A stretch of 64,000 bases of DNA from Candidatus Woesearchaeota archaeon (lineage in GTDB: Archaea > Nanobdellota > Nanobdellia > Woesearchaeales > SKIA01): assembly GCA_046704725.1 (NCBI GenBank), contig JBJKRI010000005.1, forward strand, positions 32,001 to 96,000, given 5' to 3'. The position numbers were made by a program, and so were the translations under genes. This document shows, piece by piece, positions 1-64,000 of this stretch. Under the pieces are notes generated by a model. It was given only the letters and a program-made list of their open reading frames with translations, had not been told where the DNA came from and did not search any database. Within the stretch, counting starts at the first letter, position 1; each line of letters opens with the position of its first letter.

Positions 1-2598
1 GGACCGTTCACAGACTATAATACGACGCACGCGTTCCCCGTGGCGATGCCCTACGGGACGGGCAGCCGCGTCGTGAACGTCTCGTGCATCAATCGCAACG
101 GCAAGGAATCGAACCGGAGCGTGACGATCACCGAGGACTATCCGAGCGCATTGAGCATCGTCGTCACGACCCCGCGCTTCATCGGCACGCCGCAAGTGCC
201 GTTGACCGTGCGAACGAGCATGCTCGCCGACTGCACCGCGACAGGAGCGGGCAAGACGGCGAAACTGTCTACGCTCGATGGCGTGTCGCATACCGGGACG
301 CTTCAGCTCCCCGACGGGACCACGAACGTCACGTACACGTGTACCGAACGAGACAAGAGCGCGCACCAGACAAGCGTGCAGCAGCCCGTGACGGTGGATA
401 CGACCGGACCCTCTGTCGTATTGAAGATGCCGGCGTACACCTGCGGATTCAACCAGTTGCTCGTGGCGGGAACCGTGACGGATAATAGCGGTGTTTCGAG
501 CGTGAACATCTCGTTGTTGGGGAAGACGTACACGACAACGTCACTGCCGTACACCATCAAGAACCTCAATCTCACGGAGAACAAGACCTACACCGTCTCG
601 GTGACCGCGACAGACAAGGCGGGCAATACCGCACCGGCGAGCACCGCGCAGGTCATGGGCAAGAACGCGTCGGACGGCGCGTGCGACACCACGCCACCCG
701 TCGTGCGGTTGAACCAGAAGGCCGGCAACGACGGGGTGCGGGTCTGGCTGAACTGCACGGACAACGTCGCGTGCGCCGACGCCTACGCGATGGGGGTCGG
801 AGCGCCCGACGGCGCATGCACGCTCACTGACGAGAAGTTCTCCGAGAACTATTCCGTGCTGCTCACGAACACGAGCAAGGTCTGTTGGCACGTCGAGGAT
901 GTGAACGGACAGGTCACCGAAGGGCACAAGGTCGTCGATGTGCAGCAGTATCCCGCGACGTGCACCGACGGCATCAAGGACGCGAACGAGACGGGTCTCG
1001 ACTGCGGCGGGCCGTGCGCTCCATGCGATTCAGGCAACCTCACCTGCAAGACCTCCGCTGACTGCGGCGTCGGCGGCATCTGCAGCTCAGGCACGTGCTA
1101 CCAAGCGCAGGTCACGTCATGCACGGCGGATGCGGACTGTGGAGCGGGATCGACGTGCGTGCAAGGGGAGTGCCGAGTGCCCGTGACAGGAAAACCGCCG
1201 GTCTGCACCTTCCCGAGCGACTGCAGCGCCAACGCGACGTGCGGGCAGAACGACACCTGCTACGTGCAGGGAGCGTCGAGCTGCTCGACCAGCAGTGATT
1301 GCGGCGCCGGAGAGTACTGTGTCTTCAGCCAGTGCAGCACCGTGACGCCGCCGATATCCGGCTGCACGAACGACAGCGCGTGCCCGCAAGGAGCGATCTG
1401 CAGCCAAGGCACGTGCTGGGCGCCCCATGTCACGAGCTGCGCCGCGGCCACCGACTGCGCCGCGGGAGGGGCATGTATGCAAGGGGCGTGCTACGCGGCA
1501 TCACAAGCCAGCGATACCTGCGTCACAGGGACGGATTGCGTCTCCGGCGTCTGCGACAGCACGACGAACACCTGCACGCAGAGCGGCTGCAACAACGGCA
1601 TCAAGGACGGGCAGGAGACCGCGGTGGACTGCGGCGGACCGTCGTGCGGCGCGTGCGGCGCGGGCAAGTCCTGCCTGGTGAACAGCGATTGCCAGAGCGC
1701 GAACTGCGTGCAGGGCGTCTGCCAAGCGCCGACCTGCACGGACGGCATCAAGAACCAGGACGAGACGGATATCGACTGCGGCGGAACAGTGTGCCAGCCG
1801 TGCAGCGAGGGATCGGCATGCCTGCAGAACAGCGACTGCGCGACGGACATCTGCAGCGGGACGACCTGCACGAACCAGACGCTCCAAGTGGACAACCCGT
1901 CGCAGCTCGGCAACGGATCGTCGTACAACTACCAGACGTCGCCCACATCAGGGCTCTCGTGGTTCGCCATCGTGCTCATCGTGATCGGCGTGCTGCTCAT
2001 GGGAAGCGGCGGCGGGTACATCTACTACGAACGCAACAGGGTGCACGCCCCGAGACGGACGACGGGACCGCCGGTGACCGGAGGCCGCAGCACAGGCGGG
2101 CAATCGAGCACGCTCACCCCCATCACGCCCAAAGAGGACTACGCGACGAGCAAGCTGCGCGAAGAGGCGCGCAAGCGTCGCCGATCCACGCGCGTCGCCG
2201 GACGCAAGGACCTGCTCAGCGCCTTCGACGAGGAGAAGGCAGAATCACAGGCGAAGACCGTGAAGAAGCCATCGAAGCCCGCGGTGAAGACCGCTCCGGA
2301 GAAGCCCGTCAAGAAAGCGGCGATCAAGGACCACACCGCTCCGGAGAAGCCCGTCGTGAAGCGCAAGGAGACGCCCAAAGAAGTCTTCGAGCGGCTCGAC
2401 AGCCTCGGACGGGACGTGCTGAAGAAGCGGTTCTCCGTGGCGAAGACCCCGGCTGCCATCCGGGACCTGGCGCGATCTCTCATGACGGAGGGCAGGGCGA
2501 AGCCGCACGCCGTGGACGCCGCGCTCGCCGACATGCACGCGAGCGGCCTGATGAGCGAGAAGGATCTCAACAAGCTGCGCGAGGACCTCGAGCTCTGA
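1..2598 (+). CDS. Large cysteine-rich, membrane-anchored surface protein (5' partial): Ig-like domains, Cys-rich repeats, C-terminal TM, basic cytoplasmic tail
   Basis: Frame open from position 1. Ig-like DTTGP/DTTPP boundaries; three CxDGIK(D/N)xxETxxDCGG-type repeats; many C-x5-C-x5-C-x4-C units; TM WFAIVLIVIGVLLMGSGGGYIYY; Lys-rich tail. Confidence 0.75.
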   Translation, partial: GPFTDYNTTHAFPVAMPYGTGSRVVNVSCINRNGKESNRSVTITEDYPSALSIVVTTPRFIGTPQVPLTVRTSMLADCTATGAGKTAKLSTLDGVSHTGTLQLPDGTTNVTYTCTERDKSAHQTSVQQPVTVDTTGPSVVLKMPAYTCGFNQLLVAGTVTDNSGVSSVNISLLGKTYTTTSLPYTIKNLNLTENKTYTVSVTATDKAGNTAPASTAQVMGKNASDGACDTTPPVVRLNQKAGNDGVRVWLNCTDNVACADAYAMGVGAPDGACTLTDEKFSENYSVLLTNTSKVCWHVEDVNGQVTEGHKVVDVQQYPATCTDGIKDANETGLDCGGPCAPCDSGNLTCKTSADCGVGGICSSGTCYQAQVTSCTADADCGAGSTCVQGECRVPVTGKPPVCTFPSDCSANATCGQNDTCYVQGASSCSTSSDCGAGEYCVFSQCSTVTPPISGCTNDSACPQGAICSQGTCWAPHVTSCAAATDCAAGGACMQGACYAASQASDTCVTGTDCVSGVCDSTTNTCTQSGCNNGIKDGQETAVDCGGPSCGACGAGKSCLVNSDCQSANCVQGVCQAPTCTDGIKNQDETDIDCGGTVCQPCSEGSACLQNSDCATDICSGTTCTNQTLQVDNPSQLGNGSSYNYQTSPTSGLSWFAIVLIVIGVLLMGSGGGYIYYERNRVHAPRRTTGPPVTGGRSTGGQSSTLTPITPKEDYATSKLREEARKRRRSTRVAGRKDLLSAFDEEKAESQAKTVKKPSKPAVKTAPEKPVKKAAIKDHTAPEKPVVKRKETPKEVFERLDSLGRDVLKKRFSVAKTPAAIRDLARSLMTEGRAKPHAVDAALADMHASGLMSEKDLNKLREDLEL

Positions 2599-2635
2599 GG
2601 AAACATTTCTTAAGGAAGGCGTGCAGAATAAGCGC

Positions 2636-3220
2636 ATGGGTCGTTCGCGCGCCGGACAATTGCTTGGTCAGATCGTGATCTTCGTAATCGGGTTGGTCGT
2701 GGTCGCTGCGGTACTGGCATACGGCTACATCGTATGGAACGATATCCTCGCGAAGCGTTGCGTGGTCGTCGGTGCGCAGTTCGGTACCGATCTCGCTCAG
2801 GCCATCGATACGAATCGTCAGTGGGGGACCTCGCATCCGGTGACCTTGTCCGCGCCGTGCCAGAGCGTGGATGTGTGCTTCATCGACCTACCCTTCATCG
2901 ACAGCTGGGCTACCGCCGGGACGCAGAGCGGAACTGCATTCCAGCCCTTCAGTTTCATCGGTGCAGGCGCTGTGCAGCCGACCTCTGCGCAGAGGTCCGT
3001 GATGGAGTCGAGTGTGCGGTCTGGAGACCTGACGAACGTCTTCACAATCCAGCAGGACGGCACCGTGCTGCCCGTGCAGAAATTCAACAGCAATCCAGCC
3101 ACGATCGCCGTCCGTAATCAGAACGATTCTGGAAGGGCTGTGTGCTACCCTGCTGTCGGTGGGCAGTTCACCGTGCGTATGGAAGGGAGGGGAGGGCTCG
3201 TCCAGGTCGGGACGCAGTGA
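2636..3220 (+). CDS. Type IV pilin-like protein (class III signal peptide), paralog A
   Basis: MGRSRAG/QLLGQIVIFVIGLVVVAAVL; ATG about 30 nt after a TTTCTTAAG TATA-like box; tandem paralog of next gene. Confidence 0.75.
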   Translation: MGRSRAGQLLGQIVIFVIGLVVVAAVLAYGYIVWNDILAKRCVVVGAQFGTDLAQAIDTNRQWGTSHPVTLSAPCQSVDVCFIDLPFIDSWATAGTQSGTAFQPFSFIGAGAVQPTSAQRSVMESSVRSGDLTNVFTIQQDGTVLPVQKFNSNPATIAVRNQNDSGRAVCYPAVGGQFTVRMEGRGGLVQVGTQ

Positions 3221-3277
3221 GAAGGACGGAGAACAGGAGGAACATTATTTAAAGGGCCTTCGCGGGTCAGAAGACAG

Positions 3278-3862
3278 GTGAGTCGCATGCGCAAGGGGCA
3301 ACTGCTCGGTCATATCGTCGTGTTCGTCATCGGACTGATCGTGGTCGCCGCAGTGCTCTACTTCGGTTATAGCGTCCTGCAGAACATGGGCGTCAAGCGC
3401 TGCGAGGTCGTGCGCGTGCAGTTCGGGACCGATCTCGCGCAGGCCATCGATACGAACCGCGAGTGGGGGACGTCGCATCCGGTGACGCTGTCCGCTCCGT
3501 GCCAGAGCGTCGATATATGCTTCATCGACCGGCCGCTCATCGACGATTGGGCGGCGAACGGCCACAAAGGGGGCTCGGGATTCACGCCGTTCAGCTTCGT
3601 CAGCGAAAAAGCAGTGCAGCCGACGGCGCCGCAGAGGAGCCTGATGGAGACGAGCGTGCAGTCGTTCGACCCGACGAACGTGTTCACCATCCAGCAGGAC
3701 GGCACCGTGCTGCCCGTGGAGAAGTTCAGCGACGTGTCAGCCGCCGTGACCGTGCATAATCCGAGCGATCCAGGGAAGGCGGTCTGCTATGCTGCCGTTG
3801 GAGGGCAGTTCACCGTGCGCATGGAAGGGCAGGGAGGTCTCGTGCAGGTGGGGACACAATGA
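3278..3862 (+). CDS. Type IV pilin-like protein, paralog B
   Basis: RMRKG/QLLGHIVVFVIGLIVV; near-identical to the upstream protein in several blocks. Confidence 0.75.
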   Translation: MSRMRKGQLLGHIVVFVIGLIVVAAVLYFGYSVLQNMGVKRCEVVRVQFGTDLAQAIDTNREWGTSHPVTLSAPCQSVDICFIDRPLIDDWAANGHKGGSGFTPFSFVSEKAVQPTAPQRSLMETSVQSFDPTNVFTIQQDGTVLPVEKFSDVSAAVTVHNPSDPGKAVCYAAVGGQFTVRMEGQGGLVQVGTQ

Positions 3863-4947
3863 GCAGGAAAGGCATCGGCACATTGTTCGTGTGGATATTC
3901 ATCGTCATCGTGGGCGGGCTAATACTGCTCATGTTCTTCCTCGTCGCGCAAGGCCAAGTGCAGGCGGGCAAGTCCAATCTCGATTTCGAGGCGCTCCAGC
4001 AAGTGACGACGATCATCGCGACGCAACAGACGAGCCCCGACACCTATGCGCAAGTGCCTATCCCGAACGACAAGATCACCTTGCAGTGCGAGCTCATACC
4101 GCCGAAGACGATCCTCTCGCAGATCAATATCGGCGGGCAAGGCCAGGACATGACGCATCTGCTGGTCGCAGGGCGCAATATCACCACCGGGCAGCTGGTA
4201 TTGTTCAACAAGGAGTTATGGTTGCCGTTCAGCGTGGGAAACGTCCTGTTCCTGACCGATGACAAGGAGATGCTCGTATTGCAGGACGCGGCGAACGTGC
4301 ACGACGCGAGCCAGGCGCTCATCGCCTTCAACGAAAGCATCCCGTCGGCCGTGGACCGGCGCGTGGATCCGACAGGTTCGGCCATACCGAACGCCGCGGA
4401 CTACCAGAACACGCGCGTCGTCTTGTTCGACCCGCCGCAGGACGTGAAGACGCTCTCGCAGTTCGACGTGCTCGACGGCGCGAAAGCGCAGCTCATGGTC
4501 GTGCGGCCGAGCACCACGGACTGGCGGCAAGCAGGAACCATCACCTTCTACAAGCCCGACCCGACACCCCCTCCGGGCACGCCCGACGCGGTCCTCCCCG
4601 TGAACCCGCCCATCCCGTACGTGGGAGAGACGATGCTGCTCGCGTTCATCTGGCAAGGCGACAGGGACAGCGCCTCATGCCTGCAAGCCAAGATCGCCGA
4701 TCGCATCTCATTGGAATCCACGCTGCAGATGGAGCGCTACGGCATTCTCTACCAGCAGGCCAAGAACGTGCAGGACACGGCGTGCTACGGCGCGTACACG
4801 ACCGGTGCGCTCAAGAACCTACGTGACGTGGGTGGCGACACCTCGAAATGGGCGGGAGCGAACGGCATAGCGGACGCCGTCAATCTTGTTGCTGCGCAGA
4901 ACCAGAACGTCCTGCGCGGCGGAGGGAGCTGTGCGACGATCTACTAA
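3859..4947 (+). CDS. Pilin-like (minor pilin) protein
   Basis: MSRKG/IGTLFVWIFIVIVGGLILLMFF; ATGA overlap with upstream stop. Confidence 0.7.
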   Translation: MSRKGIGTLFVWIFIVIVGGLILLMFFLVAQGQVQAGKSNLDFEALQQVTTIIATQQTSPDTYAQVPIPNDKITLQCELIPPKTILSQINIGGQGQDMTHLLVAGRNITTGQLVLFNKELWLPFSVGNVLFLTDDKEMLVLQDAANVHDASQALIAFNESIPSAVDRRVDPTGSAIPNAADYQNTRVVLFDPPQDVKTLSQFDVLDGAKAQLMVVRPSTTDWRQAGTITFYKPDPTPPPGTPDAVLPVNPPIPYVGETMLLAFIWQGDRDSASCLQAKIADRISLESTLQMERYGILYQQAKNVQDTACYGAYTTGALKNLRDVGGDTSKWAGANGIADAVNLVAAQNQNVLRGGGSCATIY

Positions 4948-5449
4948 GGGGCAGATGCAGGTCCTCGAGACATCGGCGGTCATCCTCGTCTTCGTCGTGC
5001 TCGTGATATTCGCCCTCGCGTGGTTCGCCAAGGCGAACCAGAGCTCATCGAGCTCGCAGCTCGACCAGAGCACAAGACTGGCGTTGCTGGCTACTGCGAA
5101 AGAAGTCATGAACATGCCCGAGCTGCGTTGCAGCATCGCCGGAAAGACGGACAGCACGTGCGTCGATTTGGACCGCGTGAAAGCGTTCCAACGATTGATC
5201 GCCAACGACCCCACGTTCGCCGCGCAGTACCAGGACCGTTTCGCCGGATACAACGTGTACCTACAACTCATCTACCCGCACAGCGAGGCGGTGAGCGGCG
5301 GGGCGACGAGCGTGACCGTCATGTCGTTCGGGCAGAGCACCCAGACCACGCGACGGGTGGCCATACCGGTCATCGCGTACGACCCAGTCACAGGAAAGCA
5401 CATCTTCAGCATGCTCGTGCTCGAGCAGCACACCGGAGGAACCGCATGA
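4931..5449 (+). CDS. Pilin-like protein
   Basis: GTG start after GGAGG; MRRSTKG/QMQVLETSAVILVFVVLVIF. Confidence 0.7.
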   Translation: MRRSTKGQMQVLETSAVILVFVVLVIFALAWFAKANQSSSSSQLDQSTRLALLATAKEVMNMPELRCSIAGKTDSTCVDLDRVKAFQRLIANDPTFAAQYQDRFAGYNVYLQLIYPHSEAVSGGATSVTVMSFGQSTQTTRRVAIPVIAYDPVTGKHIFSMLVLEQHTGGTA

Positions 5450-5964
5450 GCAAGGGGCAGTTCGAGATCATGGGCCTCGCGATCGTGGTGGTCATCATCA
5501 GCGTGGGCATCTTCTTCATGCTCTCCGTCTCGCTGCGTCCCCCCTCGGATCCCGTCTCGCAGGGCATCCACCAACAGTTCGCGCAGAACGTGGTGGACGC
5601 ATTGCTCAAGACAGACCTCGATGGCTGCCCGTACACCGTGCAGGACGCGATCGTCTGGAAAGCGACAGACTCCTACCCGTCCGTGCCGGGGAATCCGCGC
5701 TGCGCGACGCCCGCCGGCCTGGACGACATCATGGGCAACCTCACGCAGGCGATCACCATGTACAGCGGGATGACCTATCATATCGAGATCCGTTATCCCG
5801 CGTGCACCAGCGTGGACAGCAGCCAATGCACCGTCATCTATGAGAAGGACAACGGCTGCAACCCCCTCACGCAGCAGGCGGGACGCCCGGGGATACAGCC
5901 CATACCCACCTGGCCGAAGCCTGGACAGGCCCAGCTCGTGGTCTGGTTGTGCGAACCGCAGTAG
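5446..5964 (+). CDS. Pilin-like protein
   Basis: MSKG/QFEIMGLAIVVVIISVGIFF; ATGA coupling; GGAGG RBS. Confidence 0.72.
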   Translation: MSKGQFEIMGLAIVVVIISVGIFFMLSVSLRPPSDPVSQGIHQQFAQNVVDALLKTDLDGCPYTVQDAIVWKATDSYPSVPGNPRCATPAGLDDIMGNLTQAITMYSGMTYHIEIRYPACTSVDSSQCTVIYEKDNGCNPLTQQAGRPGIQPIPTWPKPGQAQLVVWLCEPQ

Positions 5965-5965
5965 G

Positions 5966-5995
5966 TTTAAATACGCCTTTCGGGAGTGGGAACGC
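5966..5995 (+). promoter_or_regulatory. Archaeal TATA promoter, leaderless transcript
   Basis: TTTAAATACGCCTTTCGGGAG; ATG 30 nt downstream; near-copy at 9851. Confidence 0.65.
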
Positions 5996-6103
5996 ATGGA
6001 CGAGATCGAGACCCGGACGCTCGTGAGCATCGTCTTCGTCATCATCATGATCGTCATCGTCATGGCGGTCCTGTTCGGGAAGCTCAAGGGGTTGCTCGGA
6101 TGA
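5996..6103 (+). CDS. 35-aa pilin-helix-only peptide
   Basis: MDEIETRTLVSIVFVIIMIVIVMAVLFGKLKGLLG; starts 30 nt after TTTAAATA; ATGA overlap with next gene. Confidence 0.6.
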   Translation: MDEIETRTLVSIVFVIIMIVIVMAVLFGKLKGLLG

Positions 6104-6963
6104 GACGCGGCCTCGAGCAGGCGACGGCGGTCGCGCTCGTCTTGTTCCTCGTCTTCGCCATCCTCCTCCTCGGCCTCGGGGCGGAGATCTGGAGCGGGCT
6201 GCGGAACGGGCTGGACATCCAATGCGCCCTCAGCTCGAGCCTGCGAAGCCTCGGCGGCAAGATCTCCATGCAGAACGCTTTCTCGCTGTCGTGCCCGCGA
6301 CGCTTCCTCGACGTCGGCAAGGACACCGTCAAGCTCTCGTACTTCGAGTGGGGGAAGGTCAAGGCCGGAGGGACGTACGCCTACCTCTTCACCGCGAAGG
6401 ACACGAAAGGGGATATCCACCTGCAGTCGAAGACGGCGCTCGACTCCAAGAGCTTCGCTACGGACTTCTCGCGCCTGGCGAGCTACGAGATGCAGCAGTG
6501 CTGGAAGGGATTCGGGAGCGGGAAATACGACGTGACCGGGAGCACGTCGATCTTCTCCGGAAACGCGTGCGTCATCTGCTCGGAGATCTACCTCGACAAG
6601 ACCAGCGGAGCGCCCACGACGACCGTGAACCTCCTAAACGACCTCAACACGATGCACGTGCCGTTCGCGGATTCGGCAGGGACGATGGGCGCGCAGACCT
6701 ACATGCAATACCTCTACGACCCATCGAACCCGTCCGACCCGACCACATGCCTGTCCAAGGACGATATCGACAAGCAGATGGGCGCGATACCGATCGCCTC
6801 CGGAAAGGACTACGCCGTCGTCTTGTACCGCAACGGAGGAAAACTGCAGAGCGCGGTAGGCGCGCCCGGCAAGCTCGTCGGTGCCGGCAATCCCTATTGC
6901 CAGGCGGTGGCGACCATCCCGATAGAACAAGTCTTCCAGGACTGCGACGCGGTCCTCAACTGA
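6100..6963 (+). CDS. Pilin-like protein with Cys pairs
   Basis: MRRG/LEQATAVALVLFLVFAILLL; CWKGFG and CVIC motifs. Confidence 0.7.
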   Translation: MRRGLEQATAVALVLFLVFAILLLGLGAEIWSGLRNGLDIQCALSSSLRSLGGKISMQNAFSLSCPRRFLDVGKDTVKLSYFEWGKVKAGGTYAYLFTAKDTKGDIHLQSKTALDSKSFATDFSRLASYEMQQCWKGFGSGKYDVTGSTSIFSGNACVICSEIYLDKTSGAPTTTVNLLNDLNTMHVPFADSAGTMGAQTYMQYLYDPSNPSDPTTCLSKDDIDKQMGAIPIASGKDYAVVLYRNGGKLQSAVGAPGKLVGAGNPYCQAVATIPIEQVFQDCDAVLN

Positions 6964-6967
6964 TACC

Positions 6968-7771
6968 ATGGCAGAACATCTCAACGCATTGGTCGTCGTC
7001 GTGCTCGCGGCGATACTTCTCCTGCTGCTGCTCGGCGTGTCGGGCATCATCGGCGGCATCGCGAAGTCGAGCGGCGACACGTCGTGCCCGACGAGCGTGG
7101 CCGAACGCGTGCAGGCGCTCTTCGTCACGGACAACGCCGAGCCGCTGCTCACCGGCTGCGACACGCGTACCGCGACGTTCACCAAGGACACGTCGGACGC
7201 GGCGATCGCGAGCCGTATCGCGACGGACTACAGCTGGTGCGCGAACAGCTTCAAGCCGGCGTGGACGCATCCGATCACGCGCAAGTCGAGCGTGTACTGC
7301 CACGTCTGCGCCTACTACACCTATTCCGGGTCGCCGCGTGCGGTGCCAGGAGTGCTGACAGCGCTCCTGGACAACGGTATCGCATCCGACGGAATCAATA
7401 TCACCGGTGTATCATCGCCAGATATCCTGAAGAAGCAGCCGATGCTGCTCGAGAAGAACCTGAGCATCGTCTTCTACCAAGAACGGCAGGACTCGTCGGT
7501 CCTCGGCCAATACTACAAGAAATGGCAGGGCGGCGCTGCCGGAGGGCTCCTCGGCTACGGAGGCGTGGAGCTCGTGGCAGTCGTCCTCCCCGCAATAGGG
7601 TCCTTGCCGGTCACCGCCACCGTGGCGGCGGTCGGCGCGGCGGGCGGCTACCTGTTCGGCGGCTACCTGTTCGACGGGAACACCGTTCACAGCGACATCA
7701 TTATAAGGCCTCTCGACAGTGACATGGTCAATGGCCTCGGCTGCACCACGACGGATGTCCGGCAACCGTAG
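6968..7771 (+). CDS. Pilin-like protein with internal Gly-rich hydrophobic segment
   Basis: N-terminal hydrophobic helix; CANSF/CHVC motifs parallel those of the 6100 gene; GGAAGGLLGYGG...AAVGAAGGYLFGG segment. Confidence 0.65.
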   Translation: MAEHLNALVVVVLAAILLLLLLGVSGIIGGIAKSSGDTSCPTSVAERVQALFVTDNAEPLLTGCDTRTATFTKDTSDAAIASRIATDYSWCANSFKPAWTHPITRKSSVYCHVCAYYTYSGSPRAVPGVLTALLDNGIASDGINITGVSSPDILKKQPMLLEKNLSIVFYQERQDSSVLGQYYKKWQGGAAGGLLGYGGVELVAVVLPAIGSLPVTATVAAVGAAGGYLFGGYLFDGNTVHSDIIIRPLDSDMVNGLGCTTTDVRQP

Positions 7772-7934
7772 GGGGATGGAGACGAGCACGCTCGTGCGGC
7801 TCATCATCCTCACCGTGTTCCTGCTCCTCGTGCTCGGGGCGATGATCGTCATCTGGAAGAACGCGCACGGCGCGTTCTCCGGGTCCAATAGCCTGTGCGC
7901 GAAGACGGGCGGGCTATTCGGGGGCTGCACATGA
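7755..7934 (+). CDS. Small pilin-like protein
   Basis: MSGNRRG/METSTLVRLIILTVFLLLVL; C-terminal Cys pair. Confidence 0.65.
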   Translation: MSGNRRGMETSTLVRLIILTVFLLLVLGAMIVIWKNAHGAFSGSNSLCAKTGGLFGGCT

Positions 7935-8092
7935 GGCGCGGCTCGATCGCTTTCGAGAAGCTCGTGAAATGGGTTCTCGGTGGATTGCTCGCAGTGGTCA
8001 TCCTGTATTTCCTGATCAACCAGTTCAGCCCCAACAAGCAGGGAGTCGTGCATCAGCTCATCGCGCTCCTGGGCCAGGCCAAGAGCCCCTAG
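7931..8092 (+). CDS. Small pilin-like protein
   Basis: MRRG/SIAFEKLVKWVLGGLLAVVILYF (Glu at +5); ATGA coupling. Confidence 0.65.
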   Translation: MRRGSIAFEKLVKWVLGGLLAVVILYFLINQFSPNKQGVVHQLIALLGQAKSP

Positions 8093-8129
8093 CGAAGCGT
8101 TTAAATAGTCTCCTCTCCGGGAGCACTCC

Positions 8130-8408
8130 ATGGAACGCCGCGCCCAGGGCATCTCGCTCAATGTCATCATCATCGCCGCGATATCGCTCGTGGTGCTCGT
8201 TATCCTCGTCGCCCTCGTCTTCAATTGGGGCGGGAACTTCAAGAACGGAACGACCAGTTGCGAAGCGCTCGGTACCAAGGGCGTGGATTATCAGTGCGTC
8301 AGCCCGAATATCGGTGAGCAGTGCCCGACCGGCTGGAAACCATTCGCTGGGCGCACGTGTGCCCAATCGACACCGGACAATCCAAAGACGTGCTGCATCC
8401 CGGTATGA
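8130..8408 (+). CDS. Small pilin with six-Cys head domain
   Basis: MERRA/QGISLNVIIIAAISLVVLVIL; six Cys ending in CC; 30 nt after TTTAAATA. Confidence 0.75.
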   Translation: MERRAQGISLNVIIIAAISLVVLVILVALVFNWGGNFKNGTTSCEALGTKGVDYQCVSPNIGEQCPTGWKPFAGRTCAQSTPDNPKTCCIPV

Positions 8409-8662
8409 GACGCGCGCAAGGACTCAGTCTGAATGTTGTCATCATCGCGGCGATAGCGCTGCTCGTCCTCGTGATACTCGCTGTCATCCTGTCGCGGAGC
8501 GGAGCGATATTCAGCAAACAGACCACCAACGGCTGTGTGGCGAACGGTGGAGAATGCGCAGCGCCGACGAGCCAGATCGCCACCGACCCCGCGAACTACG
8601 TCGCGCATCCAGAATTCACCTGCCCGACCGGACAGACCTGCTACGTGTACCAATATGGATAA
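8405..8662 (+). CDS. Small pilin with four-Cys head domain
   Basis: MRRA/QGLSLNVVIIAAIALLVLVIL; CVANGGEC...CPTGQTC. Confidence 0.75.
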   Translation: MRRAQGLSLNVVIIAAIALLVLVILAVILSRSGAIFSKQTTNGCVANGGECAAPTSQIATDPANYVAHPEFTCPTGQTCYVYQYG

Positions 8663-8897
8663 GGGACAGAACCTGTCGGTGAGCACGCTCGTTCTTGTCG
8701 CACTCGGCGTGCTTATCCTCGTCCTCGCCGCGCTGGCCATCAACAAGTACTGGGGCGGGTTCTCGAGCACCGCACAGGACTGCCATAACCAAGGCGGTAC
8801 CTGCACGCCGTCAGCGCAGTGCGCCAACAGCCAGGTGGATCAGCTCGCCACATGCCCGACGAAGGGAGACGTCTGTTGCGTCGGCACAAGCCCTTAA
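8655..8897 (+). CDS. Small pilin with beta-defensin-like six-Cys head
   Basis: MDKG/QNLSVSTLVLVALGVLILVL; C-x6-C-x5-C-x10-C-x6-CC. Confidence 0.72.
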   Translation: MDKGQNLSVSTLVLVALGVLILVLAALAINKYWGGFSSTAQDCHNQGGTCTPSAQCANSQVDQLATCPTKGDVCCVGTSP

Positions 8898-8922
8898 ATA
8901 GCAGGAATCCGGAGAGCGCAGC

Positions 8923-9141
8923 ATGAACTGGATCGTGGCGGCGGTCATCGCCCTCCTTCTCATCATCATCGGATTCGCGGTCATCCATCAGATACAGAAG
9001 GGGGCGAACGCGTTGCCGAACGCGGCCAGCGGCGTGCAGTGCCGGGTCACGGGCGGGACGTGCGCGACGAGCTGCACGGGCAGCGCGACGGTCGTCGCTG
9101 CGGACTGCGCTGGAGGGACGCAATGCTGCGTGGCCGGTTGA
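8923..9141 (+). CDS. Small membrane-anchored/pilin-like protein with beta-defensin-like six-Cys head
   Basis: MNWIVAAVIALLLIIIGF; C-x6-C-x3-C-x10-C-x5-CC; 30 nt after CTTAAATA. Confidence 0.7.
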   Translation: MNWIVAAVIALLLIIIGFAVIHQIQKGANALPNAASGVQCRVTGGTCATSCTGSATVVAADCAGGTQCCVAG

Positions 9142-9842
9142 ATGGACGTAAGGGACAGGACATCATGGGAGGGCGCATCATCCTCACGCTCCTGCTCACG
9201 ATAGCCACCATCGGTCTCGGGGTCGTCGTCATCGGCATACCGCTCTATCATTCGGTCTTCGGCACGGACACCATCGGCGTGCAACAGCTCGCGCAGCGCG
9301 CGGACTTCCTCGTCCACGGCGGGACGGCGGCGGCATTCGACGCGACCAAACAGGGGACGACGTACGCACGCACAGAATACCTGTTCAGCCCGAACAAGGA
9401 CGTGCTCTTGGTGGGCTTCGGGACGGGACAGAAGACCGTCGACGGCACGAGCAACGCCTTGTACGATCCGTCGCTGGTGCCGTACGGGATCATCCAACGT
9501 CCCGATTCGTGCGGCAAGCAGGCGTGCGTATGCCAGCTCACCTACAAGACGCATTCGCGGACGACCACGCGGAGCGGCTCGGGAGCGGGCAGCACCATCG
9601 AGGTGACAGGAACCTCGTGCTATCCTATCAAGGCGGATACGTTGGGCATCCTGCGGCTCGACAGCACGACGGCCGCGACCGCGGACCAGCACCTCGAGCA
9701 CATGATCATCCCCGTGTCGAAGGGGGACACGCAGTTGCTGGACATCGAGTACGACCCGAAACGCACGCCGCCGACGCTGCTCATCACGCCGCTTCCCGCC
9801 AAGGGAGGGAACTTCTGCTGGGCCTGCCCCAAGCAGCCCTGA
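9138..9842 (+). CDS. Pilin-like protein
   Basis: TTG start overlapping upstream stop; MNGRKG/QDIMGGRIILTLLLTIATIGLG; CGKQACVC motif. Confidence 0.65.
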   Translation: MNGRKGQDIMGGRIILTLLLTIATIGLGVVVIGIPLYHSVFGTDTIGVQQLAQRADFLVHGGTAAAFDATKQGTTYARTEYLFSPNKDVLLVGFGTGQKTVDGTSNALYDPSLVPYGIIQRPDSCGKQACVCQLTYKTHSRTTTRSGSGAGSTIEVTGTSCYPIKADTLGILRLDSTTAATADQHLEHMIIPVSKGDTQLLDIEYDPKRTPPTLLITPLPAKGGNFCWACPKQP

Positions 9843-9850
9843 AGGCCACA

Positions 9851-9879
9851 TTTAAATACGCATTTCGGGAGAGCGCGGC
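9851..9879 (+). promoter_or_regulatory. Archaeal TATA promoter, leaderless transcript
   Basis: TTTAAATACGCATTTCGGGAG; ATG 29 nt downstream. Confidence 0.65.
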
Positions 9880-10701
9880 ATGCGAAGAGGGGAGGTCTCC
9901 TGGCTCACCAACGTCCTCATGCAGGTCGTTCTCGCCACAGCGATCGTCGCGCTCTTCTGGTTCCCCTACCAGCAGGACGCCTTCAACGGGAAGCTCTACC
10001 AGGAGAAAGCCTACACGACGGACAACGCATTGCTCTTGAGCACGCTCCACGCCATCCCATCGGGGACGATGCGCGTGACCTACCTGCTCGACGACCCGTC
10101 ATACACGATCTGGCTCAGTCAAGGGACTGTGTTATTCACGCGCGGCGCCAGTGGGAGCAGCCCCACCAAAGGGATATTCGCGAAGGACCAGGACGTGCGC
10201 ATCTCCCCGTACACGTTCAGCCCGCAATACTTCCAGTATATCAAGACGCCGTCCGATCTCTCCGTACAGGTCGTCGCCCAGGCGGACCAGTGCGCGATGC
10301 CCGCGCAACCCGTGGACTGGAACGGCAAGACCGTCGCGTGGACGGGAGACGCCGAAGCCGCGCGCATCCTCGGCGACGGACTGTTCCGCGTGAGCCCGCA
10401 AGTCGTGAAGGCAAGCTCCAGCACTGCACCGGTGACGACGCTCGACTACACGATTGGGAAGCAATCGGGCTACATCATCGTGCACGGCACCGGCATGGCA
10501 TCCTCGGCTATCGCCTGCCTCGCCGACCAGGAATTCACCGACAGGGGATTGACGCCCGTGACGGTGCGCACGGACCCGACCGTGCAAGGGGTCACGCTCA
10601 GCGTCCCGAAGAGCCATGACACGAACACAGTACACGACGCCATGAGCTGCGCGTACAACCGATTCGTCGCGCCGGAGGTGGTCAAGCGTGGATGTCAGTA
10701 G
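9880..10701 (+). CDS. Pilin-like protein with C-terminal alpha/beta domain
   Basis: MRRG/EVSWLTNVLMQVVLATAIVALF; 29 nt after TTTAAATA. Confidence 0.7.
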   Translation: MRRGEVSWLTNVLMQVVLATAIVALFWFPYQQDAFNGKLYQEKAYTTDNALLLSTLHAIPSGTMRVTYLLDDPSYTIWLSQGTVLFTRGASGSSPTKGIFAKDQDVRISPYTFSPQYFQYIKTPSDLSVQVVAQADQCAMPAQPVDWNGKTVAWTGDAEAARILGDGLFRVSPQVVKASSSTAPVTTLDYTIGKQSGYIIVHGTGMASSAIACLADQEFTDRGLTPVTVRTDPTVQGVTLSVPKSHDTNTVHDAMSCAYNRFVAPEVVKRGCQ

Positions 10702-11140
10702 CTCGATACAATGGATCATCTACATCATGCTCGCGATCGCCGCCACCGTCGTGATCGTGCTCGCCGTCGGCTGGCTGATACCGAACATGGACAGTCCAGC
10801 CATGCGCGCGCAGATCGTCGCCGCGCGCGTCACCTACGGGGGCGGCTACATGCCGGAACCAGGGGTCGTGAACCTCGCCGACTTCAACCAGGCCGTGGCG
10901 GACCGGCACCTGCAGTACTCCGACAGCACGCTCTCGCCGTCCATCGGGGTGCGCGTGACCGTCACGGGAGCGAAGGATCCGATATACTACGACAAGAAGG
11001 CGTATGGCGTCGACAAGACATTCCTCTCCGAGCACGTCAACGGCATCGTGAACGACACCTGGGAACTGCCGGTCGTCGTGGACGACGGGAGGACGCAGAA
11101 GAAAGGAACCCTCCTGGTGGAGGTGCTCTATGCGTCGTAA
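10688..11140 (+). CDS. Pilin-like protein
   Basis: N-terminal helix IQWIIYIMLAIAATVVIVLAVGW; overlaps both neighbours. Confidence 0.65.
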   Translation: MDVSSSIQWIIYIMLAIAATVVIVLAVGWLIPNMDSPAMRAQIVAARVTYGGGYMPEPGVVNLADFNQAVADRHLQYSDSTLSPSIGVRVTVTGAKDPIYYDKKAYGVDKTFLSEHVNGIVNDTWELPVVVDDGRTQKKGTLLVEVLYAS

Positions 11141-11690
11141 GGGGCAGGTCGAGAGCCTGGGGACGATTTTCTGGGGGGCGCTCCTGCTCATCATCTGCCT
11201 GCTGTTCAGCATACTCTTCTGGGTGGTGAACGGGCATCTGCACGACGCGGCCTTCACCAAGGACCAGCGCGTGGACTGGGAGGCGGGATACCTCACGAGC
11301 AGCCTCGCGCGTTCTCTAGTGACTGTGGACGGCAAGACGGAGAGCTTCGCCACATACCTCGACACGCACCAGGGAACGCTGGACCAGAACCTCGTGCAAT
11401 CGCATCTGGACGCCTTCCGGGCATCCGTGCACATCCCTGAGAGGAAGGTGCTCCTCTTCGTGTCGGTCAAGAAGACCTACATCTCCTCCGTGGACGAAGG
11501 TTTCGACTCGTCGACAGAGAGCATCATCGCGTCGCTTGGGACCACGCAAGGAGAGAACACCCTCGCAGCGAACATGTACAACACCCCTGCGCAGTACGGC
11601 GACCTGTCCTTCGTGGAGCTGCCCGGAGGGATGGGGATCGGCGCGATAACCTCAGGCACGGACAAGCCAGTCACCGGAGGGCCCGCATGA
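11130..11690 (+). CDS. Pilin-like protein
   Basis: MRRKG/QVESLGTIFWGALLLIICLLF; GGAGGTG RBS. Confidence 0.7.
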   Translation: MRRKGQVESLGTIFWGALLLIICLLFSILFWVVNGHLHDAAFTKDQRVDWEAGYLTSSLARSLVTVDGKTESFATYLDTHQGTLDQNLVQSHLDAFRASVHIPERKVLLFVSVKKTYISSVDEGFDSSTESIIASLGTTQGENTLAANMYNTPAQYGDLSFVELPGGMGIGAITSGTDKPVTGGPA

Positions 11691-13978
11691 GACGCGGACA
11701 GATCTCCTATTTCCCCGTCGTCCTGACGATCGGCGTGACGATCATCTTCGCGCTCGTCCTGGGGCGCTTGCTCGTGGCGGGGCAATTCGACGGCCACCCC
11801 CCAGCCATCGGCGAGAAGCAGGAAGCGGTGCTGCGCGCCTATAGTCGAGCGGATGATATCCGGTTGTACGCTCAGCAGGCCGCGCGGGAGGCCGTGGCTG
11901 AGGCGGAGAAGAGCGGTGACTTCGCAACGCCCATCGCCCAGCGGGCGGCGACGCGTTTCACCGCCCTCATGCGGCAATATCCGTTCGCGAGCATCACTCA
12001 GATGTTCAACGCCAAGCAGGAAGGCGACAGGATCGTCTTCACCTCCGACCAGGATTTGTCAGTTCCCGTCGGCACCGCAGGTGCGGCGACCACCTCTGCG
12101 CCGTCCGGTGCGGGCGTCCTCACGGTCTGGCCGACCGACCATCACGTCATCACGAGCCTTTTCGGCTGGCGCAAGGCGCCGCAGGGAGGGAGCACGTACC
12201 ACCCGGCAATCGACATCCGCGGAGCGGTGGGAGACCCGGTGTACGCCGTGGCCGATGGGACGGCCATCGCAGAGAAGGCGAAGCACCTGCTCCAGCTCAC
12301 CTTGCCCGACGGCTGGACGTGCTGGTACCTCCACATCGACCCGACGGCGAACGGACCTGTCACCGCGGGGGAGAAGGTCGCGACCGTCGGGAACATCCCC
12401 GGCGTGGAGCACCACGTGGACCTGCGCTGCTTCAACGACGCCCTGCTCGGCCCCACACTCGCTGAGAATCTCTGGCCGAAAGACTACGTGAAGGACGGAG
12501 CTGCGACCGGCGACCTGCAATACGCCATCATCTACGACAAGCACGCCTTCGTGGACCCGTACTGCCTGTTTACGCCAGCGCTCCAGCAAGAGGCACTGCA
12601 GAGCGACCTGAAGGACCCGACGCTCGTGGCCGATACGACCGGCTTCACCAAACGGCCGGGCGGGGATGTCGCGACCAAGCTGCAGGACACCTGTCAAGCG
12701 TACGCGGCGCAGCACCTGCTGGCCGCCGCGCAGACGACGAGCGCTTCGACGTCGAGCCCTCCCGTGTCGAACACCGTGCTGCAGAAGACGCTCTCCAACC
12801 TCAAAGACCAACAGGAGCAGGGAAAGAGTCTGTACCAGTGGGTGCAGGATACCGCGAAGAGCGCAGGGGTCGACCCGAACCTTGTCATCGCGGTCATCGC
12901 GCAAGAGAGCCAGGGGGTGATCGACGCGCAAAGTAGGACCGGCGTGCAAGGAGTCATGCAGGTCACCTGTACCACCTTCCAGGACACGTTGCACGTATCG
13001 ACCTGCGACAAGCGCGCCGATCCCGTGCTCAGCATACAGGCGGGGACGTACTATCTCGCGGGCCTGTGGAAGAAGTACGACGGCTACACGCAGCAAGCGG
13101 CATTCACGGCCGCGAACTACAACGGCGGCGGGATGGTGCTGGTCGCCGTCAAGCGCGCAGGAAGCGACCCGTCCTATGACGCCGCGATGGCGCGGTTCAC
13201 CCCGCAGCTCCTCAGCGCAGCCCCCGGATACGCCGGCTGGACCCCGCAGCAGCTCGCCGCGAAAGTGAAGGAGACGACGGACTACGGGAGAAAGGTGTCC
13301 GGGTACTACGGCATGCTCGGCGGAGCGGTGGCTCCCGGCGGAACGAGCCGCACCGATATCGGGACGTACACCTTCGCGCTCATGGTGAGCGCCCCGATTG
13401 ACAAGAGCTACACCGACGTGCTCGACCTGCGAAGCACGCTCTCGAGCTGCGGGACCACCGGTTGCGTGACCCAAGCGTTGCAGCGCAGCGGCGCGACAGC
13501 GTGCTCCGACTACGCGTCAGAACTGCAACGCACCATCACCGAATGTCAGCAGGACCAGGACCAGCACGTCTGTGGCTGCCCGATACCCCTGCCGCCGCTG
13601 GGCGTCGACGCGAAAGTCACACCCGAATCGATACTCATCGGAAAGACCACGACGCCAGTGCAATGGATCGTGCCGCCGGGGGACGCCGTCATCCACGTGA
13701 CCTTCTCCTTGCCGGATACAAACGACCCGCTGCACCCGATCACAGGGGACACGCTCACGCTCTCGGGAACGACGGTCAGGCTCACGGACAGCGCAAACAC
13801 CATCCTGGGCGGCGCTTCCGGGACGCTCGGCACACAGGGCATTATCTACGCGACGAGGCAGCCCGACGGACAGACGCTGCGACTGACGAACACGACGGTC
13901 GGAGCGTGCTTCGCCGGCTATGCGAAAGCCTATTGCCTGGACGGTACGCGCTTCTGGGTGACACAGCAGGTGCCGTGA
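11687..13978 (+). CDS. Pilin-signal protein with M23 metallopeptidase and soluble lytic transglycosylase (SLT) domains
   Basis: MRRG/QISYFPVVLTIG; M23: ITSLFGWR...HPAID...PVYAVADG...YLH...HHVD; SLT: AVIAQES, GVMQV, GTYYL, ANYNGG, ETTDYGRKV. Confidence 0.85.
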   Translation: MRRGQISYFPVVLTIGVTIIFALVLGRLLVAGQFDGHPPAIGEKQEAVLRAYSRADDIRLYAQQAAREAVAEAEKSGDFATPIAQRAATRFTALMRQYPFASITQMFNAKQEGDRIVFTSDQDLSVPVGTAGAATTSAPSGAGVLTVWPTDHHVITSLFGWRKAPQGGSTYHPAIDIRGAVGDPVYAVADGTAIAEKAKHLLQLTLPDGWTCWYLHIDPTANGPVTAGEKVATVGNIPGVEHHVDLRCFNDALLGPTLAENLWPKDYVKDGAATGDLQYAIIYDKHAFVDPYCLFTPALQQEALQSDLKDPTLVADTTGFTKRPGGDVATKLQDTCQAYAAQHLLAAAQTTSASTSSPPVSNTVLQKTLSNLKDQQEQGKSLYQWVQDTAKSAGVDPNLVIAVIAQESQGVIDAQSRTGVQGVMQVTCTTFQDTLHVSTCDKRADPVLSIQAGTYYLAGLWKKYDGYTQQAAFTAANYNGGGMVLVAVKRAGSDPSYDAAMARFTPQLLSAAPGYAGWTPQQLAAKVKETTDYGRKVSGYYGMLGGAVAPGGTSRTDIGTYTFALMVSAPIDKSYTDVLDLRSTLSSCGTTGCVTQALQRSGATACSDYASELQRTITECQQDQDQHVCGCPIPLPPLGVDAKVTPESILIGKTTTPVQWIVPPGDAVIHVTFSLPDTNDPLHPITGDTLTLSGTTVRLTDSANTILGGASGTLGTQGIIYATRQPDGQTLRLTNTTVGACFAGYAKAYCLDGTRFWVTQQVP

Positions 13979-14030
13979 ACGGAAATACCGGGCATAACCT
14001 ATTTATAGGGCGCTTCCGCCCCTTCTAGAC

Positions 14031-15086
14031 ATGCTGAACATGCCCGTGGGGGACGTCAAGAAGAAGATCCAGGAGCAGGCGGGCCTCACGCAGGAGCAGA
14101 TCGAGGAGCGCATCCAAGAAAAGATGCGACAGCTCGCCGGGCTCATCAGCGAGGAGGGCGCCTGCCACATCATCGCGAACGAACTGAACGTGCAGCTCGT
14201 GCCGGCGCCAAAGGACCGGACGGTCAAGGACCTGCTCCCAGGCATGCGAGATGTCCAGCAGGACCTGCGCGTCATCCAGGTGTACGAATTGCGGACCTTC
14301 AAGAGCAAGTTCAGCGACGGCGAGGGAAAGGTCGCGTCCTTCCTGGGAGGCGACCCGACCGGCGTCATCCGGGTCACGTGCTGGGGAGACCTCGCGGACA
14401 AGGCCGCGTCGCTCAAGCCGCAGCAGGTCGTGCGCGTCAAGAACGGGTACGTGAAGGACAACAACGGCCGCGCGGAGCTCCATCTCAACGACAAGAGCAC
14501 GCTCGAGGCCGACCCGAAAGGAGTGACCGTCGAGACGGCGGGCCGGCGGGAGAACGCCGAGTACGCGCGGCGACGCGTGAACGAGCTCTCGCAAGGGGAT
14601 TTCCGTGTCGAACTGCTCGGGACGGTCGTGCAGGTCTACGACCCGCGTTTTTTCACGCGAAAGGACGGCACGGACGGCGCTGTGGTGAACGTCCTGCTCG
14701 ACGACGGCACGGGGAACGTGCGCATCGGCTGCTTCGACGCGCAAGCGGCGACCGCGCTCGGCCTGGAGCTCGAGAAGCTCTTGGAGCGGAAGGAAGGCTC
14801 GTTCGACGAGGAGAAGACCGCATTATTGGGCAATATCGTGAAGGTGCGCGGGCGCGCCAAGCTCAATACCGTGTACAACAGCATCGAACTCACTGCGGAC
14901 AGCCTCGAGACCGCGCCGGACGCTGCCGAAGAGCTCGAGCGGCTCGGCGTGCAGGACGCGCCGAAAGAGCGGGACTCGGAGCCCGAGGACATTGTGACGG
15001 TCGAGGAGGACGTCGAGGTGGAAGAGGACGCCGTCTCGCTGGACGACCTCGAGGATATCGACCTGGACGACCTCGACACGCCATAG
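14031..15086 (+). CDS. rpa: Replication protein A-like OB-fold ssDNA-binding protein
   Basis: GLISEEGACHIIANEL N-domain; OB folds GDPTGVIRVTCW and LDDGTGNVRI; acidic tail. Confidence 0.85.
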   Translation: MLNMPVGDVKKKIQEQAGLTQEQIEERIQEKMRQLAGLISEEGACHIIANELNVQLVPAPKDRTVKDLLPGMRDVQQDLRVIQVYELRTFKSKFSDGEGKVASFLGGDPTGVIRVTCWGDLADKAASLKPQQVVRVKNGYVKDNNGRAELHLNDKSTLEADPKGVTVETAGRRENAEYARRRVNELSQGDFRVELLGTVVQVYDPRFFTRKDGTDGAVVNVLLDDGTGNVRIGCFDAQAATALGLELEKLLERKEGSFDEEKTALLGNIVKVRGRAKLNTVYNSIELTADSLETAPDAAEELERLGVQDAPKERDSEPEDIVTVEEDVEVEEDAVSLDDLEDIDLDDLDTP

Positions 15087-15093
15087 CTCGGCG

Positions 15094-15795
15094 CTAGCGT
15101 ATCCACAAGTCTTGCGGCGGAATCCTTCCAAGGACCAGGAGGTAATAATCCTTGTCCTGGAGCGCGTGCATTATAGTGTCTTCTCCTTCAGTGCGACAAG
15201 CTTCCCTGAAGCTATCGAAGGTGCCGAAAGGGCTTTTCAGGCGCTTGTGGAATTTGGACCGCTGGATCAGTTCGGCCTGGGCGAGAGCTGGTGCGTCACC
15301 GTTGACACTGCATATCCGTAAGGGATACGATCCGCGCTTGAGCGCCCAGGCAAGCGCGCTCTTCACCTCGTTCATCGAATAGCCTTCTGGGAGAGTAGGC
15401 CTGTGTTCGAGGATGTCGCGTGCCAAGTGTGCGATATTCGATGGCAATGCGCCCCCGCGATCCTTCAGGACGCCCATGTAGTACGACAGCTGCACAGGGT
15501 CGGGCGTGAAGCTCACACCTTGGCGTTCAAGATCTTGCAGTGTCACTCTAGCAGCGACCTGAGCGGATACAGGCTTGCCGCCCCATCGCAGGGTGAATGC
15601 GAAGCCTCGTCGCTCCAATGCGGAGATCAGTTCGAGGAATCGCACAATCCTTGGGACCCAGTCGTGATAGGGGTTCTTGGACGGGTCGAGACCGTGGCGC
15701 TTCATGTCTGCAGTGTATTCGTCGCTGTACGCCCTGTGCAGCAATACAGGCGCGACGAGCTGCTGGTACGCTCTTTGTAGGTCTTCGTCATCCAT
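15094..15795 (-). CDS. Hypothetical protein
   Basis: Long ORF with lower GC; start MDDEDL sits 30 nt from the TATA box at 15825. Confidence 0.55.
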   Translation of the reverse strand: MDDEDLQRAYQQLVAPVLLHRAYSDEYTADMKRHGLDPSKNPYHDWVPRIVRFLELISALERRGFAFTLRWGGKPVSAQVAARVTLQDLERQGVSFTPDPVQLSYYMGVLKDRGGALPSNIAHLARDILEHRPTLPEGYSMNEVKSALAWALKRGSYPLRICSVNGDAPALAQAELIQRSKFHKRLKSPFGTFDSFREACRTEGEDTIMHALQDKDYYLLVLGRIPPQDLWIR

Positions 15796-15824
15796 CTCCC
15801 TAGCCTGTTGCGCGAAGGGCACCA

Positions 15825-15832
15825 TTTATATA
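15825..15832. promoter_or_regulatory. Bidirectional TATA box
   Basis: TTTATATA lies about 30 nt from both the 15795(-) and 15855(+) starts. Confidence 0.5.
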
Positions 15833-15854
15833 TTGCCTTTTCCAGGAAGAGGGC

Positions 15855-16094
15855 GTGGCAGAGCACGTATTCCTCGCGGTCATCCTCATCGCTATCGTCG
15901 CGGTCGTGGCGCTCGCGATCGCCGACACCTCGAACAGCGCGGGACAGGCCTACCAGGGGAACGTCGCCACGCAGCACTGCACGCCCACGCGCATGTGCGC
16001 GGGAAGCAAGCTCGAGATCATCAAGAGCGACTGCTCGGTGGAGGAGGCCTACTGCCAGAGCGGCTGCGACTCGGCGCGCGGCGTCTGCATGTGA
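15855..16094 (+). CDS. Small Cys-rich membrane/secreted protein
   Basis: N-terminal TM followed by several Cys (YCQSGCDSARGVC). Confidence 0.6.
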   Translation: MAEHVFLAVILIAIVAVVALAIADTSNSAGQAYQGNVATQHCTPTRMCAGSKLEIIKSDCSVEEAYCQSGCDSARGVCM

Positions 16095-16097
16095 GCG

Positions 16098-16943
16098 GTG
16101 GTCCTCGAACACCTCTTCCCGGAAGACTGGCTCGAGAGGAAACCGAGATACGCGTTCATCCTTGGGGTTGTCTATAGCATCGTCGGCATCCTGGTCGCGC
16201 GGCTCTTGTTCCCCAGCGACCCCGCACTGGTCGCGGTGGCCTTCATCAGCATCCTGCTGCTCCCTGAACTGCGCAAGATATTCGCCATCGAGGAGCGCCA
16301 GGAGCGTCATGACAAGCGCGTGAGCCTCAAACGATTGTGGAGGGACGACCACGACGTCATCGCCGTGTACCTCTGCCTGTTCCTGGGCATCTTCATCGTG
16401 TACGCTCTCGCGACAGTGTGGCTGCCGTCGTTCTCCGTCAACGCGTTGTTCCGGCAGCAGCTCGCGTACCGCGGAGCGGCGTTGGGCAATGCGGCGGGAA
16501 CGGGCGTGTTCTGGAGCATCCTCTCCAACAACATCCTCGTATTGCTCGGCGTCTTCTTGTTCGGATTGCTCGCGGGGGATGGAGCTATCTTCCTGATCGC
16601 GTGGAACGCCTCGGTGTGGGGCACCTTGTTCGCGGCGAGCGCGCGCAGCGCGAGCAGCGTGCTCGGCGGAGCGCCCATCTGGTTGCTCGGATTGGTATTG
16701 CTCATCGTCTTGCCGCACATGCTGCTCGAAGCGACGAGCTACATCATGGCCGCCATCAGCGGCTCGCTCATCAGCAAGGGGGTGGAGAAGGAGACGGGAA
16801 AGGTGCAATCGAAGGTGCTCAACTACAATCTCGTCCTGCTCGGACTGTCGCTGGTGGTACTGCTGGTCGGGGTGCTCGTCGAGACCTGGGTGCTCGGGCA
16901 CGTCACGCTCTACCAGCGCATCATCCAGGCGGGGCTGCACTGA
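16098..16943 (+). CDS. SpoIIM/DUF95-family membrane protein
   Basis: ILSNNI, WNASVWG and LPHMLLEATSY motifs. Confidence 0.8.
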   Translation: MVLEHLFPEDWLERKPRYAFILGVVYSIVGILVARLLFPSDPALVAVAFISILLLPELRKIFAIEERQERHDKRVSLKRLWRDDHDVIAVYLCLFLGIFIVYALATVWLPSFSVNALFRQQLAYRGAALGNAAGTGVFWSILSNNILVLLGVFLFGLLAGDGAIFLIAWNASVWGTLFAASARSASSVLGGAPIWLLGLVLLIVLPHMLLEATSYIMAAISGSLISKGVEKETGKVQSKVLNYNLVLLGLSLVVLLVGVLVETWVLGHVTLYQRIIQAGLH

Positions 16944-17386
16944 TGCGGGGAACGACCCACCTCCTGTTCGGGCTCGTGCTCGCGGCGGTGTTCACGCAGG
17001 TCCATAGCTTTGCGAACCCGTTGCTCGCTGTCGTCCTCATCCTGCTCGGGAGCCTGTTGCCCGACCTCGACGAGCGGCACAGCACGCTCGGACGGAAAGT
17101 GCCGATCGTGGGCTTCCTCATCAAGCATCGCACCTTCTTCCACAGCCTGCTCTTCCTGGTGGCAGTGACCATCCTCTTGTGGGCGGTCGTGCCGGCGTGG
17201 TACGTCATCGCTTTCGCCGCAGCGGTGCTCGGGCACCTGTTCTTGGACGCGCTCACACCGCAAGGGGTGCGGCCGTTCTGGCCGTCGAAGCTGCGCGTGC
17301 GCGGTTTCGTCAGAACGGGAGGGGTGCTCGAGAAGCTCGTCGCCGCGGCCGCCGTGGTGGCGTTCGTCTGGCTGCTCTTGCGCTAG
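16943..17386 (+). CDS. YdjM-family membrane metal-dependent hydrolase
   Basis: TH, GSLLPDLD, HRTFFHS, HLFLDALTPQG. Confidence 0.85.
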   Translation: MRGTTHLLFGLVLAAVFTQVHSFANPLLAVVLILLGSLLPDLDERHSTLGRKVPIVGFLIKHRTFFHSLLFLVAVTILLWAVVPAWYVIAFAAAVLGHLFLDALTPQGVRPFWPSKLRVRGFVRTGGVLEKLVAAAAVVAFVWLLLR

Positions 17387-18210
17387 CGCCACTCCTTGTT
17401 GAGCTGGAGGCGGTTCGTGCGGTTATGCGGGGTCTTCTCGACCACGCCCTTGAGTTCGAGGTTGCGCACGACCTTGCTCATCTTGGACTTGGTATAGCCC
17501 GTGCGCGCGATGAGATCCTTCTGGAGGTCGACTCCCTCGCGGAGCAGCCCGAGGACCTCGCTCTCGTTGCTGGAGAGCGTGCGGTGCAATGGTTTCCTCA
17601 CGGCTCTCTTCTGGCGGCGCTGCAAGACGAGGACGACGCCACCGATGATGATGAGCGCTCCGAGAGCGGATAACAGGATGGCCGGCCAGTCGGTGGACGG
17701 CCCTTGGTAAGTGACAGCGAGCTGCAAGGGCGCGGGGCGGTCCCAGGAGAGCATGATGTTCTGCCCGTCCGTCCGCATGGAATCGGGCGGCGGGATGGCT
17801 CCGGCGGTGCGCGCGAGGACGAACTCGCGCGGCAGGGTGACCGTCACGTTCACTGTGTCCGAAGCGGGTTGCAGGTCAAGCCGCAAGGCGTGCTGGGAGC
17901 CGCTCGTGATGACGAGATTGTCGAAGATGAGGCTGAAGGCGACGGTGTTCTTCCCGGCGACGAGAGGATGCTCGAGGACGAGCGTGCCGTTCCGGATGCT
18001 GTACGGATCCTTGGAGATGACGCTCAACGGTTCATTGGAGAGATTCCAACGGACCTCGTTGTAGCTCTGGTTCGCGTCGATATGCAGGACGACGTCCTCG
18101 CGCACGATATCGTTGGGCGTGAGGGTGATGTGGACGACCGTCTGGGCCGCGCTCGCCAACGGGACGAGCAAAAGCACCAGAAGGAGTGCAGGGACGCGTA
18201 TCATCGACAT
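17383..18210 (-). CDS. Membrane-tethered transcriptional regulator (extracellular domain, TM, C-terminal winged HTH)
   Basis: Signal peptide, beta-rich domain, TM, LSSNESEVL...QKDL...TKSKMSKVVRNLELKGVV. Confidence 0.75.
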   Translation of the reverse strand: MSMIRVPALLLVLLLVPLASAAQTVVHITLTPNDIVREDVVLHIDANQSYNEVRWNLSNEPLSVISKDPYSIRNGTLVLEHPLVAGKNTVAFSLIFDNLVITSGSQHALRLDLQPASDTVNVTVTLPREFVLARTAGAIPPPDSMRTDGQNIMLSWDRPAPLQLAVTYQGPSTDWPAILLSALGALIIIGGVVLVLQRRQKRAVRKPLHRTLSSNESEVLGLLREGVDLQKDLIARTGYTKSKMSKVVRNLELKGVVEKTPHNRTNRLQLNKEWR

Positions 18211-18241
18211 TCGGATGCCTCAACGCTATTTATTGTTTGGC

Positions 18242-19783
18242 CTAGTCGTCATGCCCGCGTCCGTTCGAGGAGCGTCCGTGCGCATGCTGGCTGCCCTGAT
18301 CGCCTGCTTCCCTCTCCGTCCCGAACAGGGTCCGAAGACCGTTCTGGGAGTTGCCGTTCCCGTTGACCGAGGCATTCACAGACTTCTTGGCGAGGCCGGG
18401 GGGAATGTGGTCCTCCTGCTCCGTATTGCGTTGACCGCCCGCGCTGTATGCAGCCGCAGAGTGTTCGGGTGGGGTGTGCTGCACTGTGCGCGATTCGGTC
18501 TCCGTATCATTCTGCTCGGTCTGGTTCACGGCGTCGTCCTCCAAGTGCTTCTTGATGAGCGATGCGCCGTGCTCGGTGATGTCCTGCTGCGAGAGCAGGT
18601 CGGCATCCTGCGAAGGAGAGAGATTGTACTGTTGGAACAAGAGTTCCTTGGGCGTCGGCGTGTGGAAGCCGAAGAAGCCGAGGATCTTCTGGAAGATGCC
18701 CGGCGGCGTCCACTGATAATTGATCATGGCGTTGATGCTCTGGTCGCCGAGCTTGCCCGTCTTGATGAGGCGGTTGAGCACGCCCGGATTGAGCTTGTAG
18801 TGCTCGAGGATGTACGCCAGCTGAGCGTCGGTGATGTTTCCCGCTTCGAGCATCTGCGGGAGCTTCTCGAAGCCCGTGGCGAAACGGCTCATGTTCAGCG
18901 TCTCGTTGGTCTGGTTGCTCGTGGCGTTGATCGCCACGCTGAACGCGACGGTCTTGTTGACGGTCTGGTTTCCGCTGGTCGCCCATGCGGTGAGCGTGTG
19001 GCTGCCGTTGGCGAGGCTGAGCGTCGCCGTGTAGCTGCTGCAGTTCGTGCAGACCGCGGCCGCGCTGCCCGTGTCGATCGCGTAGCTGATGTTCGCGGCA
19101 AGATTCGTGCTGATGTCCACCGGGACTGTACCGTTGTACGTGTTGTTGGTCGGTGCGGCGAGCGTGAGGCTCAGGTTTGTCTCGTTCTGCGTCTGGTTCT
19201 GCGTGGAGTTCGCTACAAGCACGCTGAATGCGACGGTCTTGTTGACTGTCTGGTTCCCGCTGGTCGCCCATGCGGTGAATGTATGGCTCCCGTTCGTGAG
19301 GTTGAGGGATGTGCTGTAGTCGCTGCAGTTCGTGCAGGCGACAGTGGCGTTTGCGCCATCAACAGTGTAGCTGATGTGCGCGTCCCTATCAGTCGTGAGG
19401 TTCATGGGCACAGTGCTATTGTACGTGGCGTTCTCCGGCGAGACGATGGTCAGGTTCAGCGGCTCGATAGTAGAGACGGTGAATCCGACGACGACGGTGG
19501 TGTTGTTCGTGTCGGAGGACGCGTAGAGGATGTACTGGCCGTCGCCGAGATCGAGCGTGTCGCTGAGCGTGCTGCAGTTGGCGCAGCTCGCGTTCCTGAT
19601 GGAGATGTTCCCCTCGAAAAGGGTGTAGGAAAGAGCGGTCTCGTTTCCTTGGGCGTGGATCTGCACGGGGACCGTGCCGTTGTAGGTCTCGTTATTGATG
19701 GGTTGCGTGACGCTGAGCGCCGACGCGCTCGCCACGGCGATGCCGAGGATGAGCGCGTACGCGATGATGTGCGTGATTCTCAT
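18242..19783 (-). CDS. Secreted protein with three Ig-like repeats
   Basis: Signal peptide MRITHIIAYALILG; repeats ...CTNCS...GSHT(F/L)TAWATSGNQTVNKTVAFSV; many N-x-S/T sequons; HIPPGLAKK. Confidence 0.7.
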   Translation of the reverse strand: MRITHIIAYALILGIAVASASALSVTQPINNETYNGTVPVQIHAQGNETALSYTLFEGNISIRNASCANCSTLSDTLDLGDGQYILYASSDTNNTTVVVGFTVSTIEPLNLTIVSPENATYNSTVPMNLTTDRDAHISYTVDGANATVACTNCSDYSTSLNLTNGSHTFTAWATSGNQTVNKTVAFSVLVANSTQNQTQNETNLSLTLAAPTNNTYNGTVPVDISTNLAANISYAIDTGSAAAVCTNCSSYTATLSLANGSHTLTAWATSGNQTVNKTVAFSVAINATSNQTNETLNMSRFATGFEKLPQMLEAGNITDAQLAYILEHYKLNPGVLNRLIKTGKLGDQSINAMINYQWTPPGIFQKILGFFGFHTPTPKELLFQQYNLSPSQDADLLSQQDITEHGASLIKKHLEDDAVNQTEQNDTETESRTVQHTPPEHSAAAYSAGGQRNTEQEDHIPPGLAKKSVNASVNGNGNSQNGLRTLFGTEREAGDQGSQHAHGRSSNGRGHDD

Positions 19784-20044
19784 GCCAGGGGTTATGGGGC
19801 GCGGATATATAGAACGTTCCTGGAAACGGTTGCGCAACCATGAGTGTATAGTGTAACATACGCTTTTTCTCATAGGTGTTGGCGGACACGAACGCTTTAA
19901 ATGACGGACGGGTCAACGAGAATCATTCGCGATACGCGGATACCGCATCGGCGACAGCAACCCCCAACATAGCGACTTCTGCCGGTGCCTTTTATCCTTC
20001 TCGCATAAGATTTATAGTGTACCTATCCACTCGTGGGGAATTCC

Positions 20045-20674
20045 ATGGTAGAACGAGATGATTGGAAGGAAAGGGACTCTGAGGCTGTGCAGAGGTATCT
20101 CTCTGGGGAAGCGCGCGCTTTTACCGAACTGCATGATCGGTATCGGGGACCAATGATCAACTTTGCTTACAGGATCGTCAAGGACAAGGAGCGTGCAGAG
20201 GACCTCGTACAGGAGGCATGGATCCGTATGTACCGTCATATGCATCGTTTCGACCAGAGCAGGCGATTCTCTACGTGGGCGTATGCCATCCTCGCGAACC
20301 CGGGCAAGAACGAGTTGCGTGATCAGGGCCGGAATCCTATCGATCTCATTAGCACCATTGAGACTCCGGGTTGGAGACCAATGGAATGGTCGAATACGAA
20401 GCTTTCCACCGAGCGCACGTACGAGGAGCGTCATCTGGAGGAGGTCGTCGATAAGACGATCAGTCTCCTTCCTGACCATTTCCGTGCAGTATTCTATATG
20501 CGGGAACGCCTCGGCATGACCTACGAGGAAATCCAAGAAGTGCTCGATGTCACTATGGGAACTGTGAAGAGTCGTCTGCACCGAGCGCGGGTCAGGTTCT
20601 CTGAGCTGTTCAAGGTAAACCATCCAGAGGAATACGCGCACCAGGTCGGTAGAACGTACGCAGAGGCCGCCTGA
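20045..20674 (+). CDS. ECF-type sigma-70 factor (RpoE/SigW-like)
   Basis: Sigma2: AFTELHDRY...AEDLVQEAWIRM...FSTWAYAI; sigma4: LPDHFRAVF...GMTYEEIQEVLDVTMGTVKSRLHRAR. Confidence 0.9.
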   Translation: MVERDDWKERDSEAVQRYLSGEARAFTELHDRYRGPMINFAYRIVKDKERAEDLVQEAWIRMYRHMHRFDQSRRFSTWAYAILANPGKNELRDQGRNPIDLISTIETPGWRPMEWSNTKLSTERTYEERHLEEVVDKTISLLPDHFRAVFYMRERLGMTYEEIQEVLDVTMGTVKSRLHRARVRFSELFKVNHPEEYAHQVGRTYAEAA

Positions 20675-20730
20675 ACCCACTGGACATCCACGGTCCCGTC
20701 GCTTATAAACCGCTTTTCGCATAGCAGCTG

Positions 20731-20790
20731 TGCTTCCATCTGAAACAAGATGCGAACCGCAAGGTCCGGGAAGACCCGGAAGCAAGGAGG
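20731..20790 (+). promoter_or_regulatory. Structured 5' leader (four-way junction) plus AGGAGG SD upstream of the radA operon
   Basis: TGCTTC/GAAGCA enclosing CATCT/AGATG, ACC-GCAA-GGT and CGGG-AAGA-CCCG; TATA CTTATAAA at 20702. Confidence 0.5.
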
Positions 20791-20795
20791 CACAT

Positions 20796-21029
20796 ATGCA
20801 ACCCGAGAAGAAGTTCAAGGCCGGCGCCATCACGGCGACCGTCTGGCGCAACGAGACGACAAAGGACGGCGAGACCGTCACCTACCCGACAATCACGTTT
20901 GAACGCACCTACAAGGACAAGGAAGGAGCGTGGCAGACGACCAACAGCCTGCGCTCCGGCGACCTGCCCAAAGCGGCGCTCGTCCTCAACAAGGCCTACG
21001 AGTACCTCTCACTGGAGGCCGAAGCATAG
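20796..21029 (+). CDS. Small conserved protein, possible PC4-like ssDNA-binding fold
   Basis: [15 protein letters not shown]...[21 protein letters not shown]; strong SD; co-transcribed with radA. Confidence 0.7.
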
Positions 21030-21049
21030 ATAAGCACGGAGGAAAACAC

Positions 21050-22009
21050 ATGACACAGACGATGACGATCCAAGAACCCAGCATCAGCGAACTGCCCGGC
21101 GTGGGCCCCGCGACAGCGGAGAAGCTCGCCAGCACGGGCTATGACACTGTGATGAGCATCGCCGTGGCCACGCCCGGAGAGCTCACGGACGCCAGCGGCG
21201 TCTCCGAAGCGGCAGCGAGGAAGATGATCGGCGCTGCGCGCGACATGCTCGACATGGGATTCATGTCGGGCGACGAGATACTCGCCAAGCGACAGGCCGT
21301 CAACAAGATCAGCGTCGGCGCGAAGAGCTTCGATGCGTTGCTCGGAGGCGGCTTCGAGACGGGGAGCATCACCGAATGCTTCGGGGAGTTCGGCTCTGGC
21401 AAGACGCAGATCGGCCACATCCTCGCGGTGAGCATCCAGAAGGAATTCCCCGGCTGCTACGCCGTCTACATCGACACCGAGAACACGTTCCGCCCCGAGC
21501 GCATCATGGAGCTCGCCGAGGGATTCGGCATCGACCCCGAGGACGCGCTCAAGCACATCAAGGTGGCGAAAGCGTACAACAGTGACCACCAGATGCTCTT
21601 GGCGGAGAAGGTCGAGGGCCTCATCAAGGACGGCTTGGACGTCAAGCTCGTCGTCGTGGACTCATTGACATCGCACTTCCGCGCCGAGTTCGTCGGCCGC
21701 GGCACCTTGGCCGAGCGACAGCAGAAGCTCAACAAGCACATGCACGTCCTGTCCAAGCTCGCGGACGTGCACAACCTGTGCGTCTTCGTGACGAACCAGG
21801 TCATGGCCAAGCCCGACCAGTTCTTCGGCGACCCCACGCACGCGATCGGCGGGCACATCGTGGCTCACGCCTCGACGTTCCGCATCTACCTGCGCAAGGG
21901 ACGCAAGAACAGCCGCGTCGCGAAGCTCATCGACGCCCCGAACCTGCCCGACGGCGAATGCGCGTTTTTCGTGCGTTCAGGAGGGCTCGAGGACATAGAG
22001 GTCTCGTAG
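21050..22009 (+). CDS. radA: DNA repair and recombination protein RadA
   Basis: N-terminal HhH ([12 protein letters not shown]); GEFGSGKT; [12 protein letters not shown]; [12 protein letters not shown]. Confidence 0.97.
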
Positions 22010-22020
22010 AGGCTCCCTTT

Positions 22021-23214
22021 CTATTTCTTCTTCCTCCTGCGTCGGACGACGACAGCAGCGATCACGATGGCGAGCGCCCACAAGAACCAGTAGTCGATGA
22101 AGACTATCCGGAAGAAGCCCTTCGGGGAGACGGCGAGCGTGACATTCGCGCTATCCTGCAATTGCTTGCCCTGGGCGTCCTCGAAATCGAAGAGCATCTT
22201 CAATCCGTAGGCGCCGGGGACCGCGTTCTTGTCGATATTGACCGTGACGCTGACTGTCGCGGTCTGTCCGGGATCGAGCCGGTCGATGTAGCGCGTGCTC
22301 CCATCAGTGGAGAAAGGGAACTGCGGCTCGAGCGAGGCGCGCACGTGGTACGCGGTGTCCGTCCCCGTGTTCATGACGCGCACCTGCACTGTGCGGGTGT
22401 TCTGGTTCGCGAACAACGCGCCCTGCTGGGTCGTGGTGTTGAACTGCGCGATACGGCTGACATGGAAGGTGAGCGGTAGGTTCGCGGTCCGCTGCGCCAT
22501 CATCTCATCGAGATAGCGCACATGCAAGGTCATGTTGTAGTCCTTCGCGGGAGCGTCCTTGGGGATTTTCACGGAGAAATCCGTTGTCCTTCCCTGCTGC
22601 GTGGCGATGCTGCCCAACGAGGCGTTCTGGCCGGCCCATTCCACCGTCACTGGAGGCGTGGCGGACAGCGAGGCGGTGACAGAGCGCGCAGTGAAGGTCC
22701 CGTCGTTCTGCACGTTCACGGTCACCGTCGCCGTGTCCCCCGGATAGACATCGACCGGGGAGGATCGCGCGACGTTGGCGGCGAGCTGGGGAGTGCCGTT
22801 CACGAAGACGTTGATGGTGCTCGTGGTGGTGTACTCGGCGTACAGGGAGGTCTGGTAGTCGTTGCTCACCGTGATCTGGTAGAAGCCGCCCGTCCCCGAG
22901 GGATCGATACGCATGGGGATGTCCACTGTGGTGCTGTTCGGACCGCAGACGGTGCCGGCGTGCACGGCGGTGACGCCGCGCAGGATGAACGGCGAGCCCG
23001 CCTGCAAGGTCGTGGTGACGTCCTGGGCGCAGGTGTCGTTCTCGGTGTTCGTCAATGTCAAGGACAAGGTGAAATCCTTGCCCACGGTGGCGCTGCCTTG
23101 CGTGATATGGTAGCCGGAGACGACGACGTGCGGCGCGGCCACGGCCTGTGCGAAGCCAGCGGCGAGCAGCAGCGTCAACGACGCCAGCAACAATGCGGTG
23201 ATGTCTTTTCTCAT
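22021..23214 (-). CDS. COG1361-type S-layer-domain protein associated with the ABC exporter
   Basis: Signal peptide, three Ig/CARDB-like domains, C-terminal TM plus RRRRKKK. Confidence 0.75.
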   Translation of the reverse strand: MRKDITALLLASLTLLLAAGFAQAVAAPHVVVSGYHITQGSATVGKDFTLSLTLTNTENDTCAQDVTTTLQAGSPFILRGVTAVHAGTVCGPNSTTVDIPMRIDPSGTGGFYQITVSNDYQTSLYAEYTTTSTINVFVNGTPQLAANVARSSPVDVYPGDTATVTVNVQNDGTFTARSVTASLSATPPVTVEWAGQNASLGSIATQQGRTTDFSVKIPKDAPAKDYNMTLHVRYLDEMMAQRTANLPLTFHVSRIAQFNTTTQQGALFANQNTRTVQVRVMNTGTDTAYHVRASLEPQFPFSTDGSTRYIDRLDPGQTATVSVTVNIDKNAVPGAYGLKMLFDFEDAQGKQLQDSANVTLAVSPKGFFRIVFIDYWFLWALAIVIAAVVVRRRRKKK

Positions 23215-23228
23215 TGGAAACCTCCGTT

Positions 23229-24797
23229 TCATTCGATATCCCTCTTGAAGACTGCGAACAAGATGATGAGCAATGCGGCAAGAAAGCCGAGCAATATGAG
23301 CATCGGGCCTGTCGTGGGTCCGATGGAGAAGCCCTTGATCATGACGTCGCGCAACGCCTGCGCGGCGTACGTGATGGGTAACGCTGCAGCGGCGGCCTGC
23401 AGGGTCTTGGGCATCGCCTGCAAGGGGAAGAACACGCCCGCGAGGAAGATGGTGGGCACGCTCACGAGCATGGCTATGCCTTGGTACTGGTTCTCTGTTG
23501 ACGCCATGCTCGACAATATCATCCCGATGGAGGTGCAGATCCCTGTGTAGATGATGAGGATGAGCGCGATGAGGAGCAGGCTTCCCGTGATGGCGGTATT
23601 GAAGACGAGGACCGCGATGAGCACGAGCCAAGCGGAACGGAACAATTCGAAGAAGACGTAGAACAGCAAGGTCCCGGTGATGATGGTCGCGTTGGAGGTC
23701 GGTGTGAGGAAGACCCGCGTCAATGACCCTTCGCGCTTCTCGCCGGCGACAGCGCGCCCCATGCCCATGACCGCGCCCTGGAAGATCGTGAGGGCGATGA
23801 TCGCCGGGATGACGAAATCGATCGCGCTCTTGCCCGTGCCGTACGCCGCCTTCTCCTGGTAGACGAGCGGCTGGAGCACGTCGTTGGCGTTGGCCTGCGT
23901 GAAGGTGTCGATGCGGGAGAGGGGCGCGAGGACCTGCGCGCCGTAGGATTGCTTCTCGAGGGCGCCCTGCGCCTGCGCGGCCTTGGCCACTGAGCTCGCC
24001 GCGAGCAACTGTCCGTCGGCGACGCCGAGCAGGGAGGAGGCGCCGCTGATGGTCTGCGCCTGCGCGCTCGTGGACGAGCCGACCGCGGTCCCGCCCAAGA
24101 GGACCTGGTTGGTGTTGCCGCTCGAGAGCACGTAGGCGTGCGGCGGCGGGACGGCGGCGCGCAATTGCTGCGCGTAGGCGCTGATGATATTGTTCGCTGT
24201 CGATAGCGACGTCTGCGCGGCTCCGGCGTGCGAGAGGATGGTGCTGTAGGCGTCGGGCTGCGCCTGGATGTAGCCATAGAGCGACTGCGAAGAGGACGCT
24301 ACCGTCTGCTGGTAGGCGAGGAGGCGCTGCGTCCCGATACGCGTGGCGACCTGATGCACGATGGCCTGGAGCGTCGCTTTTGCCGTGGCGCTGATGGACG
24401 AGTCGGACTCGTCCACGATGACGGTGATGGCCGCCTGGCCGCCGGCGTCGATCGTCTTTCCCAATCCCGGCGGTATCTCGACGATGACCCGGACCTTGCC
24501 GTCGTCGAGGAGCCGACGCGCCTCTCCCTCGGTGTTCACCTTGTAGCCGACGCTGAAGACCTGGCTGTTCGCGACGGCCTGCTGGACCTCCTGCGATAAC
24601 GGCGAGGAGTCATGCACGACCATGGCGGTGCTGATGTGCTTTGGGATGTTCCCGCTCGTGAAACCGAATATCAGCATCATGAAGACTGGGAACATGATGA
24701 GCGGGAGAAGACGCGTCTTGTCCCTGCTGATGACCGTCAGGTTCTTGTGCATGATGGCGAGCATCTTGCGCCAGTCCAGGAGCTTCTCTTGCGCCAT
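23229..24797 (-). CDS. ABC-2 type permease with large extracellular loop
   Basis: EKREGSLTRVFLTP; LAGVFFP...MP; six TMs. Confidence 0.9.
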   Translation of the reverse strand: MAQEKLLDWRKMLAIMHKNLTVISRDKTRLLPLIMFPVFMMLIFGFTSGNIPKHISTAMVVHDSSPLSQEVQQAVANSQVFSVGYKVNTEGEARRLLDDGKVRVIVEIPPGLGKTIDAGGQAAITVIVDESDSSISATAKATLQAIVHQVATRIGTQRLLAYQQTVASSSQSLYGYIQAQPDAYSTILSHAGAAQTSLSTANNIISAYAQQLRAAVPPPHAYVLSSGNTNQVLLGGTAVGSSTSAQAQTISGASSLLGVADGQLLAASSVAKAAQAQGALEKQSYGAQVLAPLSRIDTFTQANANDVLQPLVYQEKAAYGTGKSAIDFVIPAIIALTIFQGAVMGMGRAVAGEKREGSLTRVFLTPTSNATIITGTLLFYVFFELFRSAWLVLIAVLVFNTAITGSLLLIALILIIYTGICTSIGMILSSMASTENQYQGIAMLVSVPTIFLAGVFFPLQAMPKTLQAAAAALPITYAAQALRDVMIKGFSIGPTTGPMLILLGFLAALLIILFAVFKRDIE

Positions 24798-25732
24798 CAG
24801 TCGCGCACCTCTTTCCTCGTGAGCTGGATGAAGACATCCTCCAAGGACGGGTCGCGGCGCTCGAGGCGGATGATCTTCTGCCTCCTGTCATGGAGGAAAT
24901 GGCTGAGCTTTTGCGGCGAGCCCGAGCCGTGGACGCGCACGGTGTAGTGCTTTCCCTCCTGGTCGACCGAGGATACGTAGGCGAGCTTCCGCAATGCCGC
25001 CAGGATGCTCGTCGAGGGGGCGGCGAGCTCGACGAGGATGATGCGGTCGCTCACGATCTTATCCTTGAGCTCCTGCGCGGTGCCGTCGGCCACGATGTGG
25101 CCGTGGTCCATGATGGTGATGCGGTCGCAGATCTTCTCGGCCTCCTCCATGTCGTGCGTGGTGTAGACGATGGTCATTCCCTGGCCGTTGAGCTGCTCGG
25201 TGAGCTCGCGCATGGCGATGCGGCTCTGCGGGTCGAGGCCCGTCGTGGGCTCGTCCATGAACAATATCTTGGGCGTGGAGAGGATGCTCGCCGCCAATGA
25301 GAGACGCTGCTTCATGCCGCCGGAGAAGACGCCCGCGATGCGGTCCTTGTGCTGCCACAAGGAGACGTCCTTGAGGAGCTTCTTGGAGCGGTCCTTGATG
25401 TATCTCGAGGACAAACCGTAGAGCCTGCCGATGTAATTGAGGTTCTCCTGCGCCGTCAATTCAGGGAAGAGAGCGAAGGACTGGGGGACGACGCCGATGA
25501 CCGCACGGATGGAGACGCCCTCTTTCAATAGGTCGAAGCCCGCGATCTTCGCCGTGCCTTCGGTGGGCTTGATGAGCGTGGTGAGCATGCTGATGGTCGT
25601 GGTCTTTCCCGCGCCGTTCGGGCCGAGGAAGCCGAAGATCTCGCCCTCCCTCACTTGGAGGCGCAGGTTGTCGACGGCGGTGAAATCGCCGAAGCGCTTG
25701 GTGAGCCCCTCCATCTCGATCATATGCTTCAC
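24797..25732 (-). CDS. ABC transporter ATP-binding protein (DrrA-like)
   Basis: GPNGAGKTT; FSGGMKQRL; MDEPTTGLDP; start approximate. Confidence 0.95.
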   Translation of the reverse strand: MKHMIEMEGLTKRFGDFTAVDNLRLQVREGEIFGFLGPNGAGKTTTISMLTTLIKPTEGTAKIAGFDLLKEGVSIRAVIGVVPQSFALFPELTAQENLNYIGRLYGLSSRYIKDRSKKLLKDVSLWQHKDRIAGVFSGGMKQRLSLAASILSTPKILFMDEPTTGLDPQSRIAMRELTEQLNGQGMTIVYTTHDMEEAEKICDRITIMDHGHIVADGTAQELKDKIVSDRIILVELAAPSTSILAALRKLAYVSSVDQEGKHYTVRVHGSGSPQKLSHFLHDRRQKIIRLERRDPSLEDVFIQLTRKEVRD

Positions 25733-25844
25733 GTCAACGGGCAAGAAAGGCCCCATTTAAGTATTGAGTGGATGAGGACGCCGCATACCGCCCGGATTGA
25801 GGGGCGCTACTTTTATAAACAATCCATGGCTTGCCAGGCTTATC

Positions 25845-26171
25845 GTGAATACCTTCCGACCAACGCAGGCCCCTCCTGTTTCTGAAGGCCAGGAAGTGGA
25901 TGTACACATCGAAGCCATGGGCGACAAGGGCGACGGCGTCGCCAAGGTGAAAGGCTTCGTCATCTTCGTTCCCAGCGTTCAGAAAGGAGACTGGGTACGC
26001 ATCCGCATCAAGAAAGTGCTCGCGAACGTCGCTTTCGCCGACAAACTGCGCGAGGTGCAGCCGCCTCCGCAGGCGGAGCAGCAGAAGCAGCGCGCCGGCC
26101 CGAAGGACGAGTTCGCCGACATCGACCTGGAGAATCTCGGGGAAGGCACCGAGGACTTCGGCGAGGACTAG
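25845..26171 (+). CDS. TRAM-domain RNA-binding protein
   Basis: PPVSEGQEVDVHIEAMGDKGDGVAKVKGFVIFVP. Confidence 0.9.
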   Translation: MNTFRPTQAPPVSEGQEVDVHIEAMGDKGDGVAKVKGFVIFVPSVQKGDWVRIRIKKVLANVAFADKLREVQPPPQAEQQKQRAGPKDEFADIDLENLGEGTEDFGED

Positions 26172-26572
26172 GCGAGGAACACATCTATCGCTTCGATCGC
26201 TTCTTGCGGCTCCTGATACTCGACCACCGCCACATCCGGAGAACCTTTGATCATGAAGGAGAGCCGTCGCGCGCCGGGACGGAACAAGCAGAGGACAGGG
26301 ATCGACCGCTCGATGGCCCTACCGATCTCATAGCCGACACCGAGACTCGGCACCGTGACTTCCGCGATGATCGCGTCCGCGCTGAACAACCAGCCGCAAT
26401 CGCGGTCATGCACCTCTTTGGGCGTCCGATGCGCGTCCTGATTGACCGCTTTCTCGTTGCCGATGTGCTCTGTGAGGACGTCGTGCGCATTCGCGATGTG
26501 CGCGATGATCTCCTTGTAGCGGTCGGCGTCCTCACGACCCCCGGTGATGGAACCTGCGAAATAGACGCGCAT
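26168..26572 (-). CDS. 2'-deoxynucleoside 5'-phosphate N-hydrolase (DNPH1/Rcl family)
   Basis: VYFAGSITGGR; VLTEH; AEVTVPSLGVGYEIG; LSFMI. Confidence 0.85.
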   Translation of the reverse strand: MRVYFAGSITGGREDADRYKEIIAHIANAHDVLTEHIGNEKAVNQDAHRTPKEVHDRDCGWLFSADAIIAEVTVPSLGVGYEIGRAIERSIPVLCLFRPGARRLSFMIKGSPDVAVVEYQEPQEAIEAIDVFLA

Positions 26573-26658
26573 ACTGCTGCGTTCCGCCGATGGCTTATAT
26601 CATTTGCGCTGAATTCTTTTCCATACCCTCCTTTCAATGGCGGAGGTAAGGGAAACGT

Positions 26659-27018
26659 ATGCATCTGGGAATGCGCACGGTCAGGCTGGGACTCACGCTC
26701 GCGTTGTGGGGTGTGTCGGCGTCGTGGCTCGTGCAGACCGCGAACCCGCCCGCAGTCGCGGTCGTCTCCGGAGTGATCGCCGGCATCCTCGGAGCGATAT
26801 TCGGAATATTGCTGCTCATCGGCTTTTTCGTGCCCATCGCGGCGCTGGGCGCTGCGCTGCTGTTCGTCGCCATGGCGGTCGCGCAAGGCGTGAACGCCAT
26901 GGGAGGAGCCTACGCGGGACTCGCGATCATCTCCGCAGGGACATTGCTCGTCCAGGAAGAGCACATCCCGAGGCGCGAGCGAAGGCTGCTCACGCACATC
27001 TTCGGCGGCAAGCACTGA
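26659..27018 (+). CDS. Small membrane protein (DoxX-like)
   Basis: About four hydrophobic segments. Confidence 0.5.
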   Translation: MHLGMRTVRLGLTLALWGVSASWLVQTANPPAVAVVSGVIAGILGAIFGILLLIGFFVPIAALGAALLFVAMAVAQGVNAMGGAYAGLAIISAGTLLVQEEHIPRRERRLLTHIFGGKH

Positions 27019-27148
27019 GCCGAACACTTTAAGAATGGAGTCGCGTTCCGCCCCTTCATAGCCGAACCGGCGGTGTGCCGCCAACAACCACGTGAGGCGA
27101 TAAAAACCGTGGGGGAAGACGAGTTCTTTCCTCACACGAGGAAAATAC

Positions 27149-27760
27149 ATGGCAGAAGAAGAAATCACCGAGAACACGCTCGTGCCGCAGGAGACCTACC
27201 TGAAGGCCGGCATCCACATCGGGACCAAGTTCAAGACGAAGTACATGGCGCCGTTCATCTACAAGACGCGGCCGGACGGACTGTCCGTGCTCGACATCGG
27301 CGCCATCGACGCGCGATTGCGCGTGCTCGCGAAGTTCCTCTCGCGGTACGACCCCGAGGATATCCTTGTCGTGAGCCGCCGCGAGAACGGCTGGAAGCCG
27401 ATACGCATGCTCGAGAAAGTCACGGGCATCCGCGCGCACGCCGGACGCTACCCGCCGGGCATGCTCACGAACTCGCAACTGCGCAACTACGAGGAGGCCA
27501 AGGTCATCGTCGTGACCGACGCGTGGCCCGACAGGAACGCGGTGAAGGACGCACTGCTCGTCGGCATCCCCGTCGTGGCGTTGTGCGACTCGAACAACAC
27601 CGCGAACAACGTGGACCTGTGCGTGCCGTGCAACAACAAGGGAAAGAAATCGCTGGGACTCTTGTTCTGGATACTCGCGAACGAGTACCTGCGCGAGAAG
27701 GGACAGCTCAAGGCCGGCGAGACGATCCCGTACACGGCCGACGACTTCACTGAGGACTGA
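27149..27760 (+). CDS. rps2: 30S ribosomal protein S2 (archaeal type)
   Basis: YLKAGIHIGTK; RPDGLSVLD; GRYPPGMLTN; PCNNKGKKSL. Confidence 0.97.
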   Translation: MAEEEITENTLVPQETYLKAGIHIGTKFKTKYMAPFIYKTRPDGLSVLDIGAIDARLRVLAKFLSRYDPEDILVVSRRENGWKPIRMLEKVTGIRAHAGRYPPGMLTNSQLRNYEEAKVIVVTDAWPDRNAVKDALLVGIPVVALCDSNNTANNVDLCVPCNNKGKKSLGLLFWILANEYLREKGQLKAGETIPYTADDFTED

Positions 27761-27770
27761 ATCCCTCGAT

Positions 27771-27780
27771 TCTTTTTTTT
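27771..27780 (+). terminator. Oligo-T archaeal terminator after rps2
   Basis: TCTTTTTTTT immediately downstream of the stop codon. Confidence 0.5.
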
Positions 27781-27845
27781 AAATCACCATACTTTTTTAT
27801 ACCTGCCTTGGAGAGGCTTCTTGAAGGGGTGAGTGGGGAAGACAC

Positions 27846-28796
27846 ATGGCAGAACCGCTCGAAAATCTCGCATTCTCGCACCTGAGGCAAATGGAATATC
27901 CCGGACGCATCGTGGCGTTCGTGGGGCACCCGGAGGACCGTAATCTGGCGATCGGAGTGTATGGGGTGACGGGCCGTAGCCCGTCCAGCAAGTTCCGCGA
28001 GCTTCCCTGGGGAAAAGGGGACGTCATTGTGCGCGTGGACCACCCACCGATTGAGACCGAGGAGCAACAGGGGTGGGTCGATGGCGGAAACCCCGCACTC
28101 ATATACTACGACGCGATCGAAAAAATCGCCAATACGCTTGTCGTGACGAACGGTCGCCAGACATCGCTCATCGCCGAATCCGCCTGGTCGAACCACAATC
28201 CCACCATGGTGAAGCTCGAAGATGCGCTCATGCACGAGCACGTGCTCCACGAGGAGGGACACGCTCCGGTCGATGTGGCTTCCTATGAGCCGGACGCTCC
28301 GACCTATACCCCCCGCGTGAGCGGGATCATCGATGGGGATCGCAATTTCGCGCTCATCACCACAAGCAAGTACGATGCAGCGGTGCATGGGGAACAAAAG
28401 ATCTTCGAGCGTCCGGACAGGAACAAACTAACACTGATACGACGTTTCCGCTCGTACGCGACGGACCGGCCGTGGAATGTCCTTGTCGGCGGTCCGCTTC
28501 GCGAGCACAACGGAATGGGCATCATGACCTACGAGGGGCATAATGTCCCTCGAGGGGAGCCGATCCCGAGCTTCGTGGAGCCCTACTTCCCGGTCGATGG
28601 GACCTTCAGGTCAGCGAAGCAGGCGGCGCAGGCGCTCTGGGACGCGCTCGCTCCGCAGGAGGACCCGCGCTTCCTGCCGAAGGGGGCGGATGTCCGTGTC
28701 GGAGTAGCCGCCGTGGTCTACAACATGATTTCCGGAAGAGTGAGGGAGGCAGCGAAGATCGACCATCGCGGCATGGATGCGAAGAGTTTCATCTAG
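27846..28796 (+). CDS. IMP cyclohydrolase-like (Ntn-fold) protein
   Basis: YPGR; YGVTGRSPSS; LIYY; VVTNGRQT; YEPDAPTYTPRVSG. Confidence 0.75.
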   Translation: MAEPLENLAFSHLRQMEYPGRIVAFVGHPEDRNLAIGVYGVTGRSPSSKFRELPWGKGDVIVRVDHPPIETEEQQGWVDGGNPALIYYDAIEKIANTLVVTNGRQTSLIAESAWSNHNPTMVKLEDALMHEHVLHEEGHAPVDVASYEPDAPTYTPRVSGIIDGDRNFALITTSKYDAAVHGEQKIFERPDRNKLTLIRRFRSYATDRPWNVLVGGPLREHNGMGIMTYEGHNVPRGEPIPSFVEPYFPVDGTFRSAKQAAQALWDALAPQEDPRFLPKGADVRVGVAAVVYNMISGRVREAAKIDHRGMDAKSFI

Positions 28797-29443
28797 GCCG
28801 ATTCGTGGATGCCGACGTTGTCGATGAAGAAGCCGCAGCGCTTGTCCGGCGGCAGGAAACGGCTCTTGGTGACGATCGCTGCGCGCCCGTCGTCGTTCTG
28901 CAGCTCGACGAGGCACTTGGAGTAGTACTTGACGATATCGCCGCCGACGACTTTGACGCCGTCTCCTTCCAGGTCGGCATACACTTGAGAGGTCATCAGG
29001 ACGGGGATGTCGTTGTCTGCTGCCACAGCGTGCAGGGTGTTCACCTGCTTCGATAATTCGTTGTTCACGTCCTTGACGTTTCGCGCAAGAGCGGCCCGGT
29101 ATTGCGTGGCGATGCCGTCCACGATCACCAATTCGACGCCTTTCATCATGGCCGGCAATCGCTCGACGACCTGGCACTGCTGCTCGAACGACGAGACCTT
29201 GAGGACGATGATGCGGTCCAATAGCCCTTCCACGCCGGGCGCGAGCTGCGACAGCCGATCCACGGAGAAGCTGCCCTCGGTGTCGATGAAGACCGCTTTT
29301 GTCTCTACTGTCGTCAATGCGAGGAGCATGAGGTTGCTCTTTCCCGAGCCGGCGGGGCCGTAGACCGTTGTGATGATGCCTTTCTCGTAGCCGCCCTGGA
29401 GCAATTCGTCGAAGACGGGGCTTCCGGTGGGACGGCGTTCCAT
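28793..29443 (-). CDS. radB: DNA repair protein RadB
   Basis: GGYEKGIITTVYGPAGSGKSN; IDTEG; SQVY; KSRFLP basic patch. Confidence 0.92.
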   Translation of the reverse strand: MERRPTGSPVFDELLQGGYEKGIITTVYGPAGSGKSNLMLLALTTVETKAVFIDTEGSFSVDRLSQLAPGVEGLLDRIIVLKVSSFEQQCQVVERLPAMMKGVELVIVDGIATQYRAALARNVKDVNNELSKQVNTLHAVAADNDIPVLMTSQVYADLEGDGVKVVGGDIVKYYSKCLVELQNDDGRAAIVTKSRFLPPDKRCGFFIDNVGIHESA

Positions 29444-29545
29444 ACATTGCGGGTACTCCTGGCGTTTATGTGTGTTTGGCACCTTTACTTGTTTTCTATA
29501 TAGACAATGCTGTGTCCTTATAAGAAGGAGGCTCTCCACCCCCGC

Positions 29546-30973
29546 ATGCGAAAGAGCGTCGTCATCGCAACGGCAGTCGCCATCGGGCTGGTCATCCGGA
29601 TCATCCTGCTCCTGCAGGCGCCCGGGCTCAGCTACGCGGGATACGACGCGCTCATACAGGTCAAGCACATCCAGGACACCGGACTACCGCTCACGCACTC
29701 ACCAGCGTTCGGAGGCGGCAGCTACGCCCACATGCCATTGTTCTACTACCTGCTCGCCTTCTTCAGCATCCTCATCCCGTCGGGGACAGTGGCGCTCTGG
29801 CTGCCGAACATCCTCATCAGTCTCCTACCGATACCGGTCTACCTGCTCGCCAAAGAACTCACCCCGCACGACAGCGCGGTCGCCGCGGTCACGCTCGCAA
29901 GCCCGTTCGTACCCCTGCTGTACAGCGCGACCGTGATCGACGCGACACCGCTCACACTAGCGATACCATTGCTCCTGCTCACCTACTACTACTTCATCCG
30001 CCTCTCGAAAACGCCGCGCGACCAGACGCACTTCCTCATCGCGGTCATCGCGCTCACATTCACACATCCCATCGCGCTCATCCTCGTGCCAGCCATGGCG
30101 TTCACCGTCCTATTGACGCGCATCCAGCGCACGCGCTTCTCCCACGCGATGGCCGAAGCGGCGATATTCACCGCCTTCCTCACGATCTGGGCGAACGTGA
30201 TCATCTACAAGCAGGCCCTGGGGTACCACGGCCTCGCCACGCTGACCCTCCAGAACAGCGGCTTCGCGAGCGGAGTCAGCGCGGTCGCGGCGGCGCTCGG
30301 GGTCATCCCCCTGCTCGCGGGAAGCTACGCCGCATACCGCTACCTGCGAGAGGAGCGCAGCGGACCGATGCACGCGGCGGTCGCTCTCGCGCTCGTGACC
30401 GCGGCCCTCATACCCCTCCGGCTCATACCCGCGACGACAGGACTGCTCGTGCTCGGAGCGATGCTCATCGTGCTGTGCGCGCCGGCCATCGGAGAACTGT
30501 ACGAGGCGCAGGCGCGTTCGCGCGCCCCAGGGGTCTATACGGCGGTGCTGCTCCTCGGAATCGCGCTGTTCGCGGTGACCAGCGCCGTTCCGGCAGTGGC
30601 GAGCGGCATCACACCCTTCAACAGCACCGTCACGCCGCAAGACCAGGCCATCACACAACGTATCACGCACTCGGTGCCCGGAGCGACCGTGCTCTGGGAC
30701 GAGCAGCATGGGTACTATCTCGAATACAACGGCCTGCACCCGTTGCTCGTGACGGACCAGCGCGCGAGCGCGGACAGCCGGACCGTCCTGTCGCAGGTCA
30801 GCTCTCTACAGCAAGCGAAGAGCGACATCGCAATCCTGCGCGTGCTCCAGCAGTACCACGTCAACGTGCTCGTCCTATCGAGGAACAGCACGCTCCCGCT
30901 CAGCGAGCGCTGCTTCGCCCCGCTGTACAAGAACGAAATGGAGGTGTATCACGTCCAATGCGTGGTCCAGTAA
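29546..30973 (+). CDS. GT-C-like polytopic membrane glycosyltransferase
   Basis: GYD...HIQDTG; PLFYYLLA; many TMs; C-terminal soluble domain. Confidence 0.65.
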   Translation: MRKSVVIATAVAIGLVIRIILLLQAPGLSYAGYDALIQVKHIQDTGLPLTHSPAFGGGSYAHMPLFYYLLAFFSILIPSGTVALWLPNILISLLPIPVYLLAKELTPHDSAVAAVTLASPFVPLLYSATVIDATPLTLAIPLLLLTYYYFIRLSKTPRDQTHFLIAVIALTFTHPIALILVPAMAFTVLLTRIQRTRFSHAMAEAAIFTAFLTIWANVIIYKQALGYHGLATLTLQNSGFASGVSAVAAALGVIPLLAGSYAAYRYLREERSGPMHAAVALALVTAALIPLRLIPATTGLLVLGAMLIVLCAPAIGELYEAQARSRAPGVYTAVLLLGIALFAVTSAVPAVASGITPFNSTVTPQDQAITQRITHSVPGATVLWDEQHGYYLEYNGLHPLLVTDQRASADSRTVLSQVSSLQQAKSDIAILRVLQQYHVNVLVLSRNSTLPLSERCFAPLYKNEMEVYHVQCVVQ

Positions 30974-32082
30974 TCCTGCTCGGAGCGGTCGTCGCGCTCT
31001 TCGTCGCGGCAGCACGGGCGATGACACGGCCGTTCTTCGCACCAGAGAGCGTGTACGCCACGCTGCCGGTGACCATCACGCACGCCCAACTCTATGTAGG
31101 CATCCGATTGGCACTGTTCCTGCTCCTCATCGCGACCGTCTACCTCATCTACAGGAAATACGACTTCCCAGACGAAGGGCTGCTCGTCCTCATCGCATCG
31201 CCGGCATTCCTCATCGCACCCATCGGGACGGACCTGGGGCTCGGAGTAGCCCTGCTCGTGGCCGCAGGGGTGCTCGCGTGGGAGAGCAACATCCTGCTCG
31301 TCATCATCGCTGCGCTGCTGGCGCTGATGCACCCCGTCGGTTGGCTGCTCGCCCTGCTCGCGGTCCCCGCACTGTTCCTGCGCAAGGCGTGGCCGCATCT
31401 TCTCGTGCTCGTCCTCGCGCTCGCTGCAGGGGTGTACACGCACGGCGTGACAGTAGCTATCGAGCTCGGGGTCTCGGAGATCGGGGCGCTGGGAGCGCCG
31501 AGCGTCTTCATCAGCCTGCTCGCCATAATGGGCGTGCTGAGCGCTTGGCGCCCACGCACGTATCCGCGGCTGCTCATCGCCAGCGTCGCTGTCGCGGGGG
31601 GGATGCTGATACCCGGCCTGCGGTTGTCCGCGGCCATCGGCGCCGCCATCCTCGCGGGATACGCCGTCCAGGAACTCCGCGAACGGCACTGGCGCCTCGA
31701 AGGCATACGCAACATCAGTCTGCTTTTCGTGGTGCTCGGACTCGTCTTTACGGCCGCGAGCACCGGAGCCCAGGCCGTTCGCAGCGAACCGTCACCAGGG
31801 ATGCTCAGCGCGGCGCAGTTCCTGCGGCAAGCGCCGCCCGGCGCGGTCTTCGCGCTCCCGCAGCACGTGGCGACGCTGCGCTGGTACGGCATCGATGCGA
31901 CCTCAGCGAATCTCGACACCATCCTCGCATCACGCAACCTCGACGTGGTCGGACCGCTCCTGCCGAAGTACGTGCTGCTCGCGCGCAACGACCAGGCGCC
32001 GGCGCTGCGGTTCCTCATAGAGAACACGAACGGTTTCCAGAGAATCCATTCTGGCGACTATGACATCTGGGAGGTGGTCTGA
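30958..32082 (+). CDS. Polytopic membrane protein (GT-C-like)
   Basis: Multiple TMs; C-terminal AQFLRQAPPGAVF-type domain; coupled to neighbours. Confidence 0.55.
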   Translation: MRGPVILLGAVVALFVAAARAMTRPFFAPESVYATLPVTITHAQLYVGIRLALFLLLIATVYLIYRKYDFPDEGLLVLIASPAFLIAPIGTDLGLGVALLVAAGVLAWESNILLVIIAALLALMHPVGWLLALLAVPALFLRKAWPHLLVLVLALAAGVYTHGVTVAIELGVSEIGALGAPSVFISLLAIMGVLSAWRPRTYPRLLIASVAVAGGMLIPGLRLSAAIGAAILAGYAVQELRERHWRLEGIRNISLLFVVLGLVFTAASTGAQAVRSEPSPGMLSAAQFLRQAPPGAVFALPQHVATLRWYGIDATSANLDTILASRNLDVVGPLLPKYVLLARNDQAPALRFLIENTNGFQRIHSGDYDIWEVV

Positions 32083-32798
32083 TGCGCGTCAGCGTGATCA
32101 TACCGGCGCTCAACGAGGAGCGGACACTGCCGCTCCTTCTCGAGAGCCTGCACAATCAGACGCGTCCCCCCGAAGAGATTATCGTGGCGGTCAGCCCGAA
32201 GAGTAGCGACGGCACACGCGAGGTGGCGAAGCGGGCAGGAGTCACGGTCGTGGAAGGGGGCATGCCCGCGGAAGCGCGCAACGCCGGTGCGGAACGCGCG
32301 ACGGGCAACCTTTTAGTCTTCATGGACGCCGACGTGCAGTGCGGCAGCGAGGACTTCTTGGAGCGCGCGGAAAAAGAGATGCGCGAGCGCGGGCTGGAGG
32401 TGGCTGTGTGCGACCAACACACTGCGGGACCGCTCAAGGGACGCGCGTTCCTGGGCATCAGCAATCTTGTCGTGCGCGCCGGATCGCTCCTCCGCTCTCC
32501 GTTCGCCATCGGGACGTGCATGTTCGCGACCCGCGACGCCTTCGAGGATATCGGGGGATTCGACGCCACGATCACGCTGTTCGAGGACTCGGAGTTCGTC
32601 CAGCGGGCGCACAAGAAGGGGAAGCGGCTGCGCGTGCTCTCGCGCAGGACGCACATCGTGCCCGACACGCGTCGGTTGTCCAAGCGCGGCCTATGGGGGA
32701 CGTTGCTCTTCTCGGTGCGCGTGCAGATGCACCGGCTACGTCACGGCGAGCTGCGGGACATGGAGCTCGACCCAGAGTACTTCGAGCACGAAAACTGA
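32082..32798 (+). CDS. Glycosyltransferase family 2
   Basis: VSVIIPALNEE; ARNAGA; FMDAD; GGFD; ED. Confidence 0.9.
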   Translation: MRVSVIIPALNEERTLPLLLESLHNQTRPPEEIIVAVSPKSSDGTREVAKRAGVTVVEGGMPAEARNAGAERATGNLLVFMDADVQCGSEDFLERAEKEMRERGLEVAVCDQHTAGPLKGRAFLGISNLVVRAGSLLRSPFAIGTCMFATRDAFEDIGGFDATITLFEDSEFVQRAHKKGKRLRVLSRRTHIVPDTRRLSKRGLWGTLLFSVRVQMHRLRHGELRDMELDPEYFEHEN

Positions 32799-32799
32799 A

Positions 32800-33543
32800 T
32801 CAGGTCGTGTTGGTCGCGTTCGTGGCGTTCAGGGTGTCGCGGGTCGGGATGCCGGCCTGGGTGCAATACGTGCTGTTGACGAGATACTTGCAGACGTGCT
32901 CGAGAATGAACTTCTTGTCCTGCATGCCGCAATACGGGTGCTCCTCGATGACCACGCACGGGTATTGTGTGATGTTGTAGTATTGCGTGAGCAGATTGAT
33001 GGTCTGGATTCCCAGGTCCTCGTCGTAGCTGAAGATGCTCACCTGCGAACCGAGATCGTGGTTGATGTCGGTGAGGACGAACGACTGGTCATCGCACTTC
33101 GGACAGGCGGATGCATTCTTGTAGTAGTACGAGACGACGACCTGGTCGCCGTAGTTGCAGGTCTTCTTGAGCTTGGTGAGCAGCATCATGTAGACGACCT
33201 CGTTCTCGTTGAAGATCTTCTTCTGCTGGATGTAGAACGGATCGGTCTGGAACTGCTCGCTGGCGGCGCGGTACTCGTCGAGCTTGACCCCGAGATTCCA
33301 GATGCTCTTGTCCAAGTCTCGCAGCTTATTGCGGAATGCGAGGCACGCCATGCCGTTTCCGTAGGTGTCCGACATGAGGAAGAACGTCTGGATGTCGTTG
33401 ATGTCGTTGTACATCTTCTGGACCTCTCCGTTGATGTACGCCTGCCGCGAGTTGTCGAACTGCTTGCCGATGAGCAGTATCCCTCCGAGAAGGAGTATTG
33501 TTATGCCGAGCGCCGCGAGAGCGATCTGCCACTTCACTTCCAT
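32800..33543 (-). CDS. Membrane-anchored protein with thioredoxin-like CxxC domain
   Basis: N-terminal TM; CPKCDDQSFVL; YNITQYP. Confidence 0.65.
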   Translation of the reverse strand: MEVKWQIALAALGITILLLGGILLIGKQFDNSRQAYINGEVQKMYNDINDIQTFFLMSDTYGNGMACLAFRNKLRDLDKSIWNLGVKLDEYRAASEQFQTDPFYIQQKKIFNENEVVYMMLLTKLKKTCNYGDQVVVSYYYKNASACPKCDDQSFVLTDINHDLGSQVSIFSYDEDLGIQTINLLTQYYNITQYPCVVIEEHPYCGMQDKKFILEHVCKYLVNSTYCTQAGIPTRDTLNATNATNTT

Positions 33544-34766
33544 TTGACTTTCTTCCCCCGGACTGCGTTCCACACCGCGGATATCCAGAACACCTGGTAC
33601 AAGAAGAACAGGAGCGGATAGCCGATGATGCCGAGCTTCCGGTCCCTGAACCGCTTGTTGGCGTACGCCAATCCCATGAACATGCTGACGATCGTCGCGA
33701 GGAACGCTGTGATCCCGATCATGTTGATGTTGCCGACCTGGAGCAGATCGATGTTGAAGGTGATGTGATCGAGAAAATTGAATCCAGTGTACTGGATGTT
33801 GAAGAGGAACTGGACGACCTGCGATAGCGAGAGGTAGACTCCGGCGATGAACAATGCGAGGCCGAGGAAGATGATGAGATAGTTGATGGGAACCACATAG
33901 GCGAACATGCCGTACCGCCTGTCGAAGAGCATGGAGCGATGCTGGTTGAGCGTCTGCAACGCGCCCGTATACCAGCGCCGGCGCTGCTTGTACAGGCCGC
34001 TGAACGTCGGCGGGATGTAGGTGCGAACCTTCGCCTCCATGCACGTGGCGATACGGTAGTGCGCTTTCTGCAGGCGATAGGCGATCTCCAGGTCCTCGGT
34101 GATATTGTTGGCGTCAAAGCCGCCGATGTGCCTGAGAGCCGTGGCGCGATAGATGGAGAACGGGCCGGGTGTGACGAAGACGCTGTCGAAGAACGAGAAG
34201 ACCTTCAGGAACAACGACAATCCGATGATGTACTCGATGTCGAAGATGCGGTGCAAGAAGCGCTTCTTCTCGGCGACCTCGACGGTGATGGTGACCGCGC
34301 CCACGCGCTTGCCGCGGAAGTACGGCAACGCCTTCTCGAAGACGTCGGGCTCGACCATGCTATCAGCGTCCATGCAAGCGACGAACTGCCCTTGCGCCAG
34401 GTCGATCCCCTGGTTGAGCGTGGCGGCCTTGCCCTTGTTCTCGGTGTTGTCGACGAAGCGGAAACGAGGATCGCCTTGTATGGCGCGTCGCACCGCGTCT
34501 CCCGTACCGTCGCTGCTGCCATCGCTGAGGACGATGAACTCGACCTTGGGATAGGTGATCTTCTGGAGGCTCTCGATGGTGTGCGCGATGGTCTTCTCCT
34601 CGTTGTAGGCGGGGACGATGACCGAGACGCTCGGGCGCCACTTGCCCAGCGAACGCTTCTCGAAGAGCTTGTCCTTGCCGATGATGAGGGCCAACAGCAG
34701 GAAGACGACATAGTACGTGGCGCAGAACCAGACCATGTAGACGAAAGCGTTGTAGAGGGGCGTCAC
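33534..34766 (-). CDS. Processive GT2 glycosyltransferase (PgaC/IcaA/cellulose-synthase-like)
   Basis: PAYNEE; DGSSD; GKA; DAD; TED; QRRRW; C-terminal TMs. Confidence 0.9.
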   Translation of the reverse strand: MTPLYNAFVYMVWFCATYYVVFLLLALIIGKDKLFEKRSLGKWRPSVSVIVPAYNEEKTIAHTIESLQKITYPKVEFIVLSDGSSDGTGDAVRRAIQGDPRFRFVDNTENKGKAATLNQGIDLAQGQFVACMDADSMVEPDVFEKALPYFRGKRVGAVTITVEVAEKKRFLHRIFDIEYIIGLSLFLKVFSFFDSVFVTPGPFSIYRATALRHIGGFDANNITEDLEIAYRLQKAHYRIATCMEAKVRTYIPPTFSGLYKQRRRWYTGALQTLNQHRSMLFDRRYGMFAYVVPINYLIIFLGLALFIAGVYLSLSQVVQFLFNIQYTGFNFLDHITFNIDLLQVGNINMIGITAFLATIVSMFMGLAYANKRFRDRKLGIIGYPLLFFLYQVFWISAVWNAVRGKKVKWK

Positions 34767-34925
34767 GCGTCAGTAAAGCCAGAATTCATTTATAAAGCTT
34801 GGTGTGCTTGGAGGGCTGAATAAACGCTATTCGACGATGTGCGGCCTTTTTTGGCGATAACAGGCGCATCCCCTCCGGACAAAGAGGAGGAGCCCTTATA
34901 TACCCTGCACAAGTCGCTAGGAACC

Positions 34926-36389
34926 GTGGCGAAGGACCGGAGCTCGCTGATACTGCTCGGCGGGATCGTGGTATACGCGATCCTCAAGATCGTGCTGCTC
35001 TTGCGTTACCACCAAGTACAGTGGGACGAAGCGGTCTTCCTCACCATGGGGAAATACCTCGTCACCGGGGGCGCCCAGGGATACTGGGAAGCGCTGCGCC
35101 CGCCATTGCTCCCCGTGCTGCTCAGCGGGCTGCAGGCCGTCGGGAATCCTGTGGTGATTGCGGAGCTTCTCATCGCCGCCATGGGAGCCGTCGCGTCCTA
35201 TCTGCTGTACGACCTGCTCAAGGAGTATGTGCGCCCGACAATCGCGGCGCTGGCCGCGGTGACGCTCTTGTTCTCGACGACCTGGTTCTGGTACGGGAGC
35301 ATGATCATGGAAGGGGTGCCGAGCGCCTTTCTCATCCTCCTCGCTGTCTGGCTGCACAGAAGGAAGCGCTTCGGACTCTCGGGAATGGTCGCCGCAGGAG
35401 CGTTCCTCACGCGCTTTCCAGCGGGACTCGTGCTCGTGGGCATCGCCGCGCACCACGCCTACCTGCTCTGGAGAGAGTGGCCGACGCGCGAACGGACAGA
35501 ACGCATCCGGGACGCCGTCTTGTTCGGCATCGGCTTCGCCGTGCCCGTCATCGCCTGGCTCATCCTGAACGCAGCATTGTGGGCGCCGCGCTACGGCCTC
35601 TTGCGCGGAGCGCTTTATCCCATCCTCGCGGGAGCGGGCAACGTCTTCACGCAGAACCTCTGGCTGCGCGCAGGGGAGTGGTGGTACTACCTGTGGGGGT
35701 TGCTCTTGGGACTGCCCATCAGCGTGCTCGCACTCTTCGGGGTCACCGAATTGCGGAAAAAGGACGCCTTGGTGCCCGTGGCGATCACAGGCATCCTCGC
35801 GCTCGTGTTCTTCAGCGCTATCGCGGACAAGCAGCTGCGATTCCTCATCATCGTGCTCCCAGGAATCCTCGCGCTCGTCGCCTTGGGAGCGGATAGGCTC
35901 TATCGCGTCGGGAGATACGCTCCGACGATCATTATCGCGCTCTTGGCGCTCAGCGGTATCGTGCTCGCCGTACAGGACGCCCGGATGATCCAGCAGCGCC
36001 CCGTCGCCCCGACACCCATCCTCTCCTACTACACCTACGCGCAACGGCATCCCCTGCCGGGCCTTGTCGCGGTGAGCGACCCGGGAGCGGCGTGGCAGAG
36101 CCCGAACCCTGCCATACCGACGTACTTCGAGTTCCTGCCCAACCTGCGCGCGGCAATCGCGCTGAACGCGAGCACCATATTCTTCGTGCCGTTCCAGCAA
36201 GCGTGCGATCCGGGTGATGCACAGTGCGCGAAGACTCTGCGCGCGGACGAGATCCTGCTCGAGAACCAGTACGTCCTGGTCTACCAGCAACGATACCAGG
36301 GGCGCGGCTACTACGTCTTCCGCAAGGGCGGGAAGGCGCTGCCGCTCGACATGTTCGAGAATGAGACAGGGCTCACCGCTTCTTCATGA
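34926..36389 (+). CDS. ArnT/PMT-like (GT39) membrane glycosyltransferase
   Basis: WDEAVF; RPPLLP; LTRFP; KQLRF; many TMs; start uncertain. Confidence 0.8.
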   Translation: MAKDRSSLILLGGIVVYAILKIVLLLRYHQVQWDEAVFLTMGKYLVTGGAQGYWEALRPPLLPVLLSGLQAVGNPVVIAELLIAAMGAVASYLLYDLLKEYVRPTIAALAAVTLLFSTTWFWYGSMIMEGVPSAFLILLAVWLHRRKRFGLSGMVAAGAFLTRFPAGLVLVGIAAHHAYLLWREWPTRERTERIRDAVLFGIGFAVPVIAWLILNAALWAPRYGLLRGALYPILAGAGNVFTQNLWLRAGEWWYYLWGLLLGLPISVLALFGVTELRKKDALVPVAITGILALVFFSAIADKQLRFLIIVLPGILALVALGADRLYRVGRYAPTIIIALLALSGIVLAVQDARMIQQRPVAPTPILSYYTYAQRHPLPGLVAVSDPGAAWQSPNPAIPTYFEFLPNLRAAIALNASTIFFVPFQQACDPGDAQCAKTLRADEILLENQYVLVYQQRYQGRGYYVFRKGGKALPLDMFENETGLTASS

Positions 36390-36798
36390 GGTCGCCGATG
36401 GTCATGCCAGCGCCCGGAGCGTTGAACGTGGACGTGTCCGGCGCCTCCATCTCCTGGACGAGCGAGACGCCGAGGCGTTTTTCGAGGGTGCGCGCCATCT
36501 CAAGCGTCGGGGTGCGATGACCGGTCTCCCACGCGTGGAGGTCGGACTCCTTGACGGCGAGCATGCGCGCGAGGTCCTTCTGGGAGAGGTCCTTGCGCTC
36601 GCGGGCAGAACGGATGATATTGGATGCGTCAGAGCGGACGACGAGATCCTTCTTGGCCCCCTTGGTCCGCGCTCTCGGTGCCTGTCGCTCGTGGATGACC
36701 TCGCCGTAGGACGCGCACTGGGCGCAGACGCGGTACGTCACGCCCTCGATGCGCGCGAGCACGGTCGCGCCCTGGGCCCCGCAGAGGTCACACGCCAT
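36373..36798 (-). CDS. mbf1: Multiprotein bridging factor aMBF1
   Basis: CDLCG...VCAQCASYG zinc ribbon plus HTH (LSQKDLA...WETG), TIGD tail. Confidence 0.92.
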   Translation of the reverse strand: MACDLCGAQGATVLARIEGVTYRVCAQCASYGEVIHERQAPRARTKGAKKDLVVRSDASNIIRSARERKDLSQKDLARMLAVKESDLHAWETGHRTPTLEMARTLEKRLGVSLVQEMEAPDTSTFNAPGAGMTIGDLMKKR

Positions 36799-37834
36799 AG
36801 CGCACCACCCGTACCGGGAGCTTTCCGGAATACACCACGCTCGTCCCATGGGAAGTGAGCTTATATGTCTTCGCGTAGCGCTCGACGGCTGCGAGGGTCT
36901 CTTCGGTGAGGCACGCGACGAGCAGCTCTCCGCCCTTCTTGAGCACGAAGGCCGCCTGGTAGCAGAGCTCGCGCAGGTGCGTGTCCTCGGGGTTGCGGTG
37001 CGTGACTGGAGGTGGGATGGTGACGATCGCGTCGATCGCTTTTGCCTCGAACTTGACGTCCATCCACTCCGGATCCAGCTTGCTGAAGGTGATGGCTTTT
37101 TCCACGCCCGCGAGCTTGGCGTTTTTCTTGCAGCTACGCAGGTTACCGAGTTGGGGATCGAAGCACCAGACCGCGTGCGTCTCTTTCTGCTCATCGATGA
37201 ACGCGTCCTTCCGCTGATCCTCGAGCACGTCGATACGCTCGTGCTTGCGGAAGAGGAGCGGCGAGGTGCTGGTGGCGCGTAACGCGGCCTCGATAGCGAC
37301 CTCGCCCGTGTTGCCGAACGGATCGAGGATAGCTGATGGAGGGAGCATCCAGACCAAGGCCGCGGCGAGCGTGCCCTTGGGCGAGGTGCGTCCGGTGAAG
37401 ACGCGATAGTAACGCTTGCTCAGGTCGCCGGCGACATCGATGCCGCACAGGCAGGTCTTCCCGACCTGGCAGAACAATACGTGCTGCGGCTTCGACAGGT
37501 CCACGGGGCGCTGGATGCGGCCGCCCAAGGAGGCGGCGAGGTCCACGCTGTTGCCTTCCCCGCCATGGACGATGTCGCACTCGGCCTTGAAGGTCTCATC
37601 CTTCGGAATGAGTTCTTCCACCTTTCCGAGGTCGAGGGAATCGAAAGGTCCGTGCGAGACCGCGGCGAGCAATCGCGTGGCCGTCTGGAGATGATAGAGC
37701 AGATGGGTCGCCTTCTTCTTATCGGCCTGGAAGGCGCAGCCGCCTTGGAGCCTCTCGCAGGAGACGCCATGGCTCTCCAACTCGTTCGCGAGCGCCTCTT
37801 CCGCTCCGATGTGCGTGAGGGCATACCATTCCAT
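36788..37834 (-). CDS. THUMP-domain tRNA methyltransferase-like protein
   Basis: VDLSKP; DLSKRYYRVF; ILDPFGNTGEVAIEAA; SAM motif degenerate. Confidence 0.75.
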   Translation of the reverse strand: MEWYALTHIGAEEALANELESHGVSCERLQGGCAFQADKKKATHLLYHLQTATRLLAAVSHGPFDSLDLGKVEELIPKDETFKAECDIVHGGEGNSVDLAASLGGRIQRPVDLSKPQHVLFCQVGKTCLCGIDVAGDLSKRYYRVFTGRTSPKGTLAAALVWMLPPSAILDPFGNTGEVAIEAALRATSTSPLLFRKHERIDVLEDQRKDAFIDEQKETHAVWCFDPQLGNLRSCKKNAKLAGVEKAITFSKLDPEWMDVKFEAKAIDAIVTIPPPVTHRNPEDTHLRELCYQAAFVLKKGGELLVACLTEETLAAVERYAKTYKLTSHGTSVVYSGKLPVRVVRYGV

Positions 37835-37907
37835 GGCCGTGCGGAACAGAAGGCGATTCTTAAAGCTGTGCGGAAGGCTTTTTCTTCTCGGATGTTCTCC
37901 TGCCTAG

Positions 37908-38354
37908 ATGCGTCCAATCCTCTCCTTGGACATCGGCGAAACCCTGCTCATGGAGTTCGGGAGCAGGTACCGTCCGCTCGCGCGCCCGTACGCAGAGCTG
38001 TTCCTGCGCGAGACACGCGGACTCTTCGCGGAGCGTTACTTCAACAGCACCGATATCCGCGAGACGGCCACGCCCGCGCTCACCAAGTGTTTTCCCTTGG
38101 AGATCTGGAGTGATTTCCGTTTCCTGCGCCACAGCAACAAGGCCGTGCCGCTCTTCGGCCTTGACGGCCAGGTCATCCATGTGGAGGACGGAGGGATGCT
38201 GCCGGACGAGAGAAGGGACTTCGCGCTCGTCGGCGCCCTCTATCTGACAGTCCCGACGTGGGATGTGGTGGACGTCCGGGAGGGAGTGCCGATCATGGCG
38301 GAGGATGATGCGCTGCTCGCGGCGTTGGACATCATCCGCGATTGGGCGACCTAG
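37908..38354 (+). CDS. Hypothetical protein, possible HAD-like fold
   Basis: LSLDIGETL...RPYAELFL...VIHVED. Confidence 0.45.
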   Translation: MRPILSLDIGETLLMEFGSRYRPLARPYAELFLRETRGLFAERYFNSTDIRETATPALTKCFPLEIWSDFRFLRHSNKAVPLFGLDGQVIHVEDGGMLPDERRDFALVGALYLTVPTWDVVDVREGVPIMAEDDALLAALDIIRDWAT

Positions 38355-38383
38355 TTTTTCGTCAGGACCGAAAAAGCTTATAA

Positions 38384-38992
38384 ATGACGGAGTCGCCAAA
38401 AGTCACCATGGAGCAGGGACCTGAATACTGCGTCTACTACGAGCGCGACAGCGAGGACATCCTGGACTTCGTGCCGGCGATCGACGCCGACCTGCGCAAC
38501 ACGGTTATCGCCGTCTGGAAGCAGGAGATCCCGCGCAAGATCCTCCAGGCCATCAGCGAAGGCGGATTGACGATGCAGGAACTGCGAAAGCGCATCGGGC
38601 ACAGCAACAGCACGCTGCACGAGAACGTCAAGAAGCTCGAGGAGCTGCAGCTCATCCGCACCAACATCATCTACGAAGGCAACAAGATCCGCGTGCTCGA
38701 GCCGAGATTCCTCTTCGTGACCAAGAACCCCAAGTTCCGCATCGCCGTGCAGCGATTCTTCCAGGGATTGTGGGTGGACAGCAGCGCGAACGAGAAGGTG
38801 CTGGAGTTCTTGTCGAAACACCCCGACGAGTACTTCACGGCAGAGGAGATCGCCGCTAAGACCGGACTGACTGTGGACAAGGTCGAGCTCGCGCTCACCA
38901 GCTGGGACAGCCAAGCGACGCGCGCTCTCAGCGACTTCATGCGGAAGCGGCCCTTCGAGAAGAAGGTCCTCTACAAGGGTTTCGCGGAGTAA
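38384..38992 (+). CDS. ArsR-like winged-helix transcriptional regulator
   Basis: RKILQAISEGGLTMQELRKRIGHSNSTLHENVKKLEE; second HTH-like segment. Confidence 0.75.
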   Translation: MTESPKVTMEQGPEYCVYYERDSEDILDFVPAIDADLRNTVIAVWKQEIPRKILQAISEGGLTMQELRKRIGHSNSTLHENVKKLEELQLIRTNIIYEGNKIRVLEPRFLFVTKNPKFRIAVQRFFQGLWVDSSANEKVLEFLSKHPDEYFTAEEIAAKTGLTVDKVELALTSWDSQATRALSDFMRKRPFEKKVLYKGFAE

Positions 38993-38996
38993 GACT

Positions 38997-39992
38997 TTAT
39001 CCCGTCGCGTTCACCGGAGCCAACGTCGACACGTCCTGCAGATGCACGATCGTGGCCTGGCTGCGCAGTTGCACGAGCAGGTCGTTGAACAATGTACGCG
39101 CCTTGTCGTTCTGGATCGTCTGGTTGATGGAGGAGCGCACCTGCGAGAGCGGGATGATGTTCGACTCGCGCTGGATGAGGTGCCAGCCGTACTGCGTGTG
39201 CACGGGCTGGGAGATCTCTCCGACAGACAGGTTGAGAGCGACGCTCTTGAAAGGCTCGACGATGCTGCTGTTGCTGCTGATGAAGCCGAGCTCGCCGCCC
39301 TTGCTCGCGCTGCCGGTATCCGTGCTGTTCTCCTTAGCGACGGTACCGAAATCCGTGCCGTTCATGATCTCGGCGCGGAGCGCGATGGCCTCGCTCTGGT
39401 TCGGGACGAGGATGTGACGGACGCGGACCTCTCCGGGCTGCGCGATGTACTGGCTCTGGTGCTGCTGGTAGTAGTCGCGGATCTCCTGCTCGGAGACCGA
39501 CACGTTCGGCATGATGTATTGGTTGACGAAGTCCGAGAGGACGAGGTCGTCATGCACGGCCTGGCTGTACGTGGCGAAGGAGACGTTGTTGGTCGCCAGC
39601 ACGCTCTTGAGCGTGGAGACATTGATGCCCAGCGAAGCCGCTTGCTGCTGGATACGCTGGTCCACCTGCGCCTGGGTCGCGTTGATGCCGTCCTTGGTGG
39701 CCTCCTGCAACACCAGCATCTTGTCGATGGTCTGGTTCAGGATGACCTCGGGCGAGTACTGCGCCCGGACGCTCGCGGGCAACGTGTCGTACTGGCTCAT
39801 GATGTCGGCCGAGTAGATGGGCTGACCGTTCACCGTCGCGACGACGGTCCCGCCCTGCGTCGCTTGCTTGCCCTGGAAGGACGTGATGATGAAGAACGCG
39901 AGGACGGCGATGACGACGACGAGGAGAGCGGCGAGACCCCATTGGACCTCACGCCGCTGGAAGAACGATTGCTTCTTGCGCTTGCGAGCCAT
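38997..39992 (-). CDS. PrsA/SurA-like parvulin peptidyl-prolyl isomerase
   Basis: VATVNGQPI; VRHILV; AKENSTD..SASKGGELG; EISQPVHTQYGWHLI; N-terminal TM. Confidence 0.92.
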   Translation of the reverse strand: MARKRKKQSFFQRREVQWGLAALLVVVIAVLAFFIITSFQGKQATQGGTVVATVNGQPIYSADIMSQYDTLPASVRAQYSPEVILNQTIDKMLVLQEATKDGINATQAQVDQRIQQQAASLGINVSTLKSVLATNNVSFATYSQAVHDDLVLSDFVNQYIMPNVSVSEQEIRDYYQQHQSQYIAQPGEVRVRHILVPNQSEAIALRAEIMNGTDFGTVAKENSTDTGSASKGGELGFISSNSSIVEPFKSVALNLSVGEISQPVHTQYGWHLIQRESNIIPLSQVRSSINQTIQNDKARTLFNDLLVQLRSQATIVHLQDVSTLAPVNATG

Positions 39993-40052
39993 ACCCCTGC
40001 CGCAACCGAGTGCGATTTAAGAATATTGTGCAGCAACCTTATAAACGGCCGG

Positions 40053-40679
40053 ATGGAGTGCGAGGACATGCTCACCGTCTCGGAGATCATGTCGCGGGAT
40101 GTCCTGCTCGTCCCCGAGCGCACGCCGATCCAGCGGGCAGCGGCCTTGATGACGGAACGGCGCATCGGGAGCCTATTGGTGACGAGGAACGACCAGCCCG
40201 TCGGCATCGTGACCGAGCGTGACTTCACACGAGTGGTCGGACGGGCCATGGACTGGCGCGCGGCCGTCAGCGACATCATGAGCTCGCCGCTGTACTCGAC
40301 GCGACCGGACGCGGATATCATCGAGGTCGCGCACATCATGGCCGCGAACCACATCAAGAAGATGCCCGTCATCAATCAAGGGAAGATTGTGGGTATGGTG
40401 ACGCAGACCGACATCATCGCGCACCTGTTCACCACCATCGAGAGCCTCGAGAGCTCCTACGCCAAGGGAGAGATCGCCGGGAAGGACTTCGCGAGGAAAT
40501 TCACGAAGGTGTTCCGGGGCTACGAGCCCGCGGTCGAGGGCGTGACCAAGCACTGGCACATGCGCTGTCGGGCGTGCAACGCCTCGTTCACCGCGGAGGA
40601 GAAGGATGGCAGCGTGGACGAGCGCTGCCCGAAATGCGGCTCCACGGACGTCGAGTTCGACAAGCACCCGCCTATATGA
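40053..40679 (+). CDS. CBS-pair protein with C-terminal zinc ribbon
   Basis: VSEIMSR...GIVTERD...GMVTQTD; CRAC...CPKCGS. Confidence 0.85.
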   Translation: MECEDMLTVSEIMSRDVLLVPERTPIQRAAALMTERRIGSLLVTRNDQPVGIVTERDFTRVVGRAMDWRAAVSDIMSSPLYSTRPDADIIEVAHIMAANHIKKMPVINQGKIVGMVTQTDIIAHLFTTIESLESSYAKGEIAGKDFARKFTKVFRGYEPAVEGVTKHWHMRCRACNASFTAEEKDGSVDERCPKCGSTDVEFDKHPPI

Positions 40680-41217
40680 GCATGAGCAAGGCGCCTGTCG
40701 CGAGCGGCAGGATGAGATTGTCGTCGAGCACAGCGATGCTCGAGTAATCGATGGATTCGAGCGCGGTCACCACGAGCGCGCCGAGCCACCAGAACGAGGT
40801 AGCGAAGGCGAGGATGACAGCGGATACGAGATAGAACGCGTACAATCCCTCCCAGGTCTTCTTCGGGCTCCAAGGCAACTTGTGCTTTCCGTGCCTGCCA
40901 ACGAGGGTGGAGGCGCTGTCGGCCCACGCGAGCACGAGCGTCGCGACGACGATGTGCGCAGGAAAGAGCAACGCGGTGAGGAGCACGCCGACCGTCATGG
41001 CGAACGCACCCTTTCCCGGGCGCTTGCTGTTCGGGCGCTCGAAATGCGTGAGGATGAACGTGCCGACGGGATTCCTGAAGGCGACGATCACCGCTTGGAC
41101 CAGGAGAAGGGCCGCGCAGACGATGAGGAAGACGGGCTGCGAGAATATGGCCGCGAGCGCGGCGAACACCGTCCCCAGGACGAAGTGGAAGAGTTGCCGC
41201 TTGGTCTCGATGCGCAT
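40672..41217 (-). CDS. Dolichol/phytol kinase-like (CTP transferase) membrane protein
   Basis: RQLFH; DSASTLVG; KKTWEG; DDNL. Confidence 0.85.
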   Translation of the reverse strand: MRIETKRQLFHFVLGTVFAALAAIFSQPVFLIVCAALLLVQAVIVAFRNPVGTFILTHFERPNSKRPGKGAFAMTVGVLLTALLFPAHIVVATLVLAWADSASTLVGRHGKHKLPWSPKKTWEGLYAFYLVSAVILAFATSFWWLGALVVTALESIDYSSIAVLDDNLILPLATGALLMLI

Positions 41218-41292
41218 GGACGGTGCGCGATGTATCTGTATAAATGCGTATGGGCCACGTACTTTTTAAAGGGGCGTTCCCGGGAACAACGC

Positions 41293-43896
41293 ATGGCGTA
41301 CGAGGTGACCATCGGCCGCAGCGAGGCCGATCGCAAGCGGCTCGGGCTGCAGGGCTGCGTGCTCTTGGGAAAGCACTACGTCAAGATGGGCCAGACATCG
41401 TCATTGTCGAACGAGGTCTTCTTGGACGTGAGCCGCAGCCACGTCGTGTTCTTGAGCGGCAAGCGTGGCAGCGGGAAGTGCCTTGTGGCGGGGACGAGAG
41501 TGACGCTTGGGGATGGATCGGTCGTTCCTATCGAACAACTCGCGGAGAGCAGGACGGACATCCTCTCGCTCGATGCGAGCTTGAAGATCTCTCCAGCCAA
41601 AAGAGAGGGTTTCTACTCGCGTCAGGTCCGGCGGGTCCTGAGTATCCAGCTACGATCGGGGCGAGAGATCACGCTTACCCCAGAACATCCGCTCCTCACC
41701 GTCCGAGGCTGGGTTCAAGCGCAGAACCTCACTGTCAACGACCGTATTGCGACGCCCCGTGAAGAAGCAGTCTTTGGGGATGAAGAGTTGGGAGATGCGC
41801 CTGTCAAGCTCCTCGCTTACTTCATCGCCGAGGGACACACGAAGGGGCATTATGTCCGTTTCGTGAATTTCGATCCTGAGATTGTGGACGACTTCAAGCA
41901 GGCGGTCGCTGAATTCGATACACGCGCCAGACTAGCAGAAGTCCGTCCTAGCCATTTCGCTGTCTATCGGAACACAGCCAAATATGACCCTGCAGGAGTC
42001 ACACGGGACGAGCGTGGCAGGATCACAGGCGGATCCATGCGTGTCCACGAGCGAACACGCTGTGATGAGTTATTGATTACGCAGGGTGTGAAAGGAAAAT
42101 TGGCGGCCGAGAAATCCGTTCCCGAAGCGGTGTTCCGACTCCCGAAGACACGACTAGCGCTATTCCTCAACCGCCTATTCAGCTGCGATGGAACGATATA
42201 CGAGAAGAAGAATTCCCACTCCTGTATGTGGCAAGTGCAGTACGCGAGCAAATCGAAACGACTCATCCAAGACGTACAGCATCTCCTGCTTCGCTTCGGG
42301 ATACTGTCTTCTATCCGTAGAAAGAACGTAAAATGCAACGGCAAGCGCTTCTTGAATTTCGAACTCACAGTTCAGGATACTAAGCGATATCTCGATGAGA
42401 TTGGTTTTGTCGGAGAAAAGCATGTCCGTGCTCAGCGCGCCAAAAAGGAGCTGAGTCAAGTGGTGCACAACCCGAATGTCGACACGATACCTCGCGAATT
42501 ATGGGACTTCTATCGTCCGAAGAGTTGGGCGGCCGTGGGGCGGACGATGGGATACGCTTACCCGAAGGCAATGCGCGAGAGCATGCGATATTCTCCCTCA
42601 AGGCAGAAGCTCCTGCAGATCGCGATGGCGGACGAGCGAGAGGATATTCGTTTGCTTGCGCAATCGGATATATTCTGGGACTCGGTCGCGTCCATCACTG
42701 AGCGGCGAGGCATCTTCACGGTGTATGATATCACAGTGCCGGGGAACCACAATTTCGTGGCGAACGATATAATCGTCCATAATTCGCACACCCTTGGGGT
42801 GCTCGCTGAGGGGATATCTTCATTGCCTCCCGATGTGGCGAAGAACATCGCGGTCATCATCCTTGACACCATGGGCATCTTCTGGACGATGAAATACCCG
42901 AACCAGCGCGACCGCGACCTGCTCGAGGAATGGGGCATGCGCCCGCACGGCCTGGACGTCGAGGTGTTCGTGCCGCAAGGGCTCTACCAGGACCTGGTGG
43001 ATGCCGGGATTCCGGCGGACAAGCCGTTCGGCATCGCGCCCTCGGAGCTGTCGCCGGGACAATGGGTGAACGTCTTCGGCCTCTCGCCGACGAGCGGCAC
43101 CGGAGCGTTGCTCGAAGAAGTTGTGGCAGAACTGCAGGAGAAGGGAGACTTCACGCTCGACCAACTGCTCAAGGCCGTGAACAAGAAGGACGCCGACAAG
43201 GCATCCTTGCGCGCGGCCGATAACCTCATCCGGGCCGCGCAGCGCTGGGGAATCTTCAGCGACAAGTCAACCCGCCTATCGGACCTCATCACTCCGGGGA
43301 AAGTGACGGTGCTCGATGTGAGCCCGTACGCGACACTGTCGGGGACGTGGAACATCCGCGCGTTGGTCATCGGCATCGTCGCGCAAAAACTCTTCACCGA
43401 ACGCATGCTGGCTCGGCGCCACGAGGAGCACGAGGAGCTCGAGAAGGAGCTGGCCTTCCAGCCCGAGGACGAGCAGGGAGACCCCGTCGTGTGGATGCTG
43501 ATAGACGAGGCGCACGAGTTCCTGCCGAAGGAAGGCAGCACGCCCGCCACCGACGCTCTTGTGACATTGCTGCGCGAAGGACGGCAGCCGGGCGTGAGCC
43601 TGGTATTGGCGAGCCAGCAACCGGGAAAGATCCACACCGACGTCATGACTCAGAGCGATATCATCATCAGCCACCGCGTGACCGCGAAAGTGGATACCGA
43701 CGCGCTCTCCATGCTCACGCAGAGCTACATGCGCGGGGACCTCGACGTATTGCTCAACGAACTGCCGCGCATGAAAGGGGCCGCTGTCGTCCTGGACGAC
43801 AGCAACGAGAAGATCTACAGCATCCGCGTGCGGCCGCGCTTCACCTGGCACGGTGGCAGCGACCCCGACGCGTTGCGCGGAGTGACCGAACTGTGA
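41293..43896 (+). CDS. HerA/DUF87-family ATPase, intein-containing
   Basis: GKRGSGK|intein|SHTLGV; DTMGIFWTMK; IDEAHEFLP; LREGRQPG; SQQP. Confidence 0.88.
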   Translation: MAYEVTIGRSEADRKRLGLQGCVLLGKHYVKMGQTSSLSNEVFLDVSRSHVVFLSGKRGSGKCLVAGTRVTLGDGSVVPIEQLAESRTDILSLDASLKISPAKREGFYSRQVRRVLSIQLRSGREITLTPEHPLLTVRGWVQAQNLTVNDRIATPREEAVFGDEELGDAPVKLLAYFIAEGHTKGHYVRFVNFDPEIVDDFKQAVAEFDTRARLAEVRPSHFAVYRNTAKYDPAGVTRDERGRITGGSMRVHERTRCDELLITQGVKGKLAAEKSVPEAVFRLPKTRLALFLNRLFSCDGTIYEKKNSHSCMWQVQYASKSKRLIQDVQHLLLRFGILSSIRRKNVKCNGKRFLNFELTVQDTKRYLDEIGFVGEKHVRAQRAKKELSQVVHNPNVDTIPRELWDFYRPKSWAAVGRTMGYAYPKAMRESMRYSPSRQKLLQIAMADEREDIRLLAQSDIFWDSVASITERRGIFTVYDITVPGNHNFVANDIIVHNSHTLGVLAEGISSLPPDVAKNIAVIILDTMGIFWTMKYPNQRDRDLLEEWGMRPHGLDVEVFVPQGLYQDLVDAGIPADKPFGIAPSELSPGQWVNVFGLSPTSGTGALLEEVVAELQEKGDFTLDQLLKAVNKKDADKASLRAADNLIRAAQRWGIFSDKSTRLSDLITPGKVTVLDVSPYATLSGTWNIRALVIGIVAQKLFTERMLARRHEEHEELEKELAFQPEDEQGDPVVWMLIDEAHEFLPKEGSTPATDALVTLLREGRQPGVSLVLASQQPGKIHTDVMTQSDIIISHRVTAKVDTDALSMLTQSYMRGDLDVLLNELPRMKGAAVVLDDSNEKIYSIRVRPRFTWHGGSDPDALRGVTEL
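41479..42783 (+). mobile_element. Intein with LAGLIDADG homing endonuclease (435 aa)
   Basis: Starts CLVAGT; block B TPEHP; LAGLIDADG blocks LLAYFIAEG and FLNRLFSCDG; ends VYDITVPGNHNFVANDIIVHN followed by Ser; lower GC than flanks. Confidence 0.95.
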
Positions 43897-44282
43897 TTCA
43901 CCGGGACGTCGCTGTCGTGGCTTTGTATCAGGACGGGAAGGTCCTGCTGCAAGACCGCCGGTCCATCAGCAAGGTGGGCGAGAAATGGGGTTTGTTCGGC
44001 GGTGGCATCGAGGAGGGCGAGACTCCCGAGCAAGCCGTTCGTCGGGAGGTGCGCGAGGAGTTGGATATGCGTCTCGGCGAGCTGGCATCCCTCGGCCGCT
44101 TCACCTACGAGGATGCTGGCTTCCACGCCGATATCTGGGCGTTCGCCGCTCCCTGCCCACCCGTGGAGTCGCTGCAGTTGCATGAAGGGGACGGTTTCGA
44201 GCTCGTCCCGTTCGCTGAGGCGCGAGGGCGGCTCTTCGGCAGCGACCCGCAGATACTGGCCGCGCTCGAGCAATGGCTCTAG
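43893..44282 (+). CDS. NUDIX hydrolase
   Basis: GGGIEEGETPEQAVRREVREEL Nudix box. Confidence 0.92.
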   Translation: MIHRDVAVVALYQDGKVLLQDRRSISKVGEKWGLFGGGIEEGETPEQAVRREVREELDMRLGELASLGRFTYEDAGFHADIWAFAAPCPPVESLQLHEGDGFELVPFAEARGRLFGSDPQILAALEQWL

Positions 44283-44611
44283 GGCTTTTTCTCGCGCTTG
44301 GCGATCTCCTCGACGAGGCGGGAGATATCCTTGCGCACGTCTTGCAACGAGAGCATGGTGCGGTACGCGATGTAGAAGAGCAGGATGATGGAGAGGTAGA
44401 TGACCACGGTGCTGCCCTGCTGGCCGCCGAGGAGCTGCCCGATGTCGTCGAGCACGCCCGTGAAGAACATCATCACGCTGCCCACGATCCAGATGGCCGT
44501 CCAGAACATCGCCCACGCGCCCGTGATGCGGCGGCGCTGGAACTGGATGACTGTGCTGACGACCATGATCGCCGCGACGACCAGGAAGAAGATGCCGAAG
44601 GGAGTCACCAT
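44279..44611 (-). CDS. DUF2304-family membrane protein
   Basis: Three TMs plus ISRLVEEIA coil; downstream of a GT2. Confidence 0.75.
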   Translation of the reverse strand: MVTPFGIFFLVVAAIMVVSTVIQFQRRRITGAWAMFWTAIWIVGSVMMFFTGVLDDIGQLLGGQQGSTVVIYLSIILLFYIAYRTMLSLQDVRKDISRLVEEIAKREKKP

Positions 44612-45270
44612 CCGAACACCTTCCGCGCGAGCAGCTTGAAGCCCATGCGTATCGCCTTGAGCGGGTGCTGTCCCTTCTCGTGATAGACGATGGTGACCGG
44701 CACCTCTTTCCAGCGCAGGTGGTTGCGGCCGGTCTCCTCGACGAAGTCCGACGCATGCTCCATGCCGTCGAACGTGATGACGATGCGCTTCGCGGCCTTC
44801 TTGTTGAGGGCGCGTAGGCCGTTGTGGCTGTCGGTCAATCGGATGCCGCTGAAGATCCACATGACCAGGGCGCCGAGCTTGAGGACGAACCGCTTCCCTG
44901 CGGTGATGTTCACGGCTTTCCCGAGGAAGCGGCTGCCGAAGACGATATCCGCTTTCCCGTCCTCGATGGGCTTGAGCAGGCGCGGAATGTCAGAGACCTG
45001 GTGCTGGCCGTCGGCGTCGAAAGTGACGATCGCTTCCGCACCGTAGTCGGCGGCGTAATGGATGCCCGTGCGCAAGGCCGCTCCCTGCCCGCGGTTGATG
45101 ATGTGCTGGAGGACGGTGGCGCCCGCTTTCTCCGCGATGGACGCGGTCTTGTCCGATGAACCGTCGTCCACGATGACGACCCAGTCGTAGCCCGCCTTCT
45201 TCAGATCGCGGACGACGCTCGCGAGGCGTTTTTCCTCGTTATAGGCCGCGACCACCACGCACGTCTTCAT
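44605..45270 (-). CDS. GT2 glycosyltransferase (dolichol-phosphate mannose synthase-like)
   Basis: AYNEE; VDDGSSD; NRGQGAA; FDADGQH; GSRF; TDSHNGLR. Confidence 0.92.
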   Translation of the reverse strand: MKTCVVVAAYNEEKRLASVVRDLKKAGYDWVVIVDDGSSDKTASIAEKAGATVLQHIINRGQGAALRTGIHYAADYGAEAIVTFDADGQHQVSDIPRLLKPIEDGKADIVFGSRFLGKAVNITAGKRFVLKLGALVMWIFSGIRLTDSHNGLRALNKKAAKRIVITFDGMEHASDFVEETGRNHLRWKEVPVTIVYHEKGQHPLKAIRMGFKLLARKVFGW

Positions 45271-45313
45271 GGGGTTGGTTGGGGAATATCGTATTTATAT
45301 GTGTGCGTTTGCC

Positions 45314-45415
45314 TGTGTAGTGCCTAAATACATTTTGTGTAGTGGGCATTCATACAGTAGGAAAATTGTTTTTAAGCGGCAGCGACATGAATAAAAAGAG
45401 GAGTGGTGCCTAATA
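45314..45415 (+). repeat. Repeated GT(A/G)GTG motif upstream of the small ORF
   Basis: TGTGTAGTGCCTAAATA (45314), TGTGTAGTGGGCA (45336), GTGGTGCCTAATA (45403). Confidence 0.5.
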
Positions 45416-45420
45416 CTAGC

Positions 45421-45558
45421 GTGTTCTTGCGCAAGAAACGCATCAACGGCCACACCTACTGGTACCTGGTGGAGAACCGCCGGGAGAACGGCAAGGTGCG
45501 CCAGCATGTCGTGCGCTACATCGGTAAAGCCGAACGGCTCGCGGAGGGAAGGCCATGA
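45421..45558 (+). CDS. 45-aa basic protein resembling the N-terminal domain of IS1634-family transposases (absent from the ORF track)
   Basis: MFLRKKRINGHTYWYLVENRRENGKVRQHVVRYIGKAERLAEGRP; ATGA overlap with next gene; alternative GTG at 45406 after GAGGAG. Confidence 0.7.
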   Translation: MFLRKKRINGHTYWYLVENRRENGKVRQHVVRYIGKAERLAEGRP

Positions 45559-48500
45559 ACAAGGACGTGATCCTCCTGTTGCTGCTGCTCGTGCCGGCCG
45601 TGCACGCATTGTCGCTGGACAACACCCTCTACGTGCAGGGACAGCCGATCGTCGTTCACACCGGAGGGCAGACCCTCACGGTGCAGACGCCCGACGGCAT
45701 CTACACGTTGCTGGGGACCAGCAACGACGTGAGCTTCCCGACGAGCACGCCTGGAAGATATGTCTTCAAGACGCCGGGAGCGACGGTGTCGGCGACCGTC
45801 TCCAGAGCGTACAGCGTGCTCCTGCGCTCGGCGAACGGCGCGAGCACGGTGCAAGCGGCGACGGACGGAACACAGACACGCATCGACATCCCCGGATTCA
45901 CCGACGTGCGCACGCAAGGGATGCCGCCCGCTTCAGTTCGCATCACACCGGACATGGGCCGGCGATGGGGCTTCGCGGACACGTACGCGGCCGACCCCGG
46001 GAACGGGGCGTACACCCTTACGCGCATCGCGAAAGGCAGCAAGCTGTACAAGTGCGCGAACTACGACTATGCGGCGGAGCGCTGCAACGGCGGCTGGAGC
46101 TATCTGCAAAGCATCACGCCCGGAGCGCCGTACACGATACGCGTCACGGGAAGCGACCCGGCGTTCGGGGAAGGGAGCACGCAAGGAACGCCAGACAGCT
46201 GCCTGTACACGGACGAGTCTGGGGCGGGGACGGCGGTGAACGCGGACTGCCTGTCGGAGGTGCAGACGGCGAACAACGGCACCACAGTGCAGGTCATCGA
46301 CAACGAGGGGAGCGGCGGAACAAGCCACATCGACGTGAACTTCACGAACACCCTGAGCGTGCAGAGCATCACCGCAGTGAACGTGACGTACCGCTACCAG
46401 CGCGTCACCAACACGCAGGTCGGCGCGACGACAGCGAGCTTCCAGATCTATACGGCGGGCGCGTGGACCACGGCGTGCACCACGACGGTGCCGATCGGGA
46501 CGTGGGGGGACTACACGTGCGACCTATCTGCGTACATCACCACGCAAGCGCAAGCCAACAACGTGGTGACGCGCGTGGTGTTCAGCACGGCGAAGAGCGG
46601 CAAGCCATCGAGCACGGGGACCGTCTACGTGGACGAGGCGTATCTCTCCATGGACTATGTCTACGCCGACATCTATCCCCCGACCTACAGCAACATTGCA
46701 TCCCAGCCAACAAGCCCCAAGACCTACGACGGCGTAGCGAGCAACTTCAGCGCGGACTGGACGGACGACGTGGGGGTCACGACCGTGTACCGGGAGGACA
46801 ACTTCACCGGGACAGTACAGAACACGACCGTGACGGGAGGGCCGACATACCAGTCGAGCGCGACGCTCGGCGCGGGGACATATGAGTGGCGTGAACTGGC
46901 GACGGACGCGGCCGGGAACTGGAACGACACGATGCCCTACCAGACCTACGTGGTGGACAAGGCGACCGGACAGGTGTATCTCACGCTCAACGGCACGCAC
47001 GGCGACCTCACCATCGACCAAGGAAGGACCGTCACGATAGGCGGCACGCGGACGGCGGGAGAGACGACGATGCTCTTGTACGAGAACGGCAGCCTGCTCA
47101 CGAGCGGCACGAGCATCAGCCTGCCGCGGACGTACAACACGCCGGGAGAGTACAACCTGACCTTGAGCATGGCCGCGACGCAGAACTACACCGCCGCGCA
47201 GGAGAGCTGGAACCTGACCGTGCTGGACGTCACGCCGCCGGGACCCATAACCAGCCTGACGAACCAGAGCGCGGGACAGACCTGGATCTACTGGACCTGG
47301 ACCAACCCGCCGGACACGGACTACAGCCATGCCGAGGTCTCCATCAACGGGACGTTCTACGCGAACGTCACCACGCCGCACGTGAACGTGACCGGACTGC
47401 TCGCCGGGACGCTGTACCAGATCGCCGTGCGGACGGTGGACACGAGTGGGAACGTGAACACGACGAGCGTGACCGGGCTCGGACAGACCCTCACCAGCAC
47501 GGACGTCACTCCGCCGAGCATCACCTCGGTGGCGGCGACGAACATACAGGACAGCGAAGCGACCATCACGTGGCTGACCAACGAGATCGCGGACAGCGTG
47601 GTGAAGTACGGCACCACGAGCGGGAGCTACACGAACACCAACACCAACCATTCCTATACGACCACGCACAGCGCGACGCTCACCGGGCTTGTCCCGAGCA
47701 CGATCTACTACTACGTCGTCAACAGTAGCGACCCCGCTGCGAACAGCAACCAGAGCGCGCAATACAGCTTCACGACCGGGCCGGACGTGACGCCCCCGCG
47801 TTACGGGAGCACGAGCGCCACGCCGGCGAGCGGCTCGACGTACCCGTTGACGGCGACGTTCAACGCGACGTGGACGGACAACGGCGCTCTCGGCATGGTG
47901 GATATCGAGGACAACTTCACAGGCGCGTGGCGCAACGACACGATGACAGCGGTCGGCGGCGGACTGTACACGTTCACCGCGGCATTGGCAGCGGGCAACT
48001 ACTCCTGGCGGAGCGTCGCGAACGACACGGCAGGCAACCGCAACAACAGCATGGCGTACATGACGTATACTGTGGCCAAGGCGGCGGGTCAGGCGCGACT
48101 CCTCCTCAACGCCTCGGACGCGAACCTGACGGTGGACCAAGACATCATCGTGAACGTCACCGCGCAACGCACAGCAGGAGAAGGGAAGATGGACGTACTC
48201 GAGAACGGTACGAGCATCGGTACGGGCAGTCCACCGGTCTACGTGCTCAAGAACTACACGATGCCAGGGACGTACCTGCTCACAGCACGGCTCAACGCGA
48301 CGCAGAACTACACTGCAGCGCAGGCGAACCACACGCTCACCGTGCTCGACACACAGCCGCCGAGCGTGACACTCATACAACCCTTCGACGGCAAGACGAG
48401 CACGCTGGCGCTCGTGCAGTTCGACTACTTGGCGTCGGACAACGTCGCCGTGCGGAACTGCACCTTGTATGTGGACGGAACAGCGAACCAGACGAACGGT

Positions 48501-49934
48501 ACCATCACCGGAGGAACGAACAGATTCTGGCAGACGTTCAACGACGGCGTGTACACTTGGAACGTGGGGTGCACGGACACGTCAGGGAACGCGGCGAACG
48601 CATCCGCGGCGCGGACGCTCAACGTGAGCATCATCCCGCCATGGATACCGACCGACGCGAACCACAGCGTGAACGGGAACGTGACCAGCCAGGTGAACGC
48701 GAGCGACAACGTGACGACATCGCTCAACAAGAACGAGATAGTGACGGTGGACACGTGGTCGCACAGCGCGCCGAGCAACGCGAACGTCTCCGGCGTGACG
48801 GCGTACTGCGAGATCGACAGCGCGGTGCGCGGTGCGCAGCTGTACTTCGAGTATTACACGGGAACGAACTGGTCGGCCGACGTGTGCCCGGGGGCGCAGG
48901 ACGGAGTGGGAACGTTCAGCTGCGACCTGTACGCGCAAGGCGTCACGAGCGTGTCGGCGCTCAACGCGTTGCAGGTGCGCTGCATCGACCGGGACGCGGA
49001 CGCCAGCTCGTCGTCGCAAGCCACGCTCGACTACGTCTACGTCCAGCCGGACTGGACGCTCATCCAGAAGCCCGACTTTGCCGTGGCGGACGCGAACCTG
49101 ACCTTGCCCGTCTCGCCGTCCGAGGGGGAGACGGTCACGCTGCACGCGAACGTGTCGAACATCGGGGTGGTGGGAGCCACCGCGCTCGTGGAGTTCTACG
49201 CCGATGGCACACCGATCGGCAACAGCAGCGTCCTCATCGATGCGGGAGGAATGGTCGAGTTCAACCAGACGTGGACCGCGCATGTGGGCCAATCGAACAT
49301 CAGCGTCGTCGTCGATCCCCTGGGCACCGTGAGCGAGCTCAACGAGACCAACAACAACGCGAGCGGCCTGGTGAACGTGAGCCTCTGGCAGACCTATTAC
49401 GGGAACACGTACAAGCGCTTCCTCGCGCTCGCCTCGGGCAACCAGTTCGCGTACAACTGGAGCAACAGCAACCTCCAGGGCAATATCTTCGCGGCCGACG
49501 CGGACGCGAACGTGAACGTGCTCGCCTTGCAGGCATTGACGCGCACGCCCTCGGGCACGTATAACTTCAGCGAGCTCTCCGCGGCGGACAGCCACCTAGG
49601 CAGCGCTGGACTGCCTGACAGCATCAACGCGACATACAGCAATGGAGGCGCACTGAAGGCGACGCAGACCTTCACCGTCTTCGGCACGCCGATCGCGAAC
49701 GTACCTACCGTGAACAGCACGAACACCTCTTCCTTCGTGACGGGGATACTCTACGACACGAGCGACGGCACCGGCGGCTATGACGGCACGCAGGACCTCG
49801 TGTTCATCACGCGCGTGAACCAATCGCACGTGGGCAAGTACGGCACGTACGACTACGAGTTGACGGTGCCGGCGTTCCTGAGAAACGACACGCCCGGGAC
49901 CAACGCTATCGACTTGTTCATCGAGATCACCTAG
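45555..49934 (+). CDS. Large secreted adhesin-like protein (Ig/FN3/CARDB domains, C-terminal 'WQxYYGN' domain)
   Basis: Signal peptide; FN3 (WTWTNPPD...YQIAVRTVDTSGN; TITWLTNE..DSVVKYG); CARDB (VVVDPLGTVSELNETNNN); dense N-sequons. Confidence 0.85.
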   Translation: MNKDVILLLLLLVPAVHALSLDNTLYVQGQPIVVHTGGQTLTVQTPDGIYTLLGTSNDVSFPTSTPGRYVFKTPGATVSATVSRAYSVLLRSANGASTVQAATDGTQTRIDIPGFTDVRTQGMPPASVRITPDMGRRWGFADTYAADPGNGAYTLTRIAKGSKLYKCANYDYAAERCNGGWSYLQSITPGAPYTIRVTGSDPAFGEGSTQGTPDSCLYTDESGAGTAVNADCLSEVQTANNGTTVQVIDNEGSGGTSHIDVNFTNTLSVQSITAVNVTYRYQRVTNTQVGATTASFQIYTAGAWTTACTTTVPIGTWGDYTCDLSAYITTQAQANNVVTRVVFSTAKSGKPSSTGTVYVDEAYLSMDYVYADIYPPTYSNIASQPTSPKTYDGVASNFSADWTDDVGVTTVYREDNFTGTVQNTTVTGGPTYQSSATLGAGTYEWRELATDAAGNWNDTMPYQTYVVDKATGQVYLTLNGTHGDLTIDQGRTVTIGGTRTAGETTMLLYENGSLLTSGTSISLPRTYNTPGEYNLTLSMAATQNYTAAQESWNLTVLDVTPPGPITSLTNQSAGQTWIYWTWTNPPDTDYSHAEVSINGTFYANVTTPHVNVTGLLAGTLYQIAVRTVDTSGNVNTTSVTGLGQTLTSTDVTPPSITSVAATNIQDSEATITWLTNEIADSVVKYGTTSGSYTNTNTNHSYTTTHSATLTGLVPSTIYYYVVNSSDPAANSNQSAQYSFTTGPDVTPPRYGSTSATPASGSTYPLTATFNATWTDNGALGMVDIEDNFTGAWRNDTMTAVGGGLYTFTAALAAGNYSWRSVANDTAGNRNNSMAYMTYTVAKAAGQARLLLNASDANLTVDQDIIVNVTAQRTAGEGKMDVLENGTSIGTGSPPVYVLKNYTMPGTYLLTARLNATQNYTAAQANHTLTVLDTQPPSVTLIQPFDGKTSTLALVQFDYLASDNVAVRNCTLYVDGTANQTNGTITGGTNRFWQTFNDGVYTWNVGCTDTSGNAANASAARTLNVSIIPPWIPTDANHSVNGNVTSQVNASDNVTTSLNKNEIVTVDTWSHSAPSNANVSGVTAYCEIDSAVRGAQLYFEYYTGTNWSADVCPGAQDGVGTFSCDLYAQGVTSVSALNALQVRCIDRDADASSSSQATLDYVYVQPDWTLIQKPDFAVADANLTLPVSPSEGETVTLHANVSNIGVVGATALVEFYADGTPIGNSSVLIDAGGMVEFNQTWTAHVGQSNISVVVDPLGTVSELNETNNNASGLVNVSLWQTYYGNTYKRFLALASGNQFAYNWSNSNLQGNIFAADADANVNVLALQALTRTPSGTYNFSELSAADSHLGSAGLPDSINATYSNGGALKATQTFTVFGTPIANVPTVNSTNTSSFVTGILYDTSDGTGGYDGTQDLVFITRVNQSHVGKYGTYDYELTVPAFLRNDTPGTNAIDLFIEIT

Positions 49935-51520
49935 CGGCGCTTGCGGACCGCGTAGAGGATGAGCAGCAGCGCGACGGCGGCAGCGACGAGTATCGCCCAG
50001 AGGGGGATGCCTGGCGTGCGCACGACAAAGGGCAATGTGGAGCGCTCGTTCTTCACCAATGAAAGAGCGCGCTGTCCGAAGAAGGCCTGCAAGGAGACCT
50101 CCTGGTTGGACTGCTCGTCCTGCAATGTGAGATTGAGCGGGATGGGCAACGTCGCCGTCTTGCCGGCGGCGACGGGAGTGACCGTCGAGGTCGCCTTGAG
50201 AAGTTCTCCGCCGCTGCGGACGTTGTCCGCCTCGACGAGGACGTACGCGTCGACCGTCCCGGTGTTCTTGACCTGGATCTCGAGGGCGTGGGCCGACGGG
50301 TCGTAGGAGGCGTCTGCGATCGTGATATTGCTCTTGTCGTCGATGGTGACATGCTCTATCGTGGCGTTGCCCTGCTTGATGAGCTCGAGGGTGTTCGGTG
50401 ACGCGCCGTACAAGAGGGTGTAGGGGAGCGTGGCGCCCGGGTCGGGCATGCTGTAGCGAACGGTCTTGTAGGTCTTGGCGTCGAGGAAGAGCGGGGCGCT
50501 GTCGCCGACGGTGCCGTTCGGGCCGCTGTAGGAGCCCGTGACGTACGTGGCGATGGTCCCGGGGTTCTGGTAGGTGACGAGCAGGGCGTGCTGGCTGGCG
50601 TCGTACTGGGCCTGCCCGATCGTGACCTCGGGGTTGGCGATGGGCACGGGGAACAGGTCGAGAGCGTACTGCTGCTGGTTCTGGCCCTGCGCGAACTTGA
50701 TGAAGATGCTGATGTTCGTCTTGTCCTTGATGAACTTGGCGTTGGGGGCGAGTGAGTTGCCGACGAGGACGGCGACGCTGAAATGGTGGGCAGTGATGAA
50801 GTCCAGGACGTCCTGCGGGACGTTCTGGCGCCCGATGAACAAGACGGGATCGTTGCCCATGATAAGACCTTGCTCGATGAACTCTCCGTTGGTGAGCTGC
50901 AAGGCCTTTGTCGGCGTGAGGTTGATGAAGCGCTGGACGAGGGCGAAGTTGTCGTCGAAGCGGTCCTGCTTGTTGATGACGACCGGATGGTCCTGGGAGA
51001 GGGTGTCGTACAGCGACGAGGGGATGTGGCCGTACAAGAGGAGCTCTTGCGGGTGCTTCTCGAGGATGATGGACTGCACTCCCGTGTGTGCGAAGACGAC
51101 CGAGGCGTGGCGCATCTTGGCGTAGGTCGCGACGCTGATCGCGTTGTAGCCGTAGGCGTCGTCCACGACGACGAGGTTGGTCGTGTTCGCGACGGTCGCG
51201 AAGTGCTGGTTGGTCGCGATGGGGTCCTCGCTGGTGTATTCATTGACGGTGAAGCCCTTGCTCTGGAGCATGGCGCGGAAACCCGGCATGGCCTGGTTGC
51301 GCCCGGTGATGAGCAGCACGTCCTTGTCGCCGCCGAGCGTGCTGAGGAGACGCTGCGCCTGGGTGGCGTTGATGACGAAATGCGCGGGCATGCCCTCCAC
51401 GGAGGCGTACTGCAATCCCGTGTAGACGTCGCGCCAGTCCTTGCTGTTGACAACGACCTGCTGCCCGAGGACGGGCGCTGCGAGCAAGACGATGAGGATT
51501 GCGACGATCCACGCTCTCAT
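49931..51520 (-). CDS. Membrane-anchored surface protein (cell-wall-binding-repeat-like N-region, Ig-like domains, C-terminal TM)
   Basis: Signal peptide; VVVNSKDWRDVYTG...DRFDDN; TM plus RKRR. Confidence 0.65.
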   Translation of the reverse strand: MRAWIVAILIVLLAAPVLGQQVVVNSKDWRDVYTGLQYASVEGMPAHFVINATQAQRLLSTLGGDKDVLLITGRNQAMPGFRAMLQSKGFTVNEYTSEDPIATNQHFATVANTTNLVVVDDAYGYNAISVATYAKMRHASVVFAHTGVQSIILEKHPQELLLYGHIPSSLYDTLSQDHPVVINKQDRFDDNFALVQRFINLTPTKALQLTNGEFIEQGLIMGNDPVLFIGRQNVPQDVLDFITAHHFSVAVLVGNSLAPNAKFIKDKTNISIFIKFAQGQNQQQYALDLFPVPIANPEVTIGQAQYDASQHALLVTYQNPGTIATYVTGSYSGPNGTVGDSAPLFLDAKTYKTVRYSMPDPGATLPYTLLYGASPNTLELIKQGNATIEHVTIDDKSNITIADASYDPSAHALEIQVKNTGTVDAYVLVEADNVRSGGELLKATSTVTPVAAGKTATLPIPLNLTLQDEQSNQEVSLQAFFGQRALSLVKNERSTLPFVVRTPGIPLWAILVAAAVALLLILYAVRKRR

Positions 51521-51599
51521 GCCTCGCTGCCCGCAGGGACTGCTTAAAAAAGTGTGGTATGAAGCTGCTTGCCGCTCGCTGGAAAGGTGTGGGGGAGAA

Positions 51600-51630
51600 G
51601 AACGGAGAGAAAAGAGAAAAGAAAAGAGAT
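51600..51630 (-). terminator. T-rich terminator after the 228-aa secreted gene
   Basis: Minus strand TCTTTTCTTTTCTCTTTTCTCTCC downstream of the stop. Confidence 0.55.
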
Positions 51631-51638
51631 GCTTCTGC

Positions 51639-52325
51639 CTAGATCTCCAGGTAGAAGTAATAGCTCTGGGTCGTGGCGTTCACGGGTACCATCAGCTGGA
51701 ACTGCGCGGTGTTACCGTTGTACGTGTCCGCTCCGGCAGATATCACATCTGTGCCGAAGACGGCGCCGGTCACACCACCGGTCGAGTCCTCACCGATGCA
51801 TGTCGTCCACTGTCCAGCCGTGCCGGTGCTGTTGAATGGGGTGACTCCCGCCGCTGAGGCGATCGCCGTTCCCGCATTGCAGGCAGTGCCGCTGAACGTG
51901 TTGTTGATGCTATCGGCATCCGAGGACGTGAAACCGTAGTCCGTGTCCAATGTCGCCAGGTTGGGCGTGCTCGCCGAGGTCACGGCGGTGATGCCGTTGC
52001 CCCAGTTCACATTGCTGTCCGGGCTGGCGAAGACACCTTGGAACGTGACACCGGTCCAGTCGTAGAACGTGCTGGAGCCGTCGCCGAGCTTGAGGCTTCC
52101 CGACACGTTGCCGTAGAAACCCTGCCACTTCTGCGTCCCTTGGTTGGAGCTGACGTTTACTTCCGTGACGTTACCGCCGCCGGCGGTGACCGAGTTCGCC
52201 GCTGGTGCGGAGTACTGCCCGGTCGCCCCGATGGTGCTCTGGCCAGCTTGGGGCGCGGCGAGCGCGAACCCGATGCCGAGCGTGAACACCATGGCGTACG
52301 CCATCAGGGTGATGAGTCGCTTCAT
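51639..52325 (-). CDS. Secreted 228-aa beta-rich protein, candidate major filament/surface subunit
   Basis: Signal peptide; GGNVTEVNV; KWQGFYGNVSG; ends YYFYLEI; strong SD GAGGTGA; long leader. Confidence 0.8.
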   Translation of the reverse strand: MKRLITLMAYAMVFTLGIGFALAAPQAGQSTIGATGQYSAPAANSVTAGGGNVTEVNVSSNQGTQKWQGFYGNVSGSLKLGDGSSTFYDWTGVTFQGVFASPDSNVNWGNGITAVTSASTPNLATLDTDYGFTSSDADSINNTFSGTACNAGTAIASAAGVTPFNSTGTAGQWTTCIGEDSTGGVTGAVFGTDVISAGADTYNGNTAQFQLMVPVNATTQSYYFYLEI

Positions 52326-52528
52326 GTTGTTGTTTCACCTCGCTGGTCTCGCACCCGGGGGACTTTTTCGGCAGAACCGAAAGGATTACCCTACCAGGAT
52401 ACGATTCCTGCTTTGAGTATACCTTTGTCTACACTGCTATATAAGGGTTATGTGTGTACGGAGCCGAATAGAGGTTCTTTTAAAAGGAAAGAGCGGCTTT
52501 TTAAGAGAAGAGCGGCCGGAAACGACCG

Positions 52529-53758
52529 ATGCGCCTCAAACTCCTCATCACCATCCTGCTGCTCGCCCAGATCGTGCTGTTCGGAGACCTCCTGTACCAC
52601 ATCGGGAGCGGGCAACAAGGCCTTGTCGTGGCCCATGCAGGGCAAGTGAGCTTCGTGCAGATCACGCCCGCGTCGCCATGGGGCGGCTCGTCAGGGATGC
52701 TGAGCCCGGCAGGACAGACCTCCATATCCATCACTGCCAACACCATCACGCAACAGAACGTCTCCTTCAACGACCCGAAGAACAACTGCAGCCGCACAGA
52801 GCTCGTCGCCGCGGTGACAGCGACCAACGTCACGGCCGTCGGGCCCGTGGACCCCGCGTACGCCGACACGCAACTCGGCTTCGACAGCAACAGCCCGCTG
52901 TCGGTGGAACGCATGTTCACCACGCAAGAGACCTACAGCCTGGCAGGACAGAACGTGACCTTGTGGAGCACGCGCACGCACGGCGCGCTCACGGACTTCA
53001 TCGAAGGGGTCGGGCAAGCGAACGGGCAGATCGTCTTCGTGACAGAGACGGTACGCAACGGCGAGGACTACCAAGGGAATCCCGCGAACTACCAATTCAT
53101 CCTGCCCCCCGGAGCCTGGCAAGTGACCTACGACGGCACGGACGTGTGCAGCGTGCTCTCGCAATACCAGCAACCCAACGCGACGCCCACGAGCGGAAGA
53201 CTGGTGTCGGCATTGCCGGACCGCATCTGCACAGGACAGCCAACGACGATGTACGCCGCGTACACCATCGACCGCACCTACTGCCTGCCGCAGGACGTGG
53301 GCGGCCCAACGTGCGGGCCGGCCAAGAACGTGCAGGCGGAGATCGACCGCAACGGTTCGACGCTACAGACCACGACGACCGGAGCGGACGGCAGCATCGG
53401 CTTCACGCCGGGACAGAGCGCGACCTACGTGCTGCACCTGAAGAGCGCGAACCAAAGCGTGACCACGCGGTTCACGACGCAGACTTGTCTCGCAGCGGGA
53501 CAGACATCATCGGGAACGACGGTGCAAGAGCCGGCGCCGAGCGTGACGCTGCTGCCCGGACTCAACAGCTCGAGCCCGCAGACGCAATCGCCCGGCACCG
53601 TAGCGGCGCGCGTGGGAGCCGACTACACGCTCATCAGCATCCTCACCGTGCTCATCGTCGGACTCTCCTTGTACGGCTACTATGAAAGCTTCCGCGACGC
53701 GAGCCCATTCCTGCTGCGGCTACGGATCTGGTGGTACGAGCACATCATGCGCCGTTAG
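52529..53758 (+). CDS. Membrane-anchored paralog of the 228-aa protein plus Ig-like domain
   Basis: ADTQLGF...FIEGVG...IVFVTE...ANYQFILP matches the paralogs; C-terminal TM. Confidence 0.7.
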   Translation: MRLKLLITILLLAQIVLFGDLLYHIGSGQQGLVVAHAGQVSFVQITPASPWGGSSGMLSPAGQTSISITANTITQQNVSFNDPKNNCSRTELVAAVTATNVTAVGPVDPAYADTQLGFDSNSPLSVERMFTTQETYSLAGQNVTLWSTRTHGALTDFIEGVGQANGQIVFVTETVRNGEDYQGNPANYQFILPPGAWQVTYDGTDVCSVLSQYQQPNATPTSGRLVSALPDRICTGQPTTMYAAYTIDRTYCLPQDVGGPTCGPAKNVQAEIDRNGSTLQTTTTGADGSIGFTPGQSATYVLHLKSANQSVTTRFTTQTCLAAGQTSSGTTVQEPAPSVTLLPGLNSSSPQTQSPGTVAARVGADYTLISILTVLIVGLSLYGYYESFRDASPFLLRLRIWWYEHIMRR

Positions 53759-53792
53759 GAACCCATAAGAACGGTCAACGAGAACGGAGGCT

Positions 53793-54059
53793 ATGCGCTG
53801 GAAGCCTGTCCTGTCTCTCGCGGGCATCATCGCCGTGCTCGGCCACGCTCCTGTCCGACCCACCATCGACGTGTATTCGCGGATCGCGTCAGAGGACAGC
53901 GCATTCGTCCAGGCGCTCCCCGAGCCTTACACGCGGCGCAAGGCCCTCCGTGCCGGCAAGAAGCGGAGCGACCCCGCGCGTGCCGCTTCAGGCCCGACGC
54001 CAGCCATCTTCTGCACGCCTTCAAGACTCGTGGAAGCGCTGAAGAACGGGCTCTCATAG
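53793..54059 (+). CDS. Small hypothetical protein
   Basis: GGAGG RBS; TATA-like CCATAAG about 30 nt upstream. Confidence 0.35.
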   Translation: MRWKPVLSLAGIIAVLGHAPVRPTIDVYSRIASEDSAFVQALPEPYTRRKALRAGKKRSDPARAASGPTPAIFCTPSRLVEALKNGLS

Positions 54060-54121
54060 AACGTTTCGGGCTGCAGCCCCTCACACTCACGTTCACGACG
54101 GACTCCGCATGGGCCTATAGT

Positions 54122-54673
54122 GTGATGGAGCGTTCCCTCCCTGATGCGCGCATGCTTGCTCGCATGACGGATTACCTGCGCAAGGGAAACGTGATGGCGT
54201 TCATCAAGCACGACACGATATACGTGAATCCGCGGGGAATGGAGATCACGTCTCCTCGAGGCATCGAACGCAACTCCGTCCATGAGCGCATGCACGCGTA
54301 CAATCCTGAGCTCTTCGCCCGATTCGGCCCGCAAGGGGGTCCTGATGATTCTCCCCTGCTCGATGAAGCGTTCGCCGTCTACTTCTCCAACCGGCTCGTC
54401 TATCAGCACGAACATCCCGGCGCGAGCGAAGCGGACATCGCGCGCGCATTGCAGGAACGCTTCTTGAACAAAGCAAAAGCTTGGAGGTACTTCATGGGCG
54501 TGTCGGCAGCAAACTTGCGGAAAGGCGTCCAATACGTGTATGTGCCGGAGATTATCACAGGTCTCGTGCGCGAGCACGGGTTGGAGCAAGGGATGCGGAT
54601 CGCGCTTTCGAGAACGTATGACTACAGTGAGCGATCACTTGCGCGGGCCGAGAAAGGCCGTCCACACCCGTGA
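54122..54673 (+). CDS. Hypothetical protein with HExxH zincin-like motif
   Basis: VHERMHAY followed by LDEAFA. Confidence 0.5.
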   Translation: MMERSLPDARMLARMTDYLRKGNVMAFIKHDTIYVNPRGMEITSPRGIERNSVHERMHAYNPELFARFGPQGGPDDSPLLDEAFAVYFSNRLVYQHEHPGASEADIARALQERFLNKAKAWRYFMGVSAANLRKGVQYVYVPEIITGLVREHGLEQGMRIALSRTYDYSERSLARAEKGRPHP

Positions 54674-55366
54674 AGGGACATGCGACGGACCGATATGGCC
54701 GCCTTCGGGGACGCGCGTGAGCGAGACCTGGACCTGTTTTGCCAGCCACTCGGAATGCGCGATCGGAACGACGGTATCGTCGCGCGCGGCGACTACGAAT
54801 ATCGTGGCGTGATGCAAGGCCTTGACCTCGTCGGCGGGATTGACGACGCCCCACTCGTCCCAATCATCGCCGGGGCGCATCGTCTTCGGGAACGCGCGGC
54901 GCATGATGCGCTTGAGCTCGGCATCATCCTCTCCGAGTTCCATCTTCCAATCTACGACCGGGCTGATCGCCAGGACGCGCTGGATGTGCAGGCGCGCGGT
55001 AGCGACCAATGCCAATGCGCCGCCGAACGATGTGCCGAGCAACGCGACCTCGCGGCAGCGCCACGAGACGTCCGTATCGCCCCAGAGCTCCGTTCCCGTG
55101 CCCCCTTCGCAGAAGGCGACGCAGCGACGGACCATGCGCAACGCCTGGCGCGGGCTGAAGGTGCCTGAGCTGTCATACGTGCCGGGATAGCTCGGGACGA
55201 GCACGGACCAGCCGCGCGAGACGGCCTCGACGACAGCGGGATGATGCTTGCTCAACGGTGCGCCCGGAGGCATGCCCGAGAGCGAGACGAGGAAACGCGG
55301 GCCCGGCGCGCCCTCGAAAAACAGCGATGCCTGGACGCCGGAGAAGCGGAAGAGCAGATGTTCCAT
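54635..55366 (-). CDS. Alpha/beta hydrolase
   Basis: GTSFGG nucleophile elbow; DDTVV; GGH. Confidence 0.85.
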   Translation of the reverse strand: MEHLLFRFSGVQASLFFEGAPGPRFLVSLSGMPPGAPLSKHHPAVVEAVSRGWSVLVPSYPGTYDSSGTFSPRQALRMVRRCVAFCEGGTGTELWGDTDVSWRCREVALLGTSFGGALALVATARLHIQRVLAISPVVDWKMELGEDDAELKRIMRRAFPKTMRPGDDWDEWGVVNPADEVKALHHATIFVVAARDDTVVPIAHSEWLAKQVQVSLTRVPEGGHIGPSHVPSRVWTAFLGPRK

Positions 55367-55451
55367 ACGTAAAGTGCGCAGGCGTCGCTTAAAAGCGTTC
55401 AGCCTTGGCATCACCAGAGGATTTATAAAGCAACTTCGAATCTCCACGAGC

Positions 55452-55856
55452 ATGGGTGAAGTCAAGCTCGCCAGCGTCAGTTCCCTCAAGAAAGGGAGCT
55501 ATATCGTCCTCGAAGGGGCCGCGTGCAGCGTCGTGGACCTGAAGACCTCGCGCCCCGGAAAGCACGGTCACGCGAAGGTCAACCTCATGGCGGTGGGCAT
55601 GCTCGACGGCAAGAAGCGCAACGCGGTCATGCCGGGACACGACAACGTCGAGGTCCCCATCATCGACAAGCGCAACGCCCAAGTGCTGTCCGCGACGAAC
55701 GAGAGCGCGAACGTCATGGACATGGAGACCTACGAGACCTTCGACCTCGTCGTCCCTCCAGAACTCAAGGGCAAGGTCAGCGAAGGACAGATCGTGGTGT
55801 ACTGGGTCGTGCTCGACGACCGCGTGCTCAAACAGATCAAGAGCGAGGCTGAATAA
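55452..55856 (+). CDS. eif5a: Translation factor aIF-5A
   Basis: SRPGKHGHAK hypusine motif; VPIIDKR; MDMETYETF. Confidence 0.97.
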   Translation: MGEVKLASVSSLKKGSYIVLEGAACSVVDLKTSRPGKHGHAKVNLMAVGMLDGKKRNAVMPGHDNVEVPIIDKRNAQVLSATNESANVMDMETYETFDLVVPPELKGKVSEGQIVVYWVVLDDRVLKQIKSEAE

Positions 55857-55857
55857 A

Positions 55858-56019
55858 ATGGTCGTGTTCCCCGAAGCAACCCAGCGATTGTACAAGGACG
55901 TGTACGTGTGCAAGCGCTGCAAGAGCAAGGTCAAGGCACAGAACCTGCAGGTGCAGGCCGGGAAAGTGGCCTGCCGCAAGTGCGGAAGCCACGCACTGCG
56001 CACCGTGCGCAAGAAGTAA
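55858..56019 (+). CDS. rpl40e: 50S ribosomal protein L40e (absent from the ORF track)
   Basis: MVVFPEATQRLYKDVYVCKRC...CRKCGSHALRTVRKK. Confidence 0.9.
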   Translation: MVVFPEATQRLYKDVYVCKRCKSKVKAQNLQVQAGKVACRKCGSHALRTVRKK

Positions 56020-56050
56020 AGCATAAATAGTCCTTTCTCGAGAGCGCGAT

Positions 56051-56605
56051 GTGCTATTCAGGAACTATCTTCTCGCCGGCTTCCGCTATCTCACCTTCGA
56101 CAAGAAGACCATCCGCGAGGCGGCCGAGGAGCCCAGAGCGTTCTATTGGGGGATCGGACTGGCAGTGTTCTGGGCGCTGCTCAGCGTGCTGGTCCTCGTC
56201 CTTGAGTACGACGGGTATACCATGCTCAATGACTTCATCCTGGCCGGCGTCCAGCTCGTGCTCGGATTCGCGCTCATCGCCATCGTGCACGGCGTCGCGC
56301 GCCTGCTCGGCGGGAAGGCGCGCTACACGCAGATGTACGGTGTGTGGGCCGCGCTCATCGTGCCAGAAGCGGCATTCTCCCTCGCGCTCGGCCACACCTA
56401 TCTATCGTTCCTCGTCGTGGTCCATTTCCTGCTCTCGCTCCTCATTCTCGTCGCGTCCGTGTTCGCGGTGCGCGAGATCTACAGTCTTCCGATATGGAAG
56501 GCGATCGTCAGCGTCCTTGTGCCGGTGGTGCTGTTCGGCATGCTCATCATCATTCTCGCCGGTTACAGCGCGCTCATCGTCGCCGCAATCAACACCCATC
56601 CATAA
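56051..56605 (+). CDS. Yip1-family membrane protein
   Basis: VHGVARLLGGKA; VREIYSLPIWKA. Confidence 0.8.
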   Translation: MLFRNYLLAGFRYLTFDKKTIREAAEEPRAFYWGIGLAVFWALLSVLVLVLEYDGYTMLNDFILAGVQLVLGFALIAIVHGVARLLGGKARYTQMYGVWAALIVPEAAFSLALGHTYLSFLVVVHFLLSLLILVASVFAVREIYSLPIWKAIVSVLVPVVLFGMLIIILAGYSALIVAAINTHP

Positions 56606-56642
56606 TGAAAACCTTAAATAGGAGCCTTTCCAGGTCTTCCGC

Positions 56643-57236
56643 ATGACATTCGGCTCCTACATCTCCAACGGCTTCCGATTCTTGACCTTCAAGGCGGACG
56701 CTGTCCATTCGGTGCGCGACGACGAGAATTCCTTCCGATACGGATTGGGGATACTGACCGCCGTGTCGCTGCTCGTCTTCCTTGCCTTCGGCGCGCTCGG
56801 AAGCCTGGTGGTCGGGTTGTTCGCGGGCGGGACCGGATTCGCGTCGGGATGGGTCTTCGGAGTCGTCGCGGGCATCTTCACGTTCGTCCTCGGATTCGTC
56901 GGGCCCGGCATCATCCACTTGTGCGCACGGCTCTTCGGCGGCAAGGCACGCGTCACGCAATACTTCTCTGTCGTCATGGCGATGACGATACCGTCGTTCA
57001 TCATATCGATCATCCTGGGGATACTCAATGTGATACCGTTCCTCGGTGTCCTCCTCTCATTGATCTGGGATGTCTACGCGTTCATCATCGGCGTCTTCCT
57101 CGTGAGAGAGACCTACACGATGTCCACGCTGCGAGCTGTCTTCGCGGTGCTACTGCCGGTGATCGTTGTGTTCATCTTGTTCGTCGCGTTCTTCGCGTCG
57201 CTCATGCCGTTCAGCGCGATGTCCGGACTGCCCTAG
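56643..57236 (+). CDS. Yip1-family membrane protein (tandem paralog)
   Basis: IHLCARLFGGKA; VRETYTMSTLRA; N-terminus resembles the preceding gene. Confidence 0.8.
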   Translation: MTFGSYISNGFRFLTFKADAVHSVRDDENSFRYGLGILTAVSLLVFLAFGALGSLVVGLFAGGTGFASGWVFGVVAGIFTFVLGFVGPGIIHLCARLFGGKARVTQYFSVVMAMTIPSFIISIILGILNVIPFLGVLLSLIWDVYAFIIGVFLVRETYTMSTLRAVFAVLLPVIVVFILFVAFFASLMPFSAMSGLP

Positions 57237-58104
57237 GCTCGTGCGCTGCGAGGTTGCGTGAGACCGTCTGGTAGACGTCCTGCACGGCTGGGACGAGATT
57301 GCGCAACGCGCGCACGAACGATTCGGGGCGATCCTCCCACTGTACGGCCCTGTAGAGCAGGTCGGCGACCGTTCCGCGGAAGCTGCGCGGAAGGTCATCA
57401 CGCCCTTTCGCCATCCGTATCGTCGTGAAGGAATCGTAGGACGTCGAGAACCAGTGCTTCCTCTGGGCGTGGGTGGTGGTGAGGACGGTGAACAGATCAG
57501 CATCATCGTGCGCGGCGGTCACCTGAAGCTCGCTTCCATCGTGGATGCCCACGGTGTACGAGATACCCTCCTGCTCGCTGACCATCGGGGAGAGATCCCT
57601 ACCAACGCCCTGCAGGACCGCAGTGAGCGGCCCATGATAGAGCGACTGGACACGCTCCAGGTCCATGGGGAGCGTCGATGGCTCCTCGAGCGACTGCCCC
57701 GCAGGGACCATGGACTCGAGATTGCGCTGCAACGCGTCGCGGACGGACCGGTACGCCTCGGGCAGGCCCGCGATGCTGCGGGCAGTGTCCGTGCCCTCCT
57801 GCGCGAGTTCCCAGACCGCATCGCTGAAGGATATCGGATGGTGCTGTGGGAAACGGACGCGGAGATGGGGGCTGCGCCCGGTGCGCGACTCCACATCGAA
57901 CAGCCGTTCCTCGCCCTCGAGCACCTCGGCGTAAAGCACGTAGCTCTGGCCGTGCGGCTTGCCGTTCCAGACGATGCGGCGCTCATCCTGCCGCAACGCG
58001 AACGGACCGATCTGGTCCCCGAGATATGCCGCCGTCTTCTCCGCTTCCTCACGCACAGCGTCCTCGATGGTCTGTACGCGTCCGGCCAGGGTCTGTTCTT
58101 CCAT
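57211..58104 (-). CDS. Hypothetical protein
   Basis: 297-aa ORF; TATA-like TTTAGAA about 30 nt upstream on the minus strand. Confidence 0.55.
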   Translation of the reverse strand: MEEQTLAGRVQTIEDAVREEAEKTAAYLGDQIGPFALRQDERRIVWNGKPHGQSYVLYAEVLEGEERLFDVESRTGRSPHLRVRFPQHHPISFSDAVWELAQEGTDTARSIAGLPEAYRSVRDALQRNLESMVPAGQSLEEPSTLPMDLERVQSLYHGPLTAVLQGVGRDLSPMVSEQEGISYTVGIHDGSELQVTAAHDDADLFTVLTTTHAQRKHWFSTSYDSFTTIRMAKGRDDLPRSFRGTVADLLYRAVQWEDRPESFVRALRNLVPAVQDVYQTVSRNLAAHEPRAVRTSR

Positions 58105-58184
58105 CGGTCACGCATGCTCTTCGCATTCTAAACCCTTGTGGAAAACCGACGGCTTCTTAAACGCGGAGCGTGTCGAGAAGGCTC

Positions 58185-59348
58185 ATGGCGTCGTTTCTCG
58201 CGCAGCACTGGCTGGTCATCAGCTTCTACGCGCTGGTCATCGGCGCTGTCATCATCTTCCGCAAGAAATTCGAGTGGCAAGGAAAGATCGTCGCCCTGCT
58301 CCGGACGAACTGGGGGATACGCTGGATGGAGCGCACCGGGCAGAAGCACGCGAGGCTCATCCGCGTGCTGGGGACGATCGGCATCTACGTCGGCTTCGCG
58401 GGGATGCTCGCCATCCTCGCCATGCTTGTGTACGGCTTGTGGGAGCTCATCGTCAATCCGGCCGCGCCGCCCATCATCACCCCTGTATTGCCGGGAGTGC
58501 AGGTGCCCGGCAGCCCCATCGCCTTCCCCTTGTTCCAGACGCTCATCGCCTTGTTCATCGTGATCGTCGTGCACGAGTCGTCGCACGGCCTTGTCGCGGC
58601 GGCGCACGGCATGAAGGTGGAGAGCAGCGGGATATTGATACTCGGGCCCATCTTCGGGGCGTTCGTCGAGCCCGACGAGAAGCAACTCACCAAGAAGAAG
58701 CACCGCGTCCAGCAAGGGGTCTTCGCGGCGGGGCCGTTCAGCAACATCATCCTCGCTATCGTGCTCTTGGGCATCTGGATCGGTGGATTGTGGGTGGCGG
58801 GAAGCGCGATCGCCGCGACCGGGCTCACCTTCAGCTCTGTCGTTCCCGGTTCTCCCGCGGAGCACGCTGGCCTGGTGCCGGGACAGACATACATCAGGGC
58901 GGACAACCAGTCATTGACGAACAACTCCTTGACGACGATACTCGCCGCCACCAAGCCCAACGACACCTTCACCATGTCGACGGCGACGCATACCTATACG
59001 ATCACGCTCGGCGAGCGCTCCGACGCGAAAGGGCAATCCTGGATCGGCATCGACGGCGTGCGGACGGTATTGCAGGACGAGAGCAGCTGGGGCTGGCTCT
59101 ACGCGGTCATCAGCTGGGTGCTCGGCGTCTTCTACTGGGCGTTCATCCTGTCGCTGGGGCTCGGATTGGCGAACCTGTTGCCGCTGGGACCGGTGGACGG
59201 CGGGCGGATGCTGCAACTGAGCCTGCGCGAATGGCTGGGCAAGAAGCGCGGCGACGCGGTGTGGGCGAAGACGAGCTTCATCGTGCTCGGCGTGGTGCTC
59301 TTGCTGCTTCTCGTGCCGATCATCCGCGCTCTTGTGACGGGCGCCTAA
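58185..59348 (+). CDS. Site-2 protease (M50) with PDZ-like domain
   Basis: VHESSH; GAFVEPDE; AGPFSN; NLLPLGPVDGG. Confidence 0.93.
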   Translation: MASFLAQHWLVISFYALVIGAVIIFRKKFEWQGKIVALLRTNWGIRWMERTGQKHARLIRVLGTIGIYVGFAGMLAILAMLVYGLWELIVNPAAPPIITPVLPGVQVPGSPIAFPLFQTLIALFIVIVVHESSHGLVAAAHGMKVESSGILILGPIFGAFVEPDEKQLTKKKHRVQQGVFAAGPFSNIILAIVLLGIWIGGLWVAGSAIAATGLTFSSVVPGSPAEHAGLVPGQTYIRADNQSLTNNSLTTILAATKPNDTFTMSTATHTYTITLGERSDAKGQSWIGIDGVRTVLQDESSWGWLYAVISWVLGVFYWAFILSLGLGLANLLPLGPVDGGRMLQLSLREWLGKKRGDAVWAKTSFIVLGVVLLLLLVPIIRALVTGA

Positions 59349-59662
59349 GAATCCTGTCCGTTCACCGCCTCGATGACGCGGTCGTCGCCTTTCGGCTTGG
59401 CCTCGGGTCCGAGCTTGTAGATGATGCGTTCGGCCGAAGGCCCCCAAGAATACTCTCCCGTGTCTTTTTCGACACGGACCTTGACGAACTCTCCGAGCTC
59501 GCTTCCCTTGCGCAGGTGGTAGTACATGCTGCGTAACGTGACGGGCGGGAAGACTTGCTTGTACACCTTGTAGATCTGATAGCCGTACGCTTCGCCGAGG
59601 ACGAAGAGAATCTCTATCATGTTCTGCCGGATGTCCGATTGGACCGGTCTTCCTCGCTTCAT
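59345..59662 (-). CDS. Winged-helix (PadR-like) DNA-binding protein
   Basis: RGRPVQSDIRQ...YGYQIYK...RSMYYHL...YKLG. Confidence 0.75.
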   Translation of the reverse strand: MKRGRPVQSDIRQNMIEILFVLGEAYGYQIYKVYKQVFPPVTLRSMYYHLRKGSELGEFVKVRVEKDTGEYSWGPSAERIIYKLGPEAKPKGDDRVIEAVNGQDS

Positions 59663-59827
59663 TCCGTATGCACTCCCGCCGCGCACGGTATAAAAAAATA
59701 TGTGTAGTGGACGTCCAGGTTATTTTTCCATACGACCCCGTTTGCGCACGTGAGATTGCCGAATTCGCGGGACTGAAAGCTTTTCGGCATTGACGAAAAA
59801 CGTATCTTGGGGCGGGAAAGCCCCCAC

Positions 59828-61576
59828 TCAGAACTCCTTGACGAAGCGCTGGGCGGTCTCGAGCGCGAGGGCGACCTGGTCGGGGGCGGGGTCGTCAAAA
59901 CTGTCGCGCATCTCCCACAACGACAGGATGCGCTGCTTGTAAGGGACAGAGCGTTTCTGCGCGACGAGCTGCACGAGCGCGTCGAAATCCTCGGGCTGGT
60001 CGTCGTCGCGCAGCCATTCACGCATGGTGCGCTCGATCGCGTCGAGCGCCTGGTTGAGCATATCGGTAGCGAGGTTGCGCGTCTCCTCGAGGGACTCCGA
60101 CGCGGACATGTCCTCGTCCCCATCGGCTTCCTCATCCTCGTCGTCCCCATCGGCTTCCTCATCCTCGTCGTCCTCATCGGCCTCCTCGTCTTCAGGCTCA
60201 TCGGCTTCCTCATCCTCGTCGTTGTACTCCTCTTCGTCACCCTCTTCCGACTCTTCGTCTTGGGGGGCTTCTTCGTCACCTTCTTCGTACTCTTCGGCAT
60301 CCTCGTCGTCCAGGTCTTCCTCGTCGTACGCTTCAGCGTCCTCCTCGTCCTGAGGGATCTCCTCATCCGTTTCTTCGTCGAGGCCTTCCTCCGGTTCGTC
60401 CTCCTCGTCAGCAGGTGGCTCCTCGGCTTCCTCTTCTTGGTCGGGCTCCTCTTCGATGTCGGGCTCCTCTTCCTCGTCGGCAGGATTCTCGACCGAGGGT
60501 TCCTCGGGTTCCGGTTCGGCGGGCTCGGTCTCGGGCTCTTCGAAATCCATGGTCTCCACCGATTCGCTCCGGACGTCCTCCTCGACGCTCTCGCGCACGA
60601 GCTCCTCGGCCTCGGGGACTTCCTCCGGTTCCGGAGCGGCCTGCTCGTCCAGATCAACGATCTCTATCGCGGGTTCGGGTACAGCTTGCTCTTCAGGCTC
60701 CGGCTCGGGGGCCGGACGGTCGAGGGGTTGTGAATCGGACGGGAACGAGAGCAGGTACTGCTTCTCGGCCGACGCGCCGAAGACGGCGGCGTCCTCGCCG
60801 CACTTCTTGGCGTCGCCGGCGATGCGGCGTACGAAGTCATCGGTGAGCTTCTGGCTGCCGCGGTCGCGAGGGGCGGTGCGGGCGATCTCGCCCGTGCGTG
60901 GATTGCGATAGACCATGCTGTCCTGCTTGCCGATATTGCGGTCGAGGATGCGGAGCGTGTTGCCATCCACGAGATAGCTGTCGCCCACCTCCTCCTCGCC
61001 CACGAGACGTCCCCAGCCAAGGCCGGCGCGCACGGTGATGGACTGCCCGATCGTCACGCGCGCGGACACCGTGACGGGGGGCATGCGGTAGAAGACGATG
61101 CACGCCTTGACCGGGCCGCTCGGGTACGGGCTGGTGAAGACGCGGGACCAGAGCTGACGGACCGCGTCCGCCAGGGCCTTGATGCCGGTGATGTTGATGA
61201 TGACCGCGTCCTGTCGCAGGGCGGCGTCGGTGTAGAGCGTGGCGACCAGCGGCACTTCCGAGACGCTCATGTCCTGGCGGTGCAGCCCGAGGACCTCGAC
61301 GACCTCCGTGAGGACGGTCCCGACCTCGTCGGGGATGCGTCCGGTGACCACGCGACGCTTGATCTCCGCGTCCACGCGTTTCTGCGAGGGCTCGTCGGTC
61401 ACCGCCTCGATGAGGGACGCGACCTCTTTGCCGGTCCCCGAACGGTCGAGATAGCGTTCCAGCGCCTCGGGGCCGAGGACGAGGCCTGACTGGCCGAGCG
61501 CGTGCGCCGCGCGGACGAATCGGTGTGCCCGTTGGGGCAGTTCCTGCTGGAGTGCTTCGGTGTAGGAAAAGAGCAT
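59828..61576 (-). CDS. PEP-synthase N-terminal-like domain fused to a long D/E-rich tract and a short helical C-terminal domain
   Basis: LNI-like INITG, ALADAVRQLWS, AGLGWGRLVG..DSYLVD, QKLTDD; no His-phosphocarrier or PEP domain; about 200-aa acidic region. Confidence 0.65.
   Translation of the reverse strand: MLFSYTEALQQELPQRAHRFVRAAHALGQSGLVLGPEALERYLDRSGTGKEVASLIEAVTDEPSQKRVDAEIKRRVVTGRIPDEVGTVLTEVVEVLGLHRQDMSVSEVPLVATLYTDAALRQDAVIINITGIKALADAVRQLWSRVFTSPYPSGPVKACIVFYRMPPVTVSARVTIGQSITVRAGLGWGRLVGEEEVGDSYLVDGNTLRILDRNIGKQDSMVYRNPRTGEIARTAPRDRGSQKLTDDFVRRIAGDAKKCGEDAAVFGASAEKQYLLSFPSDSQPLDRPAPEPEPEEQAVPEPAIEIVDLDEQAAPEPEEVPEAEELVRESVEEDVRSESVETMDFEEPETEPAEPEPEEPSVENPADEEEEPDIEEEPDQEEEAEEPPADEEDEPEEGLDEETDEEIPQDEEDAEAYDEEDLDDEDAEEYEEGDEEAPQDEESEEGDEEEYNDEDEEADEPEDEEADEDDEDEEADGDDEDEEADGDEDMSASESLEETRNLATDMLNQALDAIERTMREWLRDDDQPEDFDALVQLVAQKRSVPYKQRILSLWEMRDSFDDPAPDQVALALETAQRFVKEF
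60110..60222 (+). repeat. 27-bp tandem repeat encoding DDEDEEADG units
   Basis: CATCGGCTTCCTCATCCTCGTCGTCC(C/T) twice in tandem plus degenerate copies. Confidence 0.75.
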
Positions 61577-61600
61577 GCGGCGTTCGCTCCGATATCGTAT

Positions 61601-62443
61601 TTAATGGTTGTGTAGCGCGAGCCGCTCGAGCTCTTCCTGGCGTCGCTTGGCGTCCATCGCGGGACGGTATAGGTTCCAGAAGACGCGCGACAACCACTGC
61701 ACCCATGACGGGTCGCGCACCGCATAGGTGATGCGCAGATCCTCCTCGAGCTCTCCGGCACGATACGTGGAGGCGTGTTCCTCGTCGGTGAAGCGCGCGT
61801 ACGAGCCGTCGATGAGAAAACCACGCAAGGGTTGCTCCGCGTGGCGGATCTCGACACGCTCGGGGTGTTTCTTTCCGAGGGCGTGGACGGGCGCGAGGTT
61901 CGAAAGGCCGCCGAAGGAGACGCGCGTGAGGATGCGGAGCGTGACGCCACGCCCGACCAGGCGTGCGAGCACGTCTGCCACGCTCGTGCCGCCGGCATGG
62001 GCCTTGAGCACGGACAGGTTCCCGCTGAAGACGAGCAACTGCCGCTCGCACGACTCGAGATCGCGTATGATGCCTGCTGCGGCATTCTCAGAGAGCGGCT
62101 GGGCGCGGGCCGTCTTCTGCGCGTCGTCCGCCCACTGGTAGATGTCGAAGAAGCGGAAGTCCCGCTTGGCGGTGCCTGAGCGGATGCGCTTGTAGAGCTC
62201 TTTCTCCAGCTCGTCGCGCATGGGACGGTCGGCGTGGTCGTAATAGACGAGCTTGAGGGCGCCGCGCGTGCCCTTGCGGAAGACCTTGATGCGCAGCACG
62301 CCGGTGCGCTCGGCGATATCCTGCACGTAGCGCTCGGCGGTCACCCAGGAGCGCTCGATGCGGCGGGCCACCTCGCTGATGGCCCTCGGCTCCTTGCGCA
62401 CGAAGCCGATGATGGCCTCCTGCTCCTCCTGGCTGACGCCCAT
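61601..62443 (-). CDS. TrmB-like regulator (N-terminal HTH, C-terminal PLD-like effector domain)
   Basis: PRAISEVARRIERSWVTAERYV; LLVFSGNL; RGVTLRILTR; LRGFLID. Confidence 0.7.
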   Translation of the reverse strand: MGVSQEEQEAIIGFVRKEPRAISEVARRIERSWVTAERYVQDIAERTGVLRIKVFRKGTRGALKLVYYDHADRPMRDELEKELYKRIRSGTAKRDFRFFDIYQWADDAQKTARAQPLSENAAAGIIRDLESCERQLLVFSGNLSVLKAHAGGTSVADVLARLVGRGVTLRILTRVSFGGLSNLAPVHALGKKHPERVEIRHAEQPLRGFLIDGSYARFTDEEHASTYRAGELEEDLRITYAVRDPSWVQWLSRVFWNLYRPAMDAKRRQEELERLALHNH

Positions 62444-62529
62444 GCAACCTTACACCCCTCATATAATAAAACACTTTCTATAATTATTTAGACTAATCAA
62501 GATATTCAGTGAATCTATATGTATAAGGT

Positions 62530-63555
62530 ATGGCAGAACTGTACGGCATCAGCGGAACCACATCCAGCGGCAAGACGACACTCATCAAACACCTCCAAGC
62601 GCGAGGCTACCCGGTCGCGCACGAATCGGCGACCACAATTATCGAAGAAGGATACCATCCGGCGAACGACTTCCACGACTTCGAACGACGCGTCCTGGAC
62701 CTGTCGATCGAACGGACGCTCGCGGTGCAGGACCTGGAAGGACCGGCCTTCCTCGACAGGCCCATAGCGGATATCATCGCGTACTACGGACTGGCCGGAG
62801 AACCGGTGCCCCCGACGGTGATCGAGGCGGCGGAGAAGTACATGCCGCGGCGTGTCCTCTTCTTGAGCGCGCTCCCCCTCGAGGACAACGGTATACGATA
62901 CGAGGACGAGGAGGGGCAGCGCCGGCTCGACAAAGAGCTGCGCCGCGTCTACGACTGGCTCGGAGCGGACGTCGTGGAGATACCCGCACCCTGGCGCGGG
63001 AGCGTGGATGCGAGCGTCGAGGCGCGCGCCGAGCTCGTCTTGTCGAACATCCTGCCTGACACGGGAGAGGAGATCGAACAGCTCTACCGAGCCTCGCATG
63101 AGGACGTGCGCACGCGTCTTTCCCACTATGCTGTCCGGTCTACGGACGAGACGGAGGAGCGCACGCAATTGTACGACTTCAACGGACGCTTGGCGAGGAG
63201 GGGCGAGCGACTGCGCGTGCGCTGGGGCGACGGCGTCGAGCTCACATACAAGACCGCCATGGACGGCAGGGACGTGAAGCGACGAAAAGAGGTCACGCTC
63301 GTGCGCGGACCCCTGGCGCGCTTCGCCGCGCTCGTGCTGCCAAAAGACGTCGCGTACCTGAACCACACGCAGACCTACCGTCCGGTCGGTGACGACGGCT
63401 GCAATATCTGCCTCGACCGCGTGGCAGGCCTAGGGGAGTTCGTGGAGGTCGAGGCCCGCAGCGAGCACCAACTGCTCTTGTGGCGGGAGCGGCTCGGACT
63501 CTCAGAACCCATCAGTCACGGCTACGCGGAGATGGTGCGGAAGGCGCGCGCATGA
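62530..63555 (+). CDS. AAA_28/NadR-like P-loop kinase fused to a CYTH domain
   Basis: GTTSSGKTT; FLDR..D; C-terminal EIEQ...LRVR...LTYK...RKE...ICLDRVAGLGEFVEVE. Confidence 0.8.
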   Translation: MAELYGISGTTSSGKTTLIKHLQARGYPVAHESATTIIEEGYHPANDFHDFERRVLDLSIERTLAVQDLEGPAFLDRPIADIIAYYGLAGEPVPPTVIEAAEKYMPRRVLFLSALPLEDNGIRYEDEEGQRRLDKELRRVYDWLGADVVEIPAPWRGSVDASVEARAELVLSNILPDTGEEIEQLYRASHEDVRTRLSHYAVRSTDETEERTQLYDFNGRLARRGERLRVRWGDGVELTYKTAMDGRDVKRRKEVTLVRGPLARFAALVLPKDVAYLNHTQTYRPVGDDGCNICLDRVAGLGEFVEVEARSEHQLLLWRERLGLSEPISHGYAEMVRKARA

Positions 63556-63911
63556 GCTGGAGGGAAGCCCGCATCGTCAGCGGTATCGTCGAGGACGTCA
63601 CAGGCTCGCATGGATCACTGGAGCTCACGGTGCGCGACGGGGAGAAGACGCAATGCGCGAGCATCCCGTCAAGCATCAAGACGGCGTTCGACGCCCTGCC
63701 CTACAGGGAGTTCTTCGTCGGCGAACTGGTATGGTACGCGGCCGGGACGCTCGTGCAGCACGGCATGGGCATGACCGGATACACGAGCACCACGGAATAC
63801 GAACGCCTGGAGCTGCGGACAGGACCGCACGCAGGGATGGCTTACACAAGACCCGACCATGGGGAGCGCTTCTGGGAGTGGGAGGGTTTTGCCGAGCTGA
63901 GTCGCGCGTAG
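63552..63911 (+). CDS. Hypothetical protein
   Basis: ATGA overlap with the upstream gene; GC3-biased codons. Confidence 0.5.
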   Translation: MSWREARIVSGIVEDVTGSHGSLELTVRDGEKTQCASIPSSIKTAFDALPYREFFVGELVWYAAGTLVQHGMGMTGYTSTTEYERLELRTGPHAGMAYTRPDHGERFWEWEGFAELSRA

Positions 63912-64000
63912 TGTCCACTGGACTGGCACGCACGAAAGGGTTATGGCCTGCAGGGGCTCTGAGGGGTCCGTGCAGGCCGTTCGTCCCTCCGGAAGAGCAC

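Follow-up and report, generated by a model that had tools for sequence, protein, structure and literature searches.

In the minor-pilin complexes of bacterial type II secretion systems and type IV pili (GspH-I-J-K and FimU-PilVWX), subunits of several kinds come from consecutive genes whose translation is often coupled, and we know of no enzyme subunit in them. Two-domain wall hydrolases are known from phage tails and Gram-positive conjugation systems; those of penetration devices include phi29 gp13, PrgK, TraG and CwlT, and VirB1 also belongs here. Pili of CPR bacteria, to our knowledge, carry no hydrolase subunit. The following background is drawn from portions of the papers cited. Saccharibacteria and other CPR episymbionts find and hold their bacterial host with type IV pili (PMC9894109, PMC11623550). 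Two-platform “system 1” machines occur in Nanobdellati, in which pilins are scattered away from the ATPase and platform genes (PMC13705601). Extracellular murein lytic transglycosylases of large size, grouped as fam00969, were described in Woesearchaeota and Pacearchaeota by Castelle et al. 2021 (PMC8204110) and Vigneron et al. 2022 (PMC9723730), who took them to bind or degrade bacterial walls. “Module 98” of Castelle et al. comprises 51 co-occurring families, mostly of unknown function (PMC8204110), and may contain families of the operon analyzed here.

Organization and conservation of the operon

The window, the whole stretch of 64,000 nucleotides that was analyzed, contains 19 ORFs between positions 2636 and 13978, all on the + strand and one after another, so that the 19 consecutive same-strand genes claimed by the sequence-only reading are borne out by ORF calling. 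They had also been described as mostly translationally coupled, and 12 of the 18 junctions are indeed overlaps of 4-17 nt (those at g04, g09, g15 and g17 resting on the chosen GTG, TTG or ATG start), the other 6 being gaps of 4-66 nt. About ten pilin-like families and several small Cys-rich mini-pilins are encoded. At the 5' end stand g01 (2636..3220, 194 aa, leader ending RAG/Q, the slash marking the putative cleavage site) and g02 (3287..3862, 191 aa, RKG/Q), pilin-like paralogues of family A with 70% identity; the family is present at 38 loci, and Atlas look-alikes of g01 are hypothetical proteins of Nanobdellota. They are followed by g03 of family B (3859..4947, 362 aa, RKG/I), a family in single copy at each of 40 loci, and by g04 of family C (4931..5449, 172 aa, TKG/Q) and g05 of family D (5446..5964, 172 aa, SKG/Q-F-E). 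The next gene, g06 (5996..6103), encodes a single-helix peptide of 35 aa without a class III motif; no family was obtained for it among related loci, and ORFs of comparable size and position occur in loci L032 and L034. Family E is represented by g07 (6100..6963, 287 aa, RRG/L) and family F by g08 (6968..7771, 267 aa), whose N-terminal helix lacks the motif and which has, near its C terminus, the Gly-rich hydrophobic hairpin segment that had been ascribed to one protein of the cluster.

The small proteins in the middle of the operon begin with g09 (7755..7934, 59 aa, RRG/M, 2 Cys) and g10 (7931..8092, 53 aa, RRG/S, no Cys), both mini-pilin-like. Then come the Cys-rich mini-pilins g11 (8130..8408, 92 aa, RRA/QGISLNVIII..., 6 Cys), g12 (8405..8662, 85 aa, RRA/Q, 4 Cys) and g13 (8655..8897, 80 aa, DKG/Q, 6 Cys), and the Cys-rich mini protein g14 (8923..9141, 72 aa, helix only, 6 Cys). 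The N-terminal helix of g11 is strongly conserved over 61 loci. Four mini-pilins had been read as defensin-like; g11-g14 do have 72-92 aa and a small head with 4-6 Cys, while the defensin-like identity is unsupported as homology, the Pfam scores lying under threshold (AtDEF-like, 17.9 bits against a cut-off of 25; Defensin_beta, 14.4 bits against 21). Downstream, g15 (9138..9842, 234 aa, RKG/Q) gave no match in an iterated search of relatives except a weak N-terminal tblastn match in L032. It precedes g16 of family G (9880..10701, 273 aa, RRG/E), which occurs in single copy at each of 52 loci and has hypothetical proteins of Woesearchaeota as Atlas look-alikes, and g17 of family H (10688..11140, 150 aa), a protein with a signal-anchor helix without class III motif whose family is present at 51 loci. 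The position of g18 (family I, 11130..11690, 186 aa, RKG/Q, present at 34 loci) is occupied by a D-like paralogue in 7 of the loci listed. The last gene, g19 of family J (11687..13978, 763 aa, RRG/Q), carries M23 and SLT domains.

Upstream of g01, positions 1..2598 (+ strand) encode the C-terminal 865 aa of a secreted surface protein of ~1470 aa, which starts at C5:30186 with a Sec-type signal and has Ig-like domains and Cys-rich DUF7107 repeats (Pfam) and, at its C-terminal end, a TM helix and Lys-rich tail. By tblastn, relatives of it lie directly 5' of the cluster at 14 or more related loci; whether it is part of the system is uncertain. On the 3' side, an RPA-like gene with an OB-fold follows in at least 22 loci. 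Across 61 related loci the gene order is violated in none, is complete in 30, and the G-H-(I/D)-J block is retained in 48. The host genome has 1.18 Mb and its relatives are titled Woesearchaeota or Nanobdellota; the DPANN assignment holds, the organism being an uncultured Woesearchaeota-type archaeon. Since gene order and the flanking RPA-like gene are conserved and the GC content is even over the window, the contig is not chimeric. Within the order, family C is present in 349 of the 401 genomes (252 of the 281 of high quality). Sampling of 28 genomes of the class outside this order showed it in 22, and 1.84 billion proteins yielded 1370 cluster representatives of it. The operon is chromosomal and conserved across the lineage. 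It is also dispensable, as is shown by the same-genus genome G001, which is without families C, D and J and yet retains three strong T2SSE ATPases. Between same-genus genomes the cluster proteins are 20-44% identical, compared with 62% for the adjacent RPA-like gene, which fits a fast-evolving interaction surface.

Class III signals, structure models and assembly genes

A class III signal, that is, a short basic leader ending [KR][GA] and then a hydrophobic helix, is present in 15 of the 19 proteins (g01-g05, g07, g09-g13, g15, g16, g18 and g19), and the helix without the motif in four (g06, g08, g14 and g17), a recount that matches the earlier figures exactly. When the six-frame ORFs of the 1.18 Mb genome were screened with a strict pattern, namely M followed by no more than 10 residues, [KR][GA]Q and a run of 14 or more hydrophobic residues, 26 ORFs were found genome-wide, 9 of them within the 11.3 kb cluster against 0.16 expected (Poisson ~2e-13); a looser pattern gave 187 and 13, against 1.7 expected (~3e-8). 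Strict-pattern matches elsewhere in the genome adjoin pilus ATPase loci. The motif is retained by orthologues of family A (27/34), B (30/36), C (33/41), D (42/50), I (27/28) and J (36/50) and of the mini-pilins (209/252). In family F, 37 of 59 orthologues have [KR][GA], although g08 itself does not, and in family H only 12 of 47 have the motif. A charged Glu, or a Gln, invariant within the helix is a hallmark of assembled pilins. In family C, Q8 and E13, five residues apart, are invariant in 41/41 sequences, and in family D the same is true of Q5, E7 and G10 (44/44). The leaders are probably cleaved by a prepilin peptidase.

The expectation of pilin-like structure models agreed with the AF2 predictions. 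The g04 model (pLDDT 91.8) has a helix over residues 5-60 and then a beta head; the g03 model (pLDDT 89.8, pTM 0.86) has a long N-terminal helix over residues 3-56, beta domains and a helical bundle at the C terminus. Both models display the pilin layout, an N-terminal helix of ~55 residues with a beta head. No match at E <= 0.001 was returned by Foldseek for g03 in PDB or BFVD, no pilin fold or other known fold was matched by the g03 and g04 models, and no viral match was obtained. By sequence, no Pfam or NCBIfam pilin family was reached by g01-g18, and profiles of C, D and the mini-pilins (three families) matched no solved pilin sequence. The nearest Atlas cluster of g01 that has a Pfam family is PF04021 Class_IIIsignal at 0.82, a lead only. 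Furthermore, g04 and g05 (families C and D) are predicted to bind via their heads, with a score of 0.75 against 0.19 for the best of three controls, a mark that is attained in 58 of 80 solved complexes and in 2 of 110 mismatched pairs. Purpose-built alignments were used; contacts agreed between runs to 73% or more, and the partners had a pLDDT of 79 or higher.

Assembly genes had been reported missing from the window, and the T2SSE ATPase, T2SSF platform and A24 peptidase were all located elsewhere in the genome. A single A24 prepilin peptidase is encoded (C7:28249-29112), and an ATPase gene together with two platform genes makes up a pilus machine at each of two sites, C4:131.5-135.2 kb and C5:202.2-205.8 kb. 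The A24 peptidase occurs in 58 of 61 relatives, a 0.6 Mb genome among them. In none of 65 loci (63 distinct) does an ATPase, platform or peptidase gene lie within ~10 kb of the operon, and no machine dedicated to it could be named.

The terminal hydrolase

The architecture of g19 comprises a class III-type leader, a conserved N-terminal module, M23, SLT and a Cys-containing C-terminal region. Both of the domains claimed for the last gene lie above their Pfam cut-offs, Peptidase_M23 at residues 171-237 (30.9 bits, cut-off 28.7) and SLT at residues 387-483 (63.8 bits, cut-off 21.3). The “ES” catalytic region of the SLT domain aligns with Slt structures, and the domain also matches phage T7 gp16 (PDB, E 4e-4). 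The M23 domain can be aligned to 9gy1 at an HxxxD motif and at the His after it. It lacks the canonical HxH motif of M23 enzymes, and its activity is therefore uncertain. Its second-best PDB match is DipM, presumably a non-catalytic LytM factor. Directly after the TM helix of g19 stands G-H-P-P; because of this break, the hydrolase may be no part of a filament but an enzyme simply anchored in the membrane.

Conservation of the cluster together with its hydrolase gene is evident from the G-H-(I/D)-J block and from the murein-hydrolase domain in all nine terminal genes picked from related loci. Among 59 J-family ORFs, SLT was found in 15, M23 in 8, Amidase_2 in 5, Glucosaminidase, VanY and M15 in 3 each, GH108 and 3D in 2 each, and YkuD and NlpC/P60 in 1 each. 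The N-terminal module is kept while the catalytic part is exchanged among at least 10 murein-hydrolase families, and even within one genus the glycosidase module differs, SLT in g19 and GH108 in L032. A genome search gave no penicillin-binding transpeptidase match and one weak Mur-ligase-like match, a type of match also given by archaeal controls that have no wall; the producer cell would thus appear to be without a murein wall of its own.

Proposed function and relation to known systems

We consider it somewhat better than an even chance that the operon encodes a type IV filament or pseudopilus-like surface apparatus which presents a murein hydrolase to bacterial walls. Of the bacteria-targeting pilus armed with defensin-like heads that had been suggested, the conserved archaeal pilin-like cluster with its murein hydrolase stands, and a defensin-like nature of the heads is unsupported. 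We infer the leader cleavage, the assembly, the filament length, the position of J and the bacterial target; the apparatus may be an extended pilus, a short pseudopilus or a surface display, it might perforate live bacteria, and it may imply a bacterial host or prey. In the first step, the A24 peptidase (C7:28249-29112) would remove the short basic leaders after G/A. Subsequently, one of the two unlinked machines (C4 or C5) would lift the subunits from the membrane. During the third step, the conserved mini-pilin helices would make up the shaft, be it of a filament or of a short pseudopilus, with the larger subunits A-D and G-I as a priming or tip complex. Finally, J would set its hydrolase domains on the bacterial sacculus at the contact site and open the murein locally, which would let the archaeon attach, reach the bacterial membrane or set wall fragments free. 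The operon thereby hints at how this large archaeal group grips or feeds on bacteria.

A possible though rather doubtful alternative is a bindosome-like display, in which processed class III proteins form a short pseudopilus or raft on which the hydrolase meets loose murein debris or the walls of dead bacteria, freeing amino sugars and peptides for a biosynthesis-poor cell without attacking a living host. The precedent in Sulfolobales, with class III signals on non-pilin proteins and an unlinked T4F base (described in part of PMC13705601), points this way, as do the signal on J in 36 of 50 orthologues, the lack of linkage to an ATPase in all 65 loci, the g19 helix broken right after the TM segment and the murein-peptide-processing enzymes mentioned for Pacearchaeota in a portion of PMC11537232. 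However, ten or more conserved structural families in strict class-wide order exceed the needs of a display anchor, and fast divergence with hydrolase swapping between close relatives suggests adaptation to a partner wall and less to bulk debris; a wall-fragment transporter linked to the operon was, as an incidental observation, not noticed in the 61 loci. That the proteins are ordinary positive-inside signal anchors, unprocessed and held in a fixed envelope complex for maintenance or cell contact without type IV assembly, would agree with the absence of a pilin family by sequence or fold, the unlinked assembly genes, and the four genes and family H without motif. It is rendered improbable by the strong enrichment and conservation of [KR][GA]Q, the invariant Glu/Gln inside the helix of two families, unexpected for a passive anchor, the one continuous ~55-residue helix running into the head in the models, and a peptidase nearly universal in relatives (58/61), even at 0.6 Mb.

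A competence-type pseudopilus for DNA uptake, ComG-like as in Gram-positive bacteria, with the hydrolase helping to reach or release DNA from lysed bacteria, seems very unlikely: g01-g19 contain no ComEA/ComEC-type channel or DNA-binding domain (Pfam), murein hydrolysis is the sole recognizable activity in the operon, and the OB-fold RPA-like gene directly following it (at least 22 loci), which might favor this reading, is 62% identical within the genus and is regarded as a normal gene of replication. The uptake reading would be favored by the succession of many minor-pilin-like genes with no secretin linked to them, and by the nucleotide scavenging supposed for small genomes in the part of PMC8204110 used here. 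Foreign or artefactual DNA (part of a mobile element or provirus, or bacterial sequence brought in by an error of binning or assembly) might be suspected from M23 and SLT, typically bacterial or phage domains, and from the two-domain wall hydrolases of phage tails and Gram-positive conjugation systems. This is close to refuted by the even GC across the window, the order and flanking genes shared across 61 loci of archaeal assemblies, the occurrence of family C in most high-quality genomes of the order (252 of 281) and the lack of a viral Foldseek match; integrase or repeat boundaries, too, incidentally did not surface in the window ORF tables.

The filament or pseudopilus-like apparatus preferred here shares serial pilin-like subunits with GspH-I-J-K and FimU-PilVWX, and the predicted C-D head-to-helix contact resembles the packing in such complexes; it differs in having no sequence or fold relation and in belonging to an archaeon without outer membrane or secretin. 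With the penetration-device hydrolases it has in common cutters of glycan strand and peptide in one anchored protein and a local passage through murein. Those enzymes, however, open the wall of the entered cell or their own, whereas here the producer would have no murein and the carrier is pilin-like, not a tail or T4SS. Epd loci hold far fewer subunit families than this operon. Archaeal T4F “system 1” (Epd-like pili of methanogens) likewise has, in the portion of PMC13705601 consulted, class III signals with Gln at +1, an ATPase with two platform genes like the sets at C4 and C5, and, in Nanobdellati, pilins encoded apart from the machine; in contrast, g01-g18 fall below every pilin family threshold and the operon ends in a hydrolase, and the words peptidoglycan, hydrolase and transglycosylase are absent from the main text of that paper. 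The Sulfolobales bindosome (Bas), in the same portion, combines functional non-structural proteins bearing class III signals with an unlinked T4F base and, by analogy, may be the best precedent for an enzyme like J with a pilin leader; compared by description, its cargo is sugar-binding proteins beside ABC transporters, and here it is a murein hydrolase inside a ~19-gene operon. CPR episymbionts are also ultrasmall host-dependent cells using type IV pili, as the parts of PMC9894109 and PMC11623550 used describe, but theirs are bacterial pili with bacterial-type pilins and an experimentally shown function, while the present operon is known from sequence and models. Finally, g19 resembles the fam00969 proteins and is one such protein, SLT/GH23-bearing and extracellular, in a small-genome Woesearchaeota-type host. 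The words pili, pilin and pilus are absent from the main text of PMC8204110 and PMC9723730, whereas g19 ends a strictly ordered pilin-like operon, bears a class III leader and belongs to a family whose catalytic part is exchanged among at least 10 families. Large SLT proteins were already known, and it is their placement in a pilin operon that seems new.

Layout, gene order and prevalence of the operon

Nineteen ORFs (g01-g19) were located on the + strand within window positions 2636-13978. They are joined by 18 junctions, of which 12 are overlaps of 4-17 nt, four of them decided by the choice of start codon, and 6 are gaps of 4-66 nt. The window is 32001-96000 of contig C5 in a genome (1.18 Mb, 8 contigs, 99.7% complete) that contains a full-length archaeal SSU rRNA gene (1425 bits). 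GC is even throughout the window at 0.59-0.66, and neither a tRNA (ARAGORN) nor an RNA family (Rfam) was found in it. Directly after g19, the terminal murein-hydrolase gene, lies an RPA-like OB-fold gene (window 14031-15086, + strand), which has the same position and orientation in at least 22 related loci and is far more conserved than the operon: it is 62% identical across genomes of the genus, whereas the cluster proteins are 20-44% identical. The operon is preceded by a secreted protein of about 1470 aa (window 1-2598, starting at position 30186 of contig C5). It carries a Sec-type signal, Ig-like domains and Cys-rich repeats of the DUF7107/Dickkopf-like type, and towards its C terminus a TM helix and a Lys-rich tail. 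In at least 14 related loci a large Cys-rich surface protein lies ahead of the first operon family, and the window's own protein may represent a co-conserved adhesin. Just past the RPA-like gene, window 15855-16094 encodes a protein of 79 aa whose N-terminal helix is followed by a Cys-rich tail, and a similar small ORF is found at the matching place in a same-genus locus (L032, 5546-5316). Elsewhere in the window are a 1096 aa ORF (40606-43896) with an intein (Intein_splicing, residues 300-726) and a LAGLIDADG homing-endonuclease domain, and a 1459 aa protein (45555-49934) that is probably a further large surface protein, having fn3 and CARDB domains and a purple-acid-phosphatase N-terminal domain.

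When the 19 proteins were compared with loci of relatives by tblastn, a collinear copy from g03 to g19 was recovered in L032, a copy split over two loci (L034 and L035) in the same family, and partial copies in a second same-genus genome (L033) and in another family of the order (L039). A scan with the mini-pilin alignment, using one genome per species, yielded 61 loci. Gene order in these was established with iterated profiles of each window protein, which define families A (g01, g02), B (g03), C (g04), D (g05), E (g07), F (g08), G (g16), H (g17), I (g18) and J (g19); g06 and g15 gave no family over these loci. For the small proteins g09-g14 the profiles came to match any hydrophobic helix (about 250 matches each), and these proteins were therefore pooled as mini-pilins with no orthology assigned among them; families E and F, with more matches than loci, may be partly mixed. 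The order is A-B-C-D, then mini-pilins with E and F, then G-H-I-J. It is complete in 30 of the 61 loci, the remainder being cut by contig or locus ends, and A-B-C-D is present in 35. From 2 to 7 mini-pilin-like ORFs (median 4, 37 loci) lie between D and G. The segment G-H-(I or a D-like paralogue)-J occurs in 48 of 61 loci and the order is violated in none, so that conservation of the cluster together with its hydrolase gene, on which the sequence-only reading depended, is borne out. In seven loci (L040, L062, L066, L069, L070, L083 and L087) a second D-like gene occupies the position of I, giving G-H-D-J, which suggests that I and D are distant paralogues.

The operon is widespread. The family C profile matched 349 of 401 sampled genomes of the order, in 230 of 258 genera, and 252 of the 281 order genomes with completeness of at least 90% and contamination of at most 5%; 11 of the 401 are flagged as unpublished and all of them matched, leaving 338 of 390 without them. 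In a sample of the phylum, which contained no other class, the profile matched 87 of 93 order genomes and, among the other orders of the class, 22 of 28. At E <= 0.001, an exhaustive HMMER scan of 1.84 billion cluster representatives returned 1370 family C members, of which 545 also passed E <= 1e-30; most of the best 150 are 150-190 aa long. One same-genus genome (G001, 99% complete, 10 contigs) is without C, D and J and has a single weak mini-pilin-like match, which shows the operon to be dispensable. In another genome, G003, mini-pilins stand at a contig end, and the copy there is probably merely fragmented. The record titles of the 61 loci read Woesearchaeota, Nanoarchaeota, Nanobdellota, Nanoarchaeia, Nanobdellati, Pacearchaeota, "archaeon", "uncultured archaeon" and "uncultured Methanosarcinales archaeon". 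The last title belongs to a set of third-party assemblies and looks mislabelled, since at least one such record (L042, CAZPJY010000001.1) is the same contig as contig 1 of genome G027, which is placed in the window's order. The related loci (L040-L100) span a very wide compositional range, with GC of 28-65% against 59-66% in the window.

Pilin-type signals and predicted structures

In fifteen of the 19 proteins the N terminus is a short basic leader that ends in [KR][GA], mostly with Gln next and then a hydrophobic helix of about 20 residues, while g06, g08, g14 and g17 have the helix without the motif. The class III motif is defined here by a FlaFind-type rule, that is, a positively charged leader ending in G or A and then about 20 hydrophobic residues. 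The sequence-only reading had counted 15 proteins with the signal and 4 with the helix only, and these numbers were exactly reproduced on the ORF translations. A strict form of the pattern matches 26 six-frame ORFs across the genome, 9 of them inside the 11.3-kb operon against 0.16 expected (Poisson about 2e-13), and a looser form places 13 of 187 matches there against 1.7 expected. Strict matches outside the operon include pilin genes beside both pilus ATPase loci (contig C4, 131475-131014; contig C5, 198933, 205856 and 206410), indicating that in this archaeon the pattern detects genuine class III proteins. Moreover, two proteins outside the operon, of 376 aa (contig C5, 26045-27175) and 671 aa (contig C7, 76204-74189), carry a near-identical class III-like leader (R/K-G-Q-V-T-I/L-F-I-I) and, judged by that leader, may be further substrates of the same peptidase.

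The signal is also retained among orthologues, counted as [KR][GA] no more than 10 residues ahead of the helix. The motif was present in 27/34 members of family A, 30/36 of B, 33/41 of C (41/41 under a looser rule that also allows Ser), 42/50 of D, 18/23 of E, 37/59 of F, 25/46 of G, 12/47 of H, 27/28 of I and 36/50 of J, and in 209/252 mini-pilins. The hydrolase therefore usually has a leader itself, and family H is usually without one. Within the helices, Gln8 and Glu13 are invariant in all 41 sequences of family C, and Gln5, Glu7 and Gly10 in all 44 of family D; if cleavage follows the G/A, the Glu lies at +3 or +6 and not at the bacterial +5. The mini-pilins have no comparable acidic residue in the N-terminal helix. 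Proteins g01-g18 gave nothing above threshold in Pfam or NCBIfam, pilin families included, and profiles of family C, family D and the mini-pilins returned chance-level rows against PDB sequences, none below E 0.02. The "defensin-like" heads proposed for the mini-pilins were not upheld: the Pfam scores are below threshold (AtDEF-like 17.9 bits against 25, Defensin_beta 14.4 against 21), and the mini-pilin profile against PDB gives gallinacin at E 0.68.

Two of the 19 proteins were modelled with AlphaFold2, g04 with 41 and g03 with 40 aligned orthologues. The model of g04 (pLDDT 91.8, pTM 0.76) consists of a single helix at residues 5-60 and a beta head with two short helices, and that of g03 (pLDDT 89.8, pTM 0.86) of a helix at residues 3-56, beta domains and a C-terminal helical bundle. 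Both predicted structures have the "lollipop" layout of pilins, an extended N-terminal helix running into a beta-rich head. At E <= 0.001, Foldseek found no match in PDB for either model, and none in BFVD for g03; by this measure the heads are new folds. Furthermore, binding was predicted between the heads of C (residues 30-172) and D (28-172), neighbours with overlapping genes, each taken without the first membrane helix segment. The score was 0.75 (runs 0.76, 0.75 and 0.72), and the best of three controls reached 0.19. Of 80 solved complexes 58 attained the mark, as did 2 of 110 mismatched pairs, a calibration that is only rough given our own alignments. Contacts agreed between runs to at least 73% with partner pLDDT of at least 79, and in the modelled interface a beta edge of C (142-148, 156-161) lies against the lower helix of D (37-60). 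The prediction thus supports binding between the two heads.

The terminal hydrolase and its likely substrate

The sequence-only reading had assigned M23 and SLT domains to the last gene, and both were recovered in g19 (763 aa) above the Pfam cut-offs: Peptidase_M23 (PF01551) with 30.9 bits against 28.7 and SLT (PF01464) with 63.8 bits against 21.3. The SLT domain aligns with solved Slt structures over the E-S motif and the Y-N-G-G region (QES...GVMQV...YNGG); the Glu of the E-S motif we take to be the catalytic residue of SLT/GH23 lytic transglycosylases. HxxxD and HxH are the metal-binding and catalytic motifs of M23 peptidases. In g19, HxxxD and the next conserved (middle) His align to the solved M23 peptidase 9gy1, and the C-terminal HxH region is unaligned and reads E-H-H. 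Since, in addition, the second-best PDB match of this region is DipM, which we presume to be non-catalytic, the M23 activity of g19 is uncertain. In an index of 5.8 billion proteins, g19 retrieved itself and one protein of 25% identity carrying M23, GH108 and PG_binding_3. Single-sequence phmmer searches of the loci with the g19 domains gave few matches and were superseded by iterated profiles and Pfam scans.

The enzymatic module is exchanged between loci. A murein-hydrolase domain starting near residue 200 was present in all nine large terminal genes picked from nine loci, with the combinations Amidase_2+SLT, SLT (two), M23+3D, Amidase_2, SLT+TPM (two), 3D and M23+SLT. A Pfam census of 59 family J ORFs from 51 loci, many of them cut by locus ends, registered SLT in 15 ORFs, M23 in 8, Amidase_2 in 5, Glucosaminidase, VanY and Peptidase_M15 in 3 each, GH108, PG_binding_3 and 3D in 2 each, and M15_3, YkuD, NlpC/P60, M15_2 and M15_4 in 1 each; in a broader set, comprising 61 large anchored ORFs, the domains were much the same with one Muramidase added. 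Even within the window's genus the glycan-cutting module differs, SLT in g19 against GH108 with PG_binding_3 in L032. TPM_phosphatase follows SLT in two terminal hydrolases (L088, 14212-17751; L096, 9717-13142) and is found in 5 of the 61 large anchored ORFs.

Elsewhere in the window's genome, SLT is restricted to one weak match (contig C5, 1268-1453). Searched for transpeptidases and Mur ligases, the genome gave no transpeptidase match and a single weak Mur_ligase_M match (35 bits); the controls M. jannaschii and H. volcanii have scoring matches to that family as well. Murein of the archaeon's own was rejected on this basis, and the substrate is most likely foreign, that is, bacterial. Pseudomurein, we assume, is an unlikely substrate of these enzyme families.

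Assembly, competing readings and relation to known systems

A single A24 peptidase (contig C7, 28249-29112) is encoded in the genome, and 58 of 61 relatives, one of them with a genome of 0.6 Mb, have the peptidase too. Three strong T2SSE ATPases are each accompanied by T2SSF partners. The set on C7, with one platform gene of 555 aa near the A24 peptidase (C7, 28249-37390), is read as a putative archaellum; the sets on C4 and C5 have two platform genes each and their own adjoining pilin genes. Six ORFs with archaellin-like N termini lie elsewhere (C6, 170416-172334 and 97819-96899; C4, 71833-71249; C5, 160943-160365), and together with the archaellum-like locus they suggest that this small-genome archaeon may be motile. 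Within about 10 kb of the mini-pilins, none of 65 loci (63 distinct) has an ATPase, a platform protein or a peptidase. According to the main text of a 2026 survey of archaeal type IV filaments (PMC13705601), two-platform "system 1" machines occur in Nanobdellati, where ATPase and platform genes are adjacent and pilins scattered, a pattern that fits the unlinked loci seen here. A phyletic test for a dedicated ATPase detected no co-loss, as the operon-lacking G001 has three strong T2SSE, as many as the window's genome.

We lean towards the view that the operon encodes a type IV filament or pseudopilus-like apparatus presenting the murein hydrolase J at contact with a bacterium. The A24 peptidase would process the subunits and one of the unlinked two-platform machines would assemble them. 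The mini-pilins could then form the shaft, A-D and G-I could belong to the tip or play an accessory part, and J would be the subunit with enzyme activity, opening bacterial murein where contact is made. Against this reading stand the lack of membership in described pilin families, the lack of a linked machine, the helix of g19, which is broken directly after the membrane segment, and the non-canonical M23 motif. The main rival, a bindosome-like surface display that digests wall debris, is rather unlikely, though it deserves serious attention.

An unprocessed membrane complex is improbable; a charged residue conserved inside the N-terminal helix, as found in families C and D, is typical of assembling pilins and would be odd in a passive membrane anchor. 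Still less credence is given to a competence-type pseudopilus for DNA uptake. That the stretch is foreign or chimeric DNA is scarcely conceivable: the same order and the same neighbours in related loci mark the operon as core chromosome, and on these grounds and its prevalence a mobile element or chimera was rejected.

The presentation of J by a filament may be extended, tentatively and with some doubt, to most Woesearchaeales and many genomes of other orders of the class, each keeping one dedicated "murein-opening" type IV filament with a mini-pilin shaft, about eight conserved accessory pilin-like subunits and an exchangeable enzyme matched to the wall chemistry of a bacterial partner. If this is true, episymbiosis or predation of archaea on bacteria would be the usual way of life in this very large, uncultured group, and the type of hydrolase module would be a readable marker of the host wall type. 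Woesearchaeota and Pacearchaeota rank among the uncultured archaea of widest distribution, and a bacterial host has been guessed at in earlier genome papers that noted large SLT proteins. That loose hint is here turned into a defined apparatus. Its parts can be tested: some ten new protein families (two modelled, with no known fold), two subunits predicted to pair, one candidate peptidase and two candidate machines. Handles for finding the host are provided by antibodies or tags against the mini-pilins, the specificity of J modules for sacculi, and the comparison of module type with co-occurring bacteria.

The enzymes themselves have been noticed before. For the smallest Woesearchaeota and Pacearchaeota, Castelle et al. 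2021 (PMC8204110) describe large proteins of the murein-like lytic transglycosylase type (fam00969); they also describe a module of 51 co-occurring families, mostly of unknown function, and suggest attachment to bacterial walls. Vigneron et al. 2022 (PMC9723730) propose predation from GH23 genes, an idea restated in PMC12352652 and PMC11537232. The words pili, pilin and pilus are absent from the main texts of PMC8204110, PMC9723730 and PMC11537232, as are "pilin", "class III" and "type IV" from PMC12352652, and peptidoglycan, hydrolase and transglycosylase from the main text of PMC13705601. In the literature searched, no paper joins a pilin-like operon to these hydrolases, although supplementary family lists may bear on novelty. 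What appears to be new is the strictly ordered operon, found almost throughout the order, together with the presence of a pilin leader on its hydrolase and the swapping of modules; so do the predicted models of two families and the predicted C-D pair. As a large extracellular SLT-domain protein of the same lineages, g19 fits the description of fam00969, and known SLT enzymes are now placed inside a strictly ordered, near-universal operon of pilin-like subunits. With the class III signal on J itself, the system may be akin to functionalised type IV filaments of the bindosome type, a category that the filament proposed here would stretch from substrate-binding proteins to a wall-degrading enzyme.

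Follow-up and report, generated by a model that had tools for sequence, protein, structure and literature searches.

Short archaeal type IV pilins are represented by the Epd pilins of Methanococcus maripaludis and by PilA1-6 of Haloferax volcanii. Like the mini-pilins described here, these proteins are very small, carry a class III signal-like N-terminus, are encoded away from the assembly machinery, and form sets of paralogues in which the hydrophobic domain is conserved and the outer parts diverge. The mini-pilins differ in having a disulfide-knot head, rather than a beta-sandwich or a bare helix, and in the motif Q-G-x-S-x-N, which replaces the Q-x-S-x-E of Epd and PilA1-6. A helix that carries a grafted functional module on the filament is exemplified by the modular pilin PilB of Streptococcus sanguinis (PMC8179133). 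PilB is a minor pilin whose adhesin module is large, whereas the module of the mini-pilins comprises about 40 residues and in each paralogue apparently makes up the entire head.

The closest likeness of the head is to the vertebrate beta-defensins and the trans-defensins (PF00711, PF13841; big defensins, crotamine, and the platypus DLPs), which share its six-Cys spacing, G-x-C motif, and CC pair, and which supply nearly all of its structural matches and 14 of its 18 profile-sequence matches. The connectivity inferred for the heads and their predicted three-stranded sheet are likewise those of this group. On the other hand, the mini-pilins are archaeal, have a pilin-like helix instead of the defensin Sec signal and propiece, are acidic where defensins are cationic, and in the window score below the Pfam cut-offs; the domain is too small for common descent to be judged. 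The best match of the head profile is the tick carboxypeptidase inhibitor (PF10468, two beta-defensin-like domains; E 8.4e-5), with the six Cys, K-G-G-x-C, and G-x-x-CC-V all aligned, and this protein is also the best Foldseek match of one of the heads, that of ORF 8405 (TM 0.59, rmsd 1.8, 43 columns). It is an animal protein, soluble and with two domains, that inhibits proteases via its C-terminal tail, and nothing here points to protease inhibition by the mini-pilins. The trans-defensin group is placed in vertebrates and some invertebrates in one account (PMC11561630), and a search of the full-text literature found no archaeal report of a domain of this type.

A Four-Gene Array and Its Surroundings

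The window analyzed is a 64,000-nucleotide stretch of the genome of a Candidatus Woesearchaeota (DPANN) archaeon (GCA_046704725.1, contig JBJKRI010000005.1, positions 32,001 to 96,000). Its ORF list and translations contain four adjacent plus-strand ORFs of 72-92 aa (8130, 8405, 8655, and 8923), each consisting of an N-terminal hydrophobic helix and a small Cys-rich head. Mini-pilin 1 (8130-8408, 92 aa) begins with M-E-R-R-A-Q-G-I-S-L-N ahead of its helix and has a long-looped six-Cys head (core 8259-8396) that ends in CC-I-P-V and is recognized by the head HMM (E 2e-6). Mini-pilin 2 (8405-8662, 85 aa), the start of which overlaps the stop of mini-pilin 1 as ATGA, has a four-Cys head (core 8534-8641). 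Mini-pilin 3 (8655-8897, 80 aa) overlaps mini-pilin 2 by 8 bases, begins with M-D-K-G-Q-N-L-S and a helix, and has the canonical six-Cys head (core 8781-8879). The last, mini-protein 4 (8923-9141, 72 aa), has a compact six-Cys head (core 9040-9129); its hydrophobic helix runs from residue 2 on and the K-G-Q motif is absent. Three further genomes from the genus (loci L004, L005, and L016) have the four genes in this order, with a four-Cys second gene and with orthologues of mini-pilin 1 again as the first; mini-protein 4 has an orthologue at L016 299-520.

A TATA-box-like TTTAAATA (8100..8107, plus strand) precedes the 8130 ATG by 30 bases and, to judge from its sequence and position, is likely the archaeal promoter of genes 1-3. 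A second TATA-like box, CTTAAATA (8893..8900, plus strand), stands at the same distance of 30 bases before the 8923 ATG and may serve as a further promoter. With up to 1 mismatch, the motif has 18 matches in the window vs. 3.06 expected. Rfam and tRNA searches of the window gave no matches.

Upstream of the array, three small or medium membrane proteins are encoded on the plus strand (6968..8092; genes 6968-7771, 7776-7934 [52 aa, two Cys], and 7931-8092 [53 aa]). None has a match in Pfam or NCBIfam, and they recur upstream in several relatives, with matching small proteins preceding the arrays at L004, L005, L014, L016, and others. Downstream, four plus-strand genes (9165-9842, 9880-10701, 10688-11140, and 11130-11690), for which no family match was found, each encode an N-terminal hydrophobic segment, and two of them carry R-R-G-E / R-K-G-Q motifs. 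A 763-aa protein follows (11687..13978, plus strand), which has a pilin-like N-terminus (M-R-R-G-Q-I-S and a helix) ahead of SLT lytic transglycosylase (1.3e-17) and Peptidase_M23 (3.1e-7) domains. A hydrophobic N-terminal segment is present in all 17 of the consecutive plus-strand genes from 2621 to 13978. The SLT-M23 gene was rejected as a fixed component of the island: it lies <=5 kb from an array only in genomes G000 and G034, and is linked to the array in one of five relatives checked.

Family Size and Distribution

Every one of the 41 related genomes has the family, usually as tandem arrays, and its full-length profile matches 292 of the 301 genomes in a sample of the phylum. In a library of 1.84 billion proteins, 6148 representatives were matched at E <= 1e-3, of which the best 150 were inspected, four-Cys forms scoring lower. 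This mini-pilin family of the Woesearchaeales, which includes the four genes, is large, unannotated, and unnamed. A class-wide beta-defensin-like head was rejected, as five genomes of other orders have the same N-terminus joined to a different head of roughly 115 aa or to no head. In a word-indexed homologue search, the 8655 head retrieved itself only, and the head alignment retrieved nothing among "longer" proteins, an empty answer of a kind that is weak evidence. In the ESM Atlas, the head has clusters of unnamed Nanobdellota proteins as its nearest neighbors (at 0.75), which is a lead only.

Cysteine Framework and Paired Losses

Direct reading of the translations confirmed what the original prediction had said of the Cys in the four heads. 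The 8655 head reads C43-x6-C50-x5-C56-x10-C67-x6-C74C75, with GG-T ahead of C2, and the 8923 head reads C40-x6-C47-x3-C51-x10-C62-x5-C68C69. In the 8130 head, Cys 44, 56, 65, 77, 88, and 89 are separated by loops of x11, x8, x11, and x10 and also end in CC. The 8405 head has four Cys (44, 51, 73, and 79); it retains C-x2-N-GG-E-C and the late C-x5-C, directly after which Y occupies the C6 position of the family. Heads are 30-46 residues long, with modal loops of x6, x3/5/6, x10-12, and x5-6; among 101 six-Cys heads, 100 have the terminal CC and 79 have G-x-C at C2. A test spacing of C-x4-8-C-x3-6-C-x9-13-C-x4-7-CC with G-x-C at C2 fits 8655 and 8923 exactly. Taken by itself within one genome, the spacing does little better than chance: when this genome (60% GC) was translated in six frames, a beta-defensin-type regex matched 11 open frames, only three of them array genes, against a mean of 5.45 after residue shuffling. 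The pattern is more than chance because it is conserved in the family (all 41 genomes, CC, G-x-C, and gene order).

The number of head Cys was even in 130 of 130 heads and then in 50 of 50, with no odd count among the 180. Eighteen heads have four Cys, with C3+C6 lost in seven and C2+C4 in eleven (two of these eleven assignments being ambiguous), and no other pattern of loss occurs. The loss of C3 and C6 proposed for 8405 is real and is common to six further homologues; the covariation check proposed with it found no unpaired loss among the 18 four-Cys heads. As to the broader claim of correlated loss, losses are always paired and extend to C2+C4, but that of C3+C6 may go back to one old event in an ancestor and so be no recurrent correlation. 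In topology tests, a single origin of the C3+C6-loss group gave p-AU 0.49, and monophyly of the C2+C4-loss group was rejected (p-AU 0.0034); the C2+C4 loss has more than one origin.

Taken together, the paired losses and even counts imply a head connectivity of C1-C5, C2-C4, and C3-C6, which is that of the beta-defensins. Since paired losses give C2-C4 and C3-C6, the knottin (C1-C4, C2-C5, C3-C6) and alpha-defensin (C1-C6, C2-C4, C3-C5) arrangements would be excluded. The 8405 head is predicted from its structural model to be a conserved two-disulfide variant that lacks the C3-C6 bridge and keeps the fold. Of the candidates for disulfide formation, VKOR (PF07884) was not found in the genome, and no Pfam family matches a four-helix Cys protein of 121 aa encoded on contig C7.

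Predicted Fold of the Heads

AF2 models of the 8655 head (8760-8894; pLDDT 80.4; strands 13-16, 25-28, and 38-42) and of the 8405 head (8513-8656; pLDDT 86.8; strands 13-16, 29-32, and 42-46) predict a three-stranded antiparallel beta-sheet. For the 8655 head, Foldseek ranks 1-23 are all defensins or defensin-like peptides. VIA-align, used without Foldseek, gave Z >= 2 for 32 of 48161 chains, of which 24 are defensins by title, two are unrelated, and the remaining six are other peptides with the beta-defensin fold. The same comparison of the 8405 head gave 25 chains, namely 17 defensins, two unrelated proteins, and six others that also have the beta-defensin fold. The scores of both tools are weak throughout, with Foldseek E values no better than 0.7 and Z never above 3.9; TM reaches 0.62. 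When the head profile was compared with PDB sequences, 17 of the 18 matches at E <= 10 were beta-defensin-fold peptides, not members of the many other Cys-rich families in the PDB, and four matches had E < 1e-3. More members match Defensin_beta than any other Pfam family (17 of 117 at E <= 1, the best at 1e-4); the 8923 protein reaches 14.4 bits against it (PF00711), below the cut-off of 21, and the 8655 head E 0.33. The structural comparison suggested at the outset has yielded three strands and, as best PDB matches, beta-defensin-fold peptides at weak scores. The beta-defensin-like fold proposed for the heads is supported by spacing, profile matches, predicted fold, and paired losses, with the reservation that the similarity consists of weak-scoring predictions.

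AF2 may be reproducing a memorized beta-defensin fold from the Cys spacing; its training set included defensin structures. The likeness would then be an artifact of a prediction driven by spacing only, and the heads would have some other small disulfide fold, in keeping with the weak scores of every fold search and with a regex near chance level in a single genome. We regard this as very doubtful, given that C2-C4 and C3-C6 come from paired losses, independent of any model, and that a profile built on sequence only picks beta-defensin-fold peptides over the other Cys-rich families in the PDB.

The N-Terminus and Proposed Filament Assembly

The 117 members have an N-terminal consensus of M-[KR]-K-[GA]-Q-G-[LIM]-S-[LM]-N, after which come about 25 hydrophobic residues; this part, with its K-[GA]-Q motif, is better conserved than the head. 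By eye, 8130, 8405, and 8655 begin with what resembles a class III (prepilin) signal, with a short charged leader, a [KR]-[GA] site, and a hydrophobic stretch of about 20 residues, in line with the pilins of the original prediction; 8923 lacks the charged leader and cleavage motif, which counts against a pilin role. The 1.18 Mb genome encodes a single prepilin peptidase (Peptidase_A24, C7:28264), and has T2SSE ATPase matches at five places; T2SSF is matched six times, over three loci. No assembly ATPase or platform gene lies near the array in this genome, nor an ATPase within 30 kb of the array in five near-complete relatives. Pilin models of Pfam and NCBIfam had no match to the array genes at E <= 1; PF04021 had none there either, its one hit in the genome being weak (C3:161860, 16.9 bits, below the cut-off). 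Also against a pilin role, a 2026 survey describes type 4 filaments as uncommon in DPANN (PMC13705601).

We consider it probable that the mini-pilins are the building blocks of a surface filament resembling a type IV pilus, each with a minimal, disulfide-stabilized, and possibly adhesive beta-defensin-like head. The class-III-type signal and hydrophobic stretch would insert the mini-pilin into the membrane, where the one prepilin peptidase probably cleaves it, and the conserved helix would then polymerize into the core of the filament through one of the three ATPase/platform sets encoded elsewhere. Each subunit would expose a head of 30-46 residues, with a predicted three-stranded sheet, three inferred disulfides, and beta-defensin (trans-defensin) architecture. 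Silent pilin HMMs, the distance of the assembly genes, and the hydrophobic segment with which 8923 and its orthologue directly begin could instead indicate uncleaved, signal-anchored surface proteins, such as envelope or cell-cell contact components, that form no filament. This appears quite unlikely, since K-[GA]-Q-G-x-S-x-N is conserved before the helix in the 117 members, where a plain anchor needs no such motif, and since a genome this small retains a prepilin peptidase and three sets of machinery.

Charge and Possible Function of the Heads

That the heads are not strongly cationic, as originally stated, is borne out: the net charge of the Cys core has a median of -2 (range -8 to +2), is positive in 10 of 117 members, and is 0, -3, -1, and 0 in the four heads of the window. 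Because the heads are acidic, defensin-style killing or membrane attack is unlikely, and they are most likely compact, oxidation-stabilized structural or adhesive surfaces rather than membrane-breaking peptides.

Similar repeats occur in metagenomic peptidoglycan hydrolases, where P0085, P0160, and P0170 have six-Cys repeats ahead of GH25, Phage_lysozyme2, and NlpC/P60 domains. Those of the three proteins and their relatives resemble the heads in spacing (C-x6-C-x5-C-x8-11-C-x7-CC), in a Q-G-G-Q-C motif, and in being recognized by the head HMM, with nine stretches of P0085 matched by the family profile (E 9e-21). Unlike the mini-pilins, they are in tandem, lie behind a Sec-type signal, and are fused to hydrolase domains. 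The fusions are on contigs of 27-36% GC, and the metagenome loci span 2-3 kb. A search of 201 genomes of the order with P0085 was empty, a result that shows little; against a phage collection, only its GH25 part was matched, and P0160 has no relatives in IMG/VR. The ESM Atlas returned only eukaryotic GH25 clusters for P0085 (at 0.85), again only a lead. The heads may bind a bacterial cell-wall component; hints of this come from the fusion of the look-alike repeats to peptidoglycan hydrolases and from the pilin-like SLT-M23 protein encoded in the operon.

In a rival view, the proteins are released or membrane-tethered effector peptides directed against bacteria, which would bind lipid II, peptidoglycan, or membranes in the manner of defensins; export or anchoring would then be the sole task of the N-terminal segment, and no filament would be assembled. 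Small, diversified tandem paralogues are arranged like defensin or bacteriocin clusters, the last gene of the operon is the pilin-like SLT-M23 peptidoglycan hydrolase, HMM-recognized six-Cys repeats precede the hydrolase domains of the three metagenomic proteins, and an attack on bacterial walls, or attachment to them, has been proposed for Woesearchaeota (PMC8204110, PMC9723730). We nevertheless hold such effectors to be unlikely. The heads are acidic (10 of 117 positive), the best-conserved part is the hydrophobic N-terminus, as a polymerization domain would be, and the family occurs in genomes without any SLT match (two of five near-complete relatives). The lysin fusions, for their part, were not found in the 201 genomes of the order and are on low-GC contigs that are possibly eukaryotic. 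A broader conjecture, which we rate as very improbable, is that the trans-defensin architecture did not originate as an animal invention but is a widespread prokaryotic surface module too. All subunits of a Woesearchaeales pilus would then display such a head, which would bind peptidoglycan or a lipid-II-like glycan of the bacterial wall, and with the help of pilin-anchored murein hydrolases these ultrasmall archaea would use the pilus to seize bacterial hosts.

Significance

If the fold is confirmed, the mini-pilin head would extend the trans-defensin type of domain beyond animals for the first time and would be, to our knowledge, the smallest globular pilin head. Its length suits chemical synthesis, which makes structure, disulfide map, and binding directly testable, and the family can serve as a natural experiment for learning which disulfides are dispensable in a defensin-type fold. 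For the Woesearchaeota, a very abundant uncultivated lineage, the mini-pilins would be a candidate major subunit of a surface filament.

Organization of the mini-pilin genes and nearby TATA-like boxes

As first noted, four adjacent + strand ORFs encode small proteins with Cys-rich heads: 8130-8408 (92 aa), 8405-8662 (85 aa), 8655-8897 (80 aa), and 8923-9141 (72 aa), here called mini-pilins and named by their start positions. Successive members of the first three share 4 and 8 bases, and the Cys spacings originally claimed for the four heads agree with those read from the ORFs. The 8405 head has four cysteines, with a tyrosine at the position of the family's C6. The source genome (1.18 Mb, 8 contigs, 60% GC) carries two further paralogues, on its contigs 3 and 7. 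The window's RPA-like protein has relatives in 30 loci, from Woesearchaeota or Nanoarchaeota MAGs, the best being 58% identical. TTTAAATA-like (TATA-like) boxes number 18 in the whole window (3.06 expected), and several lie about 30 bases before starts, among them those at 8100 and 8893 (30 bases upstream of 8130 and 8923, respectively) and at 9851 (~30 bases ahead of a start codon), suggesting leaderless or short-leader transcripts.

Distribution of the family

A profile built from six paralogues of this genome matched all 41 related genomes, mostly in tandem arrays. From 40 of these genomes, 62 loci were fetched; 193 small ORFs with an N-terminal hydrophobic stretch yielded 132 profile matches, 130 of them unique, and at least one six-Cys head was present in 37/40 genomes. 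The head alignment (A2, 117 rows) comprises these 130 rows minus 14 (seven other small membrane proteins or framework-less sequences, together with seven rows of 8 or 14 Cys), plus the 8923 head, inserted by hand. In a phylum sample the full-length profile matched 292/301 genomes, a tally that takes in the unpublished genomes G261 and G262. Among 1.84 billion representative library proteins, the family profile found 6148 at E <= 1e-3 (3249 at E <= 1e-10), and 138 of the best 150 have six head cysteines, the remainder being tandem or extended forms. Two tandem heads behind one pilin-like helix (12-14 Cys) occur at 542-922 of locus L027 (genome G010) and in library proteins P0122 and P0139, and eight-Cys variants carry an additional Cys pair within the C3-C4 loop. 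Literature searches found no description of this mini-pilin family.

Five genomes from other orders carry this N-terminus with a different head of ~115 aa, or with none, and so the defensin-like head seems particular to this order. At these loci of the class (L094-L098; genomes G230, G132, G091, G061, and G076), the ~115-aa head starts with C-x3-C and has 6-7 Cys, and headless versions of 59-72 aa adjoin the genes that encode it.

Cysteine framework and paired losses

None of the 130 heads has an odd number of cysteines: 101 have six, 18 have four (two being non-members), six have eight, three have two, and one each has 14 and zero. A terminal CC closes 100 of the 101 six-Cys heads, whose modal loops are x6, x3/5/6, x10-12, and x5-6, and G-x-C stands at C2 in 79. 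A replicate sample of 22 further genomes gave 50 members, namely 47 six-Cys (47/47 ending in CC), two four-Cys, and one eight-Cys.

The 16 four-Cys heads of A2 fall into two classes. Six (8405, three orthologues in its genus, L033:1014, and L047:930) have lost C3 and C6 and kept C1, C2, C4, and C5; MAFFT aligned the last Cys of two orthologues with C6, but it was taken as C5 since the Y-R-F motif after it matches that of 8405. In the other ten, C1, a single middle Cys, and CC remain. Seven of them plainly lack C2, the G-G-x motif being followed by a non-Cys residue. The retained middle Cys lies 3-10 residues past the C2 position, consistent with C3, and therefore C2 and C4 are the lost pair (the assignments of L022:1079 and L024:922 are ambiguous, and that of L057:594 comes from spacing alone). 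The replicate sample added one head to each class, giving seven C3+C6 losses and 11 C2+C4 losses (two ambiguous), and no four-Cys head in A2 or the replicate sample lacks any other combination. Covariation over homologues, which the original prediction proposed as a check, finds the losses paired throughout, as C3+C6 or C2+C4, with no odd counts. Provided that the lost pairs are the bonded pairs, the connectivity of the head would be C1-C5, C2-C4, and C3-C6, which would exclude the knottin and alpha-defensin pairings.

Independence of the losses was examined on a weak tree built from 80 columns without Cys, which requires at least 14 state changes (five for C3+C6, nine for C2+C4). A single clade was rejected for the C2+C4-loss group (AU test, lnL difference 136.5, p 0.0034) and not rejected for the C3+C6-loss group (lnL difference 2.18, p 0.49). 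Among 301 genomes (six of them unpublished), a profile of the latter group exceeds 100 bits in its own five and in no other. The correlated loss of C3 and C6 claimed for 8405 is therefore real and paired, but it may represent a single old event.

Predicted fold of the heads

AF2 models of the 8655 head (from A2; pLDDT 80.4) and the 8405 head (pLDDT 86.8) are both three-stranded, and Foldseek against 350,542 PDB chains returned mostly defensins as top matches, none at E <= 0.001. For 8655, ranks 1-23 are defensins or defensin-like peptides throughout, including a human beta-defensin-1 mutant (2nlb; TM 0.58/0.70, rmsd 1.7, 33 columns). For 8405, the top match is tick carboxypeptidase inhibitor (TM 0.59, rmsd 1.8, 43 columns), and defensins make up most of the first nine ranks, with mainly unrelated chains further down. 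VIA-align, run without Foldseek on 48,161 representative chains, gave 32 chains at Z >= 2 for 8655 (24 defensins by title, two unrelated) and 25 for 8405 (17 and two). Six further matches in the 8655 set (crotamine, helianthamide, the tick inhibitor, and three cnidarian peptides) we take to be of beta-defensin fold, as are six of the 25 for 8405. The Z values are low (top 3.9 in both searches), as expected for ~45 residues.

AF2 may be reproducing a memorised fold. Sequence profiles also bear on the fold: of the 18 matches of the A2 profile at E <= 10 among 177,635 PDB sequences, 17 are beta-defensin-fold peptides, the best being tick carboxypeptidase inhibitor (E 8.4e-5), gallinacin-11 (E 8.3e-4), crotamine (E 0.028), and beta-defensin 3 (E 0.052), and six of six cysteines are aligned in the printed alignment. 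Pfam scans of the 117 members one by one gave Defensin_beta in 17, Inhibitor_I68 in eight, and Defensin_beta_2 in seven, the window's own copies falling under the cut-offs. Taken with the paired losses and the weakly scoring structural matches, these data support the beta-defensin-like framework that had been proposed. One source assigns trans-defensins to vertebrates and some invertebrates and describes only cis-defensins from bacteria (PMC11561630).

Pilin-like N-terminus and genomic surroundings

The N-terminus (consensus M-[KR]-K-[GA]-Q-G-[LIM]-S-[LM]-N-[TV]-I-I-I-A-A-I-A-L..., then I-F-T-G-R-x-G-x-F) is more strongly conserved than the head; 8923 is without the charged leader. No Pfam or NCBIfam pilin model matches the mini-pilins, whose putative pilin role is likely. 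The genome encodes one Peptidase_A24, five T2SSE matches, and T2SSF pairs at three loci, none near the array, and in five near-complete relatives the array has no ATPase within 30 kb. A survey that describes type 4 filaments as uncommon among DPANN contains neither the word defensin nor the word disulfide (PMC13705601). A 121-aa four-helix membrane protein (C7:30177-30542, - strand), with the prepilin peptidase (C7:28264) on one side and an ATPase/platform pair (C7:34654-37072) on the other, contains C-x3-C and a repeated P-x-C-[LI]-Y-G motif; it has no Pfam match and is a speculative candidate for a disulfide-forming factor.

The array is inside a run of 17 consecutive + strand genes (2621-13978), every one starting with a hydrophobic segment, in several cases preceded by R-[KR]-G-[QE]. 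No gene of this run, which looks like a surface-structure island, matches a Pfam or NCBIfam family except the last (11687-13978, +, 763 aa), which joins a pilin-like N-terminus (M-R-R-G-Q-I-S and a hydrophobic helix) to Peptidase_M23 and SLT lytic transglycosylase domains. This archaeal peptidoglycan hydrolase may be displayed on a putative filament or next to it; only one of five relatives checked has SLT no more than 5 kb from the array, and two lack it. Woesearchaeota transglycosylases have been proposed to act on bacterial walls (PMC8204110, PMC9723730); the words pili and pilin occur in neither source, nor does cysteine in the former. Very large secreted proteins are encoded upstream of the island (C5:16594-34598), and a large surface protein at 40-2598 (+; part of a frame open from C5:29847) combines Ig-like (Big) domains with a Cys-rich DUF7107/Dickkopf_N-like module. 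A 79-aa ORF at 15855-16094 (+) combines a hydrophobic helix at its N-terminus with six Cys in another pattern, with no terminal CC.

Possible function of the heads

The heads carry a median net charge of -2 (range -8 to +2; positive in 10/117). This acidity bears out the claim that they are not strongly cationic and makes defensin-style membrane attack unlikely. An antimicrobial role is likewise unlikely.

Look-alike repeats occur on hydrolases. In metagenomic proteins (P0085, P0160, P0170, and relatives; L104-L108), six-Cys repeats with a terminal CC stand in tandem, 2 to ~21 per protein, and are fused to GH25, Phage_lysozyme2, NlpC/P60, Glucosaminidase, Muramidase, or deacetylase domains. 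The head HMM detects repeats in 15 of 34 sequences examined, the others being recognized by regex only, and P0085, P0160, and P0170 are the only hydrolase fusions among the 15. A search of 201 genomes of the order found no hydrolase-fused repeat proteins; they lie on contigs of 27-36% GC, bear Sec-type signals, and have a leucine-rich-repeat neighbour, and their source organisms may be eukaryotic. The repeat region of P0085 has 32 relatives at E <= 1e-3; one carries a hevein domain, and 11 carry peptidoglycan-acting domains (GH25, Phage_lysozyme2 in four, Glucosaminidase in two, NlpC/P60, Muramidase, Polysacc_deac_1, and Phage_lysozyme). These fusions show that six-Cys modules accompany wall-degrading enzymes; wall binding by the pilin heads does not follow from them. 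P0085 itself, in which nine head-like repeats stand between a signal segment and a GH25 muramidase, offers a lead on what the heads might bind.

Follow-up and report, generated by a model that had tools for sequence, protein, structure and literature searches.

A predicted M23–SLT murein hydrolase with a class III-like N-terminus at the end of a conserved woesearchaeal gene row

Introduction

Archaea of the DPANN group have been linked to bacterial cell walls before. Woesearchaeota and Pacearchaeota encode large extracellular proteins with SLT domains, which were proposed to bind or degrade bacterial walls, according to the accessible text of two reports (PMC8204110, PMC9723730). The published woesearchaeal proteins (fam00969 in PMC8204110; GH23 in Vigneron et al. 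2022, PMC9723730) share lineage, SLT/GH23 domain and proposed role with the protein described here. The terms M23, pilin and pili are absent from both reports, and neither a class III signal nor a GH108 swap appears in their accessible text. SLT proteins of Woesearchaeota are already published; what is new here is a family built on one scaffold, a swap of SLT for GH108, an HxD clade of M23 domains and a conserved gene row. We found no description of this architecture in the literature on DPANN and archaeal peptidoglycan hydrolases; the supplements of PMC8204110, PMC12352652 and PMC13705601 may list the family. The terms that we searched for do not occur in Makarova 2016 (PMC4858521).

Other described systems share parts of the layout. 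Zoocin A-like M23 proteins of Halobacteriales are likewise archaeal M23 proteins aimed at bacteria, and M23 homologues occur in four Nanoarchaeia genomes (PMC12352652, accessible text). As described there, the halobacterial proteins are secreted and join M23 to PG_binding_1, whereas the protein analysed here has a class III anchor and, besides M23, a glycosidase module, and its gene lies in a conserved operon.

PrgK of the pCF10 type IV secretion system (LytM-SLT-CHAP; 8s0u, at rank 48 of our Foldseek matches) has the same succession of N-terminal anchor, LytM/M23 and SLT, and it too is a wall-opening enzyme on a surface machine. Its SLT domain is a muramidase, by the accessible text of 10.1101/2024.02.15.580431. 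PrgK opens its producer's own wall, has a degenerate LytM domain and carries a CHAP domain; here the producer has no wall of its own, conservation extends to the M23 residues, and the C-terminus carries another domain.

The modular pilins PilB and PilC of Streptococcus sanguinis (Raynaud et al. 2021, 10.1101/2021.01.27.428410) also combine a class III N-terminus, a small module, a linker and grafted modules, and the present family resembles them in varying its cargo on one carrier. They differ in being bacterial, in having a proven pilin fold with Glu at +5 and in their proven incorporation into filaments, whereas here the cargo is enzymatic and the fold unrecognised. The words "hydrolase" and "archaea" do not occur in that paper.

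Finally, tail-associated lysins and internal virion proteins of phages (phi29 gp13-like, T7 gp16-like, PRD1 transglycosylase) combine M23 with lysozyme-like or lytic transglycosylase modules on a structure that contacts the target cell from outside. An earlier note on this DNA had drawn a parallel with tail lysins of phages, and at the level of domain folds it holds: the PHROGs matches are lytic tail proteins, and BFVD returned 120 matches at E <= 1e-3, the top one over 452 columns. The gene here, by contrast, belongs to an archaeal cell and sits in a conserved chromosomal operon, and no phage genes were seen nearby. A recent phage origin was rejected, since none of the three genes upstream matches PHROGs and conservation of the locus extends across the lineage.

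Results

The gene lies at 11687..13978 on the plus strand, as do all features below, within a window of 64,000 nucleotides, the whole stretch of DNA that was analysed. It is a single open frame from ATG to TGA encoding 763 aa plus stop; a shared ATGA, 4 nt long, holds both its start codon and the stop codon of the gene before it. The earlier note had read it as a fusion of a class III signal, an M23 core, an SLT domain and a Cys-containing C-terminal region. Each listed motif is where the note had placed it: MRRGQ at residue 1, HPAID at 172-176, YLH at 214-216 and HHVD at 242-245, followed in the SLT half by QESQG at 406-410 (E407-S408), GVMQV at 422-426, ANYNGG at 476-481 and ETTDYGRKV at 529-537. 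Pfam agrees, with PF01551 and PF01464 both above cut-off, and archaeal rRNA in the genome identifies the source of this single polypeptide as an archaeon. Contamination or a bacterial contig was rejected: the contig is 273 kb long, the RPA-like flank is syntenic in Woesearchaeota, and the GC3 of the gene equals that of its neighbours (0.84 versus 0.83-0.89).

An AlphaFold2 model of the full protein reached a mean pLDDT of 82.9 and a pTM of 0.49, the latter leaving the arrangement of the domains uncertain. Against this model Foldseek gave 102 matches at E <= 1e-3, the best of them solved lytic transglycosylases and M23 enzymes. Relatives were elusive at first sight: a word-index search returned only the protein itself, and an exhaustive search brought them out. 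The family comprises at least 30 clusters on one scaffold. The predicted architecture is more than a chance arrangement, as it recurs in relatives at 20-39 % identity and the gene is like its neighbours in GC3. An order-wide profile search matched 29 of 151 genomes at E <= 1e-8, nearly all over the M23 part only, and for that reason says little on the full architecture.

The gene is the last in a row of class III-like genes and stands beside an RPA-like gene. Immediately upstream lie genes for proteins of 186 aa (11130..11690; class III-like N-terminus, MRRKG followed by QVESLGTIFW...), 150 aa (10688..11140; N-terminal hydrophobic helix; overlapping both neighbours) and 273 aa (9880..10701; class III-like N-terminus, MRRG followed by EVSW...), all three syntenic in two genomes of the same genus. 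Within this trio there are two more overlaps between neighbouring genes, of 11 and 14 nt. The remainder of the same-strand row (2621..9842) holds class III-like or N-terminal-helix genes, with starts near 2621, 3278, 3859, 5446, 6100, 6968, 8130, 8321, 8655, 8923 and 9165; small pilin-sized genes (RRAQG followed by ISLNVIIIAAI...) are among them. Of the row genes that were scanned against Pfam, none scored above a family cut-off. By a crude rule of our own for class III-like ORFs, 7 of the genome's 81 fall within the 10.7 kb ending at this gene (C5:35278-45978), where ~0.7 would be expected, and another lies at C5:26045.

This row-plus-RPA-like arrangement recurs across the lineage. The homologues in two genomes (G002 and G004) are likewise terminal in their rows, with the RPA-like gene coming after them; in a third (G006) the downstream side agrees and the upstream region is lost at a contig end. 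Five of 11 more distant loci examined have the same arrangement. A pattern search with family alignment A2 yielded 47 matches and 0 confirmed ones, and loci were anchored on the RPA-like neighbour instead. Of 60 such loci that have 3 kb or more of upstream sequence, 31 show an immediate neighbour on the same strand that matches the family HMMs. Three or more class III-like ORFs lie upstream in 38 of 49 loci, compared with downstream in 1 of 39. Cargo is varied, with M23 in 7 of the 60 loci, SLT in 15 and GH108 in 1, and in related loci the carrier module alone is joined to other cargo or to none. Because hydrolase cargo is not universal at the locus, wall cutting looks like an add-on rather than the core function of the cluster.

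The leader MRRG (residues 1-4, 11687..11698) ends in a putative prepilin-peptidase (class III) site after G4, with Q at +1; the leader is short and basic and the sequence after it is QISYFPVVLTIGVTIIFALVLG, which fits a class III signal, where a basic leader with G or A at its end precedes some 20 hydrophobic residues. A K/R/Q-G/A pair stands directly ahead of the hydrophobic helix in nearly all of 33 aligned relatives. The helix itself (residues 5-31, 11699..11779; modelled as helix 4-31, with pLDDT 92 and 83 in blocks 2-3) could be an anchor in a membrane or a filament core. It is followed by a lineage-specific carrier module (residues 38-130, 11798..12076), delimited from models and alignment and predicted to consist of two helices plus a beta-hairpin or small sheet. 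Its conserved motif is IGxKQxAxLxAY...YA..AA, in which G42 and Y61 never vary across the 18-row alignment A1, while at least 90 % of the 33 A3 rows retain them.

The earlier note had called this a pilin context. The class III-like N-terminus agrees with this, but the fold searches recognised no pilin fold. Foldseek of the module (38-130) against the PDB gave 0 matches at E <= 1e-3, which is not evidence of a new fold, and VIA-align reached a best Z of 5.8 with no family standing out above background, PilJ (Z 4.5, rank 31) and an archaeal conjugation pilin (Z 5.3) included. No curated pilin or class III signal profile matched: Pfam at E <= 0.1 gave SLT and M23 alone, and an NCBIfam scan gave murein-hydrolase families only, as partial matches below cut-off to MltF and other murein-enzyme models. 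In the structural model a poorly modelled stretch of ~10 residues parts the N-terminal helix from the module (pLDDT < 50 at residues 32-37, helix resuming at 43). The genome encodes one A24 prepilin peptidase, five matches to the assembly ATPase T2SSE and six to the platform protein T2SSF at three loci, which form three ATPase-plus-platform pairs; none of these genes, the peptidase gene included, is in the locus, and the nearest T2SSE/T2SSF match is ~157 kb off on the same contig. A complex predicted for the module and the soluble portions of the three proteins encoded upstream scored 0.00, which speaks neither for nor against binding.

Given the lack of a fold match, the poorly modelled stretch and a locus without ATPase or platform, filament display is something we infer. 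The same three features favour an alternative that we regard as possible, if tentative: the same enzyme could be tethered to the membrane by a signal anchor, or sit in a bindosome-like assembly, and never polymerise, with its N-terminus serving anchoring and processing. There is precedent in the sugar-binding proteins of Sulfolobus, which carry class III signals, yet are not pilins. Against a simple tether stand the small class III genes, of pilin size, that the conserved row also contains, and the three ATPase-plus-platform pairs elsewhere in the genome could act in trans.

The M23 (LytM-type) metallopeptidase domain spans residues 147-250 (12125..12436), as placed by Pfam, PDB profile matches, Foldseek and a column check. 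The PF01551 match itself (residues 171-237; E 3.1e-7; 30.9 bits against a cut-off of 28.7) is marginal and covers profile positions 2-75 of 96, ending ahead of HHVD. Structural comparison of the model points to the M23 fold, with 9gy1 at TMt 0.66 and rmsd 3.2 over 117 columns, LytM 2b13 at TMt 0.58 and rmsd 3.1, and 6muk also matched. The metal-binding motif H172-PAI-D176 and the central catalytic H216 are present and align to mHnGIDI and YgH of 9gy1. In the HxH motif of M23 enzymes the second His is a zinc ligand; here the motif reads H243-V-D245, and the column of D245 is that of the second His in 13 of 33 aligned relatives. With Asp in this column, we class the domain as an HxD variant of the M23 fold rather than a canonical member. 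We found no literature on HxD in place of HxH in M23 enzymes.

The HxD motif is a clade character. It occurs in 20 of the 33 aligned rows. Like D176 and H216, it never varies within the 18-row clade A1, whose members are only 20-34 % identical to this protein and all match PF01551 (18/18, best E 1.4e-14). H172 is kept in 17 of these 18 rows; P0013, one clade member, lacks the first His of the M23 site. A Cys pair, C212 and C248, is specific to the HxD clade, and the column check shows that sister clades retain the full HxH. Being clade-wide and paired with the Cys pair, HxD does not look like decay. The earlier note had feared that the variant might impair M23 activity, a worry weakened by an alignment in which HxD is column-matched to HxH and appears fixed throughout the clade.

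These data bear on a second alternative, in which the glycosidase alone is catalytic and the M23 domain, like the LytM domains of PrgK or EnvC, would be degenerate or have a role in regulation or binding. PrgK of pCF10, with the same order of LytM and then SLT, has a metal-less LytM domain and an SLT domain that alone is active (10.1101/2024.02.15.580431, accessible text), and both the HxD motif and the marginal Pfam score fit such a reading. We nevertheless consider it unlikely: each of the five active-site positions holds a residue type that can bind metal or act in catalysis, and at four of these positions the residue never varies in a clade so divergent. Asp is, moreover, a competent zinc ligand, and the full HxH of the sister clades counts against degeneration as well.

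Behind the M23 domain, alignment and model place a conserved helical extension (residues 251-345, 12437..12721) in which C293 (DPYC) and C336 (TCxAY) are invariant in 33/33 aligned rows. The SLT or GH23-type lytic transglycosylase domain follows at residues 362-543 (12770..13315), supported by Pfam (PF01464 at 387-483; E 1.3e-17; 63.8 bits against a cut-off of 21.3), PDB sequence matches to LtgA and MltF, PHROGs, and Foldseek matches of the model to 5o2n, MltE, MltC, Slt and MltF. The hallmarks of SLT/GH23 enzymes are a catalytic Glu-Ser, a GLMQ-like motif and AYNxG. The signature is complete here (E407-S408, GVMQV, ANYNGG). All 17 SLT rows retain the Glu, and E-S, xxMQ and YNxG are likewise kept in SLT rows. 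The protein closes with a mostly beta domain delimited by alignment and model (residues 559-763, 13361..13975). Eight of the 14 Cys lie beyond residue 587, in agreement with the Cys-containing region of the earlier note, and C620, C629, C631 and C741 are conserved family-wide; a search of the protein Atlas gave no usable match for this domain.

Most close relatives carry a predicted GH108 domain where this protein has SLT. Within the 18-sequence clade, M23 is found in 18/18, GH108 in 14, PG_binding_3 in 9 and SLT in 3. In the scaffold tree the HxD clade has 19 rows and a support of 100/98; it contains the three SLT rows plus the non-SLT rows, and both sister clades consist wholly of SLT rows. 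GH108 (PF05838) has no match in this protein or in the whole genome, and control genomes gave none either. Since a shared scaffold has exchanged one murein glycosidase for another, murein is the substrate that the family suggests.

That murein is likely foreign and bacterial, since no PBP (Transpeptidase) or FtsW/RodA genes were found in the 1.18-Mb, 99.69 %-complete genome. A third alternative is a freely released bacteriolysin, or a scavenging enzyme that digests free murein for food, with no role in cell-cell contact. Bacteria-killing peptidoglycan hydrolases of archaea are known (PMC12352652, accessible text) and the SLT part matches phage endolysin-like families. We think free release improbable, given the N-terminal hydrophobic anchor and the conserved place in a surface-protein operon; AnmK and Amidase_2, for use of the products, were not found in the genome. 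An archaeal polymer as target, whether in the envelope of the cell itself or as pseudomurein in an archaeal host, is very improbable even though all cultured DPANN hosts are, to our knowledge, archaea and the genome has one Mur_ligase_M-like match, because M23, SLT and GH108 are murein enzymes, PG_binding_3 accompanies GH108 in 9 of 18 relatives, the PBP/SEDS wall-synthesis genes were not found, and the Mur-ligase family also matches two control archaea that lack murein.

Discussion

We propose that a small-genome archaeon of the Woesearchaeota type (DPANN), itself free of murein, probably exports this protein as a hydrolase that attacks bacterial murein with two enzymes. The MRRG leader would probably be removed by the genome's single A24 prepilin peptidase, after which the hydrophobic helix would hold the protein in the membrane or, alternatively, feed it into a type-IV-filament-like assembly of the upstream pilin-like gene products. 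Outside the cell, flexible linkers would string together the carrier module, the M23 endopeptidase, the SLT glycan-strand cleaver and the Cys-rich C-terminal domain. On contact with a bacterial partner, be it host or prey, M23 would cut peptide cross-links and SLT glycan strands, and the combined cuts could open a local hole in the bacterial wall. The analysis shows which domains are present, that their active-site residues are conserved, that the N-terminus has a class III-like motif, and that the place in the operon is itself conserved, in a genome where PBP and FtsW/RodA genes were not found. That the leader is cleaved, that the protein is displayed on a filament or at the surface, that the enzymes are active and that the target cell is bacterial, we infer. 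The marginal PF01551 score, HxD in place of HxH, the missing first His of P0013 and the unrecognised pilin fold count against the proposal, as do the poorly modelled stretch behind the helix, the ATPase and platform genes lying elsewhere, hydrolase cargo at only some of the loci, the low pTM and the archaeal hosts of cultured DPANN.

A bolder reading, to which we give tentative weight, is that the row encodes a lineage-wide, type-IV-filament-like contact organelle whose last-encoded subunit is a pilin-like carrier. Some of these organelles, the present one among them, would drill bacterial peptidoglycan, and many Woesearchaeota would be episymbionts or predators of bacteria rather than of archaea. 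The cargo, which would be interchangeable on a modular carrier, is of several kinds. The cargo states that such an organelle would take are none, SLT, M23 plus SLT, and M23 plus GH108. If this holds, the HxD/Cys-pair M23 is active and adds a new version of the metal site to the LytM fold.

With SLT and GH108 swapped on a common scaffold, the family is a clear example of how an archaeal surface protein exchanges modules, and the HxD/Cys-pair clade is a natural test of the variability of the LytM zinc site. The locus also offers a clonable handle: a conserved cluster and a terminal protein with exchangeable murein-cutting modules behind a prepilin-type signal. It bears on which hosts Woesearchaeota have and on how DPANN archaea breach the envelope of their partners. 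Should the enzymes prove active, the cross-links and glycans that they prefer could indicate the type of bacterial wall attacked and hence the host, and the cluster suggests how such archaea may breach bacterial partners.

A probable two-enzyme murein hydrolase with a class III-like start

The hydrolase gene (11687-13978, + strand) is a single 763-aa frame from ATG to TGA whose start overlaps the stop codon of the gene upstream (ATGA), and its GC3 is 0.84 against 0.83-0.89 in its neighbours. A sequence check found every motif listed in the earlier note at its position, and Pfam matched both of the enzymatic domains named there above cut-off: SLT at residues 387-483 (E 1.3e-17, 63.8 bits; cut-off 21.3) and Peptidase_M23 at residues 171-237 (E 3.1e-7, 30.9 bits; cut-off 28.7), the latter marginal and stopping short of the third motif. 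NCBIfam returned partial matches to murein enzymes only, all under cut-offs. The note's observation is confirmed; its interpretation, a triple fusion of pilin, M23 and lytic transglycosylase, is partly supported.

A full-length AlphaFold2 model, built from a 33-row alignment (mean pLDDT 82.9, pTM 0.49), predicts an N-terminal helix (residues 4-31) and a weakly modelled stretch (32-37), after which two helices (43-75 and 83-96) and several strands (107-128) form a small module. Next come the M23 domain (155-250), extended by further helices (251-341), then SLT (362-543) and a mostly beta C-terminal domain (559-763); the linkers at 131-141, 347-357 and 551-557 have low confidence. Foldseek searches with this model gave 102 matches in the PDB at E <= 1e-3, the top ones all lytic transglycosylases or M23 enzymes, and 120 among viral models at the same threshold, chiefly phage M23/LT tail lysins, with concordant PHROGs.

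The protein begins MRRG/QISYFPVVLTIGVTIIFALVLG. Across the 33 aligned rows, a K/R/Q-G/A pair immediately ahead of the hydrophobic stretch is conserved in nearly all. Under the cleavage-site rule for class III signals, the substrates of prepilin peptidase, this pair matches the site and exceeds what a positive-inside requirement would explain, which supports a class III-like signal; the genome encodes one A24 peptidase. The signal is therefore supported, and the word "pilin" stays tentative: no curated pilin profile in Pfam or NCBIfam matched the protein, and the N-module (residues 38-130), folded separately at pLDDT 87.8, had no Foldseek match at E <= 1e-3 and a best VIA-align Z of 5.8, beside 5.3 for an archaeal conjugation pilin and 4.5 for the pilin PilJ, none above background. 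That the protein is simply tethered in the membrane, or belongs to a bindosome-like assembly, agrees with these results and is the likeliest of the main rivals, though less likely than the filament-or-membrane reading given below; set against it is the company that the gene keeps.

The hydrolase gene closes a row of surface genes

Every gene in window 1-13978 lies on the + strand, and at the N-terminus of many of their products stands a class III-like leader or a hydrophobic helix. By our own rule, deliberately strict and missing several obvious cases, the genome holds 81 class III-like ORFs, seven of them within the 10.7 kb ending at the hydrolase gene, where ~0.7 would be expected. No neighbour scanned in the row had an above-cut-off Pfam family match. 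Tandem small genes of pilin size at 8130-9141 (+, ~70-120 aa) carry class III-like starts (RRAQG/ISLNVIIIAAI..., MDKG/QNLSV...) and Cys-rich C-termini; they show weak, sub-threshold "defensin-like" Pfam matches, and genes resembling them are present in L031 and L032, two related loci. They are candidate major subunits of a putative filament. Just upstream of the row comes a series of genes for very large secreted proteins (window 1-2598 and contig C5:16594-34598; 1009, 1217 and up to ~1580 aa) with Ig-like, fn3 and DUF7107 signals, which may represent adhesins of the same surface system. Matches to the assembly ATPase (T2SSE, five) and platform protein (T2SSF, six at three loci) all fall outside the hydrolase locus, the nearest at C5:202.6-205.5 kb versus 34.6-46 kb for the locus itself.

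Directly after the hydrolase gene comes an RPA-like OB-fold gene (14031-15086, +; Pfam tRNA_anti-codon OB, E 6.7e-14), with a TATA-like box, TTTATA, at 14003-14008 in the 52-nt spacer between them. Further downstream lies a SpoIIM-family membrane protein gene (16098-16943, +; PF01944, E 1.7e-11); a similar SpoIIM-type gene follows the RPA gene in the same-family genome G006 (L027 4397-5284).

This arrangement recurs across the lineage. In two genomes of the same genus (G002 and G004) the hydrolase homologue again comes last in the row, with the same RPA-like gene after it; in G006 the homologue and the RPA-like gene are likewise adjacent, the upstream side being lost at a contig end. The two same-genus homologues are just 27-28% identical to the hydrolase protein, and the three genes directly upstream are also shared, at 21-29% identity, versus 57-60% for the RPA-like neighbour. 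GC content at the syntenic locus is 0.45 in G004 (L025) and 0.38 in G002 (L026), versus ~0.61 in the window. Judged by these comparisons, the surface-gene row is evolving very fast.

Other families of the order supplied 11 more loci, in which such a row once more ends in a large ORF whose N-terminus is class III-like; in five of them the RPA-like gene comes next. The N-terminal motif of the RPA-like gene, LSGLISEEGA, is conserved strongly enough to retrieve 591 relatives, and the best 80 loci anchored on it are annotated mostly as Candidatus Woesearchaeota, Nanoarchaeota or Nanoarchaeia. Some loci with a Woesearchaeota-type RPA gene and pilin-like row are labelled Methanosarcinales, Aminicenantes or Dehalococcoidales (e.g. 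L041-L043, L087, L108), probably from mislabelled bins or contigs.

We scanned the 60 anchored loci whose upstream sequence reached 3 kb or more, two of them identical to the G004 and G006 records, using HMMs from our own alignment blocks (E <= 1e-5). An adjacent same-strand ORF matched the family in 31 of 60, ranging from the N-module only (196-297 aa) to N-module, M23, SLT and C-domain together. Within 5 kb upstream of the RPA-like gene, seven of the 60 loci contained M23, 15 contained SLT and one contained GH108. Of 49 loci, 38 had three or more class III-like ORFs upstream (median 5), whereas 1 of 39 had as many downstream (median 0). Throughout the lineage, the RPA-like gene is a landmark for where the pilin-like row stops. 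Because the N-module occurs alone or with varied domains, it behaves like a carrier whose cargo can differ, and the repetition of the arrangement makes the cluster a lineage trait, not a one-off transfer.

An HxD clade that probably exchanged its glycosidase

A word-index search for homologues retrieved the hydrolase protein itself and nothing else; an exhaustive search yielded 1564 proteins (E <= 1e-3), of which 49 passed E <= 1e-10 and 14 passed E <= 1e-30. The best homologues (726-1065 aa) align from the very N-terminus. An 18-row alignment leaves G42, Y61, D176, C212, H216, H243, D245, R247, C248, C293, C336, C620, C629, C631 and C741 invariant, among others, and H172 nearly so. Pfam finds M23 in all 18 of these close relatives, the hydrolase protein included, GH108 in 14, PG_binding_3 in nine and SLT in three, namely the hydrolase protein and its two nearest relatives. 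A wider set (P0016, P0019-22, P0024-26, P0036, P0064 and others) shares the N-terminus, and most members have Pfam M23 and SLT; P0022 and P0026 have Pfam SLT only.

In the 33 rows, HxD (20 rows) and HxH (13 rows) occupy one shared column, and the C212/C248 pair is confined to HxD rows, one of which lacks it. The SLT catalytic pair is E-S in 16 of 17 SLT rows and E-T in the other. In a maximum-likelihood tree computed from scaffold residues 38-345 (32 rows; P0102 left out as too short), the HxD rows minus P0016 form a single clade of 19 (support 100/98), with the three SLT rows unresolved at its base and two all-SLT sister clades; every non-SLT row is labelled GH108 there, yet Pfam detects GH108 in 14 of 18 and P0023 has M23 only. 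The simplest reading of these sequences is that SLT was ancestral and that GH108 with PG_binding_3 replaced it within the HxD clade.

That the M23 domain is non-catalytic is a main rival, less likely than the membrane tether. PrgK offers the analogy of a degenerate LytM domain with activity from SLT alone (bioRxiv 10.1101/2024.02.15.580431), and the marginal Pfam match fits it; set against it is the invariance of H243 and D245.

An archaeon that appears to make no murein

The genome (1.18 Mb, 8 contigs, 99.69% complete) carries archaeal SSU and LSU rRNA. It contains no match to PBP transpeptidase or FtsW/RodA, no AnmK or Amidase_2, and one weak Mur-ligase-like match, in a family that also matches in two control archaea. 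On this gene content the organism appears to make no murein, and the hydrolase enzymes must then act on something foreign. A released bacteriolysin is another main rival, an unlikely one; the hydrophobic N-terminal anchor speaks against it. An archaeal substrate is the least likely of the main rivals, M23, SLT and GH108 being murein enzymes.

The same genome holds a second SLT-domain protein (C5:644-1831, L023; 395 aa, Pfam E 2.9e-5), weaker and without a class III-like start, and a second M23 match (C5:260507-260686, L003; 53 bits) whose frame is just 90 aa long. Several archaellin-like genes (…/EMGVGTLIIFI…; C4:71249, C5:160365, C6:96899, C6:170416-172334) and a locus at C7:28264-37072, where the genome's A24 peptidase gene (C7:28264-28614) sits with genes for a T2SSE ATPase and for a T2SSF protein of two domains, suggest that this small-genome archaeon may be motile. 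Only 36 tRNAs were found; a 96-nt "tRNA-???" with a four-base anticodon (C5:231656-231751) and a 93-nt tRNA-Tyr(ata) (C5:269574-269666) reported by ARAGORN are most likely misread intron-bearing archaeal tRNAs.

A proposed attack on the walls of bacterial partners

SLT proteins that are large and extracellular have been published for Woesearchaeota and Pacearchaeota, together with the proposal of an attack on bacteria (PMC8204110, citing Rinke 2013 and Castelle 2015; see also PMC9723730 and PMC10936187). M23 homologues are mentioned for four Nanoarchaeia genomes in PMC12352652, and modular pilins are described in bacteria in bioRxiv 10.1101/2021.01.27.428410. The words peptidoglycan, M23, transglycosylase and hydrolase are all absent from a survey of type 4 filaments in archaea published in 2026 (PMC13705601). 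Our literature search found no description of the class III-signal M23-SLT/GH108 scaffold, of its gene closing a conserved pilin-like row, or of the HxD/Cys-pair M23 clade, although supplementary tables may list the family. SLT proteins in Woesearchaeota and the idea of bacterial attack are thus already known; the scaffold, its locus position and the HxD/Cys-pair clade are apparently new.

Tool results carry the argument from the sequence as far as an exported murein hydrolase directed at foreign walls; beyond that point, we infer that the leader is cleaved, that the protein is displayed on a filament, that the enzymes are active and which kind of cell they target. The N-terminal helix would anchor the protein, either in the membrane or as part of a filament-like structure, and M23 and SLT would open the wall of a bacterial partner where the cells touch. 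The reading with most support is that the protein is exposed at the cell surface as a murein hydrolase with two enzymes, with which this archaeon would open a bacterial partner's wall at the contact site.
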